A stretch of DNA of 64,000 nucleotides, taken from an uncultured Myxococcales bacterium. Lineage in GTDB: Bacteria > Myxococcota_A > Polyangia > Palsa-1104 > JAEUJZ01. How positions within the stretch are numbered: position 1 is the first letter of the stretch; every line of letters starts with the position of its first letter. The notes under the pieces are model-generated. The model had not been told where the DNA came from. It worked only from the letters and a program-made list of their open reading frames with translations, and did not search any database. Shown piece after piece: positions 1-64,000 of the stretch. Location of the stretch: the NCBI GenBank assembly GCA_964537055.1, contig CAZHYV010000004.1, forward strand, positions 112,661 to 176,660. Reading direction: 5' to 3'. The translations under genes were made by a program, and so were the position numbers.

Positions 1-2
1 AC

Positions 3-545
3 ATTAATGGAAATCCAACGATCGTCAACAAGAACCTGAATGCGGTTTTTGGAGCTGTCGGGCAACAAACAAACCCTGGTTATCCTCTGATGTATATAGG
101 CGGGGTTCAAGATGCGCAAGGCCAAACTCTTCTTATCCAGCGAAATAATGCAGCACAGTATAAAAGGGAGATTTCAGGCTCCTTCTCTCAACCAATTAAG
201 GCGCTGCTTGGGTTCCAAGACCTAAGCGAAATCCATGCTGTAGGAGATGCAGGGGGCGTCCTAAGCCTTGTCAATGGAAACTGGCAACGAAGTATCGAAG
301 CAGAAGCAGTCCTAAGAAAGGCGAGCGTTACAGAAGTTGTTGGTGGTAGCAGTGCAGCGACATCAAACAACCTATTTATCTTGGCGGTTCCTAACGTGAT
401 TATTCATAGAAAGAATGGCACCTGGTCAGAAGAACCTGTAAAACTTTCTACTTATTCTAACCAGAAGTTTACTGCAATTTCTGCGGTGAATGGCAAAAAT
501 ATCTACTTGGTTGGTGAGCATGGTCTAATCCTACATTATTATTAG
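3..545 (+). CDS. hypothetical protein, C-terminal fragment (the ORF runs off the 5' edge of the window)
   Basis: The frame is open from the window start to a stop at 543-545 (ORF track 90..545). The sequence is repetitive and beta-strand-like with no confident family. Confidence 0.4.
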   Translation: MNGNPTIVNKNLNAVFGAVGQQTNPGYPLMYIGGVQDAQGQTLLIQRNNAAQYKREISGSFSQPIKALLGFQDLSEIHAVGDAGGVLSLVNGNWQRSIEAEAVLRKASVTEVVGGSSAATSNNLFILAVPNVIIHRKNGTWSEEPVKLSTYSNQKFTAISAVNGKNIYLVGEHGLILHYY

Positions 546-750
546 GCCCTTATCTTCCTAGCCTAGCTTGAGGCTTATTTTTGCATTCGTCTTGGGAGCC
601 GTTCTCTTTTTCAAAGATCATAACCATCCAACGCTACAGGCTTTTCTGCTTGGGGCATTCTTTCCAACTTTTTTCGAAGGAAAGGTTGAAAAAGGTGATA
701 CATCTGTTTAGTATAGCGATCGGCGGAATTTACAAGGAGTTCCAAAAGGC

Positions 751-2745
751 ATGGCAGAGAAGCCAAAACATGTATCTTTACCAAAAACTTATACAGAACA
801 AGACATTGTCGTCCTTGAAGGTCTAGAAGCAGTCAGAAAACGACCGGGGATGTATATCGGAAGCGTAGACCTCAAAGGCTACCACCATCTGCTTTGGGAA
901 ATCGTCGACAATTCAATTGACGAGGTGATAAATGGCCATGCTACCACCATTCAGGTCGTTCTGCACGATGACCAAAGATCTGTCTCTGTCATAGACGATG
1001 GACGGGGTATCCCTGTGGGTATTATGCCAACCTATCAGAAATCCGCATTGGAGGTGATTTTAACAACCCTCCATGCAGGAGGAAAGTTTGAGCAAGGAAA
1101 TTACCTTCATTCCGGTGGCTTGCATGGGGTTGGCTCTTCGGTCGTTAATGCTCTTTCGAGTAAGCTGTGGGTTTCGGTCAGACGAGAGGGAAATCTGTGG
1201 GAGCAAAGCTACGCCAAGGGGAAACCGACCACTCCGCTCGTAAAAAAAGCAATACCTCGCAATCCAGCAACAACCCGCAACCCAGGGAAGAACCCTTTTG
1301 TACGCTCGACCCACAATACAGGAACAACCCTCTTTTTCCATCCTGACCCTGAAATCTTTGGTCAAGAAGCCTGTTTTGATTGGAACCTGATTGTTGAGAG
1401 GATGGAGGCTCGGGCGTATCTTCATCAAGGTTTACGCTGCATCCTCATCAACGAGGCACACAAGACCAGACAAGAATTTTACTTTGAAGGAGGGATCCAA
1501 GATTATTTGAAAGACTGGGCCCAAAAAGAGAATCAATCCGCTCTGCACCCAATTCTCTTTTTGAAAAAAGAAGAACCTACTACCTCCACACGGTTCGAAG
1601 TCGCATTCTTTTGGACGGAAGGTACTGACGAGCGCATCCGCAGTTATGTCAACGGTATCCCAACCCCTTTAGGAGGCAGTCACGAACAGGGGTTTCGTTT
1701 GGGCCTTGTCAAAGGAGTACGGGCCTACCTAGAAGCCCATCCCCTCCTTCCAAAAGGGCTTTCTCTTCTTGCGGAAGATATCCGAGAAGGAATCTTTTGC
1801 ATTTTGTCCTGCTATGTTGTCGAACCCCAATTTCAGGGCCAAACCAAAGAGCGTTTGCACCATGCGACCATGGGGCAAGAACTCGATGGAGCCCTACGAA
1901 ACTTTGTTAAAGGCTGGCTGCACCAAAACTCTTCTCTTGCAGAAAAGCTCATGCTTCGCATGATCCAAGCAGCCCGCGCCCGGGAAGCCGCAAAAAAAGC
2001 CAGCCAGGCCATTTCAAGAAAGCCAACGGGATCTACTCGGCTTGTTCTACCGGGAAAGCTGGCAGATTGTGCCTCTCCGAATCCAAAAGAATGTGAGCTT
2101 TTCATCGTTGAGGGAGACAGCGCCGGAGGTTCTGCCAAGCAGGGACGCGATCGAAAGATCCAAGCGATCTTGCCGCTGCGAGGGAAAGTTTTAAATACCG
2201 AACAGGCGTCTGCGACAAAACTTTTATCTAACAAGGAACTGCAGGATATTATTTCTGCGTTGGGATGCGGTTTTGGGAAAGATTTTGATGAAACCAAGCT
2301 GCGTTACCACCATATCTTTCTTTTGATGGATGCCGATAGTGATGGCCATCATATCACAACACTACTGTTAACCTTCTTTTATCGGCACTTTCCTAAATTG
2401 ATCGAAAAGGGTCACCTGTATATTGCTCAACCCCCTTTGTACCGTGTCGATATTGGCAAACAGACACACTGGGTCTTGAGTGACGAGGAAAAAGACCAGC
2501 TCCTCTCCAAACTTCCGAAACAGGGAAAGGCAGAGATTCAGCGTTTCAAAGGACTTGGCGAAATGATGCCAACCGAACTATGGGCAACCACCTTAGACCC
2601 AAATCGAAGGACAGTACTTCGAGTAAAAATTGTGGATCCGTTACAGACAGACCGAGTTGTAAGTGATTTGATGGGGAAAGATCCGTCGTCGAGATTTCGG
2701 TTTATTATGGAACGAGCAAAAGAGGTCAAAGAGCTGGATATTTGA
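751..2745 (+). CDS. type IIA DNA topoisomerase ATPase subunit B (GyrB/ParE family). At 664 aa it is the shorter, ParE-like size.
   Basis: The N-terminus carries the GHKL ATPase region (LEAVRKRPGMYIGS, EVINGHATTIQV) and the C-terminus has Toprim motifs (ELFIVEGDSAGGSAKQGRDR, ILPLRGKVLN). Confidence 0.85.
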   Translation: MAEKPKHVSLPKTYTEQDIVVLEGLEAVRKRPGMYIGSVDLKGYHHLLWEIVDNSIDEVINGHATTIQVVLHDDQRSVSVIDDGRGIPVGIMPTYQKSALEVILTTLHAGGKFEQGNYLHSGGLHGVGSSVVNALSSKLWVSVRREGNLWEQSYAKGKPTTPLVKKAIPRNPATTRNPGKNPFVRSTHNTGTTLFFHPDPEIFGQEACFDWNLIVERMEARAYLHQGLRCILINEAHKTRQEFYFEGGIQDYLKDWAQKENQSALHPILFLKKEEPTTSTRFEVAFFWTEGTDERIRSYVNGIPTPLGGSHEQGFRLGLVKGVRAYLEAHPLLPKGLSLLAEDIREGIFCILSCYVVEPQFQGQTKERLHHATMGQELDGALRNFVKGWLHQNSSLAEKLMLRMIQAARAREAAKKASQAISRKPTGSTRLVLPGKLADCASPNPKECELFIVEGDSAGGSAKQGRDRKIQAILPLRGKVLNTEQASATKLLSNKELQDIISALGCGFGKDFDETKLRYHHIFLLMDADSDGHHITTLLLTFFYRHFPKLIEKGHLYIAQPPLYRVDIGKQTHWVLSDEEKDQLLSKLPKQGKAEIQRFKGLGEMMPTELWATTLDPNRRTVLRVKIVDPLQTDRVVSDLMGKDPSSRFRFIMERAKEVKELDI

Positions 2746-2984
2746 GGTTGCAGAAGGATGTGGAGCTTTTATTACGGCCAGACTCAGGACCTTTGGCTTT
2801 TCTTACCTTCCTTGCAACCACTCGGGGGCAGAGGAATGAATCCCTCCCATTTATTCCAATCCCTTGACCTTACCAGGTTCTTTGCGAAAGTAAGAGGCCC
2901 TTGAGTCCTTCCTAAATCGTTCTCCAAAGAAAAAATGCGACCTTTTCATTTCTGAAAAAATCGCATTTGTCGCAGAAAACCGGA

Positions 2985-3058
2985 CGGGACCGACGGGACT
3001 CGAACCCGCAACTTCCGCCGTGACAGGGCGGCGCTCTAACCAATTGAACTACGGTCCC
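2985..3058 (-). tRNA. tRNA-Asp (anticodon GTC)
   Basis: The 74-nt sequence folds by hand into a cloverleaf with acceptor GGGACCG/CGGTCCC, anticodon stem CCGCC/GGCGG, loop CTGTCAC, T-loop TTCGAGT and discriminator G. CCA is not encoded. Confidence 0.85.
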
Positions 3059-3241
3059 AATTGAAGAGGGATACGATTAAGCCAAATTCTGAAGAATTAG
3101 TCAAATCGATTTTGTAAGTTTTCAGAGGAGAAACCAAAATTTTTGACTTTGGTCGACGATAAAAGAGGCAGAATTGTTTTGGAAGCGATATGCTTTCTTG
3201 ATTTACTTTAGATTGAGCCTCCTCCAGAAAAGACAGATTCT

Positions 3242-4531
3242 CTATCTGGCTTTGCTAGGTTCGATCACCTCTTTGCCGTGGAGATACGGCCTAAGCACCT
3301 TGGGAATTTGTACACTGCCATCAGGTTGCTGATAGGTTTCTAAAACGGCTATCACCGTCCGAGGAAGCGCTAAACCTGATCCATTGAGCGTATGCACAAA
3401 CCGAGGTTTTTCCCCAGGAGAACGATACTTAATCTGTGCCCGCCGCGCTTGGAAATCCCCGAAGTTGCTGCAAGAAGAGACCTCAAGCCACTCGTTTACC
3501 CCCGGAGAAAAGACCTCGAGATCATACTTTTCACAAGCTGCAAACGAGAGATCCGCCGTACACATCTGGATCACTCGATAGGGAAGCTCAAGGCGTTTTA
3601 AGATTTCCTCTGCGTTGCTGAGCAGTACCTTCAGCTCTCGCTTGCTCTCCTCGGGTTTTACAAATTTGACCATCTCTACCTTATCAAACTGATGACCCCG
3701 TTTGATCCCCCGGGTATCCTTACCTGCGGCCAATTTTTCTCTTCGGAAGCACGCTGTATAGGCGACATGGTTGATGGGTAATTCTTCTTCCTTGAGGATT
3801 TCGTCTCGGTATAAATTGGTGACCGGAACTTCCGCGGTAGGAATAAAATAAAAATCTTCCTCCGCATCTCGATAAAGGTTATCTCCAAACTTAGGGAGCT
3901 GCGCAGTCCCATACAGGCATAGCTGCCTTACCATATAAGGAGGCATGACCTCAGTATATCCCTGCTCGATATGTACATCGATCATCCACTGGATCAAGGC
4001 TCTCTGCAGGGCCGCCCCTGCCCCTTTAAGCACGTAAAAGCGCGAGCCTGAGATTTTCACACCTCGCTCAAAGTCTAAAATCCCTAAGGATTCTCCGAGC
4101 TCCCAGTGGGTTTTTGGCGAAAAAGAAAATGGTCTCTTTTTCCCCTCCTCTCGCACTACTTTATTTTCCGAATCACTATGACCCAGTGGAACTTCTTCAT
4201 CAGGCAGGTTGGGAAGTTGAAGAGACAACTTCTCCAGCTCTTCTTCAATTTGGCGAAGTTCTGCGTCCAGAAGCACCACTTGCCTTTTGACCGCATCCAT
4301 CTTTTCGATCAAAGCTTTTCGCTTTTCGGCGTCTTTTTCCTGAGCAATTACCTGCGAAGCCTGGTTCCGCTGCTGCTTAAGCTCTTCAGCAGCAAACAAA
4401 TTCTGCCGACGGCGTTCGTCAAGCACGATGACTTTTTGCATCGTCATATAGGCTTCTTGGTCAAACAGACGCTCTTGATAAATTTTTGCAACCTGGGCAG
4501 AGTGTTCTCGTAATAGTTTTGGATCAAGCAT
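3242..4531 (-). CDS. serS: seryl-tRNA synthetase
   Basis: 429 aa with an N-terminal coiled-coil arm and a class II aaRS core (RFYVLKGAGA, FRREKLAAGKDTRGIKRGHQF, SSCSNFGDFQARR). Confidence 0.9.
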   Translation of the reverse strand: MLDPKLLREHSAQVAKIYQERLFDQEAYMTMQKVIVLDERRRQNLFAAEELKQQRNQASQVIAQEKDAEKRKALIEKMDAVKRQVVLLDAELRQIEEELEKLSLQLPNLPDEEVPLGHSDSENKVVREEGKKRPFSFSPKTHWELGESLGILDFERGVKISGSRFYVLKGAGAALQRALIQWMIDVHIEQGYTEVMPPYMVRQLCLYGTAQLPKFGDNLYRDAEEDFYFIPTAEVPVTNLYRDEILKEEELPINHVAYTACFRREKLAAGKDTRGIKRGHQFDKVEMVKFVKPEESKRELKVLLSNAEEILKRLELPYRVIQMCTADLSFAACEKYDLEVFSPGVNEWLEVSSCSNFGDFQARRAQIKYRSPGEKPRFVHTLNGSGLALPRTVIAVLETYQQPDGSVQIPKVLRPYLHGKEVIEPSKAR

Positions 4532-4647
4532 ACTCGATAGATTGTGCCTGTGTGGACGGTGGTGTCAAGGATTCTTGAGCCCTTTATTTTAGGTTTTTGA
4601 AGAAGTTAACCGCAGAACTAAGGATGGTTTGAGATTAGGAAAAAGAA

Positions 4648-5151
4648 TTAACCAAAGACTTCTTTAAACGCAGGGAGCAGCTTTTGATAAAGTTCCCCAA
4701 GAGATTTCCCAATCACCTTCGTCTCAGCAACCACCGGCATAAAGTTTGTATCCCCATTCCACCGAGGAACTACGTGGAAATGGCAGTGGTCCGCAATTCC
4801 TGCCCCTGCGGCTTTACCGAGGTTCATACCCAGGTTCATGCCTTCAGGAAGGAGTTCTTGCTTGAGGATGGCAACGGTTTTTTGAAGGAGTTCACAAAGG
4901 GCTTGGTATTCTTCTTTCGGAAGCTCGCTAAGATCAGAGACGTGCCTTCTAGGAATCACCATAAGATGCCCTGCATTATAAGGATAAAGATTAAAAATAA
5001 CGAACGCTTTCTCTGAAGAGTAGAGAATAAAATGCTCCTTATAGGAAGCAGGACCTTTTTGAGGAAACTCACAAAAGATACACCCCTCGCTCTTTTTTTC
5101 ACCCTTGCGAATGTAGCTAGCCCGCCAGGGAGCCCAAAGATTCTCTATCAT
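4648..5151 (-). CDS. HIT-family nucleotide hydrolase/transferase
   Basis: Histidine-triad motif HCHFHVVPR together with a CIFCEF zinc-binding-like segment; 167 aa. Confidence 0.7.
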   Translation of the reverse strand: MIENLWAPWRASYIRKGEKKSEGCIFCEFPQKGPASYKEHFILYSSEKAFVIFNLYPYNAGHLMVIPRRHVSDLSELPKEEYQALCELLQKTVAILKQELLPEGMNLGMNLGKAAGAGIADHCHFHVVPRWNGDTNFMPVVAETKVIGKSLGELYQKLLPAFKEVFG

Positions 5152-5317
5152 TATTTTTCCTTATCATGATCCCTGCCAAAAAACCAGAAATCCCCTACAA
5201 AGAAAGATAAAGAAAAGAAATGAATCCTCGAGAAGAGTTCTTTAGGGAAGGATAGGAAAGACCGGTAAAAGGCTTTCGAAGATGAGAGAAGAAACAGATA
5301 GGAAGAAAGTAGAATTT

Positions 5318-7054
5318 TTACGTGTCAGAGTCTTCAGAAGAAGCTTTTTTCTTCTTGTTCTTCTGCTTTCCAAACACATCCGCCAAGGTGGCTCCGCCTG
5401 ATTCGTTGGCCTTGTATCCTTGCGCCATAGAAATCTCAGCACGCCTTTGGGCAGATCTCATCGAAAGACCAATCTTCCGCTCTTCGGGATCGACCAGAAC
5501 AACTTCGGCCTGAACCTCTTGGCCAGGCTTCAAAGCCGCTTTAGGGTCTCCGCCTTTGTCATCTACAATTTCAGAAATGTGAATGAGTCCTTCAATGCCC
5601 TGACCTAGTTCAACGAAAGCGCCAAAGTCTAGCATTTTTACTACTTTCGCGGTTACAATCTTGCCGACGGGCAGTTCGGCAGGGATATGCGCCCATGGAT
5701 CTTCGGCAAGCTGTTTGATGCCTAGCGAAATTTTTGGCTTATCTACTTCTCCCATATCGATCTGTAAGACAACAGCCTCGATCTCATCCCCTTTGTTATA
5801 CATTTCGGAAGGATTCTTAACCCTCTGGGTCCAGCTAAGATCAGACACATGGACCAGACCGTCAATCCCCTCTTCAATCTCAACAAACAAACCAAAGTCT
5901 GTCACATTGCGGATAGTTCCTTTGACTTTGGCGCCAATTGGGTACTTCTCTAATAAAGCTTCGTAGGGGTTTGGCTCAAGCTGTTTCATCCCTAGTGAGA
6001 TCCGGTTGTTTGCAGGATCTACTTCTAGCACAACTGCTTCCACCGTGTCGCCAATGGCCACCATCTTCGAAGGATGCTTAATTCTTCGCGTCCATGACAT
6101 TTCGCTGACGTGGATAAGACCCTCAATTCCTTCTTCAAGCTCAATGAAGGCGCCATAATCTTTGAGAGAGACAACCTTTCCACGAACCACAGTTCCAGGT
6201 TTATATCTCTCTGGCGCTGTTTTCCATGGATCTTCGGTAATTTGCTTCATCCCCAGGCTAACCCGCTCGGTGTCTGTATTAAACTTGAGCACCTTCACCC
6301 TGATATGATCTCCGACTCGAAATAGTTCGGATGGGTGGTTCACTCGACCCCAGCTCATATCGGTGATATGAAGCAATCCATCGATGCCTCCAAGATCAAT
6401 AAAAGCACCGTACTCTGTCAGATTCTTTACGATTCCTTCGACGATTTGGCCTTCCTGAAGTCTTTCAATGGTGTGTTCTTTCAGATGGGCACGTTCTTGC
6501 TCTAACAGAGCTCTTCGAGAAAGTACGATGTTGCCCCGCTTTTTGTTAAACTTAATTACTTTAAATTTGTAGGATTTACCAATGTATCCTTCGAGATTCC
6601 GCACAGGACGCAAGTCGACTTGGGAACCGGGCAGAAATGCCTTGACTCCTCCTCGAATCTGGACGGCAAGCCCGCCCTTCACTCGCTGGATCACAACACC
6701 TTCGATAAGTTCATCTTTCTCACAGGCAACCGCGATCTCATCCCATACCTTGAGGCGATCTGCCTCTTCTTTTGAGAGGACACAAAGACCGTTTTCATTC
6801 TCTCGGCTCTTTAAAACTACACCTACGGTATCACCCACATTTGCGGCAAGTTGACCGTCAGGGCCCATAAATTCAGCAATAGGAACCTGGCCTTCTGATT
6901 TATAACCGACATCGATGAGAACATGGTCTTTTGTGATCTGGACAATACGTCCTTGAATGACTTTGCCCTCGGCAACTTGTTCATTCTTTAGACTTTCTTC
7001 AAATAATGATGCGAAGGATTCTTCTTGGGAGGGGGACTGTTGGGACATGAACAT
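5318..7054 (-). CDS. rpsA: 30S ribosomal protein S1
   Basis: 578 aa with six tandem S1 RNA-binding repeats (recurring G..V.G.V..I...GAFV.L motifs). Confidence 0.9.
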   Translation of the reverse strand: MFMSQQSPSQEESFASLFEESLKNEQVAEGKVIQGRIVQITKDHVLIDVGYKSEGQVPIAEFMGPDGQLAANVGDTVGVVLKSRENENGLCVLSKEEADRLKVWDEIAVACEKDELIEGVVIQRVKGGLAVQIRGGVKAFLPGSQVDLRPVRNLEGYIGKSYKFKVIKFNKKRGNIVLSRRALLEQERAHLKEHTIERLQEGQIVEGIVKNLTEYGAFIDLGGIDGLLHITDMSWGRVNHPSELFRVGDHIRVKVLKFNTDTERVSLGMKQITEDPWKTAPERYKPGTVVRGKVVSLKDYGAFIELEEGIEGLIHVSEMSWTRRIKHPSKMVAIGDTVEAVVLEVDPANNRISLGMKQLEPNPYEALLEKYPIGAKVKGTIRNVTDFGLFVEIEEGIDGLVHVSDLSWTQRVKNPSEMYNKGDEIEAVVLQIDMGEVDKPKISLGIKQLAEDPWAHIPAELPVGKIVTAKVVKMLDFGAFVELGQGIEGLIHISEIVDDKGGDPKAALKPGQEVQAEVVLVDPEERKIGLSMRSAQRRAEISMAQGYKANESGGATLADVFGKQKNKKKKASSEDSDT

Positions 7055-7285
7055 GCGTTTTGTGGTTCTCTCTTTCTTCGGTAAGTGACCGAAACACCTG
7101 CGATCTAAAGGGCTGCATTCTGTATGATAAACACCAGAGATTTCAGAGAATTTGTGAATATGATGTAAAAACCAAGCTCGCAGCCCTGAAATCTTCCTAA
7201 GAATTTACCGCCTTTTAGGTTTCCGGGTCAAGAGAATTTCTATTCGTAAGCAAGGTCACTACCCACCGTTTTTAAGCAACCTCCC

Positions 7286-7957
7286 TCATGGAAAAGAGCG
7301 AAGTCGCTCTTTATAGATTCTTTCCATCTGATTTACTACCTGCTCCAACGTCAGATCACTTGTGTCGATCAAAACCGCATCTTCGGGCCGCTTGAGTGGT
7401 GCTACTGAACGTTCGGAATCCCTCCCATCACGTGTAGTTTGTTCTTGAAGAATCTGCGCTAACGTCATCTCCACCCCAGCACTTTTTATTTCCTCCAACC
7501 TCCTCTGGGCTCTTACTTCAGGACGGGCGGTTAAAAAAAACTTCAGAGGCGCATGAGGGAGAACCACAGTTCCCACGTCTCTGCCTTCCACTACACAAGA
7601 GCCTTTCCCAGCCAGGTCCCTTTGAATAGGCAAGAGTGCCTCTCGGACCGCAGCATACGGAGAAACTAACGAGGCTCCCTCAGAAATTTCAGGAGACCGG
7701 ATTTCCTGGGTCACTTCTTCAGTCCCTAGAAAGACACGGACGAACCCACGTTCGCGTTGAAAGCAGATCGGTAGATCTTTAGCTAACTCTTTTAGATGCA
7801 CCTCGTCGGTGTAGGAGACATTTTTCCTTTTTGCCAGGAGTGCAAGGCAACGATAGATCGCGCCCGTATCGAGCAGATAGAACCCCAACCTTTTTGCTAG
7901 CATTTTCGCAACCGTCGACTTCCCCGCCCCCGCAGGTCCATCAATGGTAATCATCAT
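7286..7957 (-). CDS. cmk: cytidylate kinase
   Basis: P-loop [16 protein letters not shown] and a CMP-binding region. The start is taken at the internal MMITIDG Met; the ORF track extends to 8044, so the start is uncertain. Confidence 0.85.
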
Positions 7958-8049
7958 ACGGTTCTCCAAATAGCTCATTTTTCTATCCATGCTCCAAAGA
8001 GAACCATACCTATTTTGCGTTCTTCCGAAAAGTAAGATATACAAGTTTT

Positions 8050-9366
8050 ATGTCTTTTTCTTCTCCAAATATGCCACAAACTTGGATCTGCGATCTACCC
8101 AAACACATTGGAGGTTTGGTCGAACTACGCGGCTGGCTTCACCAGCGTAGCTCGAAGGGAAAGTTACATTTTTTGAAAGTCCGAGATGGGTCAGGGTTCG
8201 TGCAAGCCGTGGTCTTTCAAGGAGATGTCTCTCAAGAGGTCTTTTATGAGGCAGACCATCTTCCTCAGGAGACCTCTATCATCATCCGGGGGATTGTCAA
8301 AGAGGACAAGCGCTCAGCGTCAGGCGTTGAATTGCAGGTACAAGACTTACAGGTGATTGCCAAACCCACCCTCGAATTTCCAATTAGTCCAAAGGAACAT
8401 GGTATTGCCTTCCTAATGGATCAGCGGCATCTATGGCTTCGTAGCAAGCGGCAAGTTGCCATTATGCGAATTCGTGCAGAGCTGGTCGCAGCCATCAGGC
8501 AGTACTTTGATGGGAAAGGATTTACCCTGGTGGATGCGCCGATCTTTACTCCTTCCGCGTGTGAGGGAACCACCAATTTATTCGAGGTGAAATATTTTGA
8601 TGAGAAAGCGTATCTTACGCAATCGGGACAGCTCTACATGGAAGCGGCTGCCATGGCGCTTGGGAGAGTTTACTGCTTTGGACCTACGTTTCGGGCGGAG
8701 AAGTCGAAGACTCGTAGACACTTAACCGAGTTTTGGATGGTCGAGCCTGAAGTCGCCTTCATGGATTTGGCGGGAGATATGGATTTAGCAGAGGATTTTC
8801 TGGTCGAAATTGTTGCCCGAGTTCTAAAAAACTGCCAGGCAGAACTTGAGGTCCTCGAACGGAATGTCTCTTCCTTAGAGCGAGTGAAAAAACCTTTTCC
8901 TCGCATTCGTTATGAAGAAGCCTTAGAGATTTTAGCAAAACACGGAAAGCATGTACCGTTCGGCGAGGATTTCGGCGGAGATGAAGAAACAGTGATTAGT
9001 GAGCAGTTTGATCGGCCTGTGATGATCCACAGGTACCCAAAACAGGTAAAAGCTTTCTATTTTAAACCGGACCCAGAGGATGAACGCTTGGCTCTTTGCG
9101 TGGACGTCATCGCCCCTGAAGGCGCAGGTGAAATCATTGGTGGGGGTCAGCGCGAGGATGACCTTGATAGGCTTCTATCCCAAATTGATTTACACAAGCT
9201 CCCTAAAGAAGCATTCGAGTGGTTTTTAGATTTACGTCGATATGGGTCAGTACCGCATGCAGGTTTTGGATTAGGTCTTGAGCGTACCGTCGGTTGGATT
9301 TGCGGCCTGCATCACGTTCGAGAAACCATCCCCTTCCCACGAATGCTCGAGCGTCTTAAGCCATAA
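8050..9366 (+). CDS. asnS: asparaginyl-tRNA synthetase (class IIb)
   Basis: 438 aa with an N-terminal OB fold. Class II motifs [21 protein letters not shown] and [10 protein letters not shown] are AsnRS-type, and [10 protein letters not shown] is motif 3. Confidence 0.8.
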
Positions 9367-9431
9367 ACTTACCCCGGAGACAACTGCTCTTTCTTATCGG
9401 AGAGCACCTTATAGCAAGGCATCTCTGCTCC

Positions 9432-11042
9432 CTACTCTAACTGTACCCATTGCTCGTAGTCTGGGTAAATTCGTGCCTGGGCTTTTATCGATTCGCACTC
9501 AACCCATACATCACCGGGAGGAAGGTTCTGAACGGAGAACTCACCTTTTTCGTCAGTGGTTACATGACCCACTACCTCTCCAGCCCCATTGCGAATGCTC
9601 ACCTTTTTTCCTGAGATTTCTTTTGATGTCCGCAATCTTCCTTTTAACCGACCTGCCTGGTCTAGCTCGATTCGTAAATCTCGATAAGAAATTTCTTGTT
9701 CGACCTTCATTTTCTTTTTCACCGGCACGTAGCCTTCTGCCTGTACAGAAAGATCAATGTCCCCTTTTGGGGCAGATAAAATTACAAAATGTCCGTTTCT
9801 ATCAGGGAAAACGGTGTGTTCGACATTCTGAAAACTCCAACGAACCTGCGCCTTGGTAGGAATTGCAAAACCACGATAGTTAGTCACAATACCCTCAATA
9901 CGCACCCCCTTATGCAAAGTAAGCGTAAGCATGGGAGCGTTTTTTAATTCCTCAGGAGAATAGGACTTTTCAAACGACCCTAGTAGATTATGGCTGATTT
10001 TTAAGGTGGCTGGTTGGAGAGAGACCTGGGGCAATATGCATTTCCCTACGCCATCGGTAAGACAGGAGGGAGAAAACCCACCCACTTCTTGGATCCGCAC
10101 CAAAGCGCCTGAGACCTTCCTCCCCTGTTCATCTAAGACTTCTATCTGCAAATCTTGCTTCTCTAACGAATTTTCTTCAGGCAAACCAAATGGATCACTC
10201 GATAGGGAGGGCATATCAGGCATCAAAACCAGAGCAACAAAAATTCCTTCGGATTGACATCTTTCTTCATCGGAGATTATGACTTTTTTAGTACCCAACC
10301 CTTGAGATTCCATAGAGTTTATCTCCTTGCTAAGATTTGCCTCTTGGGTTTGAGCAGATCGAGATGCCTCTACATCCCGTATCCTTACGATAGCTTTTGC
10401 ATTTCCATCTGTTGTTATCGCAGAAATTTGAACCAATTCATCAGGCAGCTCAGAAAAGGCAACCATTCCCTTGGCATTGGTTTTTTTTCGGGTTGCCTGG
10501 GCTGATTGTAGTTGAGGCTGAGCAGGAGATGTAAGATTTTGGGAAGAACTTTTCTCGCCATAAGGTTTCTTGACGATCACCTCTTCGGGATAGGGAAGAT
10601 TCCCATAAACGACCCCTAATTCCCCTTTTGATTCAAATCGGTAAGGCCCGTAATGATACATCTCTGACGAAAAAGGCTCTGCTACAACTTCTACCTGAGA
10701 AACAGGCTTTTGTGCCTGAGAAAGAACTTCCACACAGAGTAGTTTCTTTTGCTTCAAACGTTCTTTGGAATCATCTTTAGGAAGTTCGCCTATAGAGGGA
10801 TTGTCTGGGTTTGCTATTGTTTTTATCACCATGGTTTGAGAAATCGTTGTCTGAGAAATTTGAGAAGTGGAAGAAGTAACTTGATTTTTCAATGGGTTAT
10901 TTCCTACCGTGGGTGGGTTCGTAAACGAAATCCCTTTTCCAATCATCCATCCTACAAGGATTCCTACCGTGGCTAGACCCAGCTTTTGAGCCCAATCCAT
11001 CTTTGCTTGCCATTTTTTTCTTGGAGGCATCTTTTCATTCAT
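9432..11042 (-). CDS. hypothetical membrane-anchored protein with a C-terminal carboxypeptidase-regulatory-like (Cna B-type) beta-sandwich domain
   Basis: An N-terminal TM segment (LATVGILVGWMIG) is followed by a Ser/Thr/Gln-rich linker. The C-terminus (GEVVGHVTTDEKGEFSVQNLPPGDVWV) resembles a CarboxypepD_reg fold. The start is taken at the internal MNEKMPP Met, since the ORF track start at 11177 would overlap rpmB. Confidence 0.5.
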   Translation of the reverse strand: MNEKMPPRKKWQAKMDWAQKLGLATVGILVGWMIGKGISFTNPPTVGNNPLKNQVTSSTSQISQTTISQTMVIKTIANPDNPSIGELPKDDSKERLKQKKLLCVEVLSQAQKPVSQVEVVAEPFSSEMYHYGPYRFESKGELGVVYGNLPYPEEVIVKKPYGEKSSSQNLTSPAQPQLQSAQATRKKTNAKGMVAFSELPDELVQISAITTDGNAKAIVRIRDVEASRSAQTQEANLSKEINSMESQGLGTKKVIISDEERCQSEGIFVALVLMPDMPSLSSDPFGLPEENSLEKQDLQIEVLDEQGRKVSGALVRIQEVGGFSPSCLTDGVGKCILPQVSLQPATLKISHNLLGSFEKSYSPEELKNAPMLTLTLHKGVRIEGIVTNYRGFAIPTKAQVRWSFQNVEHTVFPDRNGHFVILSAPKGDIDLSVQAEGYVPVKKKMKVEQEISYRDLRIELDQAGRLKGRLRTSKEISGKKVSIRNGAGEVVGHVTTDEKGEFSVQNLPPGDVWVECESIKAQARIYPDYEQWVQLE

Positions 11043-11164
11043 GATATAAGCTTTCTTTTTAAAACCACCGTGGTCAATATAGCCGATCGAGTTTACCATC
11101 GGTAAAAATATTAGCTTGTTTGAACCACCTAACAACCTGTGAATTTGTATTGTAAGAGAAAACC

Positions 11165-11377
11165 ATGGCAAATACATGTGATTTTTGTGATAAAGGCCGG
11201 CTGGTCGGTAACAAAATCAGCCACTCCAACATCAAAACCAAAATGGCTCAACGGCCTAACCTTCAACGGGTACGCGTAACGATCGGCAAGGTGGCAGAAC
11301 GTGTACGAATTTGTACACGTTGTCTCCGTAGTGGAGCTGTTGTGAAACGCAGCCGTTCTTTCTCTGCAACTGCGTAG
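11165..11377 (+). CDS. rpmB: 50S ribosomal protein L28
   Basis: 70 aa, MANTCDFCDKGRLVGNKISHSNIKTK, which is the canonical L28 N-terminus. Confidence 0.85.
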   Translation: MANTCDFCDKGRLVGNKISHSNIKTKMAQRPNLQRVRVTIGKVAERVRICTRCLRSGAVVKRSRSFSATA

Positions 11378-11501
11378 CTAAATGTTGTCGGTTCATTTAC
11401 CAACTCATGAATACTTTAGACTGCGCGGATTCAATTTTTACAAATATTGCTTCCTCGTGAAAAATTAGACCCTCACGAGTGCAGTTTATCAAAGGCAGCC
11501 G

Positions 11502-11951
11502 TCACTCTGCAAGTAGGCGTACAAGCGCCGCACCGTAGATTACTGTATAAGCCATCCATATAAGCGTCGCACCCACGCGGAGCCAAAGTGCGCCTGTCCA
11601 ACCTTGACGCATCAGGCGGTCAAAGATTAGAGGCTGCATAGCAAGTCGTAACATCCAGAACAAAACAACGAAGCTGAGTAGAAATCGTGCAAGCTCACTC
11701 GGTGCAAGCAGAAGTCCTGGTCTTAGCATTGAGAGTAGCCCGAGCCCTAGCAAGACAAATGCGAGAAAAAAAGTGTGCACCGCAAAGACACGAGCATTAA
11801 GCGGCGACAGTCTCGTCACTTCTTCATTCCAACCTAGGATGCGCCATAGCACAGCGTGAAATGCTGAGAGAATGATGAGCGATGCACCTGTGATGCGCAA
11901 AACCCACTCTAGCATCATGCCCTCCGCTCCAACACCAAAACGATGACCCAC
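11502..11951 (-). CDS. hypothetical integral membrane protein (four predicted TM helices) within the high-GC islet
   Basis: 149 aa and hydrophobic; codon usage and GC (about 57%) differ from the surrounding genes. Confidence 0.5.
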   Translation of the reverse strand: MGHRFGVGAEGMMLEWVLRITGASLIILSAFHAVLWRILGWNEEVTRLSPLNARVFAVHTFFLAFVLLGLGLLSMLRPGLLLAPSELARFLLSFVVLFWMLRLAMQPLIFDRLMRQGWTGALWLRVGATLIWMAYTVIYGAALVRLLAE

Positions 11952-12688
11952 GGTGTCACCCGCATCTCACATGCTACCACAAAATGTGCCTGCGCAGCGA
12001 GGCGTAGCCACTCGTGACGCGCTACAAAGTGTAAAAAACCTGGGCCAAACGCAACAAAGTTCATCGCATCACGTAAATGTTCTACTAGTACCATGCGCCC
12101 GCCAGGACGCAGGGCGCGGTATATCTCCTTGAAAAAGCGCTCGCGGGCCTGTGTGATGCGAATCTCATGGGCAGTAAAAGCCACAAGGACGGCATCGCAG
12201 CTCGCCTCCGCAAGCGTCAGTGCCGTAGGTGAACATCTCGTTGAAACTTGATTTGGTGGCGTCACCGCCCGTGCCCGGCCGATGGATGGCGATTTCATGA
12301 CCCGCGCATCGAAGATGTCCAGACGCGCGATACAGCGACCCGGCATGACCTTATCTAGGATGATCTCGCTATCAAGGCCTGCGTGAATCGTCGCCCACGT
12401 TTGTACCGGCGTCGCCAGCAGTGCTGGTAGCCACGCGCCGCTGACCAAAGGTGATCGATCGTAAATATAATGTGAAACGACAAGAGAAACAGCTGACCAA
12501 AAAAGCGGCACGGCACATGCTGCAAGGATCCAGACCACTGCGAATGCAGGCTTTTTCACAAGCATGAAAAGCAGCGCTGCCGAAGCAAACCCCCAGGTAC
12601 CTGCATAGATCGGCCAGTTATAAAGAAAAATACGTAGACTGCCGCTTTGTCGATTCATTCCAGCGACTCCAGGGTGCCCGGCTTCCAT
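11915..12688 (-). CDS. membrane-anchored SAM-dependent methyltransferase-like protein with degenerate motif I
   Basis: Two N-terminal TM helices, then a region with post-I and motif III-like segments (DAVLVAFTAHEI, LRPGGRMVLVEH). Motif I lacks its glycines, so the assignment is tentative. Confidence 0.35.
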   Translation of the reverse strand: MEAGHPGVAGMNRQSGSLRIFLYNWPIYAGTWGFASAALLFMLVKKPAFAVVWILAACAVPLFWSAVSLVVSHYIYDRSPLVSGAWLPALLATPVQTWATIHAGLDSEIILDKVMPGRCIARLDIFDARVMKSPSIGRARAVTPPNQVSTRCSPTALTLAEASCDAVLVAFTAHEIRITQARERFFKEIYRALRPGGRMVLVEHLRDAMNFVAFGPGFLHFVARHEWLRLAAQAHFVVACEMRVTPWVIVLVLERRA

Positions 12689-13428
12689 AGGTAGGGAACG
12701 TTTTCTAGATAGAACGCGTTTGCCAGGCGTGCATCCTTAAACCGTGGTGCCAGAAGGTAGCTTGCCTCGTGCACTGTCACGCGAACAGGCTCTGGCGTCC
12801 ATACCTTGCGGATACCTTTGATTATCACCATCTTCTTCGCATGTTTGTTGTACGAGAATGTAAATGGCAGCGGACCAGCAAAGTTGCGCGAGTCCTGCAA
12901 CGAGCGAAAGGGGCTAGTCTCGGGCAGCGCCGCTGGGCGAGCCGAGAGATCCGCTGTCACTCGTAGATCTGCTTCACGACCGGGTGTACGAATCGTCACA
13001 TCAAGCTGCGATGCCGTCGCACTCATCGACACATCAGCTCGGTGGTAGTTATAATGTGTAAACACATTTCCAAGGACTGACATCATGCGGCGATCAGTAT
13101 CGCTGCGAAGAATGCGCAGACCGCGCAGCGTCGGCTTTCCTGGACGTACAAAGCGGGTGAAGATGCGGTATCCACTCAAAAAGAAGTTACGCCCAAGCAG
13201 AGAAGGAAATCCCTGTGGTCGTAATCTTTCTGTTTGTACGAGTGCAATCGCTAGGAACCCATAATCATCGTACGTATCAAGCTCCAATCCAGGGTCTAAA
13301 AGATCGGTAAGCGCCGATGCTGGCACTGCGTACGCCAGCACGAGCGAGCGTCGGAAGAATGCTTCGACGGCGAAGGGATGCCGCTTTAGAATTTCGACTC
13401 TCTTTTCCAGAAACGCTTTTATACCCAT
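12655..13428 (-). CDS. DUF2071-family (YqjF-like) protein
   Basis: 257 aa. The N-terminal pattern LELDTYDDYGFLAIALVQTERLRPQGFP matches the DUF2071 signature as recalled from memory; high GC. Confidence 0.5.
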   Translation of the reverse strand: MGIKAFLEKRVEILKRHPFAVEAFFRRSLVLAYAVPASALTDLLDPGLELDTYDDYGFLAIALVQTERLRPQGFPSLLGRNFFLSGYRIFTRFVRPGKPTLRGLRILRSDTDRRMMSVLGNVFTHYNYHRADVSMSATASQLDVTIRTPGREADLRVTADLSARPAALPETSPFRSLQDSRNFAGPLPFTFSYNKHAKKMVIIKGIRKVWTPEPVRVTVHEASYLLAPRFKDARLANAFYLENVPYLWKPGTLESLE

Positions 13429-13499
13429 AGTTATTCTCTTTTACACCATGCTAACAAGACTTTGTCTTGCCATTTAAGAAAACAAGAGAAACCGTCCCC

Positions 13500-15716
13500 C
13501 TAAGTAACACGGATGGGAAGAATGACTACGTTGAGGCTCTTCCACTGAAGTCGTCTTTGAAGAGAATACACCATCTGGTGGTGAAGCAACCGTTCCCAAA
13601 AATGCTCGTTTTGGAAAACCAATTTTCCTGCAAAGACAGTCATATTTGGGTATTGATCGGCGGCCTGCATACAAAGCTGCTCTGCCTCTTCAATAACATC
13701 CGTACCCACAGCAATCATACTATCAGCAGGCACCCCAATCCTACGGGCGAGCGATACGTACTTATCCAGATCTGCCTGTGTCTTCTCTTTGAGAGCGTGA
13801 ACTTCTTTTGCCCCTTTGAAGCTACCCGAATCTACGACAGCCACTGAAACAAAGACAAACTGTTTATAAAGCCCGGGGAACTGTCTTAGTACAGACAAAA
13901 GTGTATGGACCCCTAAGCCTGAGTAAGAAGAGACAAGCAGGACGGCCGTTCTCGCCTCTCGCTCTAACGGCGCATTCATGCCAGGACGATTCTCTGAAGG
14001 GAGGACGGTTAAAAGTTCATCAAGTGATCGTACTCTTTCATAGACTCGACGGTAATGACGCCGGATTCCGTAGCAGATTAGGACGAGAATGCCTGTAACA
14101 ACCAGGGTCAGCCAAGCACCGTGACGAAATTTTTCCATGATGGTTACAATAAGTACAGTGACACACAAAAGTGTCCCTATCACATGGATAGGGAGATGTC
14201 GTTTCCACCCGGGTTTGTGGTACCGATTCTTAATCCAGAATTTACACATCCCCAATTGAGAAAGAGTGAAGGTGACAAACACATTGATCGAATACATCGT
14301 AAGTAGTGATTCGGTGGACCCCTTGGTATAAAAAAGCACTGCAAGCGCTGCCCCGCCCATCAGCAAAATTCCATTGGTCATCGTGAGCTGTTCGGAGAGT
14401 GCCGCAAATCGATGTGGCAGCCAAGAATCAACTGCCATATTGGACATGACTCGAGGACCGTCTAAGAATCCAGCCTGCGCCGCTACTGTCAAAAGTGCTG
14501 CCTCTGCAAGGAGAGTGATGACGGCAAGGATCTTCCCAAGAGGCACCCCTCCTGCTTGAAATTTTCCATAAAGGCTTTCTACCAAAATTCCGTTGAAGGT
14601 TTTCCCCTGCATTTCAGGAAGTTTCGACAGGTGATACACGTCCGAAAGCAGGTAGCAAATCAGGATCCCGCCCGCCGTGACCGCAAGAGATACCGCCATA
14701 TAAACCATGGTCTTACGTCCCGTGGCGGCACGGGGTTCACGCATAATCATGAGCCCGTTCGAGACGGCTTCGATTCCGGTGTAGCTACTACCACCAAGTG
14801 CGTAAGCTCGCAAAAAGAGCATAATCATTCCCCCATAGCCAAGAACACCTAGGCCTTGGTGAAAGTCCTGCTTCACATTTTGAGCAACCTGAGGAATTTG
14901 GTACGTGTGAGAGAAGATTCCGTAAAGAAGTAAAAAGGCATGGGTGACTAAGAAAACAATAAAAATAGGAACTAAAATACGGACGGACTCTTTTACCCCT
15001 CGGATGTTTAAAAGCATGAGGACAATGATAACGACTGCTGAGAGTGGCAGTTTATACTGTGCCCATTGCGGGGGAAGAAAATTAAAGATAGAATTGACCC
15101 CTTCTACGACGGAGACGGTGATCGTCAGCACATAATCAATAATTAAAGCCGAGCCAGAAATGACCCCAGCCTTTTCACCAATCAGCGAAGTTGCGACGAC
15201 ATAACCACCCCCTCCCGAAGGGAAGTGCTCAATGATCCGGCTATAAGCATAAGAAATAATAAAAACCGTCATGGCCACTGCGACCGCTAGTGCAATTGCC
15301 AAATACGAATGGTGTTCTGTTGAAGCACATATCCCTTTTAGGGCATTCACCGCAGCTTCAGGAGTTCTTGTAGAATGGCATAACGCCTTAAATGCAGCTT
15401 CAGGACCATAAGCAGATGAGGACAAACCGTCGGCCCCAAGACCCACCCATGCCAAAAAGGCAACCAGGGACATCTTGTGAAAGACATGCGGATCCTCTAC
15501 ATTGCGGCCTTTCCCAAAAATAAGCCTCCACACACGAGCAAGGCCCGTCACAGGGGGTTCTTCAGCGATAGGACCAGTGGAGGCTTCTTTGGGGACAGGA
15601 TCTGAGGCTTCTTTTTCTGAGTTTTCTTCCGAAGGAGCAACGTCAGAAGCGGGTTGTTGGTGTGTAGAGTCCATGGTGGAAGAAAGATCTATACTAGAGT
15701 TATCAGGGAGAAGCAA
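13500..15716 (-). CDS. APC-superfamily amino-acid permease fused to a C-terminal universal-stress-protein (UspA)-like domain
   Basis: 738 aa with about 12 TM helices (GIEAVSNG and similar motifs) after a hydrophilic N-terminus. The C-terminal roughly 150 aa has an alpha/beta Usp-like pattern (VLLVSSYSG...VVDSGSF...AVGTDVIEE). Confidence 0.65.
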   Translation of the reverse strand: MLLPDNSSIDLSSTMDSTHQQPASDVAPSEENSEKEASDPVPKEASTGPIAEEPPVTGLARVWRLIFGKGRNVEDPHVFHKMSLVAFLAWVGLGADGLSSSAYGPEAAFKALCHSTRTPEAAVNALKGICASTEHHSYLAIALAVAVAMTVFIISYAYSRIIEHFPSGGGGYVVATSLIGEKAGVISGSALIIDYVLTITVSVVEGVNSIFNFLPPQWAQYKLPLSAVVIIVLMLLNIRGVKESVRILVPIFIVFLVTHAFLLLYGIFSHTYQIPQVAQNVKQDFHQGLGVLGYGGMIMLFLRAYALGGSSYTGIEAVSNGLMIMREPRAATGRKTMVYMAVSLAVTAGGILICYLLSDVYHLSKLPEMQGKTFNGILVESLYGKFQAGGVPLGKILAVITLLAEAALLTVAAQAGFLDGPRVMSNMAVDSWLPHRFAALSEQLTMTNGILLMGGAALAVLFYTKGSTESLLTMYSINVFVTFTLSQLGMCKFWIKNRYHKPGWKRHLPIHVIGTLLCVTVLIVTIMEKFRHGAWLTLVVTGILVLICYGIRRHYRRVYERVRSLDELLTVLPSENRPGMNAPLEREARTAVLLVSSYSGLGVHTLLSVLRQFPGLYKQFVFVSVAVVDSGSFKGAKEVHALKEKTQADLDKYVSLARRIGVPADSMIAVGTDVIEEAEQLCMQAADQYPNMTVFAGKLVFQNEHFWERLLHHQMVYSLQRRLQWKSLNVVILPIRVT

Positions 15717-15843
15717 GTGGGATATTGTTCGAGGGTGTGAGTCTTAGAAAGACCTATGTACACACGTTCAGATATTCTACTTTGATCTTCTTCGTTAGTT
15801 CATTCTTGACTTCTTTCCGGCTGGTTGCTAGGTAGCAAAACCT

Positions 15844-17220
15844 ATGGTAGAGTCCAAGACGCCATCTCCCAGCTTCTTTTCAAATATGAATCTAGTATCC
15901 GGCTCTTCGCGCGAATCAGGCTCTTCTTTGCGTGTAGAGTTTGTCGCGGGCATGACTACATTTTTTACAATTGCCTATGTACTCATTGTCCATCCAAAAA
16001 TCCTGGCAACCCCAGAAACGGGGATGCCCTTTTCTGGGGTACTGACCGCAACCGTGCTTTTGTGCTTCTTTCTTACGTTGCTGATGGGACTTTACGCAAA
16101 GCTTCCTTTTGCGGTTGCCCCTGGAATGGGAGTGAACGCCTTCTTCGCAGCCACTTTGATTGTGCAAGAAAAAATCCCATGGCCCACCGCTTTAGGCATG
16201 GTGTTTTGGTCGGGCGTCTTGTTTGTGCTTATCTCCGTAACCCCTTTACGAACCCTGCTTGCCCGTGCGATCCCTCAACATTTACGGATGGCGATCGCCG
16301 CTGGCATGGGTTTGTTTTTGGCTTTTTTGGGATTCCAGCAGGCTGGGTTTTTGGCGGCGAACCCAGATACCCTCCTTACCTGGCAACCCATGGGTTTAAA
16401 ATCCGTTCTCTCTCTTTTTGGGCTTGTGATGGCTGTTCTGCTGTTGCGAAGAAAGCATCCCCTGGCACTTCTGTTTGGCATACTTGGGGCTACCTTCTTA
16501 TCCTGGTGCTTCCAGCTTACAAAAATTCCCCACTCTTTTCTAAGCTGGCCCGATTTTCGTAGTGTCCTTTTTAAGTTAGATCTATGGGGTGCGCTAAAAT
16601 GGTCTTTGGTTCCTTCAATTGTTTCGCTATTCTTTACGGATTTTTTCGATTCATTATCAACGTTTGTCGGAGTCGCTGAAGCTTCTGGCCTAAAAGAACC
16701 TGATGGCAAGCCGCTTCGGTTAAAACAGGGACTGATTGTGGATGCGTTTGCAACCCTGTTTGCAGGACTTTTAGGAACCTCTTCGGGGACAGCTTATCTG
16801 GAAAGTATGGCTGGGATTGAAGTCGGCGGAAAGACAGGCCGCACAGCCATGGTGGCAGCGTTCTGTTTCCTTCCTTGCTTATTTTTTGCACCTCTGTTTG
16901 AAATGGTTCCTGAATACTGTACCGCCCCGGTCTTGATCTTGGTGGGGATCATGATGTTCCGCTCAGTATTTCAATGTCCTTTGGCACATTGGGAAGATAT
17001 CCTGCCTATGGGTTTAGTTATCTTTTTGATGCCCTTTACCTTCTCCATCACGCAAGGAATCTTATGGGGATTTAGCGCGCATGTGCTTCTCTATCTTCTT
17101 GTTGGTAGAAGGAAAGAACTGTCTTGGGCGATGATTTCGATGGGCACCCTCTCCATTTTCCTTCTTTTGTACCAACATCACGTTCTTTCAATCCTAAGAG
17201 CCTATTTCTTTCGTGTTTGA
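15844..17220 (+). CDS. AzgA-family (NCS2) purine (guanine/hypoxanthine-type) permease
   Basis: N-terminus LRVEFVAGMTTFFTIAYVLIVHPKIL plus multiple TM helices; 458 aa. An alternative start at 15886 is possible. Confidence 0.7.
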   Translation: MVESKTPSPSFFSNMNLVSGSSRESGSSLRVEFVAGMTTFFTIAYVLIVHPKILATPETGMPFSGVLTATVLLCFFLTLLMGLYAKLPFAVAPGMGVNAFFAATLIVQEKIPWPTALGMVFWSGVLFVLISVTPLRTLLARAIPQHLRMAIAAGMGLFLAFLGFQQAGFLAANPDTLLTWQPMGLKSVLSLFGLVMAVLLLRRKHPLALLFGILGATFLSWCFQLTKIPHSFLSWPDFRSVLFKLDLWGALKWSLVPSIVSLFFTDFFDSLSTFVGVAEASGLKEPDGKPLRLKQGLIVDAFATLFAGLLGTSSGTAYLESMAGIEVGGKTGRTAMVAAFCFLPCLFFAPLFEMVPEYCTAPVLILVGIMMFRSVFQCPLAHWEDILPMGLVIFLMPFTFSITQGILWGFSAHVLLYLLVGRRKELSWAMISMGTLSIFLLLYQHHVLSILRAYFFRV

Positions 17221-17278
17221 GAGTTCGCTTTGGAACGATATTTGCTGAATCAAATCACTTCCTGGTAGACTCCTTCTT

Positions 17279-19453
17279 ATGTTTAACAACCCATCCGACT
17301 CTTCCTTGCTAGAAACGTATTTTCGTACGCAGGGCTATCTGCTAGGAAGACCTGTAAATCCCTTGTTTCACCCCAGCGGCAAACAAATATTTTTCCTGCG
17401 CGCAGAAGCTCCAGATTTTCATCTTCACCTCTATGAATATGAGATTAAGACCCAGACAGCTCGTCATTACTTATCACCTCATGAACTTTTGCAGGGTGAA
17501 GCAACACTTTCTAAAGAAGAACAGTCTCATCGAGAGCGGGTGCGTTTGGTGGCCAAAGGATTTACGACGTTTTCTTTCTCCCACGATGGTACTTTGCTAT
17601 TGATTCCCTACTCCGGGCGTATTTTTTTAATCGAAACGGCAACAAAAAAAGTTGTCGAGGCCAAAATTCAAGGTTTTGCAAACGACGTCCGCTTTTCTCC
17701 CGACGATCGGTACCTTGCCTATGTGCAAGAGAGAAATCTTTTTGTTTTTGACCGTGACCGGGGATGTTCTGTACAGCTTACCCAGAGTTCCCACCCTAAA
17801 ATAAGTTATGGGCTTGCCGAATTTGTTGCCCAGGAAGAAATGGATCGGTTTTCAGGGTATTTTTGGTCTCCGGACAGCTCTCAAATTGCCGTATGCGAAG
17901 TGGATGAGCAGGGGATGGAAGAATTTTATATTGCGGATCCAGGTCACCCCGAGAAAGAACCGCAACGATTTTCTTACCCTCGTCCCGGTGGAATCAATGC
18001 CAAAGTTCGTCTGGGAATCATTCCTCCTTTGGGAGGACCCTTCGCTTGGATTGCGTGGGATCGGGAAAGATTTCCCTACCTTGCGAAGGTGCTTTGGCAA
18101 AAACAAAGCCCACTCACCCTTGTTGTCCAAAGCCGAGATCAAAAAGAAATTCAGATTCTTGTTGCTGATCCAAATACTGGGGCAACCACTTGTTTACTGA
18201 GGGAATCTGATGCAGCTTGGTTCAATCTCGACCAAACGGTTCCACGGTGGATTTCTAAAGGAGCGGCATTTTTGTGGAGCACGGAAAGAAATGGACTTTA
18301 CGAACTTGAGCTTCGATCCAAGGACGGGACTTTGATAAAAACAGTCGTTCCAAAGGAGGTTGGCTATCGAGGACTCCTTTCAGTAGATGCTCAAAGCAAA
18401 TCTTTGTATGTACTTGGGGGACAAGAGCCTAGCGAGCGGCACATCTATCAAATTCTTTTAGATAGCGGACAGATAAAACCCCTCACCCAAACGTCAGGTT
18501 GGCACAGTGGTTCTTTTAGCGAAGATGGGAAGTTATGGGTCCATACCGAAGTAACTCTTCAATCGATGCCTAAAAGCTATGTGCGAAGCGTAGACTGCGA
18601 ACTAAATGGGGCCGATAAGCAAACTTGCGGAGTGGGCAGCCAACGATATGCAGAACTTCCTAGCATTGCCGAGGAACCCTCTCAGTTTGCCAATGTTGAA
18701 TTTGCCGTTTTGGGAAAGCGAGAGATACGAACGGCGATTGTACGTCCACGTGGTTTTGAGGTAGGGATGAAGTATCCGGTTATTGTGGATGTGTACGGAG
18801 GTCCTCATCGCACAGATGTAGTAACCCATCCCCGAAGGTTTCTTCTTAATCAGTGGCTGGCAGACCAAGGATTTGTCGTGGTAACCATGGATGGACGAGG
18901 CACACCTTTTCGAGGGAGAGCATGGGAGCGGTCCATTCTGGGAAGCTTCGGTGTTATTCCCCTAGAGGATCAGGTGGACACGCTCGAGGAGCTATGCAGG
19001 AGACACCCTGAGCTTGATAAGACGAGGGTGGGGATTCATGGTTGGTCCTTCGGAGGTTATCTGTCCGCCCTGGCTTTGCTAAAATGCCCCGATGTATTTC
19101 ATGCGGCAGTCTCAGGAGCTCCTGTCGTTGATTGGCGAGACTACGACACCCACTACACCGAGCGATATTTAGGGATGCCATTGGAGAATACTTCTGGTTA
19201 CCGAGAAAGCTCTCTCCTCACCTATGCGAAAAATCTCAGACGACCCCTTCTTTTGATGCATGGTACGGCAGATGACAATGTTTATTTTTTTCACTCGCTC
19301 AAATTGAGCCAAGCCCTGCTCAATGCCGGAAAACCTCACGACTTTTTACCACTCGTTGGAACAACCCACATGATTGCAGAGCCTTTACAAAATCAGAGAC
19401 GGTGGGAGACAATTGCTGACTTTTTTAGGAAGCACCTGGGTTTTCCTTTGTAA
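17279..19453 (+). CDS. S9-family serine peptidase (dipeptidyl peptidase IV-like)
   Basis: 724 aa with an N-terminal beta-propeller region and a C-terminal alpha/beta hydrolase carrying GWSFGGY (GxSxG), a catalytic Asp (LMHGTADDNV) and His (GTTHMI). Confidence 0.8.
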   Translation: MFNNPSDSSLLETYFRTQGYLLGRPVNPLFHPSGKQIFFLRAEAPDFHLHLYEYEIKTQTARHYLSPHELLQGEATLSKEEQSHRERVRLVAKGFTTFSFSHDGTLLLIPYSGRIFLIETATKKVVEAKIQGFANDVRFSPDDRYLAYVQERNLFVFDRDRGCSVQLTQSSHPKISYGLAEFVAQEEMDRFSGYFWSPDSSQIAVCEVDEQGMEEFYIADPGHPEKEPQRFSYPRPGGINAKVRLGIIPPLGGPFAWIAWDRERFPYLAKVLWQKQSPLTLVVQSRDQKEIQILVADPNTGATTCLLRESDAAWFNLDQTVPRWISKGAAFLWSTERNGLYELELRSKDGTLIKTVVPKEVGYRGLLSVDAQSKSLYVLGGQEPSERHIYQILLDSGQIKPLTQTSGWHSGSFSEDGKLWVHTEVTLQSMPKSYVRSVDCELNGADKQTCGVGSQRYAELPSIAEEPSQFANVEFAVLGKREIRTAIVRPRGFEVGMKYPVIVDVYGGPHRTDVVTHPRRFLLNQWLADQGFVVVTMDGRGTPFRGRAWERSILGSFGVIPLEDQVDTLEELCRRHPELDKTRVGIHGWSFGGYLSALALLKCPDVFHAAVSGAPVVDWRDYDTHYTERYLGMPLENTSGYRESSLLTYAKNLRRPLLLMHGTADDNVYFFHSLKLSQALLNAGKPHDFLPLVGTTHMIAEPLQNQRRWETIADFFRKHLGFPL

Positions 19454-19486
19454 AAACAAACATCGTAACCCAAGAAAGGAACCTTT

Positions 19487-20146
19487 ATGTTTTTAGGGCA
19501 TTATGCAGTAGCACTCGCAGCCAAACGGGCAGCTCCTAAGGTTTCGTTAGGCGCCCTCTTTCTAGCAACACAGTGGCTTGACCTTCTATGGCCTTTCTTT
19601 TTACTTCTAGGAATTGAGCACGTTGCCATTCGACCAGGGATTACAAAAATCAACGCTTTTGATTTCTATGATTATCCATGGACCCATAGCCTTCTTACTT
19701 CTCTTGGGTGGGCCCTGATAGGGGCTAGCATTCTTTGGTTCCGACGGCGCGCGTGGAAAGAGGCGCTGGTCTTTGGAGGGTGCATCGCAAGCCATTGGAT
19801 GCTGGACGCGTTGGTGCATCGGCCCGATTTGCCGCTACTACCCTATGGAACAACGAAGGTCGGGCTTGGGATTTGGTACTCTTTTTGGGGAACCACATTC
19901 TTAGAGGCAGCTTTTTTGGGAGTTGGTGTTCTTATGTATCTCCGGACTACCTATGCTAGCAACTGGAAAGGACGGTGGGGTCTTTGGGGGCTTATCGGCT
20001 TCTTGCTACTAATTTGGGTTTTCAGTATGACGATGCCCCCGCCCTCTGATCCACAGATGATTGCACTAAGCATGTTATCGCTTTGGCTTTTTGTTCCCTT
20101 CGCCGCTTGGGTTGATCTTCATAGAAAAGCAAAACCGCTTGTATAA
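19487..20146 (+). CDS. hypothetical integral membrane protein
   Basis: 219 aa with five or six hydrophobic helices. It weakly resembles membrane-bound metal-dependent hydrolase families; not assigned. Confidence 0.4.
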   Translation: MFLGHYAVALAAKRAAPKVSLGALFLATQWLDLLWPFFLLLGIEHVAIRPGITKINAFDFYDYPWTHSLLTSLGWALIGASILWFRRRAWKEALVFGGCIASHWMLDALVHRPDLPLLPYGTTKVGLGIWYSFWGTTFLEAAFLGVGVLMYLRTTYASNWKGRWGLWGLIGFLLLIWVFSMTMPPPSDPQMIALSMLSLWLFVPFAAWVDLHRKAKPLV

Positions 20147-20224
20147 GCGTTAGACCTTACTGCACAACTTATTTCCAACCCTTTTTTGTAATTCTGCTAT
20201 ACTGCACTACGAGTAACGAATTAC

Positions 20225-22354
20225 ATGTCCACTTCATCCATCGCTGATATTGAACTAAAGTTTTACGAAACATTCTTCTTTTCTAAAGGTCTTGAGCCTT
20301 ATCGTGTGCAAGAGCAGGCCTTCTCACATATTTTTGCGGGAGAAAGCCTGCTTGTCACCGTCCCAACGGGAACAGGGAAGACGATGATGGCCAAGGCGGG
20401 TATCTTTAAGGCCCTCTCTTTAGGTCAAACGGCAGTTTATACTACGCCTCTGCGAGCATTGACCGAAGAAAAATTTCGTGAACTCTGCGCAGATTTTGGC
20501 GAGGACAAAGTAGGCTTTGCGACAGGTGATTATAAGGTCAACCCCTTAGCTCCAATCCAAGTGGTCGTCGCCGAAATCCTATGGAACCAGATTTTTTCTG
20601 ACCGCGTGTCTCGACCTGCAGATTTGGTCATCATGGACGAAGGACATTATTTCAATTCGTTTGACCGAGGGTATGTCTGGGAGCAGTCGATCATTGGTCT
20701 TGATCCAAGGACACAGCTCGTCATCTTATCTGCAACGGTAGGACATCCTGAGAAGTTTTGTGATTGGGTTCACAAGACCAGACAAGTCCCTATGGCTTTG
20801 GTACAGTCGTACGAAAGAAAAGTACCTCTGTACCATGAGTACCGAGAAAATTATCTGCTTGAAGTGGTGAAGGACCTTGCTTATCACGGAGAAACTCCAG
20901 CAATTCTCTTTGTCTTTGGCCGGGAGCTTTGCTTTGAAACAGCGCGGCTTTTGAAAAGCTGCCGACGCTTCACCACCGACGAAGAGCAAGCCAAGATGAT
21001 TCCCTTGATCGAGAAGGCACTTCTTCCACGAGGAGCTTCACAAGAGCTCCGGCCTCTTCTGCTCCACGGGATCGGCATCCATCATGCAGGTATCCTACCT
21101 CGATACAAACGCTTGGTCGAAGAGCTTGCCCTCGAGCGTTTGATCAAATTTGTGGTGAGCACTGAGACCATCGCAGCAGGAATTAATCTACCTGCCAAGC
21201 GTGTCGTATTTCCTTCGTTGAAGAAAGTAATTAAAGGCAAACCACGTCTGCTTCTCGCCGAAGAATACCACCAGATGGCAGGACGTGCAGGCAGACCTCA
21301 GTTTGACACCGAGGGAATTGCTATTACATTAGCGCCCGACGAAGTGGTTCAAGCGGTCCGCAAGGAGATTGCTGAATTACAAAAACGAAAACATAGTATC
21401 GACGAAGCAAGGATTCGCAAAGCCGTGTATGCACGTCTCCGTACTGAGGCAGCCAAAAGCGGCGACCCCCTTTGGGATGCAGACGCACATCAGAAACTGG
21501 TCCAAGGGCAACCCGCCCCGCTTCGAAGTCACACCCAAATTACGGCGGATCAAATCTTGGCGATCGGACTGCCTGATCTTACATCATCATCACAACTTGC
21601 AGAAGAGTCTACCCTCCCGCCTTCGATGAATCTAAACATCAAAACTGTGGTCGATCACTTATTGATTGATGAAAAGAGCAAGCTAACTGCCCGAAAGCAG
21701 CTTCAACACCTAACAGAAAATATGATGTCGCTGGGCATTCTGGATGAGCATGGACACCAGATCTCTGGAACGATGATAAACGACTTAAGAGGAATTGATG
21801 GGCCGTTTGTCTATTACTGCCTCAGGGCCCACGATCTCCCCTACGAGGATCTACGAACCTTGGTTGAGTTCTTGGTCGACCACGATGTGATTCACAAACG
21901 TTTACTCAGACAGGCGGACGAGAAAAAACGAGAGTGGATCAAAAATCATCTGCGGGAGTTGCGAAAGGACTTTCCCCAAGCGACTTGGGAAGACGCCGAA
22001 GAAGAGTACGAAAAGCGGTTTCCCCGGGATCTCTCCAGGATTGAGTGGATCCACCACGAGTTCCTGGGCAAAGTTCCCCATCCAGAATTGCATGGAGGGA
22101 AGGTTCAAAAGAACATCTGGTGTGTCATGGAAACCGAATCTCTTGGATTTATGGATTATGTAGAGCGATACAACCTTCAATTTGAAGAGGGAAACCTGTT
22201 TAGTTACCTTTCCCGTGTCATGAAAGTGGCAGAAACGTTACATGAAGCAACGTCTCTCGAAGAATTTTATCAAATCGAGCGTGGGGTTCGAACTGTCTTA
22301 GGAACCATTGATGAACGTGTTCTCGAGGAGAGTTATGCTTCTCCTACCCCATAA
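20225..22354 (+). CDS. DExH-box (superfamily 2) helicase
   Basis: Motif I PTGTGKT, motif II DEGH, motif III SAT and motif VI QMAGRAGR. 709 aa with a C-terminal extension. Confidence 0.8.
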   Translation: MSTSSIADIELKFYETFFFSKGLEPYRVQEQAFSHIFAGESLLVTVPTGTGKTMMAKAGIFKALSLGQTAVYTTPLRALTEEKFRELCADFGEDKVGFATGDYKVNPLAPIQVVVAEILWNQIFSDRVSRPADLVIMDEGHYFNSFDRGYVWEQSIIGLDPRTQLVILSATVGHPEKFCDWVHKTRQVPMALVQSYERKVPLYHEYRENYLLEVVKDLAYHGETPAILFVFGRELCFETARLLKSCRRFTTDEEQAKMIPLIEKALLPRGASQELRPLLLHGIGIHHAGILPRYKRLVEELALERLIKFVVSTETIAAGINLPAKRVVFPSLKKVIKGKPRLLLAEEYHQMAGRAGRPQFDTEGIAITLAPDEVVQAVRKEIAELQKRKHSIDEARIRKAVYARLRTEAAKSGDPLWDADAHQKLVQGQPAPLRSHTQITADQILAIGLPDLTSSSQLAEESTLPPSMNLNIKTVVDHLLIDEKSKLTARKQLQHLTENMMSLGILDEHGHQISGTMINDLRGIDGPFVYYCLRAHDLPYEDLRTLVEFLVDHDVIHKRLLRQADEKKREWIKNHLRELRKDFPQATWEDAEEEYEKRFPRDLSRIEWIHHEFLGKVPHPELHGGKVQKNIWCVMETESLGFMDYVERYNLQFEEGNLFSYLSRVMKVAETLHEATSLEEFYQIERGVRTVLGTIDERVLEESYASPTP

Positions 22355-22627
22355 CCCCTTTGGCCTTTGCATATAAGAACTTATTCCTTACCCATCGGCC
22401 ATGCTTCCCCAACCGTTCAATCACAACGAAGCCTAAACTTGTTACGAGGCCGACCTGAGTTTGTGTTACTACTACAGCCAAAACCTATACACAAATTAAA
22501 GGTTTCTTGAACCGCAGGTCCTCCTTCTTGGATTAAATTTTTTTGTCAATTCTTTAGAAATCTTGCTATTTTTTCCCTACATATCCACCCAACGTGCACA
22601 CATCTTACATCATGCTACAATGATGAC

Positions 22628-24247
22628 ATGGTGCGACGAAGTATGGTAACATTAGGATTTTTGCTCTTTTGTTTCTTCTCATGCAAAGCTCCACCCTCTT
22701 TTTTAGAAAAAGACTACTTTGCCCTCCTTGAAAGGGAATGTTCTCTCCTCCCCAAGCAAGGGTCTTTCTATCTCGATCCTCCTCCGTCGTGCCAAGAAGC
22801 GTTTGATTGGGTGCTCCCTCTTGAAGCCAAGTATCATCAAGCTGAGTACGCAGAAGAAAAAGCTCGTCTCTATCGGGCCTTTTACTTTCTCCTTACTCGT
22901 CCTTTAGCACTACCTATGGAGAAAAATATCTACGGGATGGTGCCTGCAGGCGATTTGGTTGCTCCTTCGGTTCTCCAGATGAGGAAAGAGCATCCAGAAA
23001 TGAAGCTCAATCAAATCTTTTTTAACTACGTCTTAAACGCCACCAATGAGATCAAGATAAAAACCGATTATCCTAGCAGAAGCGGATATTTCAATCCAAT
23101 GACACAAAGCATTCATATAGCCCCTTTATCAGAACCCAATTCCACCATCGAGCAGGTTCTAGTTGATGCGTCCACATTAATCCACGAGGCTCGGCACTCG
23201 GAGACAGGGCCTCATGATACCTTTTGCAAAGGAGACACCCTGATCCCTGAGTGCGACAAAGGAACCGATCAACCCCATGGATTTCAGCTCACCTATCTAT
23301 GGAGTCTCCTTCAGGGCAATGAACTCCGTCCGCATCTTTCGATGACCGAAATGATTTATGTGGAAACTCAAATCTTCGAGGAGACCACTTCATTAACAAC
23401 CCTTCCCGGAGAAGTGCTCCTTTTTCGAGACATGGCTTGCGACCTCGAAGAAGCCTATAAGCCAGAAGGAGGGTTACGGAACTATTTCTCGTTCCGAGCA
23501 ATTTCTCAAGCAGAACAGCTTAGTACCTATGAACGGCAGTCCTTTTTTGTAGAGAGTGATGTCTACAAACAAGCCATGTCCGCTTGCAAAGGAACGCCTC
23601 AATCTTTCCAATGTGAGAAGATGATGGACCGCCTCATGGCCTCCTCCTTAGAATCAAGTGCTGAAGGCCTAAGAAGTTGCTCGACCTCAGGAGATATCGT
23701 AGAGAACTGCCAATCCAGGATCCGGAAAGGTTTTCTTTCCCTGCTATTAAATCCGCTTATTCTCCCTTTGGAAAAGTCGGTGCTTGGCCTAGGGCAAGCA
23801 CAAGATTTACTAGACCCTGATTTTCTGTCTTTGTTCCAGCATAATTCCTCGATGAATCCAAATCAGGTTTTATTCAATTATTTGCTTAAGGTACTTCCTA
23901 CTGTTCCGGATTGGTCTTTGGCTTATCCTTATTTTTCCGAACCTCTTGGGGAAGGTCCTTCACTGTATCTTCATGAAATCTCATCTTTCTTTGCCCGACT
24001 ACCCAGCATGTCTACCGTTTCTACCCTCTCAGTCCGCGAACTTCCTCGGTGGTACGGAAGCCTGCTCTGGGTTTTTCTGAAAAGTAATAGTGCCGCAACC
24101 AAACCCTTTTTAAAGCCTCAAGAAGTTTCTGGGCTTACCGAAGTGATGTGTGAGGCCTTTAGGCAATCTTCCCTCCCCATTCAGTTCTCAACATTAAAAC
24201 AGATGTCTTGCCAGGATTCTAAAATTCTGAAAAAATGGATGTCGTGA
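22628..24247 (+). CDS. hypothetical Cys-rich secreted protein or lipoprotein with an internal repeat
   Basis: Signal-peptide-like N-terminus (LLFCFFSC). Two related roughly 70-aa segments share L..PL.LP.EK...G...A.DL..P..L........NQ..FNY.L. Confidence 0.45.
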   Translation: MVRRSMVTLGFLLFCFFSCKAPPSFLEKDYFALLERECSLLPKQGSFYLDPPPSCQEAFDWVLPLEAKYHQAEYAEEKARLYRAFYFLLTRPLALPMEKNIYGMVPAGDLVAPSVLQMRKEHPEMKLNQIFFNYVLNATNEIKIKTDYPSRSGYFNPMTQSIHIAPLSEPNSTIEQVLVDASTLIHEARHSETGPHDTFCKGDTLIPECDKGTDQPHGFQLTYLWSLLQGNELRPHLSMTEMIYVETQIFEETTSLTTLPGEVLLFRDMACDLEEAYKPEGGLRNYFSFRAISQAEQLSTYERQSFFVESDVYKQAMSACKGTPQSFQCEKMMDRLMASSLESSAEGLRSCSTSGDIVENCQSRIRKGFLSLLLNPLILPLEKSVLGLGQAQDLLDPDFLSLFQHNSSMNPNQVLFNYLLKVLPTVPDWSLAYPYFSEPLGEGPSLYLHEISSFFARLPSMSTVSTLSVRELPRWYGSLLWVFLKSNSAATKPFLKPQEVSGLTEVMCEAFRQSSLPIQFSTLKQMSCQDSKILKKWMS

Positions 24248-25326
24248 GGCGTCTATTTCAAAAGATTCTTTCCATCGCCTATGCTGTCCCCATAGCAAAC
24301 ATGGGGCTCATTCTTTGCGTGTTAACGCCTTTTCAGGCAAGTGCAGCTTCTGATCCAACTCTGCGTACTGCTTCGCCTCCACAAGCTGCAAAAGACCCAC
24401 AGCTCCAACTGCTTGGCTCGACGGGCATTGGCACTTACAACATTGTCATCCCTAAGACAGAGACTTGGTATGCGCCTCTCCGTCTTGATCTTTTGCCACA
24501 ATGTCATCAGCCCGGCTTTTGTCAAAAGTATAAGCTTCGCTTCGCCATCACTCATCTAGATTTCTCGTTTGCGCAAGCGCCTCGGGTTCTGTCTCCCGGG
24601 AAAGCTGCCGAGAACGGACTTCCCTCTTTGTACGTAAATGTTGAAGCGTTTCAGATGCAGTTTACAAAAAGGATTTGGGTAAGCTTTGGTCAAATGCAGC
24701 TCTTCCGAGCCTTACGGCAACTAGATGAGGTAATGAATACCCAACTCACCGTTGCCAAACTGTCTGTACCCTTTGGAAGACTTGATAAATCTTGGGCGCA
24801 GGGAGGATGCTTTTTTGACATGAAGGGCCCGGGCTTCAAACAGGTGGCATACGGGTATCCAAACGAGGTTCCCTTCACTGGCCTCTTTGTGCTGGGCATC
24901 CAAACCAGCTGCCAAGTTGCCCTAGGTAGCCGAACTACCTCTGCGACCTTAGGCTATGCGTTTCGTAATGAAATCTCCGTGGGCAAAAGCGGAAACGGCA
25001 CGGCCGATAAGCCAGGACCCTTTGGCGCCCTTCTTACAGAGCACCGCTTTCAGATAAACGCCGGCGTGAAGCTTCGGCTGCCCGAAAAAGCACAAGCACT
25101 CGGGTTTCATCAGGTACGGCTCGAAGGAGTGCTTACACTCTTTTATCATATGAACCATGGCTGCCTTATCAGCCCCAGTCTCTCAAATCCACTGTGCAGC
25201 AACCAGGCTGATCAGTTCGAGCCTCGAGCCGGGATCCAACTCAGTCTAGATTTTGGTACACCAAAAACCCAATCTCAAAGCCACCCGATGGATCTACCCT
25301 ACACCTTCCCAAACTTTGGGTTATAG
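24235..25326 (+). CDS. hypothetical secreted protein
   Basis: 363 aa with a cleavable-signal-like N-terminus (IANMGLILCVLTPFQASAAS). Its last 16 codons plus stop are duplicated 2.5 kb downstream. Confidence 0.45.
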   Translation: MDVVRRLFQKILSIAYAVPIANMGLILCVLTPFQASAASDPTLRTASPPQAAKDPQLQLLGSTGIGTYNIVIPKTETWYAPLRLDLLPQCHQPGFCQKYKLRFAITHLDFSFAQAPRVLSPGKAAENGLPSLYVNVEAFQMQFTKRIWVSFGQMQLFRALRQLDEVMNTQLTVAKLSVPFGRLDKSWAQGGCFFDMKGPGFKQVAYGYPNEVPFTGLFVLGIQTSCQVALGSRTTSATLGYAFRNEISVGKSGNGTADKPGPFGALLTEHRFQINAGVKLRLPEKAQALGFHQVRLEGVLTLFYHMNHGCLISPSLSNPLCSNQADQFEPRAGIQLSLDFGTPKTQSQSHPMDLPYTFPNFGL

Positions 25327-25330
25327 CGGA
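25275..25330. repeat. direct repeat copy 1 (3' end of the upstream gene)
   Basis: Hand alignment gives 47/56 identity with 27795..27850. Both copies keep the frame QSHPMDLP(Y/H)(T/I)FP(N/S)FG(L/P) followed by a stop. Confidence 0.7.
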
Positions 25331-25502
25331 ACAGGGAGGCTACGTCTTCTCCGGTAGCCCATTCCTTTTTGCAACCATATCCTTACAAAGGTACCCTCCT
25401 CAAATGGAAGACTTTTATAAAACCGCTTGTGCTGCTCCTTTCTTGCTGATATGACCTAAAAAATTGAATTTCCTCAACAAACTGTAAAAGAGGAGGAGCA
25501 TC

Positions 25503-26585
25503 ATGAAATCAAAAGCACTACTTGTAGGGTTGTATGGCCTGATAAGTTTTTCTTGTGGACCTCTAGAAGAGCAAACCACAGAACCTTCCGAAGAAAGAGA
25601 GCGTCGCACAAATTCCTTGGCACAGGCGGACGATCCGAATGCAGAGTGCCAAGGGTCTTCCGGGGAAAACCCAATGCCAGATGGTCCCTGTATCGAAGCG
25701 GCCGATCATGAAAAAGACGAGATTTTGTCCGAACGAAAATTCCGAGAACTGCGCGAGGTAGCTCGCATAGCCTTCGGAAACTTCCCACGGCGAGATTCAG
25801 CTGGCTTTGTACACTTTGTCTCAGCAACCTCGGAAAATGATGAAATCATTGATGTTCGGCTTACCACCCCTTTTCCAATCATAAAACAAAAATGCTGGAA
25901 TTGGTGCGGCCCTGCAGCAACCCAAATGGTGCTCCATTATTTTCGGCGGCATGCTTCCCAAGATGACATCAAGGAAGCTGAAAGAGCCGGAGAATGTGAT
26001 GTGAAAGACTCAGGAGGCACTGCCATTGAGCCTATCTTAAAATACCTGAACGCACACATTGCTGAGATGGAGGATACCATCATCGATCCCATGAGTTGGA
26101 ATGACCCTTCCGGTCAATTCACTTATACTCTAGCATCTTCACATCCAGTGACGATTCTCCCCAAAACCGTCGTTCCCTACTCAGGCCATCATATAGGGCC
26201 TGATCCGGAGGACGAGAAAAATAATGCAAAAACGCTCATTACCATGGTCATTACTGATGTTGTGAAGCACAACCAGCCGGTGATTGTTTTGATCAATGAA
26301 ACTCCTCCCCAAAAGGAATATATATTTCCTGGCTTCTTTTATAAAACAAAGAATCTAAAAAAAGAGGCAAGGCGTGCTCATTATGTCCTTTTGATTGGAT
26401 ATAAAGGAAACTACGACGGGAGTGATGATTCTGCTCAATTTATCTTCCGTGAAAGCAGCACGCGGAATGGCATTGGAGATCGAATCATTCGGGAAGAAGT
26501 CAGTGTCAATGCCATCATCGCTGAGTTAGAATCCAATAATGGACATGGGGGCATGTCAAAGGAGAACTGGAATGTCCTTTATTAA
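25503..26585 (+). CDS. secreted C39-like papain-fold cysteine peptidase (Peptidase_C39_2-like)
   Basis: Signal or lipoprotein-like N-terminus (LISFSCG). Catalytic-Cys motif KCWNWCGPAATQMVL, later NQPVIVLIN, and a His motif AHYVLLIGYKGNYDGSDD, matching the C39-like family architecture as recalled. Confidence 0.6.
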   Translation: MKSKALLVGLYGLISFSCGPLEEQTTEPSEERERRTNSLAQADDPNAECQGSSGENPMPDGPCIEAADHEKDEILSERKFRELREVARIAFGNFPRRDSAGFVHFVSATSENDEIIDVRLTTPFPIIKQKCWNWCGPAATQMVLHYFRRHASQDDIKEAERAGECDVKDSGGTAIEPILKYLNAHIAEMEDTIIDPMSWNDPSGQFTYTLASSHPVTILPKTVVPYSGHHIGPDPEDEKNNAKTLITMVITDVVKHNQPVIVLINETPPQKEYIFPGFFYKTKNLKKEARRAHYVLLIGYKGNYDGSDDSAQFIFRESSTRNGIGDRIIREEVSVNAIIAELESNNGHGGMSKENWNVLY

Positions 26586-27789
26586 AAAAGAATCTTACAA
26601 GATGAGGGCTTTAGACTCTCATATGATCCAATGCCTAAGCATTGGATTCTTCCTTCTTCTTTCTACAAATGCATCTCCTACCAGTACCCCAAGCGACCCC
26701 TACTTTCGGGGTTTTGTCAAAACTCCTGTAGTGGCCACTGAGCTTACCGATCGGCCTTATCGAACCTGGATGATCCCTTCGCTTCCTCATCCTGATAGAC
26801 TTACCTATGCCTCAAACCACGGGCTACTGGTCTATCAATGTCAAAGTAATCCAACTGATGAAGAAAGCGATCTCACCTTTTGCTTTATAGATTTTAGAGA
26901 ACCTGTTCTGACCGAGCGCATGCTACCCCTTCCAAAACAAAAGACCACGCGTCTTTTTTTGGGCGGTCCACGGGCGGTCAGCGGGGATTGGGTGCTCGGG
27001 ATTTCTGGATGGAAGAGCGATACATATCGGGCCTTCCACCTTAAAACCGGGAAGCAGCTCATTGTGGGCAAAATCAGAAAGACGCCGGTGGATCATCCCG
27101 TAGGGCCGTTTGCGACCATTGCCGATCATCGGGTCGTTTGGGTCGATGAGTATAGAGACAAGACCGGCCGTAGAAATGCCATTAAGCTATTTGATCTGAA
27201 CACACACAGAGCGAAAACCCTATTTGAAGTACCTCCCGTTCACGAGGTAGATCAGGTAGCTTTAGAGAAAAATTTATTAGTGTATAGCTTGGTCGATTTG
27301 AAAGACCAAGAGAGTAAAGGCGAAGTTGCGAGTGATATTTACTTATATAACCTGACTACAAAAACCCATACTCGTTTGAGTCAAACGAAGCATGCCTCAC
27401 AGCCTGACATTGCCTGGCCATACGTAGTGTGGAAAACAGGGGTCTTTTTTGGAGTAAGTGGAATTTACCTTTACAATGGAGAAACAAAAACAGGGACCGA
27501 GCTCATCCAGGCAACCCGCGGAACCTCTCCTATTCGCAGTTATGAATTCCCGTTTATTTCTAAGGAGGGCGTGGCATGGCATGGTCTAGATTCTGATCGT
27601 AGAGTCGTTTTGTACCATCCTAAGACAAAAACGGAAGAGGTCCTGGCCAAAGCAGGATGGACCGTCTCGTTAGCGGGGCATTATCTTACCTGGGAAAGTG
27701 ACAACGAAAAAGATCCCAGCTGTACGGCCCCGAAGAAAAAGGACTGTTTGTACTTTACAGACCTTTCCGTACCTAATCGAAAACAATAA
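26572..27789 (+). CDS. secreted beta-propeller-like repeat protein
   Basis: RBS aaggag 12 nt upstream of the ATG, with a 14-nt overlap with the preceding gene. Signal peptide, then recurring blade-like segments (VVWVDEY, LLVYSLVD, YVVWKTG, GVAWHGLD, HYLTWESD). Confidence 0.5.
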   Translation: MSFIKKESYKMRALDSHMIQCLSIGFFLLLSTNASPTSTPSDPYFRGFVKTPVVATELTDRPYRTWMIPSLPHPDRLTYASNHGLLVYQCQSNPTDEESDLTFCFIDFREPVLTERMLPLPKQKTTRLFLGGPRAVSGDWVLGISGWKSDTYRAFHLKTGKQLIVGKIRKTPVDHPVGPFATIADHRVVWVDEYRDKTGRRNAIKLFDLNTHRAKTLFEVPPVHEVDQVALEKNLLVYSLVDLKDQESKGEVASDIYLYNLTTKTHTRLSQTKHASQPDIAWPYVVWKTGVFFGVSGIYLYNGETKTGTELIQATRGTSPIRSYEFPFISKEGVAWHGLDSDRRVVLYHPKTKTEEVLAKAGWTVSLAGHYLTWESDNEKDPSCTAPKKKDCLYFTDLSVPNRKQ

Positions 27790-27794
27790 GAGTT

Positions 27795-27850
27795 CCAAAG
27801 CCACCCCATGGATCTGCCCCACATCTTCCCAAGTTTTGGGCCGTAGCGGA
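27795..27850. repeat. direct repeat copy 2 (a displaced copy of the 3' end of gene 24235..25326)
   Basis: See copy 1. It lies immediately after the stop of the beta-propeller gene and ahead of rpmH. Confidence 0.7.
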
Positions 27851-27922
27851 CTCATGAGAAGAAGAGATCTTGACAACCGTCTAAAGATCCTGGTAGAACT
27901 GCTTCTTCAAAAGGAGTAGCCT

Positions 27923-28072
27923 GTGAAACGTACGTACCAACCTAGCAACCAACGTCGAAAACGAACCCATGGATTCCGAGTACGGATGAAAACCCGGGGT
28001 GGCAGACTGACCCTTTCCCGTCGTCGCCGTAAAGGTCGTGCTCGAATTGCAGTTACCATTGCAACCAAGTAA
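27923..28072 (+). CDS. rpmH: 50S ribosomal protein L34
   Basis: GTG start with RBS aaggag at 27911-27916. [45 protein letters not shown] is the canonical L34. It falls below the ORF-track size cutoff. Confidence 0.9.
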
Positions 28073-28127
28073 TGAGCTTTCTTTTTACGTAGGTTTTCCC
28101 CAATTATCAGGGTTATCCCTTCCTCCT

Positions 28128-28505
28128 GTGACCACTTTTTTTTCTTTTTCGTCTCAAGAGAGAATCCGAAAACGTTCGGACTTTCTACGAATGTTAAAAA
28201 CAGGAGTACGATGTCCTTCGCCTCATTTTATCTTTCTCTTAAAAGCATCTGAGCTTCCTTATCCACGGCTTGGTCTAATCGTATCAAAAAAAGTGGGCCC
28301 GGCTGTGGTAAGAAACCGGGTCAAGCGGTGCCTCCGAGAAATCTTCCGTCATCATAAACAGGCAGTGGGCGAATATCGAGACGTTGTTGTGATTGCAAAA
28401 CCATCCGCCGCTTTGCTAACGTTTCAGGAAATCGCAGCCCAGGTGAGAAGGTTTCTTTCTTCCCCTGCAGCAAAGGCCCTGCTTCCAAGAAAGGAGTTGG
28501 CATGA
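28128..28505 (+). CDS. rnpA: ribonuclease P protein component
   Basis: [51 protein letters not shown]. The start is taken at an in-frame GTG after the rpmH stop; the ORF track start at 28038 overlaps rpmH. Confidence 0.8.
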
Positions 28506-28783
28506 AATCTTTCATTTTGATCTTTCAGCGGATTCTCACCTTTGGCATGCGGGGTCTTATTCGAGGATACCAACTTTTTTTGTCACCGTTACTGTATCTT
28601 TTTTTCCCAGGATGGGGCTGTAGGTTTATTCCTACTTGCTCTGAATACGCCCGTGAGTGTATTCTCCTTTTCGGCCCGTGGAAAGGGATCGGGCTTACTT
28701 TGAAGCGGATCGGCAAATGTCACCCGTTTCACCCTGGAGGAATTGACCTTCCGAAGGGGATTAATGAAGATTTGAGGACATAA
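28502..28783 (+). CDS. yidD: membrane protein insertion efficiency factor YidD
   Basis: [13 protein letters not shown]...[11 protein letters not shown]...HP.HPGGID; 93 aa; 4-nt overlap with rnpA. Confidence 0.85.
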
Positions 28784-28786
28784 TTT

Positions 28787-30628
28787 ATGGAACAACGTTT
28801 TCGATTAGCATTAGCTCTGTGCGCTTTGGTGGTGCTGGGTTGGTTCTTTCTTTTTAAACCCTACCAGCAACCGCAAAATCAAAATGCCCCCCAAACAGCG
28901 CAGCAGCCAGGAACACCTCCAGCCGCATCGCCAGGGGGGAATCCCCCGGGTGCTTCTTCTCCCGGAGGGATTTCTTCATTACCTTCTTCTGCGATCCCAA
29001 ATGGTTCTATACAGGCAATAGCTCCGTCGAAGATGATCGTCGTTGAAAGCCCAGGTGTGTACCGCGCTAAAATGAACGAAATGGGCCTATTTAGCTTTGT
29101 GGTCTTAGAAGAGCGGTATAAATCCAACAATCAGCGAATCATGACATTCTCCCAAGGGATGAATGGAGCAGAATCTAAAGTTCTTGAGGGATACCAACCT
29201 ACAGAAATGATTCCTACCTACCGACCTTCGCTCGCAGTTTCGTTCCCAGGCCCGAATAGCAATTTTGAGATTCCTGCCTCGGCGATATGGCAACGAGAAT
29301 CTCCCTCTTCTGGAGAAGATTGCCTCCCTACATCCCAGCACATTGATGAGACTCATCTTTCAGTTTCTTCGTCAAAGTGTAAGGTAGCTTATCGGCTTGA
29401 GGTCCCTAATCAACTTCTGATCCGAAAATTGTTCTACTTTTATCCACATACGCAGAGAATTGATGTAGAGATAGAAATTACTAACCTAAGTTCCCAAATT
29501 TCTAACCACCACCTAGCAATTGGGCTCGAGAGCTTCCAAGACCCTTCAAAACCAAGCTTTTTCTCACAAAAAATTCCTCCTCGCGAAATGATATGGGATT
29601 ACGGGAATAGTATCTATAAGGGCTCTTTAGACGACTTGGTTGAGAAGAAATCATTCGAACATACCGAACATGATGTGCTTTGGTTTGGGATCAATCAACA
29701 ATATTTCCTGCAAGGGTTAATGCTTCCCCCTTACAACACCAATTCGAACACCAACCGAAAGCTTCAGTTTTTTGGCGATGCCCTGGGCATCATGTCTTCT
29801 TCGGTGAGTTTTGAGGAGCGTACGGTCAAGCCCCAAGAAAAGACGCTTTACCAGTTTGCCTACTACGCAGGTCCTAAAATCCCCGAGCGTTTAAGCGCCG
29901 TTCGTCTCTCAAGCCACTCTGATGATTCGAGAGGGTTACAAAATTCGGTAGATTATACACTAAGCTTTCTGGCCAAACCTCTTTTATGGATTTTGCGTAA
30001 AATTTACCAGGTGGTTCATCACTGGGGTCTAGCGATTGTGCTTTTGACACTGCTAGTAAAAATTCTGACTATCTACCCTACCTATCGAAGCAACCAATCG
30101 ATGAAGGCGATGTCCGAATTGAAACCGCAGATCGATCAGCTGCAGGAAAAGTATAAAGAGGACAAACAGCGACTCAATGTAGAAATCGCAAACCTGTATA
30201 AACGCCACGGGGTCAATCCTGTGGGTGGTTGCTTACCCATGCTGCTTCAAATGCCCATCTACATTGCACTTTACTCGATGATCGGAAACTCGATGGAGCT
30301 TTACCGGGCCTCTTTGATTACAGCCAAGTGGATTCCTGATTTGACAGCGGCTGATCCGTTCTACATCCTTCCCCTCTTAACCGGAGCGATGATGTATCTT
30401 CAGACCCGGCTTTCTCCTTCTTCGGGAGACCCGCAGCAAAAAATGATGGGTATCATGATGCCAGTGATCTTCACAGGGTTTAGTATTTTCCTGCCTGCTG
30501 GGCTTACCCTATACATTCTCACAAATACCGCTCTTGGTATGATCCAGCAATTTGTAACAAACCGCCTTTCAAAGAAGGCATCCCCGAAAAAACCACCTTC
30601 TGCAAAACCAAAGGCTGAGGAATCATAG
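28787..30628 (+). CDS. yidC: membrane protein insertase YidC
   Basis: 613 aa with an N-terminal TM helix, a periplasmic domain and a conserved C-terminal core (WGLAIVLLTLLVKIL, GGCLPMLLQMPIYIALY). Confidence 0.9.
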   Translation: MEQRFRLALALCALVVLGWFFLFKPYQQPQNQNAPQTAQQPGTPPAASPGGNPPGASSPGGISSLPSSAIPNGSIQAIAPSKMIVVESPGVYRAKMNEMGLFSFVVLEERYKSNNQRIMTFSQGMNGAESKVLEGYQPTEMIPTYRPSLAVSFPGPNSNFEIPASAIWQRESPSSGEDCLPTSQHIDETHLSVSSSKCKVAYRLEVPNQLLIRKLFYFYPHTQRIDVEIEITNLSSQISNHHLAIGLESFQDPSKPSFFSQKIPPREMIWDYGNSIYKGSLDDLVEKKSFEHTEHDVLWFGINQQYFLQGLMLPPYNTNSNTNRKLQFFGDALGIMSSSVSFEERTVKPQEKTLYQFAYYAGPKIPERLSAVRLSSHSDDSRGLQNSVDYTLSFLAKPLLWILRKIYQVVHHWGLAIVLLTLLVKILTIYPTYRSNQSMKAMSELKPQIDQLQEKYKEDKQRLNVEIANLYKRHGVNPVGGCLPMLLQMPIYIALYSMIGNSMELYRASLITAKWIPDLTAADPFYILPLLTGAMMYLQTRLSPSSGDPQQKMMGIMMPVIFTGFSIFLPAGLTLYILTNTALGMIQQFVTNRLSKKASPKKPPSAKPKAEES

Positions 30629-30640
30629 CCTCGTAAACCT

Positions 30641-32137
30641 ATGCATTCTGAAACAATGGCACCTTCTTTACAAGCAACCCAAGCTGCTCCTTTCCCAACG
30701 ATTGCTGCCATTGCCACTGGAGTTGGAGGAGGGGTTGGAATCATTCGAGTAAGTGGCCCTCTTGCAGAGCAGGTGGGAAGGCAGCTTTGTGACCCCTTGC
30801 CCGAATCTATCCAGAGTCATCGCCTTTATTTGACGAACTTCCACGAATGGCGTCCTGCTCGACTAGATGCTAGCGACGCTTCTTCTGTATCAGTGAACAG
30901 CACTCCTACAAGGTCCACCCATTCTCGTGGAGAATCCATCGACCAGGGTCTGGTTTGCCTGATGAAGGCACCAAACTCCTACACGGGGGAGGATGTTCTT
31001 GAGGTCCACGCTCATGGGGGTGCGGTGAATCTGAACCGGATCCTTGCTTCGATTTTTTCGATGGGTGTATCCCCCGCCGAGCCGGGCGAATTTACCAAGC
31101 GAGCCTTTTTGGCAGGCAAACTCGACCTAACGCAAGCAGAAGCCGTAGCTGCGCTCGTCGGTTCTCAATCCGTGCAGGCAACAAGGCATGCCCGAAGGCA
31201 GCTGAGCGGAGAAATGGGCAAAGATCTCTCTATGGTTCGGAAGCGCATTCTGTACTTCCTCGGTTCCATCGAAGGAGGCCTTGATTTTCCTGATCTAGGG
31301 CCCGAAGAAGATCTTTCGAAAGAGAATCTTGCGGAGCTGGTATCAATCCAATCGAAACTTCAGCACCTTGCCTCTACCTTCTCAAATGCAGGGAACGTCA
31401 TGTCTCAAGGTATCGAGGTGCTCCTTCTAGGACGAACCAATGCGGGAAAATCCAGCCTGATTAACGCCCTTTGTGGTACAGAACGTGTTTTGGTAGATGC
31501 TGAACCAGGAACCACCCGCGACTTTGTCGAAGTCCGGACTACCTTTCGGGATGTTTCGCTAACTTTAATTGATACAGCGGGAGAGCGGCTCCTTGCAACC
31601 AAGCTTGAGCAAGAGGGAAAACGCCTTGCTATGCGTCGAGGCATGCACGCCGATCTGATTCTGCTGGTAGTGGATGGTACTGCAGGGTTCGGTAACGAAG
31701 AGCAAAAGCTGCTTTCCGAAATTCCCAACCAAGTCCCGGTTCTTCTCGTATGGAACAAAATGGATGGGCTTGGGTTTACCCTGCCAAGCGTAGCAGAAAA
31801 CCCTTTTGGGCCACGGATGTTTCCTAAAGAGCACATTGTCTCCTGCTCTGCCTTATGCGGATGGGGCCTTGACACGCTGAAGGAAGCTATTCTGCAAACA
31901 CTGGCTCCCCATTTTGGAGAAGAAACCGTCATCTTAAACGCCAGACAAGCGCGCCTTCTGTCTAAAGCATCAGATAGACTCTACGGAGCAATCCAGGGAA
32001 TCCGCTTGAAAACCTCGATGGATGTGGTTGCAGCTGAGCTACGGCTTGCAGCTTTAGCGCTCGGTGAACTTACCGGGGAAGAAGTGGCCGAGTCAGTGGT
32101 CGATGAGATTTTTGCTCAATTTTGTATCGGAAAATAA
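30641..32137 (+). CDS. mnmE: tRNA modification GTPase MnmE
   Basis: G-domain motifs GRTNAGKSSL, DTAGER and NKMD, with the C-terminal CIGK tetrapeptide. Confidence 0.9.
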   Translation: MHSETMAPSLQATQAAPFPTIAAIATGVGGGVGIIRVSGPLAEQVGRQLCDPLPESIQSHRLYLTNFHEWRPARLDASDASSVSVNSTPTRSTHSRGESIDQGLVCLMKAPNSYTGEDVLEVHAHGGAVNLNRILASIFSMGVSPAEPGEFTKRAFLAGKLDLTQAEAVAALVGSQSVQATRHARRQLSGEMGKDLSMVRKRILYFLGSIEGGLDFPDLGPEEDLSKENLAELVSIQSKLQHLASTFSNAGNVMSQGIEVLLLGRTNAGKSSLINALCGTERVLVDAEPGTTRDFVEVRTTFRDVSLTLIDTAGERLLATKLEQEGKRLAMRRGMHADLILLVVDGTAGFGNEEQKLLSEIPNQVPVLLVWNKMDGLGFTLPSVAENPFGPRMFPKEHIVSCSALCGWGLDTLKEAILQTLAPHFGEETVILNARQARLLSKASDRLYGAIQGIRLKTSMDVVAAELRLAALALGELTGEEVAESVVDEIFAQFCIGK

Positions 32138-32144
32138 TGACACC

Positions 32145-32771
32145 ATGCCAGATACGTTTCCTCCTCCAACCCTTGTTCAGGAAGCAAACAAGCTGGGTCT
32201 TTCTATTCCAGAAACTCAACTTGCCCAGTTTCAAGCCTATACACGTCTGTTACAAAGTTGGAATCAAAAGATGAACCTCACTGCCATCCGAGAGGGACAT
32301 CGTATTGTGACCCACCACTTTTTGGATAGCTTGGTTCTGGTCTCTTATCTTTCAGAATCACCCTCTTTGTCCTTAGTCGATGTCGGCAGTGGGGCCGGGT
32401 TTCCTGGGGCAGTCTGTGCGATCATGCGGCCCTCCTGGAAGGTGACGCTGGTCGAGAGAATCCAAAAGAAGGCCGCCTTTTTGCTTGCTCTCCGCCGGGA
32501 ACTAGGTCTCTCGTTTGAGGTGCTCGCAACAGATGTAAATCAGCTAAAGAGACAGTTTGACTACGTAGTCTCACGAGCAACATTTCCTCCACCCGTGTGG
32601 CTTCAGGTAGGAGCCTCCTTGGTTGCTGAAGACGGATATCTGTTTGCGATGCTGGGTCCTAGCGCCCCTCAGTTAACACCTCCACTTGGCTTTGAACCTA
32701 GGATAGATGTCTCTTATGATGTGGGAGCAGGACGCCACACCCTGAAGGGGTATTATCGAACAGCTCGCTAA
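32145..32771 (+). CDS. rsmG: 16S rRNA (guanine527-N7)-methyltransferase RsmG
   Basis: LTAIREGHRIVTHHFLDSL and a SAM motif DVGSGAGFPG. The start is set at the first Met after the mnmE stop. Confidence 0.85.
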   Translation: MPDTFPPPTLVQEANKLGLSIPETQLAQFQAYTRLLQSWNQKMNLTAIREGHRIVTHHFLDSLVLVSYLSESPSLSLVDVGSGAGFPGAVCAIMRPSWKVTLVERIQKKAAFLLALRRELGLSFEVLATDVNQLKRQFDYVVSRATFPPPVWLQVGASLVAEDGYLFAMLGPSAPQLTPPLGFEPRIDVSYDVGAGRHTLKGYYRTAR

Positions 32772-32793
32772 TGATTACGTATAGGAGAATTCA

Positions 32794-33312
32794 ATGAAAA
32801 CATTATGCTTCTTTCATAGATTGCTTGCTCTTTTTGTTATTTTTCTCATCGGACTAACCTTGGGCAAGCCATCTTTGATCCTTGCACAGTCCTTCGAGTC
32901 AAATTTATCCTCGTTTGGGAGCTCCTCGTCTTTTCAAGGGTTCTCTCCTGTTTCTCCAACCCTCTTTCCTAGGCCCTTGGCTTCGATCTCCCTTCAGCAG
33001 ACAGCACCTTTTGGATCGAATGATGCCGAAATGCAAAAAGCGATGGAGCAAAGGAAACGGCAGCGAAAGATCATTGGCGGGTCTTTGATTGGGGTAGGTA
33101 CTGCAGTGACTGTGACTTCTATCATTCTTATCGGCCTGGCAGCCTATAACAAACTTCCCTTGCCTGGGGAATGTGGTTGGCACTCAGGAATCGCTGGAGA
33201 TCCCTGTGTGGTCGATCTAGGGAAACCGGGCACAAAAGCAGCTTTTGGTGTCTCAACGCTCATCGGCTTAGGAGGGATCGCCGCTGGAATTGCAGTCATG
33301 TTTACGTACTAA
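32794..33312 (+). CDS. hypothetical small membrane protein (a paralog of 33861..34286)
   Basis: Signal/TM N-terminus, a Ser-rich spacer, a Gly-rich TM helix and a C-terminal TM helix; shares TKAA(F/Y)..ST with the downstream paralog. Confidence 0.45.
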   Translation: MKTLCFFHRLLALFVIFLIGLTLGKPSLILAQSFESNLSSFGSSSSFQGFSPVSPTLFPRPLASISLQQTAPFGSNDAEMQKAMEQRKRQRKIIGGSLIGVGTAVTVTSIILIGLAAYNKLPLPGECGWHSGIAGDPCVVDLGKPGTKAAFGVSTLIGLGGIAAGIAVMFTY

Positions 33313-33414
33313 AAAATTTTCTAAAAACATCGAGTCTCCCCTTGAATCTGGGATTTTCTGGTATAAGATACCTAAAGAAGGGTCGGACGGCTTAGGCATC
33401 CGAGTGGAAAAGGG

Positions 33415-33804
33415 ATGAAAACACAAATTCAGCTAAACGGGAAGAAGGAAATCTCCCGCTTTATTTCGCTTCTGAGTTTAGGGGTATGTACCGCCTTAAA
33501 AGAGGGCGCGATCAATGTCGAGGAAGCTGCTGGTTATCTTTTTAACCCCTTTACGAAAGCAACGCTCAAATCATTAGGCATCCCTGCCAAAGTTGTTGAT
33601 TTGATTCGGTTAGGTGCCGAACTGGGAGAAGTTCAGAGCCTGGTGCCCCTGGCCATGCCTCAATCAATTCGGCATATCGAAAATCGAGCCATGAACGCAC
33701 TCTCCGCTCTCCCCAAGACAGCTCCCTACGACATGCGAAAGTGGTTTACCGGTCTTCGAAGACAGTCCCCCTCCAAAAGTACGACCAAACGAACCTCGCC
33801 GTAG
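33415..33804 (+). CDS. hypothetical protein
   Basis: 129-aa ORF with an RBS-like aaagggatg upstream; no recognisable family. Confidence 0.35.
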   Translation: MKTQIQLNGKKEISRFISLLSLGVCTALKEGAINVEEAAGYLFNPFTKATLKSLGIPAKVVDLIRLGAELGEVQSLVPLAMPQSIRHIENRAMNALSALPKTAPYDMRKWFTGLRRQSPSKSTTKRTSP

Positions 33805-33860
33805 CACAAGCGCCATTTTTACCTCTTGTAAAACTTCAGTGAATCTATAAAATCTACGGG

Positions 33861-34286
33861 ATGAAAATTCTCTCGGGGCTTCTTTCAGCCTGTGTACTCT
33901 TCTACCTGAATGCGTGCAGCATTTCGGATCCTTCTTTTGTTCGAGGGTCTGAGAGAATGAATCTATCTTTCACTTCTCCAACCCATGGCGAACAACCGAA
34001 TGGCCTCGAGAAAAAGACTCCCTCTTTCAAATCCCATTATCTTGGAAGTTCGATTCTGCTCGGGGTGGGCCTCTTAGGCTTGATTCCAGGAGGAATTCTT
34101 TATTCTATGGATGGAAATCCCACTGGAGACTTATGTCCGGTAGGAGAAGCAATGTATCCTTGTCATTGGAATACGAAGGCTGCTTATGCGTCGACGTTTG
34201 CAACAGCTGGGGTTGGAATTTCAAGCGGGCTGATCTGGCTTCTCGTCACAGCCGCTGGGGAGCATAAAGCCAGGGGAACCCATTAG
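33861..34286 (+). CDS. hypothetical lipoprotein or small membrane protein (a paralog of 32794..33312)
   Basis: Lipobox-like LNAC; the same TM/Gly-rich architecture and TKAAY motif as 32794..33312. Confidence 0.45.
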   Translation: MKILSGLLSACVLFYLNACSISDPSFVRGSERMNLSFTSPTHGEQPNGLEKKTPSFKSHYLGSSILLGVGLLGLIPGGILYSMDGNPTGDLCPVGEAMYPCHWNTKAAYASTFATAGVGISSGLIWLLVTAAGEHKARGTH

Positions 34287-34296
34287 AGAGTATGTT

Positions 34297-34851
34297 ATGA
34301 ATTTTTTTAGCCTGTTTGTTTTCTGCCTGTTTGCCTTCATCTTTTCCCAATGTAATTGCCTCACCCTTTTCCGATCCCGAGAAGTAGGCACTGGGGTCCT
34401 TGCCGGGCCTGCCTTACAAAAAGGAGCTGAGTTATCACAACGGCTTGCAGGACGAGAGGAAGCCTTACAAAGAGCTATGGATGAAATGGAAACGGCTGGA
34501 TCTGCAGTTATGGAGGAGGCTCCTGTCGTCGCAGAGCAAGTCGCCGCTGCGCTTGAGGCCACACCAACTGCGCTTGAAACCCTACAGGCGATGTCAACCG
34601 AAGAGCTCCCCTGGATTGTACGCTCTGGTCAGGTCCCTCCATGGCTTTCGTCAGAATCAAACCAACTTGTGACCCAATGGAGAGAGTTTTCTAGAAATAT
34701 GAATCATCCTTTTGAACGGTCCAGGTACATCCTGCGAAATCCAGAGGGAGTTTTAGAGTTTTTGAATACCCTCAAAAGTGCGGATTATGGCACCATCATT
34801 TCTGAAGAAAGGCTGGTTACTTTGTTTCAACAAGCGATGAGATCTTCTTAG
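34297..34851 (+). CDS. hypothetical protein
   Basis: 184-aa ORF with an N-terminal hydrophobic segment; no family recognised. Confidence 0.35.
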   Translation: MNFFSLFVFCLFAFIFSQCNCLTLFRSREVGTGVLAGPALQKGAELSQRLAGREEALQRAMDEMETAGSAVMEEAPVVAEQVAAALEATPTALETLQAMSTEELPWIVRSGQVPPWLSSESNQLVTQWREFSRNMNHPFERSRYILRNPEGVLEFLNTLKSADYGTIISEERLVTLFQQAMRSS

Positions 34852-34879
34852 GATCCCACAAGCCCTTCCCTGGGTAGAT

Positions 34880-36274
34880 TTAGCCGGGGCTCTTCATCCG
34901 CTCGGCCCTTTTCTTCTCCCGGTACCCCAATCGGTGTGTTTGCGGAGTGCGGCTTAACGCCAAAGCTCCCTCTGGCACATCCTGAGTCACTGTGGTTCCT
35001 GCGGCAACAACAGCCTCCTTTCCCACCCGGACAGGGGCGACCAGCTGTGTATCCGAACCGATAAAGGCGCCATCCTCGATAATGGTACGGTGTTTCTGGT
35101 AGCCATCATAGTTACAGGTAATGGTTCCACAACCGATATTGACCTGCTCCCCCACCTCGGCGTCGCCCAAATAGGTAAGATGGTTTGCTTTACTTCCCTT
35201 GCCGATAAACGTTTTTTTAAGCTCGACGAAATTTCCAATACGCACATAGGGTCCCAAGTAATTGTCAGGCCGCAAATGGGCAAACGGTCCAATCTTGGTT
35301 CCTGTCTCGATCTGGCTTTCATAGATCACCGTATACGGTTTTATATGGCAGTCCGCTGCAATTTTCGCATCGTGAATCACACACCCCGATTCTATGATAC
35401 AATCATCCCCAATGGTACTTCCCCCTGTGATTTGAACGTTTGAACCAATCCATACATCCGTGCCAATTCGAACCCCTGGTTCAATGTACGTCGTCGCAGG
35501 ATCGAGCAGGGTGACACCCTGCCTCATATGTCCTTCATTGATCCGATACCTCAACGTTTGCTCGGCCCTTGCAAGATCTACCCGGTCGTTAATCCCTTGT
35601 ACTTCTTCTGAGGAAACCTCGATGGCTTCGACTCGGTGCTCTTTGGCAGCCAACTCAACAATATCTGTTAAGTAGAGTTCTTTTTGCGCATTGTCAGGCG
35701 TAAGCAAGCTTAGTGACTTCCGTAAAAAGCTTGCTTTCACTGCATAGATTCCGGCGTTGACTTCAGAAATAGCTGTTTGCGCTTTTGTACAATCTCTCTC
35801 TTCGACAATCCGCTCGACCTCCTGAGTCTGAGGATTTCGTAGAATCCGTCCGTATCCCTTAGGATGCAGGAGCCGGGTTGACAAAAAAGCAAGGTTGTTT
35901 CCAAACGCTTTCTGTAATAGAAGCTCAATCGTTTCCCGTTGAAGAAGAGGCGTATCCCCGTAAAGGATGAGCACGTAGTCCACACTTTCTGGAACTGAAG
36001 GAAGCGCTGTTAGAACCGCATGTCCCGTCCCACGCTGCTCTGTCTGCAAAACGGGATAAAAAGGTACGGTCTCTCGATAAGAGGCCAAGGATGCCTCCAC
36101 TTGCGCAGCTTGGTGGCCTAGGACCAAATAAATTTCATGTGGGTTGATCTTTGCCGCCAGCTCTAATCCGTAAGCGACCATGGGTCTTCCCCCAAGGCGA
36201 TGGAGAACTTTCGGAGTCTTTGATTTCATGCGGGAACCCTGCCCTGCAGCCAAAATGATGGTAGCAACTCTCAT
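34880..36274 (-). CDS. glmU: bifunctional UDP-N-acetylglucosamine pyrophosphorylase / glucosamine-1-phosphate N-acetyltransferase
   Basis: MRVATIILAAGQGSRMKS nucleotidyltransferase N-terminus and a C-terminal left-handed beta-helix with hexapeptide repeats; 464 aa. Confidence 0.9.
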   Translation of the reverse strand: MRVATIILAAGQGSRMKSKTPKVLHRLGGRPMVAYGLELAAKINPHEIYLVLGHQAAQVEASLASYRETVPFYPVLQTEQRGTGHAVLTALPSVPESVDYVLILYGDTPLLQRETIELLLQKAFGNNLAFLSTRLLHPKGYGRILRNPQTQEVERIVEERDCTKAQTAISEVNAGIYAVKASFLRKSLSLLTPDNAQKELYLTDIVELAAKEHRVEAIEVSSEEVQGINDRVDLARAEQTLRYRINEGHMRQGVTLLDPATTYIEPGVRIGTDVWIGSNVQITGGSTIGDDCIIESGCVIHDAKIAADCHIKPYTVIYESQIETGTKIGPFAHLRPDNYLGPYVRIGNFVELKKTFIGKGSKANHLTYLGDAEVGEQVNIGCGTITCNYDGYQKHRTIIEDGAFIGSDTQLVAPVRVGKEAVVAAGTTVTQDVPEGALALSRTPQTHRLGYREKKRAERMKSPG

Positions 36275-36337
36275 CCTGTAGGCGTAGCATATTTCTAGTT
36301 GAGGCAGAAATATTTAGCGTGTTTGCATACTTTTTAC

Positions 36338-37054
36338 CTACATGCCTTTAGAGAGCAGGTGAAGATACAAAAATCCTATCACCATCCCAACCCCAAGTAG
36401 GATCATCTGTATAGTAAGCCTTTTCCGATTGAGGGTTGCTCCTGAATAGCTTTTCTGCATAAGATCCGGAGAGACGATCCCTCCAAGCCCAAACAGAAGA
36501 AGGATGGGGCCTGCTACAGTCGATTGGTCATAAAAATATCCCTCGGTCGTTGCAGTATGCCATGACCAAGCAATCAGGCCAAGGCCAAGAACCATAAGGC
36601 CTATTGCCACCCACGTATTTTTATGGGAGGGCGAAAATCCCCCTTCCTTTATGACAAGAGGCTTTTGTTCGATCTGAGCAAGGGTTAATGCTTCAGAAAG
36701 AATTTGAACCAGGGGTTTTCCCTGAGCATTGACAAAATAATGGTAAACATCGGGAGCATTGGAATTTAGCGAAAACCGTTGCCCTTGAAATGTAGAAAGA
36801 TTCGCCAAATCTGCAATGACCTTGTCGACAGGCATTTGACGTAGCTCTTTCTCGATTTGGACCAGCTCTTCCTTTGCTTTTGCTAAGTGGAGAGGCGAAA
36901 GCTCGGACTCTCGCCAGTCTCCCAAAAGCACCGGGAACTTCGCACCTCGGCCTTGGGGCTCGAGGCGATAGCTTATGGTCGCAAAGAAGGCCTCACTGAC
37001 TGCCTGTTCTGCCCAGGGTATGGAGGTTTTCCCTACGGAAAGTTGAGTTTTCAT
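36338..37054 (-). CDS. hypothetical membrane protein
   Basis: 238 aa with C-terminal TM helices; unassigned. Confidence 0.4.
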   Translation of the reverse strand: MKTQLSVGKTSIPWAEQAVSEAFFATISYRLEPQGRGAKFPVLLGDWRESELSPLHLAKAKEELVQIEKELRQMPVDKVIADLANLSTFQGQRFSLNSNAPDVYHYFVNAQGKPLVQILSEALTLAQIEQKPLVIKEGGFSPSHKNTWVAIGLMVLGLGLIAWSWHTATTEGYFYDQSTVAGPILLLFGLGGIVSPDLMQKSYSGATLNRKRLTIQMILLGVGMVIGFLYLHLLSKGM

Positions 37055-37082
37055 AGAAGCTCCTACAGGATGAGTTCCTGCT

Positions 37083-37736
37083 TTATCCCGCCTTCTCTGT
37101 GGTGGGAGAATGAATTTTTTGAAAGATTTGTTTTTTTTGACGATGATGTCTGCCCAGCCTCGTTAAGCCAATGCTTAAAAAGATGACACCGATAAGAAGA
37201 ATGGGAAGCATGATTGCCAACATGCCCCAAAGAGGAACTCCCTCCTGAATGCGTAACTCGCCCGTAAGCACACCCCGAAGGATCCATCCTTCCACCAAGA
37301 TGAACAATGCGATAAAAATGGAGGACAATCCTGCCAGAAGGTAGTGAAACCATAAAGATAGCGTATCACTCGTTCGGATGTTCCCAAGGTCTGCTAATAT
37401 CTGAGGCAAGGCGAAGAGAGAAATGCCTTCTCGCTTACAGAAAAACATCATACTTTGCGGCAAAGGATAAAGCTTTCCGTCTGAATTCGATCGTAATACC
37501 AAGTACTCTCCCCGTTTTAAGGGAACCGGAAACACCGTATTTGTCTGGGCTCCTTGAGCATCTACCACGATGGGAGCCTCGGGGGAAGATCCGAGTACTG
37601 GATGAAGCATTCTTGTAAATACTTCGAGAGACCACTCTTCCTTGGCCTCTTGCTTCCAAGGATTTGGGCCGAACCACTTTACCCACGTACGAAGGCGAAC
37701 AGGTTTTTGACGATACCAAAGAAAGAACCAAAGCAT
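37083..37736 (-). CDS. hypothetical membrane protein
   Basis: 217 aa with a central TM pair; unassigned. Confidence 0.4.
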   Translation of the reverse strand: MLWFFLWYRQKPVRLRTWVKWFGPNPWKQEAKEEWSLEVFTRMLHPVLGSSPEAPIVVDAQGAQTNTVFPVPLKRGEYLVLRSNSDGKLYPLPQSMMFFCKREGISLFALPQILADLGNIRTSDTLSLWFHYLLAGLSSIFIALFILVEGWILRGVLTGELRIQEGVPLWGMLAIMLPILLIGVIFLSIGLTRLGRHHRQKKQIFQKIHSPTTEKAG

Positions 37737-37856
37737 GGACTATCTATAGCATAGATTTGCCTATACGCCAACGAAGAGATGTTCCAAACCCATGTTGAGA
37801 GGAGACTTTGCAGGCTTGATAGGCTTCTTCGGACTCCTTTGCGTGAGGCGAGGCCC

Positions 37857-38924
37857 CTATGCTTCTGACGCTAGCATCTGTAAGAACCAATCTTCATCGC
37901 TAATATTTTCAACGTCGACAAATTTTTTTGCAAGACTCTTCTGAATCTGCTCTATCGCAGAAACGAACGTTTTTTCCATGTAGTGTTTTTCGAGCAGAGG
38001 ATGGATGTAATATCTCCGACAGACGCTTGGCGTATTGCCAAGCTGTTTTGCGACTTGCTTCACAATCTCGCTATACCCTTTCTTTGAGGGGATTTTCCTG
38101 GAGGAAACCGCTGGCTCCTCACTCTGAAAACACGCTTTTAGCTTTTGAAAGGCGCATAAAGTTCCTGAAAAGGTACGAAAATCTTTTGCTGTAAACTCAT
38201 TGCCCGTGACTTCGTAAAGGTACTGGTTGACATCCGAGGAGCCAATGCTACAAAGCTCGTGGTTCTCATCCATGTATTGAAACAGGTCCTGCCCGGGCAG
38301 CTCTTGGCATTGCTTCACAATACGAGCAAGCTGTCTATCCGCAAGATCAATTTTGTGAAAGATGCCACTTTTCCCTCGAAAACGAAAGTGAATGGTGCTT
38401 TTGTCAATTTGGACATGATGGTTCTTGAGCGTAGTTAACCCAAAGGATCGGTTGGTTTTTGCATATGCTTCGTTCCCAATTCGAATTGATGTCGTCTCTA
38501 ATAGCCGAACCACCGTTGCAAGCACTTTTTCCTTCGGTAAACCTTTCAGTGTAAGGTGTTCCTCCACCTGCTTGCGTACTAAAGGTAAACTCTTTACGAA
38601 CATGAGCATTTTTTCGAATTTGGTTTCGTTCCTGATCGAAGAAAACGCTGGATGATAGAGATACTGTTTCCGATCTCTTGCATCGCGTCCCGTTGCCTGT
38701 AAATGTCCCTTTGGGTGAGGGCTAATCCACACCTTCGTCCATGCAGGAGGAATGCGCAATGCCTTGATCCGAAGAAGATGCTCCTTATCAATTAGAGCTT
38801 GGCCCTGTTGATCAAAATAACGGAACCCTCGTCCATACCGCCTTCGAGTAAACCCCGTGCTTTGATCAGAAACATATCGAAGCCCTGCTTCTTTTGCACT
38901 TTGCTTGGGTGCTGGCGCATTCAT
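37857..38924 (-). CDS. type IB DNA topoisomerase (poxvirus/bacterial TopIB family)
   Basis: N-terminus GFTRRRYGRGFRYFDQQGQ, core TSIRIGNEAYAK...GLTTLK, and a C-terminal catalytic-Tyr region NTPSVCRRYYIHP; 355 aa. Confidence 0.8.
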   Translation of the reverse strand: MNAPAPKQSAKEAGLRYVSDQSTGFTRRRYGRGFRYFDQQGQALIDKEHLLRIKALRIPPAWTKVWISPHPKGHLQATGRDARDRKQYLYHPAFSSIRNETKFEKMLMFVKSLPLVRKQVEEHLTLKGLPKEKVLATVVRLLETTSIRIGNEAYAKTNRSFGLTTLKNHHVQIDKSTIHFRFRGKSGIFHKIDLADRQLARIVKQCQELPGQDLFQYMDENHELCSIGSSDVNQYLYEVTGNEFTAKDFRTFSGTLCAFQKLKACFQSEEPAVSSRKIPSKKGYSEIVKQVAKQLGNTPSVCRRYYIHPLLEKHYMEKTFVSAIEQIQKSLAKKFVDVENISDEDWFLQMLASEA

Positions 38925-38982
38925 ACAGGCTCAACATAAGCTGCTTGGCAAAAAAGGAAAGGAGAAATACAATGGCTCCAGC

Positions 38983-40653
38983 ATGAAACCTCTCCTCTTT
39001 GCCCATCAAATCCAGGCTTTAGAACAACGATTTTCTTCTGAGACAGGGCTTCCTACGCTTCATTTGATGGAACACGCAGGCTATGCCATTGCCGATTGGA
39101 TTCAAGCGAGGATTCCTCAAAAAGAGAGTTGCCGCATCGTAGTAATCGCAGGCCCGGGAAGCAACGGAGGCGACGGCATGGTGGTGGCCAGGGCCTTACA
39201 TCAGCTGGGTCTCTCTGTACACGTCTTTTTATGCACAGACGCAGCAAGGCTCAAGGGAGATGCCAAGCTTCAATATGAGAAAGCATTAAGCAACCAGGTG
39301 CCTATTGAGCAGGTGCATCAAGCTGAAGATCCATTTCCTTCCCCTGACTCTTCTCAGTCTCTTTTTAGCTGCCTTCATTCGCTGGAATCACAAGATATTC
39401 TCGTCGACGCTTTGTTTGGCATTGGGCTCACTCGGACGCTCGAGGAGCCTTTTACCTCTATCATTCGTGCGATCAATGGAAGCAAAGCTACCAAAATCGC
39501 GGTCGATCTTCCATCGGGATTAATAGCAGATGCAGAAGGGATGAGAACAAAGACAGAAGCAGGAGCAAACATAGAGGAGCCCGGAACAAAGGTAGAAGCC
39601 CTGCGTGCAGAATCGCAGCTTCCGCAAAATGCGACCGAGGAAACCATCGTTCGGGCCGACCATACCTTGACCTTGGGATTCCCCAAGGTGGTCCTTTACA
39701 CTTCTCCAGGTTTTCTTTATGCAGGCCACGTCGAAGTGCTACCCATTGGCATTCCCGCAGGCTGGGCAAACGCCATCGGAAGCACAACGCATCTGTTAGA
39801 TCATTCTTGCCTGGAGAAACTTCGCAAACCCTTGCATCCACTAGCGCATAAGGGAAGCCATGGGCATTTATTCATCGTCGCGGGTTCGACGGGAAAGACA
39901 GGGGCAGCTCTATTATGCGGACAAGGGGCGCTGCAGACGGGTGTGGGTCTTTGCACATTGGCGGTCCCCACTCATCTTCACGACGTCGTGCAGGGAAGGC
40001 TTTACGAAAGCATGACCGCCTCTTATAGCTCGCTTGATGAGCTTCTCGAACTAGGGAGAAACAAAACAGCCTGGGTGATTGGGCCAGGGATCCCTACAGA
40101 GGAGAGGATGCAGGAATGGTTACCAAAGTTGCTTCAGCAAGGAGAGCAGCCCGTGGTGATTGATGCGGATGCCCTCAATCTCTTAGCGGTCCAAGGGGTT
40201 AAGCAGCTTCAGCCTATCGCTAAGCATCGGCCGCTTATTCTCACGCCCCATCCCAAAGAAGCGGCACGGCTCCTTAGAGTCGATACAAACCAGGTCCAGC
40301 AAGATCGAATAGGTGCAGTAAGGAAATTGGTCCATCTTAGTGGTGGGACCGTTGTGCTGAAAGGAGCTCGTACTCTGATCGCAGCTCCAATCGTGGGCTC
40401 TACGGCGGGTGCTGATGCTGTCCAAGTTTGGGTTTGCCCGACTGGGAATCCTGGCATGGCCACCGCTGGCATGGGAGATGTTTTGGCTGGAATGATCGGT
40501 GCTCTTCTAGCCCGAGGCTGGCCCGCTGACGAAGCTGCTTATACAGCGGTTTATGTTCATGGCCTTGCTGGGGACAAGCTCGCAAGCCGCTACCCTGTAG
40601 GCACCCTGCTTCGGGCCTCACAACTGTGTGAGATTTTACCGATGGTGGAGTAA
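38983..40653 (+). CDS. nnr: bifunctional NAD(P)H-hydrate repair enzyme Nnr (YjeF-N epimerase + YjeF-C dehydratase)
   Basis: IVVIAGPGSNGGDGMVVARAL (YjeF-N) and a C-terminal carbohydrate-kinase-like domain (GPGIPT, GDVLAG). The start is taken at the Met downstream of the divergent TopIB start. Confidence 0.85.
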   Translation: MKPLLFAHQIQALEQRFSSETGLPTLHLMEHAGYAIADWIQARIPQKESCRIVVIAGPGSNGGDGMVVARALHQLGLSVHVFLCTDAARLKGDAKLQYEKALSNQVPIEQVHQAEDPFPSPDSSQSLFSCLHSLESQDILVDALFGIGLTRTLEEPFTSIIRAINGSKATKIAVDLPSGLIADAEGMRTKTEAGANIEEPGTKVEALRAESQLPQNATEETIVRADHTLTLGFPKVVLYTSPGFLYAGHVEVLPIGIPAGWANAIGSTTHLLDHSCLEKLRKPLHPLAHKGSHGHLFIVAGSTGKTGAALLCGQGALQTGVGLCTLAVPTHLHDVVQGRLYESMTASYSSLDELLELGRNKTAWVIGPGIPTEERMQEWLPKLLQQGEQPVVIDADALNLLAVQGVKQLQPIAKHRPLILTPHPKEAARLLRVDTNQVQQDRIGAVRKLVHLSGGTVVLKGARTLIAAPIVGSTAGADAVQVWVCPTGNPGMATAGMGDVLAGMIGALLARGWPADEAAYTAVYVHGLAGDKLASRYPVGTLLRASQLCEILPMVE

Positions 40654-40785
40654 CATTCTTATAAGGATTTCACAGAGGTTTACTTATTTATAGGATACTT
40701 CGTTAGTGTTGGTTCTTTCTTCTTCCTTTGTGTGGCATATGCTACTGTTGTATGTCTGTGCCACTAACATTGGCAGGATTTTCTC

Positions 40786-40814
40786 TTGCGAGAATTTCGT
40801 CTATCTGATAAAAG
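40786..40814 (+). promoter_or_regulatory. candidate sigma70-like promoter for tRNA-Ala
   Basis: ttgcga, 17 nt, then taaaag, ending about 18 nt before the tRNA 5' end; the -10 element is weak. Confidence 0.25.
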
Positions 40815-40831
40815 TGGTCTCTCTAAAATTT

Positions 40832-40904
<73 letters not shown>

Positions 40905-40926
40905 TAGAAGATGTGGGAAATCAATG

Positions 40927-42220
40927 TCATTTCTCCTGCGTCTCAAAAAAATTACAAATCAGTTCTGTTTGCGTATTTTCGTATAAAAACCCATTGAAAA
41001 AGGCCCGATAATACTCGTTTTGGTATTTTGCCCTTTCGAGTGGATCTTTTCCTATAAGTTTCCAATCTCTGGAAAAAAGCCGAATAAAATCCTGTCCTGT
41101 TTGCGCGTTGATTCCATCAAAGATAGTTTTCTTTCCATCTTTGATCTTATCCACAAGAACGACTCGCTGATGAGTATGGTTAGCATCAATATAAGAAGAG
41201 AGTATCGCTTGGTTGATATAAGTATCAGCAAACCCGTACCCAATGATGAGCAGCCTACTGTTGTTACGCAAACATCTTCTGAAATATTCGTAATATGTGG
41301 CGAACGGTTCCTGTGCAATTACTCGATTCGATTTCTCTAACCCTGTAATTATTGGAAAATTATATTCGGATCTTCCTGCTTGGGATTGTTGTGCATATCG
41401 AGGAAATCTAAGATCCTTTTGGGAAAAAACTGCGATTTTCATTGAATGGCCAAATGTTTATACTACCATGCAAATGTGCAAGCCTTGGTCTTTCATCTGC
41501 TTCCATAAATAATGAAGGACTAAATATAAACCTATCTTCTATAGGGCGAAAACCACAGTCAATGTAGGATATTACTTCCTCGATACAGGGGTCATAATTT
41601 AATGTGACTATATTAAGTTGAAACTTCGATGCGAGTGTCTCCAGGAACGAACGATATCGAGAGTGTGCTTGAGAAATGTCTATGGGTAATTGCTGGACAC
41701 TATTAAGGACTTTCCTAGAATTTTGATAAATAGAATCTAAAACTTGATGAATGATTTTTGAAATAAGTCTACGAATAAACCATTCTATGTTTTGGGACGG
41801 CGATTCAGGCTCTCCGGAGGATAATTCACTCAAGAAGTCCGCTATTTCCTTATGAAATTCTTTTGTCAAAAAGCCTTCTACAGCGACTATGCCATGATAA
41901 CGAAGTCCGCTGTTTTTAGAGGGATAACTTCTATGGAGTGTTGAAAGAGTTTCTAGAGTATGGATCAGATGTTCAAAATTGATGAGTTCAACTTGCTTAT
42001 TTTTTTCACCAGGAGTAACTTTATATTCATTAGGGAAATCGTCTCGATAGCAGTTCGTCGTAAGCTGTTTAAGTATTTCTAAGAACTCTAGCTCCCGACT
42101 ATCAAACAATTTGTAACTATTACAAAAGATTTCCTTGGTTATGGCAACAGTACCAGGGATTTTCAACAATGTAGAGGCGCCAGCTCCAACAAGGATAGTA
42201 AGTCGTTCTTTTTTACTCAT
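40927..42220 (-). pseudogene. SIR2-like (SIR2_2 family) protein split by a frameshift in an A6 run (plus-strand 41424..41429)
   Basis: The N-terminal ORF (41408..42220) has LTILVGAGAS and a catalytic-His motif HLHGS. The C-terminal ORF (40927..41442) has LLIIGYGFAD. Deleting one T from the minus-strand T6 run joins the two frames directly (..NENRSFSQKDLRFPRYAQQ..), giving a roughly 425-aa protein. Confidence 0.6.
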
Positions 42221-43386
42221 TTGCTTAAATAAACTCTTTCTTCTAATCTATTCCGAGTGCGGTTAAGCTCTTCGACGAGTAACTTTTCGTCTGGAAGTTT
42301 TGTTTTGTATTCACTCGCCAGGACTTTGTTAGTAATCCCTTCTAATGCATAATGAACCACGGCATCTTCTTTCTGGGAACACAGAATTAATCCCACAGGT
42401 GGATTTTCTCCTTCTAGCCTCCAGTGCTCTCGTGCATAGTTTACATAAAGATGCATTTGACCCACGTCTGCATGGGTGAGACGTCCAATTTTCAAATCAA
42501 TGATGACCAGGCAGCGTAATCGTCGGTGAAAGAAGAGCAGATCGATTCGATACCATTCTGACCCTACGCGTAATCGTCTTTGGCGGCCAACAAAGGTAAA
42601 ATCGTTTCCCAGTTCAAGCAAAAAAGCTTCCAAATTTGCAATCAATGCTTCTTCTAACTTGCTCTCTGAATACTCGTCTTTTAGACCTAAAAATTCTAGG
42701 ACAAATGGGTTCTTAATCTCTTCTTCCGGGGTCAAAGCATATTCGGGTTTTGCTGGTGTTTCCTTCTTGAGAAGATTTGCTTTATTCTTAGACAGAAGGG
42801 CCCGCTCATAAAATTGACTATCGATTTGACGCTCTAACTGTCTTACGCTCCACCCACCTCGAAGGGCTTCTGCTTCATAGAAAGCACGGGCTTCTTCTGA
42901 GCGTGTCCGACGAATCAATAAAACGTAATGCGACCACGATAAAGGAAATGGGACCTTCCTATTTTTTCCTTCGACCTTTAATTCCCCAGACACTGTCTGG
43001 GGAATTTGTCGTTGTGCATAAATCGAATAGAATCGTCGAGCGTCTTCCAATCGAGTAATCGAAAACCCTCGACCAAATCTTTCAGTGAGATGATGAGAAA
43101 GATAATGCAGTAATTCCTGACCATACTGCGCCCGTTCTTTTCCCTGTTGTTCTTGCTCGATGATCCGTTTTCCTAAAGACCAATACATCGTTGTCATAAT
43201 GAGATTGACTGAGCGCACAGCGTTCCTTTTCGCTTGCTCGATAAGCCCTACTAAGTCATCTAACATCGTCTTGTAGTCGGATTGCGATACAAGTTTTGCC
43301 TTTGGTAAGAGATTGTCTCTATTCGATCGCTTTTTGTTCTTTGGTAGTGGCATCTTAGACAGGTACAGTAGCGTTTTTTCATCCAA
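42217..43386 (-). CDS. YhcG/DUF1016-family PD-(D/E)XK nuclease
   Basis: 389 aa with PLSWSHYVLLI in the N-domain and a C-terminal PD-(D/E)XK core (RIDLLFFH...VIIDLK...GQMHLYVNY). Its stop overlaps the SIR2-like start (ATGA). Confidence 0.7.
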   Translation of the reverse strand: MDEKTLLYLSKMPLPKNKKRSNRDNLLPKAKLVSQSDYKTMLDDLVGLIEQAKRNAVRSVNLIMTTMYWSLGKRIIEQEQQGKERAQYGQELLHYLSHHLTERFGRGFSITRLEDARRFYSIYAQRQIPQTVSGELKVEGKNRKVPFPLSWSHYVLLIRRTRSEEARAFYEAEALRGGWSVRQLERQIDSQFYERALLSKNKANLLKKETPAKPEYALTPEEEIKNPFVLEFLGLKDEYSESKLEEALIANLEAFLLELGNDFTFVGRQRRLRVGSEWYRIDLLFFHRRLRCLVIIDLKIGRLTHADVGQMHLYVNYAREHWRLEGENPPVGLILCSQKEDAVVHYALEGITNKVLASEYKTKLPDEKLLVEELNRTRNRLEERVYLSK

Positions 43387-43555
43387 GAGGAAAGTGCCGA
43401 GACAAGAATTTATTCAAACAAATGTAGGAGAATGCCAAACCTTACTGCTCCATTTTAACATCAAAGGAGCCAAAAATAGTTTCTTTATTCACGTAAGTAG
43501 TTAAAAGTGCAGAACTTTGTGGAACTGGACAACGATACCATAAAGCTTCTCATCA

Positions 43556-43610
43556 GTAGAGTGTCTGAATGGCATTCAGACGGTCAGGGGTTCGATTCCC
43601 CTCAGCTCCA
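43556..43610 (+). repeat. direct repeat of the 3' 55 nt of tRNA-Ala (att-like islet boundary)
   Basis: gtagagtgtctgaatggcattcagaCggtcaggggttcgattcccctcaGctcca differs from tRNA positions 19-73 at two positions. Confidence 0.8.
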
Positions 43611-43721
43611 TCATTTTGTCTTACCTGTGATAGTTTATACGGTTGCGTTTTTTCTTATGGTACGAATTTCATCTAGCCGTGCATAGTACTCTGCCTGGTA
43701 CTTGCGAAAAGCGTACGACGG

Positions 43722-44339
43722 CTACAGAAGAGGTTGCGTAAGAATTTTTTCTTGAAGGAACATCAAAACAATGAGCAATCTACCAATCCGCCCGTTGCCA
43801 TCTAAAAAGGGGTGTATGATCTCAAACTGGGCGTGAGCCAAACCTGCCTTTATTAATGGAGGTATGTCTTTGTCTTCGTTAATAAACTTCTCTAAATCAC
43901 TCATGAGTGATGAAATTCTTGTTGCTAGGGGAGGAGTGAGATTTTTAACACTCACCTGTTGTTTACGATAAGATCCAGGATCTGCATGGCCCCCTAACTC
44001 TCCCTGCATAAGTTCTCGGTGAGCTGCCAAGATTACTCGCGAACTCACAGGCAGGCTCTTTTCCCCTCTAAGAGATGCCCAGGCGGTATATAAACACCTT
44101 AGGTAATTTGAAACCAGTCGAGTATCGGGATGGCTCTTTTCTAAAGAGCGTTCCTCTTTAAACACATTTTTGATGGTTGTATGAATCCCCTCAATCGCTG
44201 AAGAAAGAACCCCCTCCTTGATCACGTAAGATTTAATAAATTCTCCTAGATGCGGAACTCTAGAGGCTACTTCATTAAGCTGGCCCAACAAGTGCATCGC
44301 CTGGCCATAAAGTGCTATCGTTTCTGTATCGTAGGCCAA
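43722..44339 (-). pseudogene. Fic/Doc-family protein, C-terminally truncated
   Basis: N-terminal inhibitory motif SAIEG and active-site motif HPFLDGNGRIGR. The ORF stops 18 aa after the Fic motif, whereas Fic domains normally continue for more than 80 aa. Confidence 0.6.
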
Positions 44340-44418
44340 CGGAGGGGTTTGAGGGAGAAGGGAATAAATGATTTGAGCTCTGCCAGAACTTCATAACTTC
44401 CGGTCTCACGACGTTTCA

Positions 44419-44506
44419 CCCTATTTCAGTCTTACCGTAAAACCTGAAATAAGCCAGCGCAAACCAGGTCGTTATTTCATTTTTTTAATGAAATCTGAAA
44501 TAGGGG
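44419..44506. repeat. nested inverted-repeat element built from a TATTTCAG/CTGAAATA motif
   Basis: ccctatttcag (44419-29) pairs with ctgaaataggg (44495-505); tatttcag pairs with ctgaaata (44422/44444); atttcat pairs with atgaaat (44475/44490). Confidence 0.4.
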
Positions 44507-44764
44507 TCTTATATTTTCGAGCAAACTCTCACACCTGTGTAACCAGTTGATGACATTGTTCCATAGATACTATATTGGGGGTTCCCTCAAGAATCTTTTA
44601 ATCCCTTTTCTTTTTATCCCCCGCCAAATGATGCTTCTGAAGGCACCTGCCAGGCTTTTCAGGGAGGGTAAATTCGATTTCGTTTTTCTGTAGAAGTGCC
44701 TTAAATAATGTAGCACCCATCTTGAGCATTTGACTCCTTCCCATCCTTGGGCTATTTTTCCTTC

Positions 44765-45523
44765 ATGACAACTTTCCAAAATCAAGTCGCACTTGTCACA
44801 GGAGGAAGCTCAGGAATCGGCAGGGCAACCTGTCTTGCCTTTGCCCGTGAAGGCGCTAGCGTAGTCGTTTCTGACATTTTAGAAGCAGGAGGAACCGAAA
44901 CTGTCGGGCTGATTCGGAAAATAGGAGGAAATGCCATTTTCGTAAAAGCCGATGTTTCAAATTCTAGCGAGGTCCAAAATTTGATTGAGACTACGATCAG
45001 AACCTACGGCCGGCTTGATTGTGCTTTCAATAACGCAGGGATCTCCGGGACGATGGCAACCACCGCAGATTGCACCGAGGAAAACTGGGACAATGTGCTT
45101 GCAGTCAATTTACGAAGCATCTTCCTTTGTATGAAGTACGAACTTCGGCAGATGCTAAAGCAGAAACAAGGCACCATTGTCAATTGTTCCTCAATCGCTG
45201 GACTTGTCGGTTTTGTAGGTTCTCCTGCCTATGTAGCCAGCAAGCATGGCATTGTAGGTCTTACCAAAACAGCGGCGCTGGAGTATGCGACTTCGGGAAT
45301 TCGAGTAAATGCCGTCTGCCCAGGGGTCATTCGTACCCCCATGGTCGAGGCCTATACCAAAGGTCATCCTGAGCTTGAGGCGCAGTTTGTGAACGCAGAG
45401 CCGGTCCATCGGTTGGGCACGCCCGAGGAAATTGCTGAAACCGTCCTGTGGCTCTGTTCGAATGCTGCCTCTTTCATCACTGGACAAGCCCTCGCAGTCG
45501 ATGGAGGTTGGGTCGCCCAGTAG
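44765..45523 (+). CDS. SDR-family NAD(P)-dependent oxidoreductase
   Basis: ALVTGGSSGIGRAT cofactor motif, NNAG, and the catalytic Y..K in PAYVASKHG. Confidence 0.85.
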   Translation: MTTFQNQVALVTGGSSGIGRATCLAFAREGASVVVSDILEAGGTETVGLIRKIGGNAIFVKADVSNSSEVQNLIETTIRTYGRLDCAFNNAGISGTMATTADCTEENWDNVLAVNLRSIFLCMKYELRQMLKQKQGTIVNCSSIAGLVGFVGSPAYVASKHGIVGLTKTAALEYATSGIRVNAVCPGVIRTPMVEAYTKGHPELEAQFVNAEPVHRLGTPEEIAETVLWLCSNAASFITGQALAVDGGWVAQ

Positions 45524-45697
45524 GCATTCCAGTAGGTATCTTTGCATTTCGGGTTTTGACCAGCGATTTTATTGCACCCAGCCCTCCAAGAGCGCTCGAT
45601 TATCTTCTGAGAAGTTCGGCACTTGCTTTCTCTTGGGGGATGTACGCCTTGTCGTTGCCCCTCCTCGTGGTACACCTACTTTAGGGAGGGTACCTCT

Positions 45698-46963
45698 ATG
45701 AAGATCAAATTCTTACACCCTATCCACCGATTCTTACGATGTCTACCTACACTTGTTCTAAGCACAGGAATTGCTGTTTCCTTGACCCAAACGGCATCAG
45801 CAACTCCGTTTTTACGGACAGGAACTTTTTATCCAGATGTTCTTGAAGACGAAAGGATTGTTTGTTCTAACCAAAACACCGTTGGAGCTCTACCCGTTTC
45901 ACAATGTCGCGAGGTCGCCCGCGACTTTTACCGTGAACTTTATTTCCAAGTAAAGAATTTTACCCCGACCGCCGCTTTTGAAGTGATCCAGCCCACCAGC
46001 ATCGAATTTCTTACAGACGGTTCTGGCTTTACCAAGGGCCTTTTTGAAGCGATTCCAGGCTATGTTGGCCTCACCGGCGGGAATCCCTTCAATATCAGTA
46101 TCGAAAATGCTTTTATTTATCAACCCCTTGATGACAAACATGTGGTGTTCTTTGGGGCTCCTCTGTTCACAAACTTTGGGATAAGCCCAGATCAAAAGGC
46201 CTACATCACCAACATCCAGATGACTCTGTACCGACGCATCCATGGGGATGCCTTTGATCCGACCTGCCGCTCTGCACAAAATCCAGGTGGAAATCTTTGC
46301 TGGGCGATTATGGCAGAACTTTGGGCGTACCGGTCTCCTTTAGGTTTTGGCCTCGCTTTGTCGGATGCTCCTATCCCCTCGACTCCGCAGCCGAATACAC
46401 TTCTAAGGAGCGATGATTTTCCAGTTGTGCTTGAACCAGAACGCATCATCTGTGATAGCCAAATTGCGGCGGCTGAGGTAAATGATCCCGCATGGGTGCA
46501 AACCTGTAAAACAGTTGCTCAAGAATTTTACGCTCAATTTCGGTTGGATATGAAAAACATGACGGCCGCAGGAATGTTTGATATGCCCGCAAGCGTTCTT
46601 ATGATTCCAGATGGCTCTGGATACGTGGGTGGGGTACAGACAAAGTCGCTGTATAGTGATATCGTTGATGGACATACGAAAATCATAGATGTCAGAAATG
46701 CCTTTTCTTATAAACCTACCGATCGAGATACAATCCTTGTACTTGGCGCACCCCTTCTTACCATCGCCAAGGAAGATGGTTCTGATGTTCGCTTCTTCCA
46801 TAATGCACAGCTGAGCGTCTACAAAAGGACTCTCGAGGGACTCCACTCCCCCCAAGATTGCCGCTCTGATTCGAACCCGCTTGGCAACGTCTGCTGGAAG
46901 CTGATGAACAAACTATGGATCCCTCAACAAGTGCTGGGCGCAGGGGTTTCTTCTACACCTTAA
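45698..46963 (+). CDS. hypothetical secreted protein made of two tandem homologous roughly 190-aa domains
   Basis: Signal peptide (VLSTGIAVSLTQTASA). Repeat 1 (about aa 50-240) and repeat 2 (about aa 250-440) align throughout, for example ER(I/V)(V/I)C.SQ, (D/E)FY..(L/F), DGSG(F/Y), NAF.Y(Q/K)P, GAPL(F/L)T and NP.GN.CW..M..LW. Confidence 0.5.
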   Translation: MKIKFLHPIHRFLRCLPTLVLSTGIAVSLTQTASATPFLRTGTFYPDVLEDERIVCSNQNTVGALPVSQCREVARDFYRELYFQVKNFTPTAAFEVIQPTSIEFLTDGSGFTKGLFEAIPGYVGLTGGNPFNISIENAFIYQPLDDKHVVFFGAPLFTNFGISPDQKAYITNIQMTLYRRIHGDAFDPTCRSAQNPGGNLCWAIMAELWAYRSPLGFGLALSDAPIPSTPQPNTLLRSDDFPVVLEPERIICDSQIAAAEVNDPAWVQTCKTVAQEFYAQFRLDMKNMTAAGMFDMPASVLMIPDGSGYVGGVQTKSLYSDIVDGHTKIIDVRNAFSYKPTDRDTILVLGAPLLTIAKEDGSDVRFFHNAQLSVYKRTLEGLHSPQDCRSDSNPLGNVCWKLMNKLWIPQQVLGAGVSSTP

Positions 46964-47149
46964 GGAGGCAGGCAACCTACCTCGAAAAATCAACCTAAGA
47001 CAAATCGCGAAGTTGGGGAAGGAGAGCTCTCTTTCAAGGAGGGCCTCTCCTTTCCTTGCTCGTTTATCTGCAGCTGGTGTGACAATCTTGGAGGCATGGC
47101 CGTACCATGAGGATACCGATCTCTCTTGAAAAGCTTAAAATAAAGTGGT

Positions 47150-47725
47150 ATGTCTACTTACATGACAACCATTCATATTAAATCCTATTTTACAAAAACA
47201 ATTCTATTCACCACTTTAATTGCAGGGAGTATTTCCTCACAGGGATGTAGTGAACTTCTTGCCCAAGAAGAACTAGTCGCTGCTGCAGCCACCAGAGTAA
47301 GCCAAGTCGAGGGCGAAGTGGTCGCGATTAACGCTGCTGCAAGAGAAGCTGCTGAGGCTTCCGGGTTGGAATTACCTGCTGTTGACTTCAGCGACCGTGC
47401 TGCTATGGCAATTGATCGACTCTCTGTAGCTCGGGCAGAACAGATTCGAGCATTAGAAGGCTTGGTAGAAACCTCTGGAAGAATAAGAGATTATGCTGCT
47501 ATTGGAGGTGCTGTTGGAGGTGGTGTTGCTCTCGGAGCCACAGGCAAAATCGCATACGATTATGGTTACAATAAAGGTTATCTAACTGCACAAGAGAAAG
47601 CTCAACTTCAGCTGCAATTATGTTCTGAGGCAACTACTAAGTGGGATAAGGCTCTTAAAGATGGCGAATCTAATGCAGAGGCACTAGGCCAAAGGGCACA
47701 ACAGCTTTGCAAACCCCAAGAGTAG
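47150..47725 (+). CDS. hypothetical secreted protein (Ala-rich, predicted helical)
   Basis: 191-aa ORF with a signal-like N-terminus; no family. Confidence 0.35.
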   Translation: MSTYMTTIHIKSYFTKTILFTTLIAGSISSQGCSELLAQEELVAAAATRVSQVEGEVVAINAAAREAAEASGLELPAVDFSDRAAMAIDRLSVARAEQIRALEGLVETSGRIRDYAAIGGAVGGGVALGATGKIAYDYGYNKGYLTAQEKAQLQLQLCSEATTKWDKALKDGESNAEALGQRAQQLCKPQE

Positions 47726-48077
47726 TCCCATCACAATGTTAGACATCCCTCAATAAAACAGCTTCCCCTTCCTTTCTATAGTTAATATCAATTTCCCATC
47801 CAGTTGTTCTTTCTTGAACACAACTACCTTCTTGCAGTAACGCCTTACTACTATCAACTCGCTTCACGTAAACGACGAGCAGAAGAATGATTCATCGCTC
47901 TATTTCGCCCATATACAATAGGTCTTATATTTTTGAGGGCTGCATAGGGACAGGCCAGGTCTAAATTAGCTCGTAAAGGAATCAATGCTAAGAATTATAT
48001 GATTTTGGAAAGAAGGGCTAACGATAGAATCGGAAGATCAGACACAGAAGATGCTTTTTCAAGAAACAGAGGCTTTC

Positions 48078-48650
48078 TCATCCTCCACAAACTTCTGCTT
48101 TTCTTTTTTCCGCCCGCTCAATCGACGCTTGAGTCTGTTTTATGATTCTCTCTTGCCTTTCTACTTCATTTGGGAAATTACTTGCTCGATATTCATCGGC
48201 TACCGCTTTCAGCCTGCCGATCTCCAGGTTACCTACCTCTCTAATTTTCTCCATAGCCTGGATGGCGTTTTGGCATCTGACCAGGTGCGAGTTGTCATTC
48301 GGAAAAGTTGATATAAATATCAAATCGAAAGTGCGAAGAAGCAAATGCAATGCACTTCTCCCAAGAGATGCTCCCGCAAAAGGAGCAACGACGTCTCCCG
48401 GGACCATCGTTGCCATAGAAGGATCGTCTGCCTGATCTATGTATTTAGATAATTCTTGTGAGGTTAAATGAGCGCTTCCAGCGACCACCCCTACCGATCC
48501 TCCACTACCTGGCAATTCTTCACCATTTTCAGCCTTGCCCGTCCCCTCAACCATTAGTTCTGTATCGGAACCTCCGCACCCTTGCAAAGCGATTCCCACA
48601 GTCATTAACCCTATCAACAAGTTAATTTTTTTAAATATTCTTTTCATCAT
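48078..48650 (-). CDS. hypothetical lipoprotein
   Basis: N-terminal signal with lipobox LQGCGGS; 190 aa. Confidence 0.4.
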   Translation of the reverse strand: MMKRIFKKINLLIGLMTVGIALQGCGGSDTELMVEGTGKAENGEELPGSGGSVGVVAGSAHLTSQELSKYIDQADDPSMATMVPGDVVAPFAGASLGRSALHLLLRTFDLIFISTFPNDNSHLVRCQNAIQAMEKIREVGNLEIGRLKAVADEYRASNFPNEVERQERIIKQTQASIERAEKRKAEVCGG

Positions 48651-48829
48651 ATTTTACAAAGTTCGTGTAAGTTTTCGTCGGATATGTATGTAGTATGTCA
48701 TCTTTTTTCAAGAAGGCAAGACCGATAAACACATTCTTCGCTAAACCATGAAGTTTTTTGACCAAAGGGGCACCTTTAAAAAGAAGGCGGTACCTTCGTT
48801 AGCACCATTCATTAGCGACTTGTCCTTCT

Positions 48830-49237
48830 TTACTCCTTTTGAATCGCTTTGGGATCCATGTAGACCAGCTCCCAAATATGCCCATCTGGATCCTGAAACC
48901 CGTGCTGGTACATAAATCCATGATCTTGCGCCTGATTGTAGGTTGTCCCCCCAGCAGCAACTGCTTTCTTTACCATCGTATCCACTTTGTCTCGGCTCTC
49001 GCACGAAAGGCAGACAAGCACCTCGGTTGCCTGAGTCGCATCACAGATCTTTTTTGGAGTAAATGTTTTAAATTTCTCCTCGATAAGCAGCATGATATAA
49101 ATCTCTTCAGAAACCACAATGCAAGCGGCAGTATCATCGGTAAATTGGTGATTCTGCTGAAACCCTAGCGTTAAGAAGAATTTAATCGACTTTTCAAGAT
49201 GTTTGACGGGTAGATTAACAAAAATCTTTGTGTTCAT
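48830..49237 (-). CDS. VOC/glyoxalase-family protein
   Basis: About 135 aa from the MNTKIFVNLPVKHLEKSIKFF start, with a beta-alpha-beta-beta-beta glyoxalase-like pattern and C-terminal DPDGHIWEL. Confidence 0.55.
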   Translation of the reverse strand: MNTKIFVNLPVKHLEKSIKFFLTLGFQQNHQFTDDTAACIVVSEEIYIMLLIEEKFKTFTPKKICDATQATEVLVCLSCESRDKVDTMVKKAVAAGGTTYNQAQDHGFMYQHGFQDPDGHIWELVYMDPKAIQKE

Positions 49238-49328
49238 ACGTACTCCCTTTGTACAATGTGGTAACACTGGCTTAAGCGCATTCATTCTACAATGCAAGTA
49301 CTTTCGATGACAAATGTACCAAAGAGAA

Positions 49329-49745
49329 TCATTCGCCTAGAATCTTGATCAAGACGCGTTTTTTTCGCTGCCCATCAAATTCTCCATAGAAGATGGATTC
49401 CCATGGGCCAAAATCTAACTTTCCCGCCGTCACCGCCACGACAACCTCACGACCTAAGAGGGTACGCTTCAAATGAGCATCCGCGTTGTCTTCCCCCGTC
49501 TGATGGTGCTGATATTTCTCGCGGTTGTAAGGAGCCAATTCTTCAAGCCAGGAAAGGATGTCTTTATGCAAGCCTGGTTCATCATCATTGATAAAAACGC
49601 TCGAGGTAATGTGCATAGTATTTACCAGGCACAAACCTTCCTTAATTTGACTCTGTGCTAAGGCTTTTTCAACCTCTTTGGTGATATTGATAATCCCGTA
49701 GCGATTAGGTGTTTCTATCCAAAGGTAGTCGGTATGGGTTTTCAT
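49329..49745 (-). CDS. YjbQ-family (UPF0047) protein
   Basis: 138 aa; [14 protein letters not shown]...[13 protein letters not shown] matches the YjbQ signature as recalled. Confidence 0.75.
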
Positions 49746-49841
49746 CGTCTCAGTCCCTTGTGTTTCTATCCACTCAAAAGGTTTTTAAGGCAGATGCTTA
49801 CTCATGATGTAGATAAACACTTTTCCAGGACCAAGCAATGC

Positions 49842-50582
49842 CTAGAAGTACCAAGCAATGCCTACTCCAAAACGGACGCCCAGGCGTGGAGGAAGGTAGA
49901 CCTGATATCGGTAGACATCCAAAGCCCCTTGGGCAAATCCTCGAATATCAATCTGGAGGGCGAGGTGCTCTTTAAGCCGGACCTCAGTACCAAGCCCTAG
50001 GAACGCACCTAAGTATAGAGAGGGAGGGATCGTATAATAGCTGTACTGTCCAGAAAAATCAGGGACCGGATCAGCCCCAAAAAGAGCATTTAGCTGAAAA
50101 CCCGCAACTACATAGGGCATAAAAACTACTTTCTCTGGCTGGGGAGGAAGCGATAATAGATAAATCCTCAATCCTACCGAGGAGACAAACTCTACCAAAA
50201 GGTGGTCATCTAAATCTCTTGCATTTGAAATCAGGACACCCGGTGAAACCTCCAATGTAAGCCTGGGATGGAGCCGCCCCAAAATGTCTAGTTGAATGCC
50301 TCCATGGTAGTAGGACCACGTCCCTTCTTGGAAGGGATAAAAGACCCCCGATCCAAAAACTCCCGTCAGCCCTATTCCAAATTGGCGGTGAAACGTTTGG
50401 GAAAAGGCAGGAGGCTTCTTCAACGGAGAAACGGATGAATCCTTTTTAGGGGAAGGAGAAGCTTGGGCAAACGCTTTCGCTCCCAAAGAAGCTCCTTCGC
50501 ATAGGAGGAATAACCCTATAAAAAAAATCAAAAATTGCTTGAGCTTGCCCGTCTTCTCTAGCAGAGAAATCCAGTTTTTCAT
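49842..50582 (-). CDS. hypothetical secreted or outer-membrane-like protein
   Basis: Signal peptide and alternating hydrophobic beta-strand-like segments with a C-terminal aromatic residue (AWYF). Confidence 0.4.
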   Translation of the reverse strand: MKNWISLLEKTGKLKQFLIFFIGLFLLCEGASLGAKAFAQASPSPKKDSSVSPLKKPPAFSQTFHRQFGIGLTGVFGSGVFYPFQEGTWSYYHGGIQLDILGRLHPRLTLEVSPGVLISNARDLDDHLLVEFVSSVGLRIYLLSLPPQPEKVVFMPYVVAGFQLNALFGADPVPDFSGQYSYYTIPPSLYLGAFLGLGTEVRLKEHLALQIDIRGFAQGALDVYRYQVYLPPRLGVRFGVGIAWYF

Positions 50583-50625
50583 TAAAAGATATTCCTAGAA
50601 CTCTAAAGGGCAGGTCAAGTTTTTC

Positions 50626-53577
50626 TTAGTTCTCTCTTTCGTTTCTTTCGTCCTCGGGCACAATAATCCATAGATAACGCTTGATGGATTGATACACTGA
50701 GTGCCGTGCGGCAATTTCAATTCGGTTGATTCCTGGATGGAGAGGGACCTCTATCGCAACATGCATTTGGTTTGAAGGGATGGGGTTCGCTTGGTAGAAT
50801 ATTTTCTCTGGGGTTTGTTTTGGAGAGACCAATGTGACAAAAGCATCCTTGACCAACTCTTTGTGCTCGGCAGAAAATGAGATCATGACGGTTTTTGCTT
50901 TTGTGCTTAGCGGATACGCATCGACTTGGAGAGCCACTGTTTCTCCTTGCCAAGCCATCGCAGTTCCGGAAGAAGCTGCTTGATTTCGCATCCTGTGTTC
51001 TACGATTGGGAATGAGAATTCGCTCATGATGGGCTCTTCAAGCGTTTCCATATCAGCCAGGTAAAATCGGAACCAGGCTCTTTTTCCGGAATCATCGTGG
51101 GTAGCCAAAATCTCAAAATCCTTTGTAACTTCTTGGTTAGAGCCAAGGGTGCCTAGCTGATGTTTCCCTAAAGTCACGTAAAGCCCCTTGGCATTTACGT
51201 TTTGAAGAAAAATTTGAGCATCTTTCGCTATACCCTCCCCTATATTTTTTACAGTCAATCGCAACCTCACCCTTTCACCTAACTGGAGAAAGCCGCCGGA
51301 CGAGTGATCATCATGGACGAGCTCGTAACGGTAGACAAGCCTCGGCTTCGGGCTAGCGCTCGTCTCTACATGGACTGGTACCTTAACCGACTGCTTCGTG
51401 TGTTCCTCAAATATTTCTACCGTTCCGACATGGGCACACGCAGGTAAATACGCGGGGATAAAAATTTGTGTACGCCATAGTTTGGTCTCTCCGGGCAAAA
51501 TTTTACCCAGGACCCATTCTTTGCCCTCAAGCCATGGCTCCAGCGACCTAAGCTTGGCACGAACTTGGCTAGCAGGAGAAGAGCCCTGGTTGGTCACCTT
51601 AAGCACCCATTCTTCCGCCTTTCCCAAGGCATGCGGCACCCCTCCGGCCTGCTGTCCTGTCGCTGCCTGGAATTCATTTATAGTCTGGGCTCCCTGGACG
51701 AAAACCTGAGCAGTGAGGTTTGCCTTCCCATGAGACTCTTTCATAGATTCCCAATCGATTCCGTACTCTTTCAGCTTCTTTTGTAGTTCAATCTCATAGT
51801 CAGCCTCCTTTTGCTTCATCCAGGGAAGCGCCTGCTTCAGCATAAATTCTCGTCGCAAAGAAGTAGTGTGGGTTAAAAACTCGTATGCCATTTCCGCCAC
51901 AGGGTCCTTTGCACACGTTTCAGGTTCGACGGAGCAATTTGTAAAGAATTCAAAAGGTGTTGTAAGAGGTATCGATGCTTTTGGAAATGGCCAATCGTAA
52001 GGCTTTTTTTTCAGGGCAGAATCTCCAAAATAGTGCAAAGTAAAGGTGGGCTCTTTCTCATCATGTGGAAAACCAGAAAGAATGGGGTTGGGCGTATCTT
52101 TTTCTGCACTCCACACCTGATTTGGCTGCAGCAAAAGATGGTTCGTATCATCAAGATATTGAGGAAAAATGGCTACATCCGGGGTAATCCCAAGAGATTG
52201 TACAGGCTCCATCTGGGATAAAAAGTACTCAAGTCCTGTAATCCCTATCTCCATACCGCTGGGCAGGAAAAAATTGCCCTGCCCGATCCCCTTCCCTACA
52301 CTTTGTGTGCCCATAACAACGGCTCGGCCTGAAGATTGTAATGAACCTGCTACCATCTCCGCTCCCGAAACAGAACGACCATTGATCAGCACAACCATTG
52401 GAAACTCAGAAAAAAACCTGGAATCTTTTACCGCCACATCTGACGGATAGTACCATAGCATCATTTGTTGCTTCCAAGAGAGCTCTTTCAAAATACTTTG
52501 CGTTGTCTCTAGACTTCCCCCTAAGTTGTCCCTTAGATCTAAAACCAAGCCCTTTAATCCTTCTCTTTTTAGCTTGGTTAAGTCTTCATGAAAGTTGACA
52601 GCCTCATGTCCTTCGTTCATTCCATGTAGATGCATGTAACCAATTTTCTTTTCCTCCCCAGGATGCAAAAATATGCTGTAAACACCACGGTCAGGCTCTC
52701 TATCTCTCTTTACAAGGAGCCTAATACATCTTTCCACAGAGGAATCCTCCTTTCGGATACAGACGGGGAGCTCATCTCCCTTCCAAGACTTGATAAAGAA
52801 GGAAAGCTCTGTCAGATTCATTCCTCGTGGATCAAGCCCTCCTAAAAGTCGCACCTCATCGCTAGGTTTAATTCCCAATTCTTCGGCGGAAGAGCGCCCT
52901 AATATTTTACGAACATATAGCCCGTTCTTCGTTAAGGACAACACTAGGCCAAAACGACTAAGCCCTATCCTAGCCAGGCGTGGAGTAAAAGAGCTGTACA
53001 TATAATCATGACGGAGGAGATTCTGCATTCTCTGGCTCTCCGTAAAATTTGAATATCCTGTATGGGTATCAAAGAGCGAAAACATTCCTTCGATGGCCTT
53101 TTGCTCCAAAAACTGCTTCCAATTTTGTCTTTCTTGCGAATCTACGTAAGTGAGAATAAAGCGAAGAACCTCGGGCAAAATTTTACCCAATTTTTTCATC
53201 TCTTTCGGGATATACTTTGTAGGTTTTTCTGGATCTAAATTGTCCGAATCAGGCAAGAGAAAAATTTGAGAAGCGCCACCGAATGTGACCCTCACCTCCC
53301 TCTTTCTTATATCTGGAGTAACTTGTACCTCAGGCACCTGACTTGCAATTTGGGACAGCGCGCCAAGCATCATTTTTTGTGCATTTAGACGTCGTACATC
53401 TACATAATGCGAGGAGAGCAGCTTAACCGCCGCTTGGATGTCCTTCCCTAACACGATGTCTCTTCTTCGCTCCCGGTCCAAAGGCGCACATCCCGTTCCG
53501 ATTAGACTCGACACCAAACATCCTAGCCAAAGATAAAGCATGGTTTTTCTTGTCCACTTCTCCCGTACTTGTATCAT
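50626..53577 (-). CDS. S41-family C-terminal processing (tail-specific) protease, unusually long
   Basis: PDZ-like segment (YVRKILGRSSAEELGIKPSDEV) and an S41 catalytic region (VVLINGRSVSGAEMVAGSLQ). 983 aa with roughly 350 aa of extra C-terminal domains. Confidence 0.8.
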   Translation of the reverse strand: MIQVREKWTRKTMLYLWLGCLVSSLIGTGCAPLDRERRRDIVLGKDIQAAVKLLSSHYVDVRRLNAQKMMLGALSQIASQVPEVQVTPDIRKREVRVTFGGASQIFLLPDSDNLDPEKPTKYIPKEMKKLGKILPEVLRFILTYVDSQERQNWKQFLEQKAIEGMFSLFDTHTGYSNFTESQRMQNLLRHDYMYSSFTPRLARIGLSRFGLVLSLTKNGLYVRKILGRSSAEELGIKPSDEVRLLGGLDPRGMNLTELSFFIKSWKGDELPVCIRKEDSSVERCIRLLVKRDREPDRGVYSIFLHPGEEKKIGYMHLHGMNEGHEAVNFHEDLTKLKREGLKGLVLDLRDNLGGSLETTQSILKELSWKQQMMLWYYPSDVAVKDSRFFSEFPMVVLINGRSVSGAEMVAGSLQSSGRAVVMGTQSVGKGIGQGNFFLPSGMEIGITGLEYFLSQMEPVQSLGITPDVAIFPQYLDDTNHLLLQPNQVWSAEKDTPNPILSGFPHDEKEPTFTLHYFGDSALKKKPYDWPFPKASIPLTTPFEFFTNCSVEPETCAKDPVAEMAYEFLTHTTSLRREFMLKQALPWMKQKEADYEIELQKKLKEYGIDWESMKESHGKANLTAQVFVQGAQTINEFQAATGQQAGGVPHALGKAEEWVLKVTNQGSSPASQVRAKLRSLEPWLEGKEWVLGKILPGETKLWRTQIFIPAYLPACAHVGTVEIFEEHTKQSVKVPVHVETSASPKPRLVYRYELVHDDHSSGGFLQLGERVRLRLTVKNIGEGIAKDAQIFLQNVNAKGLYVTLGKHQLGTLGSNQEVTKDFEILATHDDSGKRAWFRFYLADMETLEEPIMSEFSFPIVEHRMRNQAASSGTAMAWQGETVALQVDAYPLSTKAKTVMISFSAEHKELVKDAFVTLVSPKQTPEKIFYQANPIPSNQMHVAIEVPLHPGINRIEIAARHSVYQSIKRYLWIIVPEDERNEREN

Positions 53578-53709
53578 CTGCTCCCCTAGTTGTGCCCCTG
53601 CTTATAACACATTCCTTTAGCGGCCTATAGGAAATCCATATGCAGTTTTTCTTGATCTTGTAAAAGATCCTTTTGGACGGCTCTCTTTGAAGCACAGCTC
53701 GAATCCATC

Positions 53710-54489
53710 TTGACATTTGTTCAGATTCATACAATTCTGCGGAAATCTATGACTACCTACAATAAAGGACCCTCTATGCAAACCAACATCTTCACTACGG
53801 CTAAGGCCTACCTAACGACTTATTTTACGCCCTTAGAAGAACTCGCTTTTCAAAGCGGTGTTCCCAAAGAGCAAATCCTCATCTGGGTGGGTCATGAATG
53901 CATGCCAACCGCTTCGTATGAACTTATCCATGGCACTACGCTACGTAGTTCTACCTGCACAGAGGTTTGGCCTTATTTGCAAGAGATTGAACTTTTCTTC
54001 CCAAAGAGCTTCCTCCAGATAATCAAAGAACTAGCAGGTTTATCCCTAGAGAGGTCTTTGTTTTCCTTAGCGGTATACCAAAAAGAGACATTTCAGCACC
54101 GATTTGAGGAGGAGTTTCAAAAACTGCCTCTTGCGAAGGAAGCCTTTCCCTCTCTATTTGATGGACAAGGGGTCCTTCACTTAGGAGAGTTTGAAACGTT
54201 TATAGAAGAAATCTATGAAAATTGGTTAAAGGGAACGTATGGGGTTTGGATCAGAAATAGCCACGTTCCCCAGCAGATTGCACAAAGCGAGATTGTTCAA
54301 AATTTTTTAAGATTATTCACGAAGGATGGGAAAAAACAGACCTATACTTCCTTGCAGAAAAAGCAAATTCTGCAAGCTCTCACCTGCTATGAAGGATTCT
54401 CCATGCCTCTGGGTCCTCACGATCACCCTACCAATGGCCAGAGACACCTACTAGAAAATGTTAAACAAACCCTAATGGTTAGCTCTTAG
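53710..54489 (+). CDS. hypothetical protein
   Basis: 259-aa ORF; unassigned. Confidence 0.35.
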   Translation: MTFVQIHTILRKSMTTYNKGPSMQTNIFTTAKAYLTTYFTPLEELAFQSGVPKEQILIWVGHECMPTASYELIHGTTLRSSTCTEVWPYLQEIELFFPKSFLQIIKELAGLSLERSLFSLAVYQKETFQHRFEEEFQKLPLAKEAFPSLFDGQGVLHLGEFETFIEEIYENWLKGTYGVWIRNSHVPQQIAQSEIVQNFLRLFTKDGKKQTYTSLQKKQILQALTCYEGFSMPLGPHDHPTNGQRHLLENVKQTLMVSS

Positions 54490-54680
54490 TGCGCTCCTCC
54501 ATCAAATCCTCTGATGTGCTTCTCGTCTGCCTTTGGGGTCCATCGCTTTTATGATGAATCAAGCTTATTTTTGGGCTCAACTTTTACGTCACGAAGCGAA
54601 AGGCAATTTTCAGAATTTCTTAACTTTTTCTTGCAATCTGAACATAGGTTTAGTAATCCTTCTTAAGAAAGGATTTTTCC

Positions 54681-54860
54681 ATGACTGATAAGATCTTTAC
54701 CTACAACCAGGATTCTTCTGTCTTTGCATTAAAACTCATTCAACAAATTGAAGATCTGCGACGAAAGGTTTACTTTCTTGAAGAGGTCTGTCGGAAACAA
54801 ATGGGAAGGATTATAGAACTCCAAACAAACTCCAAGGATGGCTTTTCTGGGATTACATAA
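54681..54860 (+). CDS. candidate small protein (59 aa, predicted helical)
   Basis: ATG preceded by aagga with 8-nt spacing; MTDKIFTYNQDSSVFALKLIQQIEDLRRKVYFLEEVCRKQ... It is below the ORF-track cutoff. Confidence 0.3.
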   Translation: MTDKIFTYNQDSSVFALKLIQQIEDLRRKVYFLEEVCRKQMGRIIELQTNSKDGFSGIT

Positions 54861-54870
54861 TAAATAAAGT

Positions 54871-55212
54871 TTAAATCGCTGACGCAGGCGATATATAGAT
54901 CTTTGCCTCAGACGAAGAGGAAGACCAATCCAAAAAGGGTAGGCCCAATTCCTGCATTCCTAGCCAGGTGACTCTGTCCTTAAATTCACCTGTGGTCATG
55001 TGAAGATTCAAAGCAACCAGCGCCAATAAAAGCGCTTGCACTGAATCTTCCCCCCACGCTTTGCTTTCAAAGCTATAAGAAGAACCCTTTATTCGATAAT
55101 TACATCGCCAAGAGCCCTCTTCACAGAGCGGTTTCTCGACATACACATTCATAAGATAGGATTGTCCGTCATCTCCACAATATAAAAATTGTCGTGTAGC
55201 TATTGTATCCAT
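54871..55212 (-). CDS. hypothetical protein
   Basis: About 113 aa from the MDTIATRQF start; unassigned. Confidence 0.35.
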   Translation of the reverse strand: MDTIATRQFLYCGDDGQSYLMNVYVEKPLCEEGSWRCNYRIKGSSYSFESKAWGEDSVQALLLALVALNLHMTTGEFKDRVTWLGMQELGLPFLDWSSSSSEAKIYISPASAI

Positions 55213-55546
55213 GCGGCCTCCTTGGATGTAGCATCTACACACAATCAGTGTTTCGAAAGAAGATCAAGGAGTTTATTTATAAATTGGAGATAAGAGCTTT
55301 ACCAGATGAAGAGCTTAGCTTCTCCGAAATTGGCAACTCTATGGAGGAGCTTACAGTCAAGGCAAATCCATCTTCAATGAATTTAGGTTTGAGACAGTGA
55401 GGTATATATGATGAAAAAACCGATGATTTTCTTTTTGCAAGAGTACTTATCTTCCGTAAAGGGTGATGTGGGATTGCCCTCTTCCTAAAACTGTAGTTAT
55501 CACTCGGATTGCGGCAAAGATACAGAATTGAGTAAGTTTTACACTG

Positions 55547-55870
55547 CTACTGAGCAGCCATTCGAGTGCTTGGCATGGCTTGGCAAGTGTAACATCGGTT
55601 TGCTTCGACAAAGTAACTTTTTGTCCCCCCTTGGATGTTTCCATCAATCATTATGATATAATCATCTTTACAGAACACCTGGATGTTTTGCTTTGAAACA
55701 TGACCCTGGGTCCCATCACTCATTGTACATGCTTCTACCGTAGATACCTGCTGTACTTCAATAAAACCATCAGGTTTAGGGTCAGAGTAAGTTACGGTTA
55801 CATTACCGCAAGCGCCAACACCCAGTGTAAGCATCATACCTAAGTAGAGACGGTTTATATATTTTTTCAT
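55547..55870 (-). CDS. hypothetical small lipoprotein
   Basis: Signal with lipobox LGVGACG; 107 aa. Confidence 0.4.
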   Translation of the reverse strand: MKKYINRLYLGMMLTLGVGACGNVTVTYSDPKPDGFIEVQQVSTVEACTMSDGTQGHVSKQNIQVFCKDDYIIMIDGNIQGGTKSYFVEANRCYTCQAMPSTRMAAQ

Positions 55871-56164
55871 AAAATTCCTTCGTATAGTAAAGATTTAATA
55901 AATCATTGGAAAACAGAGCCACGGAGAAATAGAGCCACATGTAGACCAATCAACCACATAAGGCTTAAATTTCTACAATTAACTACAATGTAGCACATAT
56001 CCTACCCTGTTCAATCAGAAAGTGACCTGTTCAATGGTTAAGGAAGATTAAATATTGATTTTTCCATAAAAATTTGCAGGAGAAAAATTTTGAAATTAGT
56101 TTATGCGATAGGCTCATTGCGAATCATGCAGAAAAATTAAGAAACAACGACATTTTCTCAATAG

Positions 56165-57184
56165 TTATGGTAAACGTTTTTCTCCGTGGAGATAACTGTA
56201 CAACCTCGGCATTTGAATACCCTTGATATCAAAATAGGATTTATTTTCAATTCCAATAAGATAGTGTGTATTTAGCAGATGTCCAAAGGTATCTCTTGTA
56301 AAAACAGCGCCATCTAGATTGACCTCACCCCTTTTTCTTGCATGCTCGGCAAGGATGCCAACTTTACAGACGATGTCTTTTTCATTGGCAAAATGTTCTA
56401 GGTACGGCACTGGATTCTTTTCCTGGCCAGCCCCATGCTGCATATCATTTGCACAGTTGGCAAAGGTATATACTTCGATTTTATCCAAAAGTTCGGGATA
56501 TTCTTTCTGAAGGCGCTTAAGAATTTTCGATAGGATGAGGTTTCCCTGGGAGTGGGCTAAAATAACAATTCTCTTTAGCTCCTTAGACGTAGCATAACCT
56601 ACGATCCGTTTATACATAAAATTCTCTGATCTATCCGAGGTACCAAAAATTCTCTCCTTCACACACTCGAGAACATCCATAACCCACCCTTGGGTTGGAT
56701 GGAAGAAGATGTCGACACTTCTACCAAACAGAGAGGCGATGTAATTCCCATGCATTGCAGCGACAAGCTGGTTGGTAAACATTCCATTAATATAAACCCA
56801 TTTCTCCTTGGGAAATGTTCTGCCTTCGGTGCTAGAAAAAATTCTGACCTGGTTCTCCGTACGCGGAGCTCCTTGGCTAGCGTGCAGAGAATATTCAAGT
56901 GCCTTTTTTGTAAGCTCATTTGGGTATTTATCCTCATGTCGCATTCCATATTTTTTTGTTAAAACAAACAAAAGACCATGAAGAAGAAGGTGCGTTTGCA
57001 GAGAAAATGGACTTTTTTTATGGAGGTGAAATAGGTTGTACTCAGACCAGGGATGGTATGGGGGAATGAGTCCTTCACTTTCTCCAAAAATAGATTTAAT
57101 ATTATTTAGCGGAAGCCGATACAAACTTTCATTGGCCAATTCAAGAAACAGCTTCAAGTTTTCGGCATAGCGAAGAGGCTGCAT
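56165..57184 (-). CDS. alpha/beta-hydrolase (lipase/esterase-like) protein
   Basis: Nucleophile elbow ILAHSQGN (GHSxG-type) with alpha/beta periodicity; 339 aa with no signal peptide. Confidence 0.5.
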   Translation of the reverse strand: MQPLRYAENLKLFLELANESLYRLPLNNIKSIFGESEGLIPPYHPWSEYNLFHLHKKSPFSLQTHLLLHGLLFVLTKKYGMRHEDKYPNELTKKALEYSLHASQGAPRTENQVRIFSSTEGRTFPKEKWVYINGMFTNQLVAAMHGNYIASLFGRSVDIFFHPTQGWVMDVLECVKERIFGTSDRSENFMYKRIVGYATSKELKRIVILAHSQGNLILSKILKRLQKEYPELLDKIEVYTFANCANDMQHGAGQEKNPVPYLEHFANEKDIVCKVGILAEHARKRGEVNLDGAVFTRDTFGHLLNTHYLIGIENKSYFDIKGIQMPRLYSYLHGEKRLP

Positions 57185-57312
57185 CTTGATAGGATATCAT
57201 AAAATCTCTTGCCCACTCCAGGAAAGAGATAGAATCTTACGTGCAGCTGCATCAAAAAGGATTATGTTATCTTTAATTTTCTAAGCAATATTCCTTAAGT
57301 GATGGAGGTATA

Positions 57313-57921
57313 GTGATGCAAGTAATGTTAGGTTCTCGTGTGAGAAAAACCCTTCGGTCTAGAAACTCATCTGTGCTCCTGCTGCTAGCAGCTCTTCTGC
57401 TCTTTCCCTTTTTGTCGGATGCTGCACAGACAAAGCAGCCTTTGGGACATTTGCGAGCAGAGGCTTCGATTCAAGGCAAAAGTAGCTATGATCTAAAAGG
57501 AGAACTTTCCTGCGATCAAGCGGGAAAGCGTGTAGTGTGTATCGTACAGCTAAAAAATGCACCTGTCGGAACCCATGGAGTCCACCTCCACGAAAAAGGG
57601 GATTGTTCGGCTGAAGATGCTAAATCCGCAGGAGAACACTTCAATCCCACGCAAGTAAAACATGGTTCTCCTTCAGAGAAAGAACGGCATGCTGGTGACT
57701 TTGGAAATATTGAGGTAAAAAAGGATGGGACAGGGACGCTGGTTGTCTCTACAGAACAACTTAGCCTTACCCCAAACCTCCCCAACTCGGCCATCGGCAA
57801 AGCAATTATTATTCACAGCGCGAAGGATGATTTTGTCTCACAACCTGCTGGCAATTCAGGTACGCGAATTGGGTGTGGTGTGGTTCAATCAGAGAACATA
57901 ACAGGTAATCCTATCCGATAG
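57313..57921 (+). CDS. sodC: Cu/Zn superoxide dismutase
   Basis: Signal peptide; GVHLHEKGDCS, HAGDFGN and GNSGTRIGCGVV copper/zinc ligand motifs. Confidence 0.9.
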   Translation: MMQVMLGSRVRKTLRSRNSSVLLLLAALLLFPFLSDAAQTKQPLGHLRAEASIQGKSSYDLKGELSCDQAGKRVVCIVQLKNAPVGTHGVHLHEKGDCSAEDAKSAGEHFNPTQVKHGSPSEKERHAGDFGNIEVKKDGTGTLVVSTEQLSLTPNLPNSAIGKAIIIHSAKDDFVSQPAGNSGTRIGCGVVQSENITGNPIR

Positions 57922-58191
57922 GCAAACCTATCTTCCAGCGTAAGTTCTTCTATCGTTCAAGCCCTTCTTTTCTTATTTCTCCTATCATTCCTCTCTTATT
58001 TCATCTTTTTGTCCTATCCATTCTTACATTTCGGCAAGTTAGCATCAAAAAAACCACAACATAATTTTCCCATATAAAATAAATATATAGAAGATTAATT
58101 CAAGTTTTATTTATTTTGTATTCATTAACAATCTTGTTATTGATATAATAAATTCCCTAAATCTTTTTCTAATCAATAATATTACTATTTA

Positions 58192-58986
58192 TTGATCAAA
58201 TACCATCGACATAAGGATATAAGAATGCAAAGGAATTTTATGAAGACATTCTTCCTACGAAATTTTGCGTTTTCCTTTTTCCTTGCATTCATAGGTCTTA
58301 CAATAAGCTCTTCTACATACGCTATCTCGAGTTCCCAGCCTGAATTCATCCTAACCCCTGGGCCTCTTGCCTCACAAATGGAAGCTGCCGCCCACTCCAA
58401 AAAGGTAACACCTTCTTTGACACCTTCCTTAAAACCTGAGCCTACCGTATTTAGAAAAAAAACCAAAGAGCGGCTCCGCATTTTAGGACTGCAGCTTGAT
58501 GTAGGAATTCCCCACGGCGCAGGTCTAGGGCTTGTGGTTCGACCACTCCAATGGTTACGGCTAAGTGCAGCTGGAAATTATAATGTGATCTCTGGAGGCA
58601 TTCGTGGGGGTCTGTCTCTCACCCTTCCCTTTCATTATGCCGTGTTACCCTCTGCGAACGTTGAGGTTGGCTATTTGTTCAAACGAAGCGCAAACTGGGT
58701 AGTGGCAGGTGCCACTGGGTCGCCAGACTTCTCATCCCCCATTCTGGATCAAATAGGCTATCTCTACGTCAATACGCATCTTGGGATTGAGTTTGGAACC
58801 AAACGTTTTACGTTTTTCATCCATGGAGGTTTTAGTTACCTGCAGACGGACCTAGAAAATGTCGATGCTACCTTAAAAGAATTCTTTACCCTTCCTAGCA
58901 ATTCTCAATTTCATCACCCAAACTCACTAAGAGGTTCTTTCAATCTCTATGGTTCCGCAAAAATTGGGTTTATCGTCTATTTTTAA
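58192..58986 (+). CDS. hypothetical secreted or outer-membrane protein
   Basis: Signal peptide, beta-rich sequence and a C-terminal aromatic residue (IVYF); 264 aa. Confidence 0.4.
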   Translation: MIKYHRHKDIRMQRNFMKTFFLRNFAFSFFLAFIGLTISSSTYAISSSQPEFILTPGPLASQMEAAAHSKKVTPSLTPSLKPEPTVFRKKTKERLRILGLQLDVGIPHGAGLGLVVRPLQWLRLSAAGNYNVISGGIRGGLSLTLPFHYAVLPSANVEVGYLFKRSANWVVAGATGSPDFSSPILDQIGYLYVNTHLGIEFGTKRFTFFIHGGFSYLQTDLENVDATLKEFFTLPSNSQFHHPNSLRGSFNLYGSAKIGFIVYF

Positions 58987-58999
58987 GAGGAGACTTTCG

Positions 59000-59566
59000 A
59001 TGACGAATGCTTTTAGAAATCGCTCTTTCCGCATCCTCACCGCCTCTATGCTTCTCTGCATTCTCCTTATTTCGGGATGCGTTCAGGCTAGATTGCAGGA
59101 TGAGTTCTCAATTACATGGCAGGATCAGATTAGCATTCCGCCAGCGGCTATCCCTCTTGGTAGTATTACCGTACCTTATGATTATGAGCTGGATCTTTCT
59201 GAAACGTTTACTAAACTCGGAGGGCCAAGAGACCTATCAGGTGAAGTCAAACTCCGCTCCATTTTATTTACCATTCATTATCCAGAGCCTGAGATGCTTC
59301 ACTCTGTAGATATCGTTCTGATGAGTGAGGGAGATCCCTCTTTACCAGTCCTCCCCATCATGCATTATGAACAAGGAACGTTTACACCAAACCCTCTTGT
59401 GATTGAGGCAGAGGTCACAACAAATTTACTTCCGTACCTAATGGCAGGCAAACTTAAGTTTCATACAGAAGCCTCCGTCAGCCCCTCTCAAATGGGAGGA
59501 GGTTCCTTGCAAATTCAAGCTGAAGCTAAATTTTCTATGGATGTAACGATCCAAAAGTCCCTGTAG
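59000..59566 (+). CDS. hypothetical lipoprotein
   Basis: RBS gaggag 8 nt upstream; lipobox LISGC. The start is set at the internal Met. Confidence 0.4.
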   Translation: MTNAFRNRSFRILTASMLLCILLISGCVQARLQDEFSITWQDQISIPPAAIPLGSITVPYDYELDLSETFTKLGGPRDLSGEVKLRSILFTIHYPEPEMLHSVDIVLMSEGDPSLPVLPIMHYEQGTFTPNPLVIEAEVTTNLLPYLMAGKLKFHTEASVSPSQMGGGSLQIQAEAKFSMDVTIQKSL

Positions 59567-59617
59567 CCGCCTTTCTAAGGCAGACTTGGGAGACGATAAA
59601 GGTCTTTGGGTGAGAAG

Positions 59618-59890
59618 CTAATTCGCAGGCTGATACCCTACAGGCAGCGGCGGAAGGTCTCTCTCTGCAGCTGGGTTTGGCACATAGGTGCCTTGGTTCC
59701 CTGCAATTGATTGAGGGAGCGAAGGGCCTGCTGGTGTATCTCCTTCTTGAATGGAGGGTGGTCTGTCATCAAGACACATCATTGCGCCCTGATTTTGTTC
59801 GATGTGATCTTCGGCGATACTCATATCTTGAGTACCACATGCACCTAAGGACAAGCTGCCTAGAAAAGCCATGAAATAAAAATTTTTCAT
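59618..59890 (-). CDS. hypothetical small lipoprotein
   Basis: Lipobox LSLGACG; 90 aa. Confidence 0.35.
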   Translation of the reverse strand: MKNFYFMAFLGSLSLGACGTQDMSIAEDHIEQNQGAMMCLDDRPPSIQEGDTPAGPSLPQSIAGNQGTYVPNPAAERDLPPLPVGYQPAN

Positions 59891-60151
59891 TATTCATCTC
59901 CTTAAAAATTTAATAATTCCCTACCAGTAAGAAAAAACTTACCTATAACCACATTGTGGCCTTTCTACCCTTATGTCAATAGAAAAAAGTCTTTTATCAC
60001 CGTCGAAAACAGAGGAAAATTGTAAATGCTTGAAAAGACAAGAAGATCTTTAAGTACTTATAAAAAAAGAAACTTAGGAAGCAATCTTAGGGGCGATTTC
60101 GATTTTGACACCCCTCTTCTTTTCCCGTATGATGAGGCCACTGGAGGTCTT

Positions 60152-61432
60152 ATGGATGCAAGATTCTGTAAGCTTAGGTATACAAAGTTTTTCCTCTTGA
60201 TGATTCCCACACTGTTTACCCTTCTCTTTCATGCTTGTGAGAACCACACCGGAAGTTCTGATACAAAACCGCTCGATCCCCAAAGCGGAGCTCCCTCGCA
60301 GTCGGACACTGATCCAGACGAGCATCTACCTCCACCCGAAACGCCGCCACCACCCGTGCCCCCGCCACCACCACCTCCACTTCCACCGAAAGAGCCACCC
60401 GCACCCCAAGCCTGTACAAAGCATGAGGACTGTACCGAAAGTAAGCTTTGCAACTTAGGCGATGCTACGGTGGATTCTACCGATGCAGCTCTTGGGTATT
60501 GTGTCCCCAAGGACAAAGCCGCTTTTGTTGATGCTGACCATTGTCAAAGCACTAGGATGGAGGGAACTTCGTCCTATCCTTATTGCGAGGTGACCGATGC
60601 TGTAGGCAAAGCAACCTATCTTCTTGTCTCACCCAAACAAACGTTTGCTTATAACAAGGTGACCGTTCCTTCAGGAAAACGAACCGTGATTCTGGGGACA
60701 AAGCCGCTCAATGTAGAGGACCCATTCTCGATTGGCACCTCAACCCCGGCAGATCCAAAAGATCGAGACGTTGTCATTCGTGGGATCGAAGCGAAGGGCG
60801 TGGATACCAGCGTTCGACTGAAGAACGTAGCCATCACCTTTGCAGGCATAGGCATCCTATGCGAACAGGGAGCTTCGGTGTGGGCAGTGCGGACCTTTAT
60901 TAAGAACAGCACGGCCGAAGGGATTCGAGCAGGGCTTGGGTGCAAACAAATCACGTTTGAGCAGGGAGGGATTACCTTTAATACAGGCACTGGTCTTTTT
61001 GTCGAGGATGCGAATACCTACTATCGAATTGCAAACAATATCTTTGCTGCCAACCGGCCGGCTGTCATTCTTCGTAGTGAACAAGGTCTGTTTGCCTTAA
61101 ACACGCTCTTTAACAACAAAAATTCTGCCACTATTCCTAACTCGGGAAGCATCCGTTGTGAATCAGGAAGTCACGCATTGATTGCTGATTCCATCGTTGT
61201 GAAAAACGCGCTCGATGATAAGGGTTTCCAAATTCTTTCCGACTGTAAAAAGGAACGTGTGATTGAGGACGAAACCGAAGTAGAATTAGATGAGCTCTTG
61301 CGACTCAACGACACGACACAAAACCGGGCTTTGGTTGCCAAAGACTATGCAGATATTTTGGTGGATCATTTTGGGACGAGGCGACCTATAGGTTCCTCGA
61401 ACATTGGATTCCATCAGCTTCCTCCGAAGTAA
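60152..61432 (+). CDS. secreted proline-rich protein with a predicted right-handed parallel beta-helix (PbH1-like) C-terminal region
   Basis: RBS ggagg 6 nt upstream of the Met. Signal, a Pro-rich linker (PPPETPPPPVPPPPPPPLPPKEPPAP), and C-terminal repeats with N..A.N patterns (NIFAANRPAVIL, NTLFNNKNSATI). Confidence 0.5.
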   Translation: MDARFCKLRYTKFFLLMIPTLFTLLFHACENHTGSSDTKPLDPQSGAPSQSDTDPDEHLPPPETPPPPVPPPPPPPLPPKEPPAPQACTKHEDCTESKLCNLGDATVDSTDAALGYCVPKDKAAFVDADHCQSTRMEGTSSYPYCEVTDAVGKATYLLVSPKQTFAYNKVTVPSGKRTVILGTKPLNVEDPFSIGTSTPADPKDRDVVIRGIEAKGVDTSVRLKNVAITFAGIGILCEQGASVWAVRTFIKNSTAEGIRAGLGCKQITFEQGGITFNTGTGLFVEDANTYYRIANNIFAANRPAVILRSEQGLFALNTLFNNKNSATIPNSGSIRCESGSHALIADSIVVKNALDDKGFQILSDCKKERVIEDETEVELDELLRLNDTTQNRALVAKDYADILVDHFGTRRPIGSSNIGFHQLPPK

Positions 61433-61438
61433 CAGAGG

Positions 61439-61957
61439 CTAGCTGGATTGATCTTGAAGCACCGACTCAGGATCTGCATGGCAGCGTTCTGGATGGAAGC
61501 GTTGCTCAAGAGGAAGGTTGCATTCACGCTCGTGCTCTAGATAAAAATAGCGCATCTGAAACATCAGCTCGATTGCATGGATTCTTAAGAGATCTGTCTT
61601 ATCGAGGTGTCCTGCTTCTGGATCTTTAGGCAAAAACGTCTGTAGCCTCTCTATCTCTTTCAAACAATCTTCCCCACTTGTACAAATGTAGCTAATGACA
61701 GGTTTATGGTAAGCGTAAAGCTCCCTTTTAATCCGTTCAAAATCTCGATGTCTCTGATCGTGCTTCGCTAAGCTAGCTCGCCTAGAATCTTCAATTACCT
61801 GGAGAGCTCCTTTTGGGACACCGTCTGTCTGTACAATTTGACTTCGATAGTCTGTAACAAAAGGATCTTCACCAGTAGACTCCGTCTTTTCATTTGAATT
61901 GGTTGCTCCACAATAGAGGAAAAGTAGAAATGGCGAAAGAAGAAGTAACTTTTTCAT
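61439..61957 (-). CDS. hypothetical secreted protein
   Basis: Signal peptide (LLLSPFLLFLYCGAT); 172 aa. Confidence 0.4.
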   Translation of the reverse strand: MKKLLLLSPFLLFLYCGATNSNEKTESTGEDPFVTDYRSQIVQTDGVPKGALQVIEDSRRASLAKHDQRHRDFERIKRELYAYHKPVISYICTSGEDCLKEIERLQTFLPKDPEAGHLDKTDLLRIHAIELMFQMRYFYLEHERECNLPLEQRFHPERCHADPESVLQDQSS

Positions 61958-62094
61958 GAGCTGGCTCCTGTAAATGATAGACCTACAATAAACTACATTA
62001 ATTATAGCAGAGCTACGAAGGGTTGCAAGCCAAATTCGAAAAGCTACCCCCTACAACGGATCACAAGCAGGCCTTGGCGTCGAAATGGATGTTC

Positions 62095-63618
62095 CTAAGG
62101 AGCTGCCGTTAAAAGAGTCCCTACCTGAAAATTCTTAGGCGTTGAGAGAAAAGCATGTATCGCTCTGTAGAAAAAATAAAGGTCTGCTTTTGACGATACT
62201 TCCATGGGTGCATGTTGCGTAAAGACAGCAATCCCTAGATCGATTACCTCCATTCCTTGACGAGATAATAAGACCCCAATGGTACTTCCACCCCCAACAT
62301 CCCCGTGGGGTGTTTGCGTCTGCCAAGGAATTTGGTACTCCGAGAAAAGCTTGCGAAATTGGGCATACGTTTGAGGATTGGCATCTTTGCTTGAGGCATA
62401 TAACTTAACAACCACGCCAAATCCTAGGCGGCTTGCATTTGTTTCTTCTTGCGTACTTCCCGCAAAGGTGGGATTGATTCCTGTGGTTGTATCGGCAGAA
62501 ATGACAATGCTGTTTTTCATGGCTTGATACAAGGATTCTGGTTGCCCGCTCCCCTGTCCGCTCAGAAGCTGTTGAATCACCTCACGCAAGAAAAAGCTGT
62601 CTGCCCCTGTGTTGTTTTGGCTGCCACTTTCCTCATTATCCGCAAAATAAGCAATGACTGTTTGCCTTGGGGTTTCTGCCTGTTCCAGAACCGCTTGAAG
62701 TGCTGCAAACACACTGGATTTATCGTCCTGCCCATACCCCATGATCATCGACCGATCGAATCCTGCCTCGCGAGGTTCCATTGCGGGAACCAAAGAAAGT
62801 TCAGCTCCTACAAAATCTTCTTCTTCAACATTGTACGGAGTTTGAAATCCATTCAGAAGCTCAGACAGAGGATCTTTATCTGAGGATGTAATCCCAACTA
62901 CAGGATCTAGATCTTCTGTTTTGATCAACGGATACTTTTCCTCCCTCAGTTTTTTATCTTCGTGAGGAGCAGTGTCAGGGATAAACAGCACAGGATCTTT
63001 TGGATCAAGGCCGAACCGAACAGGAACAATCGTACCATCGGTAAGGTGAATCTCTCCCACAAGGGCGAGGGGAATATTCATCCACTGGTAGCTTTTCACA
63101 CTTCCATGGATACGAGTTTGGAGGAGCACGGCTTTTTGTTTTTTATACCAGGGCCGTCCTTTAAGCTCGAGCCGGGGTGAATCAAGATGAGAGGCGATCA
63201 TTCGAAATCCACGGTCGATAGGCTCTTTACCGACATGAACCAAAACCAAGCTCCTGCCATGAGAAGAAAAAAAGAGGCGCGCTCCAGGCTGAACCTTCAT
63301 CCCTTTAGAAAAAAGCTTAAACCCTTTTGCCTGGGCACGTTTTTGAATTTCAGAAACAGCAAGAGTTTCTGTTCGAGCTTCGTGAAGAAATCTTCGGTAA
63401 TCGTTGCTGAACGACTCTAGTTTATTCCGTTCCTGAGCCGAAAGATATGCCATCGCTGGTTTCTTTTGCTCCCAGACGGAGCCAGCTTTCTCCTCAGCAG
63501 ACACAAGCGTGGCTGTAGCTACAGAAATAAGCACAACCGCTTGTTTTATAAATGATAACCAAGACTTACCTAATAGCATAAACACACTCCAACATTTGAG
63601 AGAAGCAAAATTTACCAT
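62095..63618 (-). CDS. M18-family aminopeptidase
   Basis: IASHLDSPRLELKGRP, with metal-binding His/Asp/Glu segments downstream; 507 aa with an N-terminal signal-like segment. Confidence 0.7.
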   Translation of the reverse strand: MVNFASLKCWSVFMLLGKSWLSFIKQAVVLISVATATLVSAEEKAGSVWEQKKPAMAYLSAQERNKLESFSNDYRRFLHEARTETLAVSEIQKRAQAKGFKLFSKGMKVQPGARLFFSSHGRSLVLVHVGKEPIDRGFRMIASHLDSPRLELKGRPWYKKQKAVLLQTRIHGSVKSYQWMNIPLALVGEIHLTDGTIVPVRFGLDPKDPVLFIPDTAPHEDKKLREEKYPLIKTEDLDPVVGITSSDKDPLSELLNGFQTPYNVEEEDFVGAELSLVPAMEPREAGFDRSMIMGYGQDDKSSVFAALQAVLEQAETPRQTVIAYFADNEESGSQNNTGADSFFLREVIQQLLSGQGSGQPESLYQAMKNSIVISADTTTGINPTFAGSTQEETNASRLGFGVVVKLYASSKDANPQTYAQFRKLFSEYQIPWQTQTPHGDVGGGSTIGVLLSRQGMEVIDLGIAVFTQHAPMEVSSKADLYFFYRAIHAFLSTPKNFQVGTLLTAAP

Positions 63619-63664
63619 ACAAACCTAGCTGCGACAACTGCAAGGCCTTAAGATTACCCAAATA

Positions 63665-64000
63665 TTAAGGGAATGGGTGCGGCTTCAACAAAGCAAAATC
63701 ATTCGTAGTTCTAGGTAAGAACAAAGGTCCTCCCAGATGTGGGAAATGATCATTTCCATGCATGGGCTGAAGCCCAGGAATGACCACCTTCAAAACATAG
63801 TACCCTCTTGGGATTACCTCTAACGGAGTTACGTTTCGAAATAGAATAGGATGGTCTTGACCCAAGCGGTCTTTTAGGGACGCTACTGTTTCAGCCTCTA
63901 CCCTTCCAGCCCCTTGAGAAAAGTTTACAGAAGCAGAAGCCCCCTCAGAAACTGCTTTGGCACCATGAGCAAATGGCGTATCCTTCCACTCCTCGGGAAA
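63665..64000 (-). CDS. hypothetical protein, C-terminal part (the ORF continues past the 3' edge of the window)
   Basis: The frame is open from 64000 down to the stop at 63665 (..FPEEWKDTPFAHGAKAV..LKDRLGQDHPILF..). Confidence 0.4.
   Translation of the reverse strand, partial: FPEEWKDTPFAHGAKAVSEGASASVNFSQGAGRVEAETVASLKDRLGQDHPILFRNVTPLEVIPRGYYVLKVVIPGLQPMHGNDHFPHLGGPLFLPRTTNDFALLKPHPFP

Follow-up and report, generated by a model that had tools for sequence, protein, structure and literature searches.

A three-gene operon on the minus strand of a 64-kb stretch of metagenomic DNA (the window; positions 11502-13428) has codon and dinucleotide usage foreign to its host beyond what its proteins require. 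It encodes a DUF2071 protein, a methyltransferase-like (MT-like) protein and a four-helix membrane protein (4TM). Taken as a whole, the operon is best explained as an acquired module of a membrane-bound enzyme that acts on a lipid or a quinone, a reading to which we give slightly better than even chances. The window copy is one instance of a conserved, widespread module that combines DUF2071 with a membrane-anchored methyltransferase fold whose SAM glycine loop is replaced by H-A-G-x-D; no paper addressing the module was found in the literature, and no curated family model names it.

A coupled operon of foreign composition

The DUF2071 gene (12655..13428, minus strand; 257 aa) is the first of the cassette and is followed by the MT-like gene (11915..12658, minus strand; 247 aa, starting MNRQSG) and the 4TM gene (11502..11915, minus strand; 137 aa). 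The first two genes overlap by 4 nt (ATGA), and the stop codon of the MT-like gene overlaps the start of the 4TM gene by 1 nt (TGATG); the three genes thus form one translationally coupled operon. A first-pass annotation of this DNA had proposed a single operon of overlapping genes, which is borne out, with overlaps far shorter than the 34-37 nt it gave because the longest open reading frames had been taken.

To the right, a 71-nt spacer (13429..13499, minus strand) reaches from the stop codon of an APC-type permease gene (13500-15674) to the DUF2071 start; within it lie a small hairpin (CAAGAC-AAA-GTCTTG) and, ahead of the ATG, an AG-rich stretch. To the left, a 124-nt spacer (11378..11501) separates the end of the cassette from the convergent rpmB gene (11165-11377). 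Both spacers are compositional boundaries. A promoter scan gave nothing above chance, and a terminator scan gave nothing convincing 3' of the cassette. No tRNA gene, integrase or IS element was found at the cassette borders, and flanking direct or inverted repeats were limited to short, chance-level matches. A classical tRNA-Ala islet is present elsewhere in the window, at 40.8-43.6 kb, in contrast to the cassette with its lack of mobility marks.

The GC content of 11502-13428 is 53.3%, versus 46.3% for the whole window, and this interval ranks second of 1,242 windows of 1,927 bp, after an overlapping window that begins at 11451; the high-GC islet noticed in the first pass is indeed the most GC-rich 1.9-kb stretch of the window. 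Windows of 400 bp have a GC content of 0.51-0.57 in the islet, 0.385-0.485 on its left and 0.45-0.48 on its right, and the dinucleotide signature shifts at about 11.0-11.5 kb and 13.4-13.5 kb, in keeping with the abrupt change described at the rpmB and permease sides. The range of 52-67% GC quoted at that stage applies to single 60-nt lines only; at gene scale the values are 51-55%. Pooled GC1/GC2/GC3 is 0.615/0.458/0.525 for the three genes and 0.556/0.400/0.448 for host genes. With amino acid content controlled (gene-to-gene SD of z, 1.58), synonymous GC3 is the window maximum in the DUF2071 gene (0.524, z 3.27), high in the MT-like gene (0.513, z 2.57) and at background in the 4TM gene (0.427, z -0.13). 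The dinucleotide signature distance between islet and window (0.187) lies about 5 SD from the mean for same-size windows (0.057, SD 0.026) and ranks second of 311; CpG is 1.17 in the islet versus 0.82, GpC 1.36 versus 1.04, and CC/GG 0.73 versus 1.11.

Recoding the proteins with host codons splits protein-driven GC from foreign codon choice. When the same three proteins were recoded with host codon usage in 1000 runs, GC was 0.497 ± 0.006 (observed, 0.533; z 5.5) and signature distance was 0.085 ± 0.014, with a maximum of 0.128 (observed, 0.190; z 7.3). In both GC and signature distance the observed triad lies beyond all 1000 simulations, as does no host gene; z for host genes runs from -3.1, the value of the host-like permease, to +2.6. 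Since recoding brings GC to 49.7% and the distance to 0.085, amino acid composition (the proteins are rich in Ala, Arg, Leu and Trp) accounts for about 45% of the GC excess and foreign codon choice for about 55%. Raw GC overstated the anomaly of the islet and missed the best evidence for it. Such recoding can reveal transfer into low-GC offshoots of GC-rich phyla, even where mobility marks are missing. Codons of the triad are rich in NCG/NCA and poor in NCC/NCT. A codon usage midway between those of the host and GC-rich Myxococcota was considered as a description and is weakly true (shift correlation 0.47); the NCG/NCA preference fits neither, which is a point against acquisition.

Distribution and neighbourhood of the cassette

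The order DUF2071, MT-like, 4TM is identical in all 14 Myxococcota genome loci, the 4TM gene being directly 3' of the MT-like gene in each (tblastn), which confirms that the neighbourhood is conserved elsewhere. As a unit, the three genes are only the core, and the closest cassettes, in GC-rich Myxococcota, read DUF2071 - MT-like - 4TM - DoxX_3. DoxX_3 (PF13781) is the fourth gene in 14 of 14 genome loci, although in one (L014) it is cut off after 29-31 residues, and it is also present in three further loci (L018, L020 and L022) and in the contig of the closest relative; it follows the 4TM gene in 5 of 28 loci and is absent from most. A decayed DoxX_3 gene was sought and rejected, both within the 124-nt spacer and over the rest of the window: tblastn against the whole window gave no match at E<=1, and hmmsearch --max on three frames of the spacer gave scores below 0. 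The window operon is an abridged version of this conserved accessory cassette.

In 53 of 54 metagenome loci DUF2071 lies directly upstream of the MT-like gene, and some proteins are fusions of the two; on these grounds of adjacency and fusion the DUF2071 and MT-like proteins make up an obligate pair. The pair associates with small membrane proteins (4TM, DoxX_3). Of 66 metagenome loci, 33 have the 4TM gene 3' of the MT-like gene and 17 have a gene for a canonical methyltransferase there, the two arrangements being mutually exclusive. Fusions join DoxX_3, DUF2071 and the MT-like protein (P0418), DUF2071 and the MT-like protein (P0444), a DCC1-like protein and the MT-like protein (P0459), and 4TM and DoxX_3 (L015). 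The cassette is patchily distributed and also plasmid-borne: Streptomyces linear plasmids carry ArsR-DUF2071-MT-like-4TM and DoxX-BtaA-like-DUF2071-MT-like-4TM. A BtaA-like (DUF3419) gene neighbours the cassette in 11 loci as well as on a Streptomyces plasmid, and in other taxa genes for MarR, TetR and ArsR regulators and a YceI gene adjoin it. These partners (DoxX_3, the DCC1-like oxidoreductase, the BtaA-like protein, the second methyltransferase and the MarR/TetR/ArsR regulators) provide testable hypotheses for DUF2071.

Predicted folds and candidate activities

The DUF2071 protein matches PF09844 over residues 26-223 (46.2 bits against a gathering threshold of 27; E 5.6e-12), as the first pass had called it, and has no signal peptide or transmembrane segment. 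Its AF2 model (pLDDT 93.0) indicates an acetoacetate decarboxylase (ADC)-like beta-cone fold: the best Foldseek matches in the PDB are MppR (4jm3), Swit_4259 (5upb) and ADC (3bgt/3c8w), with E of 3e-10 to 4e-8, and the top 20 are all ADC-like (TM 0.56-0.62; identity 9-14%). PDB sequence searches with the protein and its profile returned nothing useful. The characterised members of the superfamily on which the model superposes (ADC, MppR, the Sbi_00515 aldolase-dehydratase and Swit_4259) all use a Schiff-base lysine (K115 of ADC), whereas no lysine column is conserved among 69 cassette-type DUF2071 proteins. Pfam places PF09844, which is without a conserved Schiff-base lysine, in the ADC-like clan (PMC4520260). 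Invariant positions in the 69-sequence alignment are R70, R88, R102, R108, S109, D110, N121, T124, Y126, Y128, D154, R207, W210, Y246 and W248, with many Arg, Asp, Tyr and Thr residues overall. Literature searches on DUF2071, PF09844, PF13781 and DoxX plus methyltransferase in Myxococcota gave only a 2015 de-DUFing paper, in line with the earlier statement that the family has no established function.

The AF2 model of the MT-like protein (pLDDT 94.3) has two N-terminal helices (residues 15-35 and 41-68), the pair noted in the first pass, arranged as a hairpin and followed by a compact Rossmann-type domain. Foldseek matches are class I methyltransferases (E of about 6e-9 to 1e-7; more than 1,100 PDB chains at E<=1e-3), and the best identity among them is 22-24%, to the PE N-methyltransferase 8ys9; on this modelling the protein has a class I methyltransferase fold of the seven-strand Rossmann-like type. 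Methyltransf_11 matches residues 138-200 only, in the C-terminal half (35.5 bits versus 21.2). The Pfam, PDB and hhalign alignments all begin past motif I; that of hhalign to a canonical methyltransferase runs from beta-2 onward only (ARLDIFD versus GIDMTD, LRPGGRMVLVE versus LKPGGQFVV), and motifs II/III are retained.

Motif I reads T-I-H92-A-G94-L-D96-S-E98 and not (D/E)xGxGxG. It had been described as lacking its glycines; the motif is degenerate (H-A-G-L-D), yet one glycine of three (G94) is kept, and D96 occupies the second glycine position. The family comprises 964 clusters at E<=1e-3 and 376 clusters (50% identity) at E<=1e-30. Among 143 representatives (clusters at 50% identity), the histidine is found in 120, G94 in 143 and D96 in 135, and D114, at the end of beta-2, is conserved in 138. 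Further conserved residues are H164-E165-x-R167, E193-H194-x-R196-D197, N200 and H210-F211. Because these lie after beta-4 and beta-5, the His, Glu, Asp and Arg residues probably form a conserved pocket, which could hold a metal.

The 4TM protein has no Pfam, NCBIfam or PDB relative in profile and sequence searches; its near-invariant residues in 47 homologues are H20 (helix 1), H47 (helix 2), W29, G59, R90, Q94 and D99. A paralogous relationship to DoxX_3 is ruled out (hhalign probability 0.7%). The window copies of all three proteins keep every family-invariant residue. The cassette was also compared with PADLOC defence-system models, and an anti-phage role was rejected, the sole match being to a generic methylase domain (26.5 bits).

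We consider it fairly probable that DUF2071 and the MT-like protein assemble into a complex on the cytoplasmic side of the membrane, and that this complex acts on a small molecule embedded in the membrane, either a lipid head group or a prenylquinone-like compound. The methyltransferase-fold subunit would bind the adenosine and ribose of SAM via D114 and motifs II/III, and the H-A-G-L-D loop would hold the methionine part differently, beside the His/Glu/Asp/Arg pocket. The arginine-rich, ADC-fold DUF2071 protein, without a Schiff-base lysine, would bind or process an anionic moiety of that substrate or of a cofactor. A different hold on the methionine part would make SAM use beyond simple methyl transfer possible; by analogy with RquA, it is suggested tentatively that the subunit binds SAM in an unusual way and may do more than, or something other than, methyl transfer.

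RquA is a membrane-bound protein of methyltransferase fold that carries out non-methyl SAM chemistry, and in which the ribose-binding Asp is kept and other motifs are disrupted (PMC9814641). In rhodoquinone biosynthesis it performs a Mn2+-dependent transfer of the amino group of SAM. The two proteins share a class I methyltransferase fold, membrane association and the Asp at the end of beta-2 (D118 in RquA, D114 in the window protein; PMC9814641), and the RquA model NF038261 matches residues 138-206 of the window protein weakly (22.4 bits versus an equivalog cut-off of 175). RquA is described as monotopic and works alone, whereas the window protein has a two-helix N-terminal hairpin and an obligate DUF2071 partner. 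A more specific proposal, and a rather unlikely one, is that DUF2071 and the MT-like protein constitute a new two-subunit membrane SAM enzyme performing a non-methyl reaction on a lipid or prenylquinone, with 4TM as a membrane or redox partner. Its methyltransferase fold would have given up the glycine loop and acquired a His/Glu/Asp pocket, and the reaction would be an amino, aminocarboxypropyl or decarboxylative transfer of the RquA or BtaA kind; the lysine-less ADC-fold subunit would complete the active site, and the bis-histidine 4TM protein, with or without DoxX_3, would be the membrane or redox partner. The module is a candidate for unconventional use of SAM at the membrane; such a two-subunit enzyme, if real, would represent an unrecognised pathway for tailoring lipids or quinones that is widespread in soil bacteria, with at least 376 clusters at 50% identity.

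Another possibility, though a doubtful one, is that the MT-like protein is an ordinary SAM-dependent enzyme that methylates a membrane lipid, as PmtA/BtaB-type or fatty-acid O-methyltransferases do, with DUF2071 and 4TM as accessory proteins. The fold agrees with this, as do the retention of D114 and motifs II/III, profile matches that include phosphoethanolamine and PE N-methyltransferases, and the closest structural match by identity, PmtA (8ys9), which acts on a membrane lipid and was solved with lipid bound. BtaA and BtaB make the betaine lipid DGTS, and the recurrent BtaA-like neighbour (related through its DUF3419 N-terminal region) also fits; no BtaA-like gene is present in the window cassette or its Myxococcota versions, however. 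PmtA and BtaB both have a canonical GxGxG and are without a transmembrane hairpin or ADC-fold partner, whereas the MT-like protein keeps one glycine of three and its family mostly has Asp at the second position. No curated lipid-methyltransferase model, that of PmtA included, is reached by the MT-like protein, and the separate canonical methyltransferase encoded right after the MT-like gene in 17 of 66 loci would be redundant if the MT-like protein already methylates.

Somewhat less plausible is a module for quinone/thiol redox at the membrane or for the detoxification of electrophiles, in which the MT-like protein modifies a (prenyl)quinone while DoxX_3 and 4TM provide the membrane redox partner. 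DoxX-family proteins are linked to quinone and thiol redox in Acidianus (DoxDA), B. subtilis (MhqP/CatD) and M. tuberculosis (the DoxX-SodA-SseA complex). Consistent with such a role are the DoxX_3 partner of the closest cassettes and its fusion to DUF2071 and the MT-like protein, the single fusion with a DCC1-like thiol-disulfide oxidoreductase, the MarR, TetR and ArsR regulators and YceI gene beside the cassette in other taxa, and the near-invariant histidines in helices 1 and 2 of 4TM, which could ligate haem or a metal. The best NCBIfam matches of the MT-like protein are likewise to quinone methyltransferases (MpqE, RquA and UbiE/MenG), but these are far under their cut-offs (15.6-19.3 bits versus 158-378 for the UbiE/MenG models TIGR01934 and PRK00216), and wherever it matches methyltransferases of quinones, lipids or arsenic, the match is weak and confined to the generic C-terminal half. 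DoxX_3 is missing from the window and from most loci, the 4TM protein of the window is no DoxX relative, and no redox cofactor motif is shown.

Origin of the window copy

The cassette probably came from a GC-rich relative within the same phylum and has been partly ameliorated. A low-GC, apparently Myxococcota-like host, its own composition already lowered, would have taken it up from a lineage of high GC. At synonymous sites and in dinucleotides the copy would since have shed the greater part of the donor's character but kept some of it; DoxX_3, the fourth gene, would either never have been transferred or have been deleted beside rpmB. The nearest homologues of the cassette all lie in GC-rich DNA (58-72% GC), which agrees with the high-GC donor expected in the first pass, although not with an alien phylum. 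Host ParE, the single marker for host taxonomy, is closest (58-65%) to Myxococcales/Polyangia proteins, the two named matches being from MAGs other than the cassette loci; the cassette is typical of that phylum, and the transfer would be at most intra-phylum. Among 5.8 billion proteins searched, the nearest sampled proteins to the cassette are just 67-71% identical (DUF2071 homologues, 61-71%), so no donor can be named. As in other transferred islets, GC, GC3, codon usage and dinucleotides shift abruptly at the gene borders, and the cassette is patchy and found on plasmids; it differs from them in having no tRNA gene, integrase, IS element or direct repeat, and in its likely donor belonging to the host's own phylum.

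The cassette resembles its surroundings in other genomes. In 51 other hosts the signature distance between cassette and flanks averages 0.064 and does not exceed 0.129, and the GC content of the cassette follows that of the host (slope 1.09, r 0.90). A cassette that is always richer in GC than its host is ruled out in hosts of 53-69% GC, where the mean difference is -0.4 points; on two short low-GC contigs the cassette is 1.6 and 8 GC points above its flanks. In another low-GC host (L066) it has the low CpG and GpC of that host, and the cassette proteins therefore do not force the signature.

Vertical inheritance, in which the cassette was always in the Myxococcota-like lineage and owes its composition to protein constraints or local codon selection, is unlikely. 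It would account for the affiliation of host ParE, the cassette being characteristic of Myxococcota, the absence of mobility marks, the part of the GC excess explained by amino acid composition and the host-like GC3 of the 4TM gene; one of the low-GC contigs (L075) likewise has its cassette about 8 points above short flanks. The window cassette shows 52-64% concatenated identity to others, as these do among themselves, and forms its own deep branch among Polyangia-type cassettes. Such a deep, equidistant branch agrees with vertical descent, and the tree neither nests the cassette in a donor clade nor counters vertical descent; the housekeeping genes of the window had no homologue in the fetched flanks of cassette loci. 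Against vertical inheritance, and for acquisition, are the position of the triad outside all host-codon simulations in both measures, the lack of comparable deviation in any host gene, and the match between cassette and flanks in the 51 other hosts, including the low-GC one.

An assembly or binning artefact, by which a GC-rich foreign fragment was joined into a low-GC contig, might be suspected from the metagenome-assembled nature of the window and from islet borders that fall in intergenic spacers, and is highly improbable: a 16,121-bp Logan contig (SRR11567520), identical to window positions 3002-19122, crosses both junctions, a second run (SRR11567529) gives a contig (L002) that is identical across the permease/DUF2071 junction, and the islet GC3 of 0.43-0.52, far under that of GC-rich relatives (0.6-0.9), fits long residence in a low-GC genome.

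Composition and origin of the islet

The three minus-strand genes at 11502-13428 encode a DUF2071 protein, a membrane-anchored methyltransferase-fold protein (MT-like) and a four-helix membrane protein (4TM). Genes called on an identical public contig, together with the N-termini of homologues, place the starts at 13428, 12658 and 11915; consecutive genes overlap by 4 nt (ATGA) and 1 nt (TGATG), not by the 34-37 nt of the first-pass annotation, whose single operon is borne out by this translational coupling. Every family-invariant residue is intact. An assembly artefact is ruled out by two sequencing runs: SRR11567520 yields a 16.1-kb contig with the same sequence as window positions 3002-19122, and the second run a contig that agrees exactly over the permease/DUF2071 junction.

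The region has a GC content of 53.3% versus 46.3% for the window and is the window's most GC-rich 1.9-kb stretch (rank 2 of 1,242 sliding windows, with rank 1 overlapping it), as expected from the higher GC first noted there. In 400-bp windows GC is 0.51-0.57 within the region, 0.385-0.485 to its left (a carboxypeptidase-regulatory-domain gene and rpmB), and 0.45-0.48 to its right (the APC permease); the 52-67% originally proposed is reached in single 60-nt lines only. Pooled GC1/GC2/GC3 is 0.615/0.458/0.525 for the triad versus 0.556/0.400/0.448 for 52 host genes. After correction for amino-acid content, the G/C-rich third positions described earlier hold for the DUF2071 gene (synonymous GC3 0.524, z 3.27, the window's highest) and the MT-like gene (0.513, z 2.57), but not for the 4TM gene, which is ordinary (0.427, z -0.13). 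GC by itself is a weak argument, because Ala, Arg, Leu and Trp abound in the triad proteins and Lys, Asn and Glu are scarce.

A far more informative measure is the GC-normalised dinucleotide signature. The distance between region and window is 0.187, versus a mean of 0.057 (SD 0.026) for windows of the same size (rank 2 of 311), with CpG at 1.17 vs 0.82, GpC at 1.36 vs 1.04 and CC/GG at 0.73 vs 1.11 for region and window, respectively. The shift lies at about 11.0-11.5 kb and 13.4-13.5 kb, in agreement with the abrupt edges reported on the rpmB and permease sides. In 600-bp windows over rpmB and its flanks (11001-11600), the distance is already 0.15-0.21 with CpG about 1.0-1.2, and rpmB (11165-11377) has a host-like GC3 despite this; ribosomal-gene codon bias, noise or an islet border to the left of 11502 may be responsible, the stretch being too short to distinguish them.

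The contribution of the proteins themselves was estimated by holding the three sequences fixed and redrawing each codon from host codon usage in 1000 runs. Resampled triads have a GC of 0.497±0.006 and a signature distance of 0.085±0.014 (maximum 0.128), versus 0.533 (z 5.5) and 0.190 (z 7.3) observed; for 19 host genes treated identically, z ranges from -3.1 to +2.6. Thus, about 45% of the GC excess comes from amino-acid composition and about 55% from codon choice foreign to the host genome. Across 33 cassette loci elsewhere with flanks of 53-69% GC, cassette GC tracks flank GC (slope 1.09, r 0.90, mean difference -0.4 points), and across 51 loci the cassette-to-flank signature distance has a mean of 0.064 and never exceeds 0.129. 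In L066, a cassette locus in a 47%-GC host, the cassette shares the low CpG and GpC of its host, so the signature is not imposed by the proteins. The window copy is the exception among the compared loci. Its codon usage is unlike that of the host and is also atypical of GC-rich Myxococcota orthologues; NCG and NCA codons are preferred, NCC and NCT shunned (GCC 0.08, TCC 0.03, TCT 0.06), and CGC and GGT favoured.

By one marker, a ParE-type topoisomerase subunit closest (58-65% identity) to proteins of Myxococcales, Polyangia, Myxococcaceae and Myxococcus with DNA of 60-68% GC, the host appears to belong to, or lie next to, Myxococcota as a divergent lineage of unusually low GC. The window's own proteins are singletons. 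Concatenated cassette proteins of the window are 52-64% identical to Myxococcota copies, the same range as those copies show among themselves, and form a separate deep branch beside a Polyangia-type group; the nearest single proteins (67-71% identical) come from contigs of 67-71% GC. The islet is not accompanied by a tRNA, integrase, IS element or bracketing repeat.

The composition indicates that the islet has a history different from that of its neighbours, its relatives indicate a GC-rich source, and a GC3 of about 0.52, versus 0.6-0.9 in those relatives, indicates long residence in the host. The phylogeny neither names a donor nor excludes vertical descent. Acquisition from a GC-rich, probably Myxococcota, lineage is the reading favoured with reasonable confidence; vertical descent, which would leave the codon usage unexplained, is rather unlikely.

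The DUF2071/MT-like pair in other genomes

A scan of one genome per species, using strict peptide patterns from close homologues, found at least 14 cassette loci, all in Myxococcota MAGs of 58-72% GC, a restriction to one phylum that is partly built into the patterns. The triad is a conserved neighbourhood: gene order is identical in all 14 Myxococcota loci, and the pair recurs in metagenome loci. In each of the 14 a fourth gene, DoxX_3 (PF13781), follows the 4TM gene, usually with 4-nt overlaps, and the contig of the closest MT-like homologue (67% identity) also runs on into it. No DoxX_3 gene lies within the 64-kb window, and the 124-nt spacer before rpmB holds no remnant.

In 80 diverse metagenome loci (40-60% identity), DUF2071 is directly upstream of MT-like in 53 of the 54 with sufficient upstream DNA. 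Downstream of MT-like, 33 of 66 loci carry the 4TM gene and 17 a canonical Methyltransf_11/25 enzyme, never both, which suggests alternative versions of a pathway. Only 5 of 28 loci have DoxX_3 after the 4TM gene; about 10 have it upstream, and most of these encode, between DoxX_3 and DUF2071, a 310-aa protein whose N-terminus matches DUF3419 (BtaA family); a TetR regulator sometimes accompanies this arrangement. Streptomyces linear plasmids carry the orders ArsR-DUF2071-MT-like-4TM, exemplified by pSA3239 of Streptomyces lavendulae, and DoxX-BtaA-like-DUF2071-MT-like-4TM.

Natural fusions join DoxX_3, DUF2071 and MT-like; DUF2071 and MT-like; a DCC1-like thiol-disulfide oxidoreductase and MT-like; and 4TM and DoxX_3. 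The last, a single 275-aa ORF in a Myxococcota MAG (L015, CAVZJB010000012.1, 6861-7688), supports a predicted physical interaction of 4TM with DoxX_3. DUF2071 and MT-like are an obligate pair associated with small membrane proteins; neighbourhoods and fusions make them the invariant core of a variable membrane cassette, whose parts very probably work together physically.

No publication was found that deals with the cassette or DoxX_3 or that assigns a function to DUF2071, a family already flagged as lacking an established one; none of the curated NCBIfam models names any of the three proteins. The cassette matches no known defence system, and is classed here as a methyltransferase-fold plus ADC-fold enzyme pair on a small, probably acquired islet. 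The folds are already known; what seems undescribed is the DUF2071/MT-like pairing, along with the H-A-G-x-D motif and the 4TM family. The result is well founded and matters more for the widespread, unstudied module to which it leads than for the islet.

Protein architecture and candidate substrates

The DUF2071 protein (257 aa, start 13428) matches PF09844 with 46.2 bits. The only structures that its model (pLDDT 93.0) matches are acetoacetate-decarboxylase-like (MppR, Swit_4259, ADC, and a Streptomyces aldolase-dehydratase; E 3e-10 to 4e-8). The positions conserved among 69 cassette-type homologues include seven Arg and several Asp, Tyr, Thr and Asn, but no Lys; the protein therefore has the fold of the ADC-like superfamily but cannot use its Schiff-base lysine mechanism, a limitation that a 2015 survey had already recorded for the Pfam family (PMC4520260).

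The MT-like protein (247 aa, start 12658) matches Methyltransf_11 over residues 138-200 only, and belongs to a family of 964 clusters (50% identity) at E≤1e-3 and 376 at E≤1e-30. In its model (pLDDT 94.3), helices span 6-13, 15-35 and 41-68, the latter two being the predicted N-terminal pair recognized at first reading, and precede a compact Rossmann-type domain that matches hundreds of class I methyltransferases. After beta-1 the expected DxGxGxG is replaced by T-I-H-A-G-L-D-S-E; the motif I glycines had been called missing, but one, G94, is kept and is invariant in 143 representatives. The wider family has [IVL]-H-A-G-[LF]-D-x-[STE], with D96 in 135 of the 143. Profile alignment with a canonical methyltransferase begins only at beta-2; D114 falls opposite the acidic residue that binds ribose, and motifs II and III line up. 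Other residues close to invariant are H164-E165-x-R167, R172, E178, R181, E193-H194-x-R196-D197, N200, G205-P-G207, H210-F211 and W217, and, listed with the helical hairpin, N14, S58, S62, Y66, D67 and W76; polar conservation within the hairpin suggests that it is more than an anchor.

The 4TM protein (11502-11915, minus strand, 137 aa, four predicted membrane helices) has no relative in Pfam, NCBIfam or PDB. In 47 homologues H20 (helix 1), H47 (helix 2), W29, G59, R90, Q94 and D99 are near-invariant; the two histidines, with R90, Q94 and D99, may be haem or metal ligands.

Neither soluble domain has a signal peptide, and SAM resides in the cytoplasm; the proteins would accordingly assemble into a complex on the cytoplasmic side of the membrane and act on a small molecule embedded in it. 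Candidate substrates fall into two classes, each weakly supported and to a similar degree. A lipid head group is hinted at by the best structural identity, to a PE N-methyltransferase, by the BtaA-like neighbour gene and by a neighbouring methyltransferase resembling fatty-acid and phthiotriol O-methyltransferases. A prenylquinone or redox-active aromatic is hinted at by the best, weak NCBIfam matches (MpqE, RquA and UbiE), the DoxX_3 and DCC1-like partners, MarR/TetR/ArsR and YceI neighbours, and the two conserved 4TM histidines.

As judged from sequence, the MT fold would retain adenosine-side contacts and place an acidic, glycine-poor loop at the usual site of the methionine part of SAM. 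Given this altered loop and the separate canonical methyltransferase in many loci, use of SAM for chemistry other than methyl transfer is a real, if tentative, possibility. RquA is membrane-bound, requires Mn2+ and has a methyltransferase fold in which the ribose-binding Asp survives and other motifs are disrupted; it moves the amino group of SAM onto ubiquinone (PMC9814641). The MT-like protein appears to share the membrane-bound fold, the Asp and the disrupted motifs, making RquA a plausible precedent. MT-like is not itself an RquA family member (22 bits versus a cut-off of 175).

Other features of the window

Upstream of the cassette, the APC-family transporter (AA_permease_2, 13500-15674) is fully host-like in composition and has a C-terminal extension of about 190 aa, with residues 455-630 weakly similar to Kup potassium transporters. 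A classical tRNA-targeted islet occupies 40831-43602: the 3' part (about 55 nt) of tRNA-Ala(GGC) at 40831-40905 is repeated almost exactly at 43548-43602, and between the copies are three minus-strand genes of GC 0.37-0.43 for a weak SIR2-like protein, an unknown protein and a YhcG/DUF1016 PDDEXK nuclease. No integrase was seen in this islet, which resembles a small insertion of defence type; just past it comes a Fic/DOC gene (43722-44339). A 191-aa ORF at 47150-47725 has no Pfam match and a GC3 of 0.31 (z -4.2), and a block of about 4 kb at 54000-58200, with 38-41% GC, contains genes for a DUF6968 protein and a putative esterase resembling DUF676.

Follow-up and report, generated by a model that had tools for sequence, protein, structure and literature searches.

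A peptidase-propeller gene pair between an outer-membrane barrel gene and rpmH in an uncultured Myxococcales bacterium, flanked by two diverged copies of the barrel gene's 3' end: probable scar of an insertion

In the genome of an uncultured Myxococcales bacterium, the end of a gene coding for a predicted outer-membrane protein (gene X) recurs just before rpmH, on the far side of a cassette of two genes. The locus raises the question whether this cassette was inserted at the 3' end of X in the manner of the integrative elements that target the ends of protein genes, as the original prediction had it, and by which route X kept its tail. Coordinates refer to the window, i.e. the whole stretch of 64,000 nucleotides of DNA that was analysed. 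The features of the locus are the following:

22628 to 24247, plus strand: predicted lipoprotein of 539 aa with a HEARH (HExxH) motif, from the ORF list
24235 to 25326, plus strand: gene X; predicted product with a signal peptide, an outer-membrane beta-barrel of 12 strands and, at the C-terminus, a disordered extension of ~18 residues
25276 to 25330, plus strand: repeat copy 1, the 16 final codons of X (QSHPMDLPYTFPNFGL) with the TAG stop and the CGGA that follows it
25338 to 25372, plus strand: terminator-like hairpin (GGCTAC, 10-nt loop, GTAGCC, then a T-rich run)
25503 to 26585, plus strand: C39-like (papain-fold) cysteine peptidase with a signal/lipoprotein-like N-terminus
26572 to 27789, plus strand: secreted beta-propeller protein, the first 14 nt of its gene overlapping the end of the peptidase gene
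27796 to 27850, plus strand: repeat copy 2, a non-coding relic of the X tail that reads QSHPMDLPHIFPSFGP followed by a stop in the same frame
27923 to 28072, plus strand: rpmH (ribosomal protein L34; Pfam Ribosomal_L34, 4e-19)

The window was compared with itself, which settled the limits of the repeat. The segments 25276-25330 and 27796-27850 are direct copies of 55 nt with 46/55 identical positions (84%) and no gaps, and they are the only two copies in the window. The similarity ends sharply at 25275|25276 and at 25330|25331. The repeat described earlier was thus real, but its count of 47/56 over 56 bp was off by one, as position 25275 is a T and its counterpart 27795 a C, and the string then quoted in fact begins at 25276. 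The longest perfect block common to both copies is just 11 nt, so that no clear recombination core stands out. No further copy was found in the 64-kb window or in the few short loci fetched from the genome. Both junctions are covered by Logan contigs, three in number and assembled from two sequencing runs, that match the window at 100% identity, L001 and L002 crossing copy 1 and L003 crossing copy 2 into rpmH; as both junctions are present in independent assemblies, an assembly artefact is excluded. Chance similarity or an artefact, in favour of which there is no point, is refuted by these junctions together with an expectation of ~6e-9 for 46/55 matches (binomial, all position pairs of the window) and the lack of any match in 100 shuffles (0 expected).

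The two copies start 2520 nt apart, i.e. 840 codons, and are therefore in the same frame. Copy 1 is the functional tail of X and has retained the ...GL end typical of the family, whereas in copy 2 the terminal Leu codon (TTA) is replaced by a Pro codon (CCG), giving a Gly-Pro instead of a Gly-Leu end. Copy 2 begins 6 nt past the propeller stop and ends 20 nt short of a TTGACA hexamer upstream of rpmH. The conserved frame and stop of the second copy had been taken to imply a duplicated gene end. The duplicated gene end stands, but the open frame is no sign of selection, since 73% of random variants of the 16 codons with 9 substitutions remain open. The 9 differences between the copies comprise 4.5 synonymous and 4.5 non-synonymous changes (pN/pS 0.25); this synonymous excess, based on 9 differences (P about 0.02-0.09), is in part also expected with constraint on copy 1 alone. 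If the copies were identical at birth, their divergence amounts to ~0.18 substitutions per site. The relic lies in the frame of the propeller gene, two codons past the TAA, but read-through of this stop was rejected as meaningful, because a shared frame has a 1/3 chance and no paralogue has such a tail.

Gene X has the predicted traits of an outer-membrane beta-barrel, namely a signal peptide and a closed barrel whose antiparallel strands are even in number. Its start is overlapped by the stop of the 539-aa lipoprotein gene, with which it forms a conserved pair; homologues of the lipoprotein gene lie directly upstream of X homologues in two other loci (L067 and L068). The lipoprotein itself has a weak Pfam match to DUF6782, a putative metallopeptidase (E 0.055, below the cut-off). 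No close relative of X, only X itself, was found in 5.8 billion protein clusters. The tails of the 13 detectable X homologues have nothing in common with the X tail or the repeat except the terminal Gly/Ala-Leu, and across the family the tails are hypervariable. For such tails a nucleotide identity of 84% points to recent common descent and not to an old paralogue tail, the alternative that had originally been allowed for and that is hence unlikely. It supports the descent of copy 2 from the tail of X or of a very close X orthologue. In the contexts of X homologues that were inspected, neither rpmH nor the peptidase-propeller pair was ever next downstream, and other genes were found there.

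The earlier labels of the cassette genes and of the genes behind them were borne out. The peptidase matches the Pfam family PF13529 Peptidase_C39_2 with 43 bits (curated cut-off 24; E 8.8e-11), the match covering the N-terminal region with the catalytic Cys of the predicted enzyme. The AlphaFold2 model of the propeller protein has a pLDDT of 77 and all-beta blades, and Foldseek matched it to Kelch and oligogalacturonate-lyase propellers. These two genes take up the cassette, with 172 nt before and 6 nt after them. The terminator-like hairpin sits at the left inner edge of the insert, its stem being present in the minimum-free-energy fold of 25276-25400; it was not flagged in the consensus scan because its loop is longer than 8 nt, and it may act as a terminator. 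Downstream, rpmH is by Pfam the first gene of an rpmH-rnpA-yidD-yidC-mnmE-rsmG block, whose products are L34, the RNase P protein, YidD, YidC, MnmE and RsmG. Neither a cluster of DnaA boxes nor a skew turn indicative of a replication origin was found near rpmH.

Signs of mobility were then searched for in the segment. On either side the segment is bordered by a direct repeat that takes in the target gene's 3' end, i.e. the last 16 codons and the stop of X. Among the 52 ORFs of the window that were scanned against Pfam, those of the cassette included, none hit a recombinase or transposase family. No terminal inverted repeats join the insert ends, and no att-like or attC-like fold was detected, as the repeat copies fold no better than shuffled sequences (z +0.7 and +0.9). 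An integron cassette would have an attC-like fold and an integrase gene, neither of which was found, and a transposon or IS would have inverted repeats and a transposase, which are likewise missing, and here the duplication is 55 nt long. The composition of the cassette, proposed as a further check, did not set it apart from the backbone: its GC content is 0.459 compared to 0.463, and its tetranucleotide correlation is 0.84, most other 2.5-kb pieces having values of 0.78-0.90. The foreign signature of an integrative element is thus not seen. Of the original prediction, an insertion at the 3' end of X is upheld by the descent of the repeat, the layout and the presence of the gene pair elsewhere, but its attribution to an integrative element finds no support in recombinase, inverted repeats, fold or composition. 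Nothing remains that could move the cassette, which is now immobile. The two genes leave no room in it for a recombinase gene.

Sequence collections were searched for relatives and for the site before insertion. No tblastn match was obtained in plasmids for the propeller protein or in phages for the peptidase, and the propeller alignment had no relative in IMG/VR. The X protein and the repeat pattern were both missing from the JGI metagenomes, an exact look-up of L34 gave no match, and in a collection of 185,579 species genomes (the source genome not included) the YidC nearest to that of the window was 42% identical. No second occupied site was found in the collections searched, and the empty site was not found because close relatives do not exist in them. 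The empty-site configuration would be 25275 joined to 27796, a single repeat copy, then CTCATGAGAAG.

The peptidase-propeller pair is also present at three other loci (L062, L064 and L065), with an X homologue or rpmH beside none of them. The peptidase homologues are 37-40% identical in L062, 37% in L065 and 63% across the last 43 residues in L064, and the propeller paralogues are 41-60% identical; a propeller gene with 60% identity is present in SRR6837584. The pair of L065 lies between an AAA_14/DUF4143 gene and guaA, and that of L064, the closest relative of the module, is followed by an unrelated 263-aa gene, without an X-tail-like flank. No flanking repeats were found around the modules in L062 and L065. 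The non-coding DNA upstream and downstream of these two modules has nothing in common with that of the window except a 14-mer in L065, CTACATCTTCCCAA of the repeat core, which lies 15-29 nt past the propeller stop and matches each copy in 13/14 positions. This match was spotted post hoc (uncorrected p 0.002-0.005), is absent from L062 and L064, and is probably due to chance. In L062 the gene order is peptidase, propeller, a 3' fragment of the peptidase gene (74-86 residues) and propeller, the fragment being a relic with 49% amino-acid identity. L062 shares its tetranucleotide signature with the window (r = 0.95), and as the paralogous modules lie in contigs of the same signature they give no pointer to a foreign origin.

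We consider it probable that a single insertion, 55 nt short of the end of X, has left its scar at this locus, where a replacement tail keeps X whole and the displaced tail remains. The layout of an intact gene, an insert and a displaced 3' relic is the product of a single insertion near the 3' end of a gene, and this reading needs one event with two breakpoints. The ancestral order would have been the 539-aa lipoprotein gene, X and rpmH. A piece of 2.46 kb with the hairpin, the peptidase gene and the propeller gene would have entered within the stretch coding for the disordered periplasmic extension, past the last barrel strand. Copy 1 would be a second version of the last 16 codons and the stop, brought to the left edge of the insert and leaving X whole, and copy 2 the original tail, stranded before rpmH and decaying. 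Most likely the replacement tail arrived with the incoming DNA, already diverged; this is favoured by the low pN/pS and because a relic identical at birth must have outlasted the divergence calculated above. The piece may have integrated at an att-like site by means of a recombinase encoded elsewhere or since lost, comparable to phage 21 and e14 at icd. Alternatively, one-sided homologous recombination with a related donor having X, peptidase and propeller genes may have been closed by an illegitimate join.

Three known systems can be compared to this locus. After insertion of e14 in the icd gene of E. coli, the displaced 3' end persists as a 163-bp pseudo-icd' relic (PMC6379469). As with lambdoid phage 21 and e14, a protein gene has here taken up the insert within its 3' end, the copy on the side of the element completes the gene, the displaced 3' end is a pseudo-fragment at the far end, and the copies are similar but not identical. 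However, these elements are 15-40 kb long with their own integrase and excisionase, whereas the present segment has 2.46 kb and no recombinase, its repeat is 55 nt at 84% identity and its cargo looks native. Cis-mobilisable elements (CIMEs) are flanked by att sites, lack recombination genes and are found beside streptococcal ICEs. The present segment is likewise short, without an integrase of its own and flanked by att-type direct repeats that include the target gene 3' end, recombination genes being absent. By definition a CIME has its att sites in common with a resident element and is a substrate for the integrase of that element, but no resident element with a cognate integrase was seen in the 64 kb and the few short loci. 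Homology-facilitated illegitimate recombination, a process of natural transformation, does without a recombinase of an element, since homology in a shared gene anchors one end and the other is joined illegitimately; it has been demonstrated experimentally in few transformable bacteria only. It can leave the donor and recipient versions of a short stretch side by side, and may by analogy have acted in this uncultured lineage.

A duplication of the target during the insertion itself is unlikely. Repair of breaks staggered by 55 nt, or a template switch, would then have made two identical copies, and the 16% divergence would have arisen later, with copy 1 constrained by the protein and copy 2 free. 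The exact borders on both sides and the gap-free copies of equal length agree with this, as do the native composition, which suits an old or intragenomic event, the position in copy 2 of the change breaking the family's terminal Leu, and the peptidase gene relic of L062, which has lasted far longer. However, a pN/pS near 0.55-0.6 is predicted, well above the observed value (although the data are weak), and a functionless 55-mer would have had to avoid deletion for a long time. Target duplications made by transposases are of ~2-15 bp, and to our knowledge no bacterial insertion mechanism makes duplications of 55 nt.

It is distinctly improbable that copy 2 is the remnant of a second X, i.e. that X or the unit of the 539-aa gene and X was duplicated between the propeller gene and rpmH and later deleted except for its last 55 nt. 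The lineage does make and keep such relics, as the peptidase gene fragment between the propeller paralogues of L062 is what a tandem duplication of the peptidase 3' end plus propeller is expected to leave. L062 has in common with the window that an upstream gene's 3' end recurs behind the gene that follows; gene family and lineage are the same too. However, the propeller gene of L062 is doubled too, so that a single tandem duplication explains that locus, whereas the window duplicates nothing beyond the 55-nt tail. Simple tandem duplication cannot yield the observed order, and is ruled out because a second peptidase-propeller pair is absent. A second X would require at least two events, with three or four breakpoints falling 6 nt past the propeller stop and 4 nt past the X stop, and no other close copy of X was found in protein databases.

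A second insert was found in the same window:

40831 to 43611: tRNA-Ala(GGC) islet, a 2.65-kb insert with a 56-nt direct repeat of the target 3' end

It resembles the X-tail cassette in insert size, in the repeat of the target 3' end and in the absence of an integrase, but differs in its tRNA target, its closer repeats (54/56 identical), its lower GC content (about 0.42) and its cargo of defence genes (a split SIR2 gene and a PDC-S02/YhcG nuclease), and the event is clearly younger and foreign. The presence of such an islet in the window speaks for the reading of the X locus as an insertion. Compared by eye, the X repeat and the tRNA-Ala repeat show no significant similarity, just a common 10-mer with one mismatch. 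It is very unlikely that both inserts are products of one type of integrase moving small recombinase-less cassettes in trans at att sites of ~55 nt, with the peptidase-propeller pair as a cargo spread to several loci.

Still less credible is that the 55-mer was kept twice for a function in DNA or RNA, for instance in regulation, as a small structured RNA or as the recombination site of a cassette system (integron attC or Xer). The recurrence of the repeat-core 14-mer past the propeller stop of L065 would fit, but that match is short, post hoc and missing in L062 and L064. Furthermore, the folding z values are unremarkable, no Rfam match was obtained at E up to 1, no more copies exist in the window or the fetched loci, and no integrase gene was found.

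A single insertion near the 3' end of X is thus the reading that we retain, and as textbooks would expect just this architecture from an insertion at a gene 3' end, no new question is opened otherwise. The analysis also defined three protein families restricted to the lineage, i.e. the barrel with its periplasmic tail, its lipoprotein partner and the peptidase-propeller pair. In a lineage with almost no sequenced relatives, the locus would be a clean, dated-looking case of a gene pair set right before one of the most conserved operons of bacteria, with the neighbouring outer-membrane gene left unharmed.

Gene X (24235-25326), which codes for a predicted 12-stranded outer-membrane beta-barrel, is separated from rpmH by a 2.46-kb insert bordered by a gap-free direct repeat of 55 nt, with 46 of 55 positions identical between copy 1 (25276-25330) and copy 2 (27796-27850) and a start-to-start spacing of 2520 nt. 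The repeat described in the original prediction is thus present, but its count of 47/56 is wrong, since position 25275 mismatches 27795. When the limits were checked, similarity was found to stop abruptly at both borders. A degenerate 37-nt pattern from the repeat core matched the window at these two sites alone, 100 shuffles gave no match, and about 6e-9 matches of 46/55 are expected across all pairs of window positions. Three contigs, assembled independently from the data of two runs, show no difference from the window and between them span both junctions, so the arrangement is not an assembly artefact. Chance or artefact is excluded as the origin of the repeat, and the finding is real.

Features bordering and within the insert (window coordinates)
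Directly upstream of gene X and overlapping its start: lipoprotein gene, 539 aa, HEARH motif
25338-25372: terminator-like hairpin, directly 3' of copy 1
25503-26585: ORF, C39-like peptidase (Peptidase_C39_2 match)
26572-27789: ORF, predicted beta-propeller (structure model)
27870-27875: TTGACA hexamer, 3' of copy 2 and upstream of rpmH

The domain match and the propeller model uphold the earlier labels of the two insert genes, which overlap by 14 nt and code for proteins with signal-peptide-like N-termini. Downstream is the rpmH cluster, in the order L34, RNase P protein, YidD, YidC, MnmE and RsmG. gyrB is located at 751-2745, about 25 kb upstream of rpmH; neither a DnaA-box cluster nor a GC-skew turn was found within the window, and the replication origin is therefore probably outside it.

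Copy 1 consists of the final 16 codons of X, its TAG stop and four more bases, whereas copy 2 starts 6 nt 3' of the propeller stop and reads QSHPMDLPHIFPSFGP followed by a stop, in the same frame. This conservation of frame and stop had been taken as evidence for a duplicated gene end; it is uninformative, since the frame also stays open in 73% of random nine-substitution variants. The propeller TAA stop and the relic are in one frame, two codons apart (27787-27846), and read-through would add EFQSHPMDLPHIFPSFGP. Meaningful read-through was rejected: the shared frame has a chance of 1 in 3 and none of the paralogues has such a tail, so it is probably a coincidence.

The repeat is confined to the C-terminal extension of X. 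Shorter members of the X family end with Phe, as is usual for outer-membrane proteins; X and its six nearest homologues carry an additional extension of 20-35 residues, hypervariable in sequence, which ends with Gly/Ala/Asn-Leu, as in X, in five of the six homologues and with Leu-Phe in the other. Homologues of the 539-aa lipoprotein precede the X homologues at two further loci, L067 and L068. These genes form a lineage-restricted conserved pair (window 22628-25326, L067 4560-7507, and L068), in which a lipoprotein of roughly 540-615 aa with HExxH, whose stop overlaps the start of the barrel gene, is followed by a 12-stranded outer-membrane barrel with a hypervariable periplasmic C-terminal extension; the Gly/Ala/Asn-Leu terminus is found in 6/7 aligned barrel members, and the barrel family has only 14 members among 1.84 billion representative proteins. 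A paralogue of X from the same sample (L066 1365-2714, 38% identical) is followed on its 3' side by an apparent transposase gene, degenerate and frameshifted, which resembles IS630 on visual inspection. The searches gave no close relative of the organism: the best YidC match in 185,579 species genomes was 42% identical (Polyangia and Oligoflexia MAGs), and X and the repeat were both absent from the JGI metagenomes. The relic in copy 2 has 84% DNA identity to the X tail, in a family whose tails otherwise cannot be aligned, so that both copies stem from a recent common ancestor rather than from old paralogues.

The peptidase-propeller pair is a unit recurring at other loci (L062, L065 and, in a different sample, L064), none of which contains an X homologue, rpmH, X-tail-like sequence or flanking repeats. 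At L062 (4284-8407) the order is peptidase, propeller, peptidase 3' fragment and second propeller; the fragment, a 3' end of 74-86 residues, shares 49% identity with the first peptidase's tail and is still open as a 72-codon ORF. A tandem duplication of the peptidase 3' end plus propeller produced the L062 arrangement, in which the peptidase relic has long persisted. At L065 the pair is flanked by an AAA_14/DUF4143 gene and guaA, and at L064 a propeller 60% identical is followed by an unrelated gene. L065 also contains CTACATCTTCCCAA (11204-11217), 15-29 nt past the propeller stop, a weak and post hoc match (13/14) to the core of both copies, and an inverted copy of this 14-mer with two mismatches (8513-8526) in the spacer that precedes the peptidase gene.

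Comparison of the cassette with the backbone showed no contrast: its GC (0.459) and tetranucleotide signature (r = 0.84) are indistinguishable from those of most other 2.5-kb window pieces, and L062 and the window correlate at r = 0.95. No recombinase or transposase family matched any of the 52 window ORFs scanned (Pfam), and the insert has neither a recombinase nor space for one. No inverted repeat joins the insert ends, the repeat copies have no fold and no Rfam match, and the plasmid, phage and IMG/VR collections contain no relatives of the proteins. The insert shows neither the recombinase nor the foreign composition of an integrative element.

The simplest history is a single insertion into the order lipoprotein gene-X-rpmH, which would be the ancestral one. 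The original prediction is supported in part: an insertion is the likelier reading, and an integrative element is not supported, as the insert is without recombinase and native in composition. The break would be 55 nt short of the X end and eight codons beyond the final barrel strand, within the part that codes for the disordered periplasmic extension. Copy 1 would preserve a complete X with the family-typical Gly-Leu end, and copy 2 would be the displaced tail, with Pro as its final codon now. The copies may have been identical at birth, or the replacement tail may already have diverged. Half of the nine differences are synonymous, and the pN/pS of 0.25 on 16 codons (marginal, P about 0.02-0.09) would count, marginally, for a tail diverged before arrival; identical birth would imply that a useless 55-mer persisted through roughly 0.18 substitutions per site. 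A pre-diverged tail might have arrived by site-specific integration through an att site mimicking the gene end, as for e14 and phage 21 at icd, or by illegitimate recombination anchored by homology, with a relative as the DNA donor.

A 55-nt duplication made at insertion and since diverged would agree with the exact borders as well as with the native composition, but a known mechanism for 55 nt is lacking and a pN/pS higher than 0.25 is predicted. That copy 2 is what a deletion left of a second X gene is plausible in principle, with the L062 relic as precedent; however, several events would be needed, with breakpoints coinciding with gene ends by chance, and the observed order is unobtainable by a single tandem duplication. 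A functional repeated element has as its sole argument the 14-mer common to the L065 propeller flank, which is short and post hoc.

The proposed insertion at the end of X has a textbook counterpart in the same window, the tRNA-Ala islet (2.65 kb, 56-nt repeat, no integrase).

Features of the tRNA-Ala islet and its outer border (window coordinates)
40831-40905: tRNA-Ala(GGC), last 56 nt repeated at 43556-43611 (54/56)
41408-42220 and 40927-41442: SIR2-like defence gene, split into two ORFs
42217-43386: YhcG/DUF1016 PDDEXK nuclease (PADLOC PDC-S02, 1e-134)
43722-44339, minus strand: truncated SoFic-type Fic gene (profile positions 21-223 of 361)

The locus 40831-43611, with a low-GC segment between the repeats and no integrase, appears to be a defence islet in decay, located at a tRNA gene. 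The truncated Fic gene adjoins the outer side of the islet's right repeat, which suggests that debris of an older island extends further out. Between the rpmH block and the islet are genes for an Imm70 immunity-protein homologue (36338-37054) and for a type IB topoisomerase of bacterial type (37857-38924).

Like e14 or phage 21 at icd, where a 163-bp pseudo-icd' is left behind (PMC6379469), the X-tail insert has the layout of an insertion at the 3' end of a protein gene with a replacement tail, and, as a cassette without integrase, it resembles att-flanked cis-mobilisable remnants. Its architecture is thus already known from insertions at protein-gene 3' ends, and the peptidase-propeller module family itself, judged by its composition, is native to the lineage, not foreign.

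Follow-up and report, generated by a model that had tools for sequence, protein, structure and literature searches.

A C39_2-family peptidase gene and a beta-propeller gene form a conserved pair, predicted to be translationally coupled

The gene pair and its surroundings

The window is the whole stretch of DNA that was analysed, 64,000 nucleotides long. Two open reading frames (ORFs) on its forward strand were confirmed, one at 25503–26585 and the other at 26572–27789. The first has a match to PF13529 and encodes a C39_2-family, papain-type peptidase of 360 amino acids that is predicted to be exported. The second encodes a secreted, seven-bladed propeller protein of 405 amino acids, as judged from the ORF, a start codon shared with a public gene call (P0003), an AF2 model, and Foldseek. 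Since each of the two proteins has homologues at E 1e-60 to 1e-158, both ORFs are real genes and not chance.

A strong ribosome-binding site, GAGGAGGAG, was read from the sequence 4 nt before the ATG of the peptidase gene (25490–25498, +). The longest ORF of the propeller gene begins at 26539, and the ATG at 26572 yields the 405-aa product, as in P0003. This ATG is preceded, 7 nt upstream, by a ribosome-binding site AGGAG (26560–26564, +) that lies within the end of the peptidase gene. The peptidase gene stops with a TAA at 26583–26585, and therefore the two genes overlap by exactly 14 nt. The tight coupling that the original prediction had described is thus borne out by the overlap and by the propeller gene's own ribosome-binding site, and the two genes are, as read from their sequence, one translationally coupled unit.

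Five terminator-like matches were found in 22300–28200, a count not above that of shuffled sequence, and none of the five is at the junction of the two genes. A stem-loop on the forward strand (26625–26648) is inside the signal-peptide codons of the propeller gene and has a weak T tail. Promoter-like matches numbered 13 against 6.2 expected, and we draw no conclusion from this difference.

The neighbours of the pair are a helicase, two unknown exported proteins, rpmH, rnpA, yidD, yidC, and mnmE. Among the ORFs of at least 60 amino acids and the Pfam-annotated genes beside the pair, there was no ABC exporter, double-glycine peptide gene, or secretion-system gene, either here or in the relatives. 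Similarly, no bacteriocin-like or fap-type gene was present among the ORFs and Pfam-annotated genes adjoining the pair in any locus, and no candidate substrate gene linked to the pair was found. The genes upstream (22628–25326), which encode a 539-aa HEXXH lipoprotein and a 363-aa protein, were considered as members of the module and rejected, as the conserved unit consists of the two genes only. The homologue of the 539-aa protein in locus L007 is 7.5 kb off and on the opposite strand, the 4.3 kb that could be examined ahead of the L001 pair contain no detectable counterpart of either protein, and the 363-aa protein has a homologue in none of the related loci.

The pair had also been proposed to have been acquired as a cassette. 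Its GC content (0.456 and 0.463 for the two genes; window mean 0.468, sd 0.035), GC3, and codon usage are typical of the window, and no mobility gene flanks it. Composition gives no support to a recent horizontal acquisition, and we dropped this proposal.

The peptidase and its predicted catalytic residues

In a profile HMM search against Pfam, Peptidase_C39_2 (PF13529) matched the first protein with 43 bits (gathering cut-off 24, E 8.8e-11). The domain spans residues 124–304 (25872–26414, +) and was matched in two stretches, residues 124–191 to profile positions 3–83 and residues 249–304 to profile positions 91–134. The homologues P0002 (45.8 bits) and P0007 (32.3 bits) also pass the cut-off, and in each of them the match is a single stretch covering profile positions 2–134 or 3–134 of 143. 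In precomputed records, the peptidase of L025 matches the same family and that of L021 matches it faintly. PF03412 was below its threshold on the full-length protein (16.9 bits, cut-off 22) and borderline on an 85-aa fragment (22.0 against 22). We assign the first protein to the C39_2 family as a predicted papain-type cysteine peptidase, in agreement with the original prediction, which had made the C39-like call and had picked out Cys135 and His293.

Both of these residues are invariant. In a five-sequence alignment that includes distant relatives and reaches down to 26% identity, Q129, C131, C135, H293, and Y294 do not vary, and Gln129, Cys135, and His293 are kept in all relatives found, as distant as 23–29% identity. 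Position 317 is acidic in all six peptidases, the close group having Glu there and the distant relatives having Asp. PDB sequence searches with the peptidase alone, a three-sequence profile, and a five-sequence profile gave no significant match; the best ones, LahT150 (6mpz, E 0.05) and ficin (4yyq, E 1.2), are both weak and were used for register only. In the Q-x5-C-G motif of LahT150, the Gln and Cys, which are its catalytic residues, line up with Q129 and C135. The segment at H293 aligns with H-F-V-V of LahT150 and with DHAVVLIGY...LLRNSWG of ficin, the papain-family His/Asn motif. The register is consistent between these two alignments, weak as their E-values are.

The catalytic residues are predicted to be Gln129, Cys135, His293, and Glu317. 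Gln129 (oxyanion hole) and Cys135 (nucleophile) would lie in Q129-K-C131-W-N-W-C135 (25887–25907, +), a segment identified by invariance, the LahT150 alignment, and PF03412 positions 2–38. His293 and the third, acidic residue Glu317 would lie in H293-YVLLIGY ... FIFR-E317-SS (26379–26453, +), and we infer that the protein may be catalytically competent. Asp308 is an alternative candidate for the third residue. The AF2 model of the peptidase, made with a three-sequence alignment, is too poor to use (pLDDT 33.5, pTM 0.25); its helix at 137–146 after Cys135 and its strands at 295–301 and 310–317 are compatible with a papain-like fold, in which the Cys at a helix N-terminus faces the His on a strand, but we give them no evidential weight.

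Two features outside the catalytic motifs are conserved. In the linker before the domain, a loop of the form Cys49-x-GS-x-GEN-xx-PDG-x-Cys63 (25647–25691, +), possibly closed by a disulfide, does not vary among the window protein, P0002, and P0007 and is not present in the distant relatives. The C-terminal tail, AELESNNGHGGMSKENWNVLY, has an aromatic end (26509–26582, +) and hardly changes between the window protein, P0002, P0007, and the L008 fragment. Its last residues, N-[VLI]-[IL]-[WY], are retained in the peptidases of L021 and L028. A word-indexed search of 5.8 billion proteins found just two relatives of the peptidase, and its subfamily is apparently tiny and isolated.

Export signals and anchoring

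The original prediction placed export signals on both proteins, and they were identified by pattern. The peptidase begins with MKSKALLVGLYGLISFSC18GP, which matches the PROSITE PS51257-type lipobox pattern ([LVI..][ASTVI..][GAS]-Cys with a basic n-region, an uncharged h-region, and the Cys at 15–35). The predicted lipoprotein-type signal peptide (25503–25556, +) has the lipobox I-S-F-S-C18 followed by Gly-Pro. Cys18-Gly-Pro is invariant in three close homologues; the two nearest have a Cys at lipobox position −1, keep Cys-Gly-Pro, and fail the strict pattern. Moreover, this N-terminus aligns with the lipoprotein signal of the solute-binding protein 5xs8. The peptidase is probably lipid-anchored via Cys18.

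The propeller protein has a predicted SPase-I-type signal peptide at residues 1–34 (26572–26673, +), with a basic n-region, a 12-residue hydrophobic core (I19–L30), and no lipobox. The predicted cut is after T-N-A34, with Ser following. Ala34 is invariant across four close homologues, and residues 1–41 have pLDDT below 50 in the model. Conserved cysteine pairs are present in both proteins and would argue for an extracytoplasmic location.

Four pairs gave a clear signal call, and each of them has a canonical lipobox on exactly one partner, though not always on the same one. In the window and in L025 the lipobox is on the peptidase and the propeller has none, while in L021 and L028 it is on the propeller and the peptidase has an ordinary signal peptide. 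One lipobox per pair is what a tethering of one partner by the other would predict.

The propeller

The AF2 model of the second protein is all-beta (pLDDT 77.4, pTM 0.79) and contains 30 strands, which we read as seven four-stranded blades plus N-terminal strands; the modelled fold is seven-bladed, as befits the beta-propeller originally predicted. From the strand list of the model and the alignment, the propeller domain covers residues 45–401 approximately (26704–27774, +), with blade strands of the V-x-W / V-V-W-x-D-E type. Foldseek matched the model to 753 PDB chains at E<=0.001, and the best 50 of the 753 are propellers, including the seven-bladed 3pe7/3c5m, Kelch and S9 propellers, and YncE (TM about 0.4–0.57). 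The highest TM among the matches listed is that of 8wt1_H (TMq 0.57), the propeller of an S9 carboxypeptidase, and 7ep9_A is another such match.

The blades are much diverged from each other, and no repeat family of any kind was matched in Pfam, PD40, Kelch, and DUF5050 included. TIGR04275 scored 13.2 bits against a cut-off of 85. A PDB sequence search with the propeller profile returned polyubiquitin only, a chance match, and a profile search of genome contigs with the propeller alignment returned no relatives. In the protein library the profile had 630 matches at E<=0.001 and only 11 at E<=1e-30; about a dozen were near-full-length and in a single stretch. Within this library, curated repeat domains occur only on the distant relatives, which match DPPIV_N and PD40. 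The repeat type of the window propeller is also fused to a subtilisin-type protease, in L004 and in 3 of the 65 distant matches. In the 13-sequence family alignment, Cys90 is invariant and Cys104 nearly so, and no polar cluster marks a defined binding or catalytic site. Cys384 and Cys392 are invariant within the close group, and the conserved pairs are Cys90/Cys104 and Cys384/Cys392.

Conservation of the pairing

A C39_2 gene is directly upstream of the propeller gene, on the same strand, in seven of the nine informative loci (the window, L001, L007, L008, L021, L025–27, and L028). Wherever the ends of both genes are readable, the spacing is between −14 and +90 nt. The adjacency persists down to 23–31% protein identity, the flanking genes differ at every locus with readable flanks, and GC across the paired loci is 46–63%. 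Therefore, as the two genes stay adjacent in several distantly related uncultured bacteria, the pair most likely acts together, and the two proteins would most likely work together in the cell envelope. The functional pairing suggested at the outset now rests on this adjacency, and the conserved pairing of a C39_2 peptidase gene with a propeller gene is new.

The two remaining loci, L022 and L023/24, have distant propeller homologues with no peptidase gene within about 2 kb upstream. In L001 the whole pair is duplicated in tandem, and the second peptidase copy is decayed while its propeller neighbour is intact. Because of these two unpaired loci and this decayed copy, the propeller is not strictly dependent on its cognate peptidase. 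The same pattern fits an inhibitor or immunity role equally well.

Proposed role of the pair and alternatives

Our tentative reading, possible but short of probable, is that the two proteins form a membrane-tethered peptidase-propeller complex in which the propeller recruits substrate or gates access. Both proteins would be delivered to the extracytoplasmic side of the membrane. The peptidase would be tethered there by a lipid on Cys18 and by a linker some 100 residues long, and the propeller would be released by signal peptidase I as a soluble protein and would then bind the peptidase to give a membrane-tethered heterodimer. Within it, the propeller might be the substrate-recruiting or access-gating subunit, by analogy with S9/DPP-IV-type peptidases. 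If it recruits or gates in this way, the enzyme would have as its target a particular peptide or protein, either in the envelope or outside the cell. We counted for this reading the gene coupling, the peptidase family, the propeller model, the adjacency, the complementary anchoring, the duplication as a unit, the cysteine pairs, and the protease fusion elsewhere. From them we infer a putative physical complex and a putative direction of regulation. That the pair is a split holoenzyme conserved across distant lineages, with a papain-fold cysteine peptidase gated by a separately encoded, seven-bladed propeller and the lipid anchor on either subunit, and thus a hitherto unrecognised, non-covalent cysteine-protease counterpart of prolyl-oligopeptidase/DPP-IV, is distinctly unlikely.

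The main rival, which we consider rather unlikely, gives the propeller a dedicated inhibitory or immunity function. It would cap the active site in the producer's envelope, as Tsi1, a partial beta-propeller, does for Tse1, with the peptidase aimed outside the cell or at competitors. An enzyme gene followed by its partner with tight coupling is typical of toxin-immunity pairs, and the intact propeller by the decayed peptidase in L001 and the lone propellers of L022 and L023 resemble orphan immunity genes. However, T6SS and CDI effectors differ from the peptidase, whose own Sec/lipoprotein signal and long tether would keep it on the producer. No secretion-system genes were seen among the ORFs examined nearby, and PADLOC, whose library is of anti-phage defence systems and not of effector-immunity pairs, had no match to the pair. 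Moreover, at about 360 residues a full seven-bladed propeller would make a large inhibitor, and the complementary lipid anchoring suits a stable holoenzyme at least equally well.

We regard as unlikely that the peptidase is a cell-wall hydrolase cutting peptidoglycan stem peptides or cross-links, with the propeller as its envelope regulator, comparable to regulated lipoprotein endopeptidases. Lipid anchoring in the envelope would suit wall remodelling, and C39_2 is reportedly one of the catalytic domains of phage endolysins. The peptidase did match three PHROG endolysin families, but weakly (E 7e-4 to 8e-3) and in the region of the Cys motif only, and tblastn of its domain gave no matches in collections of 50,697 phage records and 72,556 plasmid records. 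Pfam detected no LysM, SPOR, or PG_binding domain (cell-wall-binding domains) in the peptidase, and the neighbour genes are unconnected with division or wall synthesis.

A role in leader-peptide or effector maturation is very unlikely. The pair would then be a free-standing equivalent of the C39 domain of ABC transporters or of FapD, cutting double-glycine-type leaders of a secreted peptide, toxin, or fibre subunit. A weak alignment with the double-glycine protease LahT150 takes in both the Q-x5-C-G motif and the His, and FapD, a periplasmic stand-alone C39, serves a secretion pathway (PMC5557850). A G-x-G-G is conserved in the close group's own C-terminal tail, but the GG is missing from the distant relatives. 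The sub-threshold PF03412 score of the full protein also stands against this role, as do the ORFs and Pfam-annotated genes beside the pair, among which none of the ABC exporter, bacteriocin-like, or fap-type genes looked for is present. The toxin- or effector-processing role that had been suggested for the pair is not supported, with no ABC exporter, double-glycine, or secretion-system gene among the neighbouring ORFs of at least 60 amino acids and Pfam-annotated genes. Finally, it is highly improbable that the two genes are functionally unrelated neighbours kept adjacent by shared locus ancestry. In favour of this reading, which is already disfavoured, the loci are few, and those of the close group may be from related organisms of the same samples. 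Against it, the adjacency holds at 23–31% identity and across GC of 0.46–0.62 with no flanking genes in common where readable, the anchoring is complementary, and the pair is duplicated as a unit.

Few of the exported papain-type enzymes that make up the large C39_2 family have been studied, and glycosidase, not peptidase, activity has been reported for a C39-like protein (2026 study, PMC13642728). A dedicated, conserved partner gives a concrete handle on one C39_2 subfamily and predicts a two-subunit envelope enzyme. If the propeller gates the enzyme or recruits its substrate, the pair would be a convergent protease-plus-propeller architecture made from separate genes. If it inhibits the enzyme, a full propeller would be a further kind of protease immunity protein. 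As the evidence is genomic only, the finding is of modest immediate value.

Comparison with known systems

The pair is an uncharacterised variant within the known exported C39_2 peptidases. PF13529 is a family of C39-like, papain-fold peptidases in clan CA. The classification paper (PMC10318531) describes its members as single-domain enzymes to which further structural decorations have been added. With this description, and with FapD as a precedent (PMC5557850), a stand-alone exported C39-type protein is not unusual, contrary to the original prediction. Like other PF13529 members, the window peptidase is single-domain and exported, and it has the Q-x5-C-G motif and a His-aromatic motif. It differs from the family at large in its long N-terminal tether, which includes the Cys-bounded loop, in the long hairpin that separates His293 from the acidic residue, in its conserved aromatic C-terminal tail, and in its dedicated propeller partner, and no relative of it was found in the phage and plasmid collections. 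The gene-neighbourhood passage on C39_2 in the same paper does not list a propeller partner.

Experiments have shown that FapD works in the periplasm as a stand-alone C39 protease and needs its active-site Cys for function (PMC5557850). FapD, which we compare by description only, is an exported, free-standing C39-type cysteine protease of the envelope, as the window peptidase is predicted to be. However, FapD belongs to the fapA-F operon for secretion of the Pseudomonas Fap amyloid, whereas the window peptidase has no fap genes beside it, is predicted to be lipid-anchored, and is paired with a propeller. LahT150 and the PF03412 domains of exporters share with the window peptidase the motif spacing and the local sequence near Gln, Cys, and His, in a weak alignment. 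The PF03412 domains of bacteriocin/AMS exporters are cytoplasmic and fused to a transporter, whereas the window peptidase has a Sec signal, no transporter, and a PF03412 score below threshold, and no ABC exporter is beside the pair in L001, L007, L021, or L025.

In Tse1/Tsi1, a papain-like hydrolase is bound by a periplasmic propeller-like immunity protein, and the two are encoded in a bicistronic operon (PMC3391265). The window pair is likewise bicistronic, with a cysteine hydrolase of the papain superfamily and an exported, propeller-like partner with disulfides, here predicted. However, Tse1, a T6SS effector that lacks a signal peptide, is an NlpC/P60 amidase of another family, and no homology was detected between it and the window pair. 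Tsi1 is a three-sheet fragment, whereas the window propeller is modelled as closed and seven-bladed.

In sequence, the propeller resembles the TIGR04275/PD40/DUF5050 repeats of archaeal and bacterial surface proteins, its V-V-W-x-D-E...(I/L)-x-L-(F/Y)-D-L corresponding to their G-N-R-I-V-W-x-D-x-R-N-G-N-x-D-I-Y-x-Y-D-L, but it is far under every curated cut-off for TIGR04275 (beta_prop_Msarc) and PD40. In S9/DPP-IV-type peptidases the propeller domain restricts access. The parallel with these enzymes is an analogy only: both combine a hydrolase with a propeller, the best listed TM of the window propeller is to an S9 propeller, and its distant relatives match DPPIV_N and PD40. The S9/DPP-IV enzymes carry a serine alpha/beta hydrolase and a seven- or eight-bladed propeller on one chain, whereas in the window pair a predicted cysteine peptidase of papain fold and its propeller are separate polypeptides.

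Gene organization and genomic setting

The two same-strand ORFs of the original prediction are present at their predicted position: a peptidase gene at 25503-26585 (+ strand, 360 aa) and a propeller gene starting with the ATG at 26572 (405 aa). The TAA of the first gene is at 26583-26585, and thus the two overlap by 14 nt, as had been claimed. By sequence reading, a ribosome-binding sequence, GAGGAGGAG, lies 4 nt 5' of the peptidase ATG. The ORF listing begins the propeller gene at 26539, but 26572 was preferred because AGGAG lies 7 nt upstream of it and because it agrees with public calls; the product from this ATG is the public protein P0003 (405 aa, 100% identity over 100% of the query). 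A terminator scan found no terminator-like site at the junction. The sole + strand stem-loop match within the unit (26625-26648) lies within the codons for the propeller signal peptide, and its T tail is weak; terminator-like matches were no commoner than in shuffled sequence. Given the overlap, the layout of the ribosome-binding sites and the junction without a terminator-like site, it is reasonable to infer that the genes are co-transcribed and translationally coupled.

The pair lies in an ordinary chromosomal context. Downstream is rpmH (27923-28072), followed by rnpA, yidD, yidC, mnmE, and rsmG; upstream are a DEAD-box helicase gene and genes for two exported proteins without a Pfam match. 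The window also contains gyrB (751-2745). A 539-aa protein (22628-24247, + strand) has a lipoprotein-like N-terminus (..FFSC19), a HEARH (HExxH) motif and a weak match to the putative metallopeptidase family DUF6782. It appears to contain an internal repeat (~90-137, LALPMEK...NQIFFNYVLN, and ~375-420, LILPLEK...NQVLFNYLLK). Its homologue in the related locus L007 (25% identity) keeps HExxH and is 7.5 kb from the pair on the opposite strand. A 363-aa protein (24235-25326, + strand) overlaps the preceding gene by 13 nt and begins with a signal-like sequence. Searches of Pfam, NCBIfam, and PADLOC gave no match to it, and the related loci that were retrieved contain no homologue; it was found only in a contig of the same genome (L003). 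The two upstream genes were rejected as part of the conserved unit, as they are not conserved with the pair in related loci.

Elsewhere in the window, a type IB topoisomerase gene (37857-38924, - strand; Topoisom_I and Top1B_N_bact) is present, a gene that is uncommon in bacteria. At 40831-43611, the 3' part of tRNA-Ala(ggc) recurs as a 56-nt direct repeat (40850-40905 and 43556-43611, 96% identical), with a 2.7-kb low-GC segment (gene GC 0.37-0.43, window mean 0.47) between the two copies. On the minus strand of the segment are three ORFs, including one for a YhcG/DUF1016 PDDEXK nuclease (42217-43386), and the whole resembles a small element integrated at the tRNA gene, or what is left of one.

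Conservation of the gene pair

The conserved pairing of the two genes is the main advance over the original prediction. A peptidase gene adjoins the propeller gene in seven of the nine informative loci, the window counted; these nine are the readable ones, and one unreadable locus was left out. In L001 and L007, a 14-nt gap separates the peptidase gene (P0002 and P0007, respectively) from a propeller gene on its 3' side (43% and 46%, respectively); in L001, a 72-aa ORF and a second propeller (43%) come next. In L008, the propeller P0004 (60%) has upstream of it the final 43 codons of a peptidase, whose end reads ...LESNDGKGGLSKEHWNVLY. L021, L025-27, and L028 each have a C39_2-type gene directly 5' of the propeller on the same strand. 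The propellers of L022 and L023/24 have no peptidase in ~2 kb of upstream sequence. The 72-aa ORF of L001 (6925-7182) has 40% identity to residues 272-360 of the window peptidase (tblastn E 7e-14) and is a C-terminal relic of a second C39_2 peptidase gene. The relic lies between two propeller paralogues, and L001 is therefore a tandem duplication of the whole pair, in which one peptidase copy has decayed and its propeller is intact.

The flanking genes are unlike one another at every locus with readable flanks: rpmH in the window, Sel1/GGDEF/MetRS in L001, an AAA ATPase and GuaA in L007, and others elsewhere (the L008 flank is too short to judge). GC is 0.46-0.52 in the close group (the window protein and its nearest homologues) and 0.55-0.63 in the distant group of relatives. 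The two genes clearly either move or are kept together. A recent acquisition of the proposed cassette is not supported in the window: the GC of the pair (0.456 and 0.463), its GC3 and its codon usage are typical of window genes (mean GC 0.468, sd 0.035), and no mobility gene adjoins it. The only mobility-type gene adjoining any copy of the pair encodes a 392-aa serine recombinase (Resolvase and Recombinase), 250 nt 3' of the pair in L025 (2998-4176, - strand) and L026 (2218-3396, - strand).

The peptidase

The window peptidase matched PF13529 (Peptidase_C39_2) with 43 bits (E 8.8e-11, Pfam gathering score 24) in two stretches, aa 124-191 (profile 3-83) and aa 249-304 (profile 91-134). The papain-type families PF03412 and PF09778 matched more weakly; both are counted as C39_2 relatives in a 2023 classification (PMC10318531). 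Among 5.8 billion clustered proteins, only two relatives were found, P0002 (37% identity) and P0007 (34%), both above the PF13529 cut-off. Three further peptidases of 23-29% identity (L021:3887-4726, L025:665-1555, L028:1693-2592) were reached via their propeller neighbours. Gln129, Cys131, Cys135, Cys165, His293, Tyr294, Arg316, and Ser318 are invariant among these peptidases; at position 317 the close group has Glu, and the distant group (L021, L025, and L028) has Asp. The Gln-x5-Cys-Gly spacing matches that of the aligned C39 double-glycine protease LahT150 (6mpz). When a five-sequence profile was compared with the PDB, Gln and Cys, and separately His293, aligned with LahT150 (E 0.05), and H293...R-E317-S-S aligned with DHAVVLIGY...LLRNSWG of ficin (E 1.2), the papain-family His/Asn motif. 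By themselves these two matches are too weak to establish homology, but their register is consistent with the Pfam assignment. An AlphaFold2 model from a three-sequence alignment had a pLDDT of 33.5. By profile and motif tests the protein is assigned to PF13529, with Gln129, Cys135, and His293 as predicted catalytic residues, which bears out the original C39-like papain-type call. A canonical ABC-linked C39 domain of PF03412 was rejected by the available tests.

Export signals are found on both products, as had been claimed. The peptidase N-terminus, MKSKALLVGLYGLISFSC18GP, matches a PS51257-type lipoprotein pattern and also aligns with the lipoprotein signal of a solute-binding protein, so the protein is a probable lipoprotein. 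Cys18-Gly-Pro is invariant in three close homologues, but the strict pattern refuses P0002 and P0007, whose residue at -1 is Cys. Between Cys18 and the C39_2 domain is a charged linker of ~100 residues with an invariant Cys49...GEN..PDG.Cys63 loop. The C-terminal 20 residues (LESNNGHGGMSKENWNVLY) are the most conserved stretch in the close group, and an aromatic C-terminal end is also present in two distant relatives. The close-group tail (26539-26582 in the window, residues 346-360) has a conserved Gly-x-Gly-Gly followed by 10 residues, GHGG|MSKENWNVLY. Its role could be docking or double-glycine-type autoprocessing; the distant relatives lack the GG.

The propeller

At the N-terminus of the propeller, basic residues precede a 12-residue hydrophobic core and the sequence T-N-A34; there is no lipobox, and Ala34 is invariant in the close group. 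An AlphaFold2 model from a four-sequence alignment (pLDDT 77.4, pTM 0.79) is all-beta, with 30 strands that we read as seven four-stranded sheets. Foldseek gave 753 PDB matches at E<=0.001, and the best 50 of the 753 were propellers, led by the 7-bladed oligogalacturonate lyase (3pe7/3c5m), Kelch domains, S9 carboxypeptidase propeller domains, and YncE; the top TM was 0.57 (8wt1_H, an S9 carboxypeptidase propeller). The seven predicted blades and these matches agree with the original beta-propeller call, and as a generic propeller match the model singles out no specific family. No Pfam repeat matched, and no curated repeat family was above its cut-off (TIGR04275, 13.2 bits vs 85). In an exhaustive profile search of 1.84 billion representatives, 630 proteins matched at E<=0.001 and only 11 at E<=1e-30. 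The many weaker matches are surface proteins built of multiple repeats, whose blade motif is GNRIVWxDxRNGNxDIYxYDL. Domains among 65 scanned matches were PKD (18), Kelch (13), PD40 (9), DUF5050 (9), DPPIV_N (6), and subtilase (3). Family-wide invariant residues are chiefly structural, namely Gly, Trp, and Asp of the blade motif and Cys90. No catalytic or metal site is evident among the conserved residues, and thus the propeller is consistent with a binding module.

The propellers of the high-GC relatives L021 (4807-6603), L023 (2053-3759), and L028 (2683-4425) are lipoproteins in which a Pro/Thr/Ala-rich linker leads to an additional C-terminal domain of ~170 residues. The domain is conserved, as are two Cys in it; it matches nothing in Pfam and is missing from the window propeller. 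A 1263-aa metagenomic protein (L004, 6084-9875) joins an N-terminal subtilisin-like (S8-type) region to a propeller of GNRVVWxDERNGNxDIYxYD repeats and is, judging from its translation, a covalent protease-propeller fusion. The S8 call was made by eye from the D-T-G, H-G-T-H, and G-T-S-M-A-A-P-H motifs; Pfam confirmed Peptidase_S8 in three of 65 other distant matches.

Proposed function

The analysis established that the two genes overlap and stay adjacent across loci, that both proteins have export signals, that profile and motif place the peptidase in C39_2, and that its partner is a predicted seven-bladed propeller. The genes of the original prediction are confirmed, and its interpretation has partial support. 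We propose that the mature peptidase is held at the membrane via Cys18 and the flexible linker and that the propeller binds it. The complex would cut a specific peptide or protein, with the substrate selected or gated by the propeller; cleavage would take place in the envelope or, should the lipoprotein be exposed at the surface, outside the cell. The best available indirect evidence for physical association is, in our view, the lipid anchoring, for which there are four clear cases. In the window and L025, the lipobox is on the peptidase and not on the propeller; in L021 and L028, the peptidase signal peptide is ordinary, ending in Ala, and the propeller has a lipobox at Cys20 or Cys22. The peptidase side is ambiguous in L001 and L007 because of the Cys at -1. 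A stable complex of two subunits would need just such a single predicted anchor, placed on one or the other of them.

As the main alternative, the propeller would be a dedicated inhibitor capping the peptidase active site, as the propeller-like Tsi1 does for an amidase (PMC3391265). The L001 propeller that persists beside a decayed peptidase copy and the unpaired propellers of L022 and L023 fit an inhibitor somewhat better. Against an inhibitor stand the Sec signal and tether that the peptidase itself carries, the lack of secretion-system genes nearby, and the anchoring pattern, which speaks for a holoenzyme. The target may be peptidoglycan, since C39_2 domains are named among endolysin catalytic domains in the literature and the window peptidase has weak PHROG endolysin matches; but Pfam found no wall-binding domain in it, and no relative was found in phage and plasmid collections. 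A double-glycine leader-processing role has no contextual support from the genes beside the pair in the window, L001, or L007. The proposed peptidase-propeller complex, with its putative active site, offers a clear experimental hypothesis.

Comparison with known systems

We found no description of such a peptidase-propeller pair in the literature searched, whose partial coverage makes this absence of evidence only. The gene-neighbourhood passage on C39_2 in the 2023 classification names transporters and a few other genes, and no beta-propeller partner (PMC10318531). The peptidase represents a very small, uncharacterised subfamily within a known peptidase family, and its propeller partner is conserved. 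Contrary to the original prediction, it is not unusual for a C39-type peptidase to be free-standing and exported: C39_2 are single-domain peptidases in that classification (PMC10318531), and there is experimental support for FapD as a stand-alone C39 protease of the periplasm (PMC5557850). Another known system that resembles the pair is Tse1/Tsi1, in which Tsi1, a disulfide-containing partial propeller of the periplasm whose gene is part of a bicistron, inhibits the papain-like amidase Tse1 (PMC3391265).

Follow-up and report, generated by a model that had tools for sequence, protein, structure and literature searches.

A tRNA-linked islet with an intact YhcG gene and a frameshifted SIR2-like gene: probably two independent defence-type genes

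Introduction

The closest described relatives of the two genes analyzed here belong to two different worlds. One is the YhcG/DUF1016 family (COG4804; PF17761 and PF06250), which PADLOC lists as the single-gene phage-defence candidate PDC-S02. Its E-D-(D/E)xK nuclease motif, and a bioinformatic analysis of gene neighbourhoods from 2005 in which YhcG appeared without a conserved partner, are set out in PMC1189080. The other is the set of SIR2 proteins that occur in anti-phage systems: the SIR2 subunit of SIR2-HerA (Nezha), the short-pAgo SIR2 of SPARSA (Aga_SIR2 in PADLOC), ThsA of Thoeris, DSR1/DSR2 and Avs5. Both kinds of gene can be compared in the context of tRNA-integrated genomic islands and of the forms derived from them that lack an integrase (cis-mobilisable elements, CIMEs), in which a low-GC cargo lies between direct repeats copied from the 3′ part of the tRNA.

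A YhcG gene and a SIR2-like gene stand next to each other in the window (the whole stretch of 64,000 nucleotides that we analyzed), and a preliminary description proposed that they form one system, a sensor-nuclease with an NADase. Here, we evaluate that proposal using domain searches, structure models, and the loci of relatives of each gene. The reading that we consider likely is that of an integrase-less remnant in which two stand-alone defence-type genes, independent of each other and one of them broken, have become adjacent by accident of island assembly. Because the pair is found nowhere else among the loci sampled, we see an ordinary eroding defence islet and not a new two-gene immune system.

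The boundaries of the islet

An intact tRNA-Ala(GGC) gene is located at 40831..40905 on the + strand (ARAGORN; Rfam tRNA, 70.7 bits). Its 3′ 56 nt (40850-40905, the attL-like left repeat) occur again as a partial tRNA copy at 43556..43611 (+ strand; Rfam partial tRNA, 29.9 bits), the attR-like right repeat. The two direct repeats (repeat family D1) are identical at 54 of 56 nt, with 2 mismatches, and their edges are sharp. The segment between them (40906-43611, about 2.7 kb) is a predicted insertion with a GC content of 0.38-0.42, compared to about 0.44-0.50 across most of the window, and its only genes are the YhcG and the SIR2-like gene. There is no ORF for an integrase in 40906-43611, and a scan of 10 ORFs in 44.7-59.6 kb found none either. 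The tRNA-flanked, low-GC, integrase-less location given in the preliminary description is thus borne out.

The arrangement is that of tRNA-integrated islands, from which it differs by being just 2.7 kb long and by having neither integrase nor excisionase. The segment 40906-43611 is probably what is left of an element that integrated into the 3′ end of tRNA-Ala(GGC), and it resembles the remnant of a cis-mobilisable element. A scan for promoters and terminators in 40600-44800 returned counts at the shuffle expectation, and so it supports nothing.

A YhcG gene of an already known family

The first gene (42217..43386, - strand) is intact. The longest ORF has 389 aa from a TTG start, although the start is probably one of two ATGs, either 43353, which gives 378 aa, or 43266, which gives the 349 aa annotated in the NCBI record. 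The protein has the motif PLSWSHYVLLI and a D...IDLK...Q..Y core, and Pfam identifies both an N-terminal DUF1016_N domain (E = 8.7e-42, 142.9 bits vs. a cutoff of 32.8, residues 46-195) and a C-terminal YhcG_C PD-(D/E)XK nuclease domain (E = 9e-58). The PADLOC model PDLC04807 for PDC-S02 matches residues 35-384 to profile positions 10-345 of 351 (E = 1.3e-134); NCBIfam has no model for YhcG. In 378-aa numbering, an alignment of 23 members, this one among them, shows no variation at D271, D286, L287 and K288; the family-invariant Y303 is present, and Q299 is nearly invariant.

The preliminary description was therefore right about the N-terminal domain and the nuclease core, which motifs, Pfam and PADLOC all support. 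Against its proposal of one joint system, the gene already matches a named candidate that consists of a single gene, PDC-S02. The gene has both full-length domains of the family, its E-D-(D/E)xK motif, a length typical for it (about 375 aa), and no fixed gene partner. Nothing substantive sets it apart; a SIR2-like gene merely happens to be downstream. This YhcG is a member of an already known family, and its homologues at 60-67% identity number in the thousands and are spread across very distant lineages.

YhcG would act alone as a DNA endonuclease, with the helical DUF1016_N presumably responsible for target recognition and the C-terminal PD-(D/E)XK domain for cleavage. An AlphaFold model built with 23 close homologues was discarded (pLDDT 60.8, pTM 0.33), and because of its poor quality we make no structural claim on DUF1016_N.

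A SIR2-like gene split by a frame change

What was presented in the preliminary description as a single second gene is actually two overlapping ORFs in frames one base apart, both on the - strand and both with similarity to Pfam SIR2_2 (PF13289). (That description did allude to a "corrected operon", which only hints at the split.) The N-terminal fragment (41408..42220, 270 aa) includes GAGAS, NFE, NYD and the catalytic HLHGS, and is annotated as a protein by NCBI. The C-terminal fragment (40927..41442, 171 aa) includes PIITGLEK and LLIIGYGFAD, and is also matched by the PADLOC model Aga_SIR2 (2e-12). Taken separately, the halves score 19.6 bits (N-terminal) and 21.1 bits (C-terminal) against SIR2_2, under the gathering score of 24.5. 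The frame-repaired protein of 430 aa scores 41.3 bits vs. the same 24.5, and has no other Pfam domain. Both families had been assigned correctly; in the HMM searches, which had been suggested as a check, YhcG passes as it stands, and SIR2_2 passes its cutoff only as the repaired protein. All the proposed hallmarks (GAGAS, HLHGS, IIGYGFAD) are there. Moreover, the gene keeps 16/16 invariant columns of a 41-member alignment, with motifs GxGxS, NYD, HxHG and GYGFxD, and leaving the frameshift aside, the frames are free of internal stops. The best full-length homologue has 30% identity, and NCBIfam has no model for this SIR2 family.

Three-frame translations place the +1 frame change directly after the catalytic HLHGS. 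The zone in which it has to occur (41411..41457, - strand) is bounded by two stops, that of the N-terminal frame at 41408-41410 and, for the C-terminal frame, the upstream stop at 41458-41460. Translation past the strand of the catalytic His would thus leave the other half of the Rossmann fold out of frame. In the repaired protein, the spacing from the His to the Gly motif is 42 aa, while in 40 of 40 relatives it is 50-64. This join region, 8-22 residues shorter than in every relative, suggests a deletion, and the frame change is probably a deletion of 3n+2 nucleotides. The AF2 model of the repaired protein has pLDDT <50 at residues 257-273.

Is the frame change real? One could argue that it comes from an error of sequencing or assembly, or from a minority allele, and that the SIR2 gene is intact at 430 aa, so that the islet would hold two working independent single-gene defences. 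The coding strand has a run of six Ts inside the zone (41424-41429), the invariant residues are all retained on either side of the lesion, and a Logan contig from a second run (SRR11567520) stops at 41403, just before the zone, where its end could reflect a polymorphic branch. But a separately built Logan contig from the run SRR11567529 (L082), reached through the C-terminal ORF, the N-terminal one having no record, spans the lesion and is identical base for base, an agreement that is not fully independent if the reads are shared. There is also no intact allele among 5.8e9 proteins, and a region 8-22 aa short relative to every relative indicates a deletion instead of a 1-nt miscall. We consider an artefact or a minority allele unlikely.

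Alternatively, the split gene could still produce an active SIR2, either by a programmed +1 ribosomal frameshift or by complementation of a split Rossmann fold between two chains. The N-terminal frame ends in ...AAA GGA UCU UAG A, such that a ribosome passing over one base at the stop would move into the C-terminal frame, the AAGGA could resemble a Shine-Dalgarno-like stimulator, and a loop is predicted where the gene is split. However, a +1 slip from UCU to CUU leaves the P-site tRNA unable to re-pair, a conserved frameshift site is seen in no relative, and the loop is abnormally short. One SIR2 relative, from Marinifilum breve (L030), is split elsewhere in the gene, and looks like ordinary decay. 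We rejected programmed frameshifting on the lack of re-pairing and of conservation, and either route to an active protein is extremely improbable.

The SIR2-like gene thus appears to have been inactivated here, a loss of function that we infer from its sequence. Since all 16 invariant residues are kept and there are no internal stops, the lesion is recent, polymorphic, or conceivably tolerated.

Comparison with known SIR2 systems

The AF2 model of the repaired protein (pLDDT 79, pTM 0.85) has as its best PDB fold matches the SIR2 chains of E. coli SIR2-HerA (E = 6.8e-9, TM about 0.5), followed by SPARSA, ThsA, Avs5 and DSR2. The match to SIR2-HerA has an E-value of about 1e-8, vs. about 2e-3 for human SIRT2. 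Among PDB sequences, too, the SIR2 subunit of SIR2-HerA comes closest to the repaired protein and its family. It has a similar size (about 400 aa) and in common with them a catalytic His and a Rossmann core with a large helical insertion. On the other hand, identity is only 14-17% at that TM, the NCBIfam model SIR2_antiphage (NF042942) gives 23.9 bits vs. a cutoff of 500, and the islet lacks a HerA gene. Nor do the relatives have a partner to offer, as an all-against-all BLASTP (1e-5) across 22 of their loci found no neighbour common to them; the gene here is, in addition, frameshifted.

The SIR2 proteins of SPARSA, ThsA, DSR1/DSR2 and Avs5 share the SIR2_2 superfamily and the NAD-binding motifs. 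Of the PADLOC models, Aga_SIR2 fits the gene best (72.9 bits), and one distant relative (L073) adjoins an ORF with a Piwi domain. But the gene scores far from family level, and it lacks pAgo/APAZ, SLOG or ThsB, the 1000-aa sensor domain, and the STAND ATPase. The sensor domains of about 600-800 aa or the partner genes of Thoeris, SPARSA and DSR1/DSR2 are absent from a protein of 430 aa, ThsA itself has no match to the repaired protein, and the islet has no pAgo or TIR ORF. SIR2-HerA, Thoeris and SPARSA were therefore rejected as identities for this gene because the partner genes are absent.

What remains is a SIR2_2 family of about 410 aa that is associated with defence islands, falls below every curated family threshold, and has its nearest match in the SIR2 of SIR2-HerA. 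The gene here is a highly divergent representative of it. Its intact members are predicted to be self-contained NAD+ hydrolases that abort infection. Tentatively, this partner-less family could be an undescribed single-protein NADase defence, although the odds are against it. As a HerA-less family it is a reasonable candidate for experiments, by way of an intact member and not of the copy in the window.

No co-occurrence of the two genes in the loci sampled

The stop of YhcG and the start of the SIR2-like gene overlap in an ATGA (42217..42220, - strand; tcat on the + strand). The genes are co-oriented, and the 4-nt overlap fits co-transcription. Translational coupling had been proposed from it. 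The overlap is there, but it is not specific to this pair, as relatives of YhcG overlap unrelated genes just as tightly: the same 4-nt overlap occurs at 7 YhcG-relative loci, and in the 5 of them with a complete downstream ORF the partner is HsdS, NeuB, or a Mrr-NB-ARC-TPR (Avs-like STAND) gene. In a defence islet, a stop/start overlap is no evidence of a functional pair.

A true pair should be found together elsewhere. In the surroundings of relatives of the SIR2-like gene, YhcG was found by tblastn in 0/96 loci (81 plus 15 further), and it was also absent from one annotated plasmid. Conversely, an HMM of this SIR2 family found no SIR2 in 85 loci of YhcG relatives, these being close relatives only (52-67% identity), and for about half of the metagenome contigs the sequence downstream is shorter than 1 kb. 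The 98 genes directly beside YhcG relatives represent 92 Pfam families, with a maximum of 4 occurrences per family; the listing of the 25 most frequent ones does not include SIR2_2, and the commonest single one is Phage_integrase (4/98). Upstream of SIR2 relatives we observe TetR, MazF, Dam, trypsin-like or Piwi genes. Conservation is discordant as well. With YhcG homologues at 60-67% identity and the best SIR2 homologue at 30%, there can be no close copy of this SIR2 beside the close copies of YhcG in other places.

These results bear directly on the model of the preliminary description, in which YhcG senses infection and SIR2 depletes NAD+, as a new lineage-specific two-gene system recently inactivated here. 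In its favour are the shared strand and the ATGA overlap, two domains that are both of defence type, and the absence of any other gene between the att-like repeats. Against it stand the lack of co-occurrence in 96 SIR2 loci plus the plasmid and in 85 YhcG loci, the discordant conservation, the identical overlap with HsdS, NeuB or an Avs-like gene, the standing of YhcG as a single-gene candidate in PADLOC, and the frameshift in SIR2. The model is very unlikely. The narrower variant in which YhcG and an orphan SIR2 form a rare lineage-restricted system caught just after its inactivation, with relatives too scarce or divergent for the approximately 180 loci sampled, is a shade more improbable still. 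The pair is not syntenic in any sampled locus, an outcome that the preliminary description itself had named as refuting, and its adjacency is probably an accidental neighbourhood: two unrelated defence-type genes would have traveled independently and come to lie side by side through island assembly. Because the pairing is probably accidental and one gene is broken, cloning the operon is no test of a new immune mechanism.

Are these genes of defence type at all? That part of the preliminary description holds, given that relatives of both have genes of defence systems around them (Shedu, GmrSD, a type ISP restriction enzyme, Mrr, CBASS, and an Avs-like gene). One can nevertheless conceive of an islet with no immune gene, where YhcG is a selfish or mobile-element nuclease of variable regions, and the SIR2-like protein is, or was, a regulatory deacylase or ADP-ribosyltransferase. 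The presence of YhcG relatives at 60-67% identity in very distant lineages agrees with this, as does Phage_integrase being first among the neighbour families, and some YhcG relatives occur in housekeeping contexts, such as NeuB. Furthermore, the literature that we searched contains no experimental anti-phage evidence for DUF1016/YhcG/PDC-S02 and no experiment on nuclease activity; apart from the bioinformatic study of 2005, the family comes up there only in annotations. The bona fide defence genes around relatives of both genes speak against it, and so do the closest folds to the SIR2 model, all of which are anti-phage NADases and not deacetylases. We regard a non-immune islet as improbable, and prefer two stand-alone defence-type genes, with a putative nuclease and a putative NADase activity, and an anti-phage role predicted for them.

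A truncated neighbour

The locus is an example of the erosion of a small defence islet linked to a tRNA: its integrase is gone, and of the three defence-type genes at this locus two are damaged. The third gene, just outside the right repeat (43722..44339, - strand), is a truncated SoFic-like Fic gene. A third, degenerate tRNA repeat, which would put this fragment in a second tandem islet, was not found. The gene matches PADLOC SoFic (E = 3.4e-60) and Pfam Fic_N and Fic, and reaches 100.5 bits with the NCBIfam SoFic model vs. a cutoff of 550. Its 205 aa correspond to profile positions 21-223 of 361, and the C-terminal part is absent.

Gene content of the islet

The preliminary description presented 40927-43386 as an overlapping operon of two genes, YhcG/DUF1016 and SIR2-like. 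All the motifs it named for both genes are found in the sequence, and so is the overlap, an ATGA at 42217-42220 in which the YhcG stop overlaps the ATG of the next ORF. But the ORF listing gives three ORFs on the minus strand, not two: the YhcG ORF (42217..43386, 389 aa counted from a TTG), a SIR2 N-terminal ORF (41408..42220, 270 aa), and a SIR2 C-terminal ORF (40927..41442, 171 aa). The YhcG gene stands intact, and the second gene of the proposed operon is split.

Judged by its sequence, the YhcG ORF is a clear-cut member of the YhcG/DUF1016 family. Pfam reports both DUF1016_N (E = 8.7e-42) and YhcG_C (E = 9e-58) strongly, and an alignment with 22 homologues shows all invariant residues kept, including the nuclease-motif positions D271, D286, L287, and K288. 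The PADLOC single-gene phage-defence candidate PDC-S02 matches over its entire profile (E = 1.3e-134); YhcG is an already known candidate. Translation probably begins at one of two ATG codons, 43353 or 43266; the alignment of some homologues begins at residue 2 of a 378-aa form, and the NCBI record (P0069) annotates 349 aa.

The lesion in the SIR2-like gene

The 270-aa ORF carries the motifs GAGAS, NFE, NYD, and HLHGS, and the 171-aa ORF carries PIITGLEK and LLIIGYGFAD. Frame translations place the two ORFs one base out of frame, with the change confined to 41411-41457, a stretch that holds a coding-strand T6 run. Neither half alone reaches the Pfam SIR2_2 threshold, but the repaired 430-aa protein passes it with 41.3 bits.

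The gene reads as broken, and several observations favour a real lesion. An artefact or a polymorphism is unlikely: a Logan contig from SRR11567529, an independent assembly, matches the window with 100% identity over 1,238 bp across the frameshift site and shows the identical pair of overlapping ORFs, and no intact allele of this gene was found among 5.8 billion clustered proteins. Moreover, the catalytic His and the Gly of PIITG are 42 residues apart in the repaired protein, versus 50-64 in all 40 of 40 aligned relatives, which makes a deletion of 3n+2 nt likelier than a one-base miscall. Only one long stretch of the AlphaFold model has very low confidence, residues 257-273, at the frameshift join. 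In favor of an artefact or polymorphism, a Logan contig from SRR11567520 (L088), which corresponds to window 37798-41403 and carries the same tRNA-islet junction, ends at 41403, a few bases short of the frameshift zone; this end could be chance or could reflect polymorphism at the site. A programmed frameshift, or a split SIR2 protein, is a scarcely credible reading of the two overlapping ORFs.

A further reason for caution is that all 16 of the 16 family-invariant residues are retained, so the lesion appears to be recent. As a separate observation, a SIR2 relative in the isolate genome of Marinifilum breve JC075 (L030, 5998-7250) is also split, into ORFs of 233 and 165 aa, and members of this family may have been inactivated repeatedly.

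Do the two genes form one system?

Starting from the SIR2 side, all relatives of the repaired protein are distant (best 30% identical), and most are stand-alone SIR2_2 proteins of 400-430 aa. We collected 96 loci with relatives (80 from species-representative genomes, 13 from viral contigs, and 3 metagenome contigs), and a tblastn search using YhcG as query (E ≤ 1e-3) detected it within 5-6 kb in none of them. An annotated copy on an Arthrobacter plasmid has recombinase genes at its flanks and no YhcG. All-against-all BLASTP of the neighbours in the 22 loci whose relatives are full-length found no shared family, other than in two pairs of near-identical MAGs. The genes upstream include TetR, MazF, a Dam methylase, a trypsin-like peptidase, and a Piwi-domain ORF.

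In two unrelated loci, L090 (449-4497) and L030 (5200-7250), a gene encoding a Trypsin_2 peptidase lies upstream of the SIR2 relative, and L090 has a 546-aa PNP_UDP_1 protein between the two; this may be a sub-family association.

Starting from the YhcG side, homologues number at least 8,000 at E ≤ 1e-30, the best among the matches listed being 60-67% identical. A SIR2 family HMM has no match in 85 loci of close relatives. The 98 immediate neighbours in 65 loci belong to 92 Pfam families, each seen at most 4 times (Phage_integrase, N6_Mtase, and ResIII are the commonest), and SIR2_2 is absent from the 25 most frequent families listed. These sampled neighbours agree with the published analysis (PMC1189080), which describes no conserved gene association for YhcG. 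In 46 loci, at least 1 kb of sequence follows YhcG, and a 4-nt overlap with the downstream gene, as in the window, occurs in seven. The five complete overlapping partners are HsdS (two), NeuB (two), and an Mrr-NB-ARC-TPR STAND protein (one); the other two genes run past the contig end.

As an example, contig_32641 of ENA ERZ25039485 (L084, 5001-8860) has a 67% identical YhcG flanked on one side by a complete CBASS operon (SAVED, SMODS, Cap2, JAB) and on the other by an Avs-like gene of the Mrr-NB-ARC-TPR type. The YhcG stop and the start of the Avs-like gene share a 4-nt overlap: the geometry of the window with another partner.

By the refutation criteria that the preliminary description itself set, the proposal that the two genes are one system fails, with no co-occurrence from either side in the loci sampled. 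The discordant conservation (60-67% identity to the nearest relative for YhcG vs. 30% for SIR2) is by itself enough to rule out, within the sampled biosphere, that the two were inherited together as a unit. That the pair is a genuine but rare two-gene system is very improbable, given these counts and the varying overlap partners of YhcG.

Relation to known defence systems

The AlphaFold model of the SIR2 protein (pLDDT 79, pTM 0.85) is closest in fold to the E. coli SIR2 subunit of SIR2-HerA (Foldseek E = 6.8e-9, TM ~0.5, 14-17% identity), followed by SPARSA, ThsA, Avs5, and DSR2, with poorer scores for human sirtuins; a PDB-sequence profile search agrees with this ranking. The protein scores 23.9 bits against the threshold of 500 for NCBIfam SIR2_antiphage, and its best PADLOC model, Aga_SIR2 (72.9 bits), stays below the curated family threshold. 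No HerA, pAgo, or ThsB gene lies beside it. In another locus (L073, 5231-6879), a distant relative sits directly downstream of a Piwi-domain ORF, a short-pAgo-type pairing consistent with Aga_SIR2 scoring best of the PADLOC models across the whole family.

The defence-type character of both genes is borne out. Their domains are real, and their relatives sit among recognised defence genes: SduA_C, GmrSD_N, a PNP_UDP_1 protein, a type ISP enzyme, Mrr, CBASS, an Avs-like gene, and PIN-TPR, with an AAA protein with S8 peptidase and a RecD2-like helicase also nearby. This context makes it plausible that each acts in defence on its own; a non-immune role is improbable. Among the leads, only the partner-less SIR2 family of ~410 aa merits further attention.

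The islet and its surroundings

The islet is tRNA-flanked, low in GC, and integrase-less, as had been described. The final 56 nt of tRNA-Ala(GGC) (40831-40905) are repeated at 43556-43611 with two mismatches, and the similarity is sharply bounded at the repeat edges. From the tRNA gene end to the second repeat end (40906-43611, ~2.7 kb) the GC content is 0.38-0.42, the window being mostly 0.44-0.50, and this interval holds only the YhcG and SIR2 ORFs, with no integrase. Directly outside the right repeat is a truncated SoFic-like Fic gene (43722-44339, minus strand), whose 205 aa cover positions 21-223 of the 361-position SoFic profile, roughly the first 60%, including HPFLDGNGRIGR. Besides the split SIR2 gene, this is the second defence-type gene here to be damaged. 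We consider it likely that the locus is a tRNA-Ala islet in decay, lacking an integrase and carrying an intact YhcG predicted to be a stand-alone nuclease, a freshly inactivated orphan SIR2_2, and a truncated SoFic-like neighbour just outside.

Beyond the Fic fragment lie ordinary genes (SDR, S41 peptidase, Cu/Zn SOD). The 400-bp non-coding gap before the SDR gene contains an imperfect inverted repeat (44419-44505; 34-nt arms, 74% complementary, 19-nt spacer) built around CCCTATTTCAG / CTGAAATAGGG. A 446-aa ORF at 45623-46963 (plus strand), with a signal-peptide-like N-terminus and no Pfam match, appears to be built of two halves that resemble each other, each with ...ERI(V/I)C(S/D)(N/S)Q...NP(G/L)GN(L/V)CW... 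On the other side, a gene for a bacterial topoisomerase of type IB (37857-38924, minus strand; Top1B_N_bact and Topoisom_I domains) lies just upstream of the tRNA and adjoins the NAD(P)HX epimerase/dehydratase gene. No known sequence exceeds 59% identity to the GlmU of the host, an uncultured bacterium, and the named relatives are Myxococcales MAGs.
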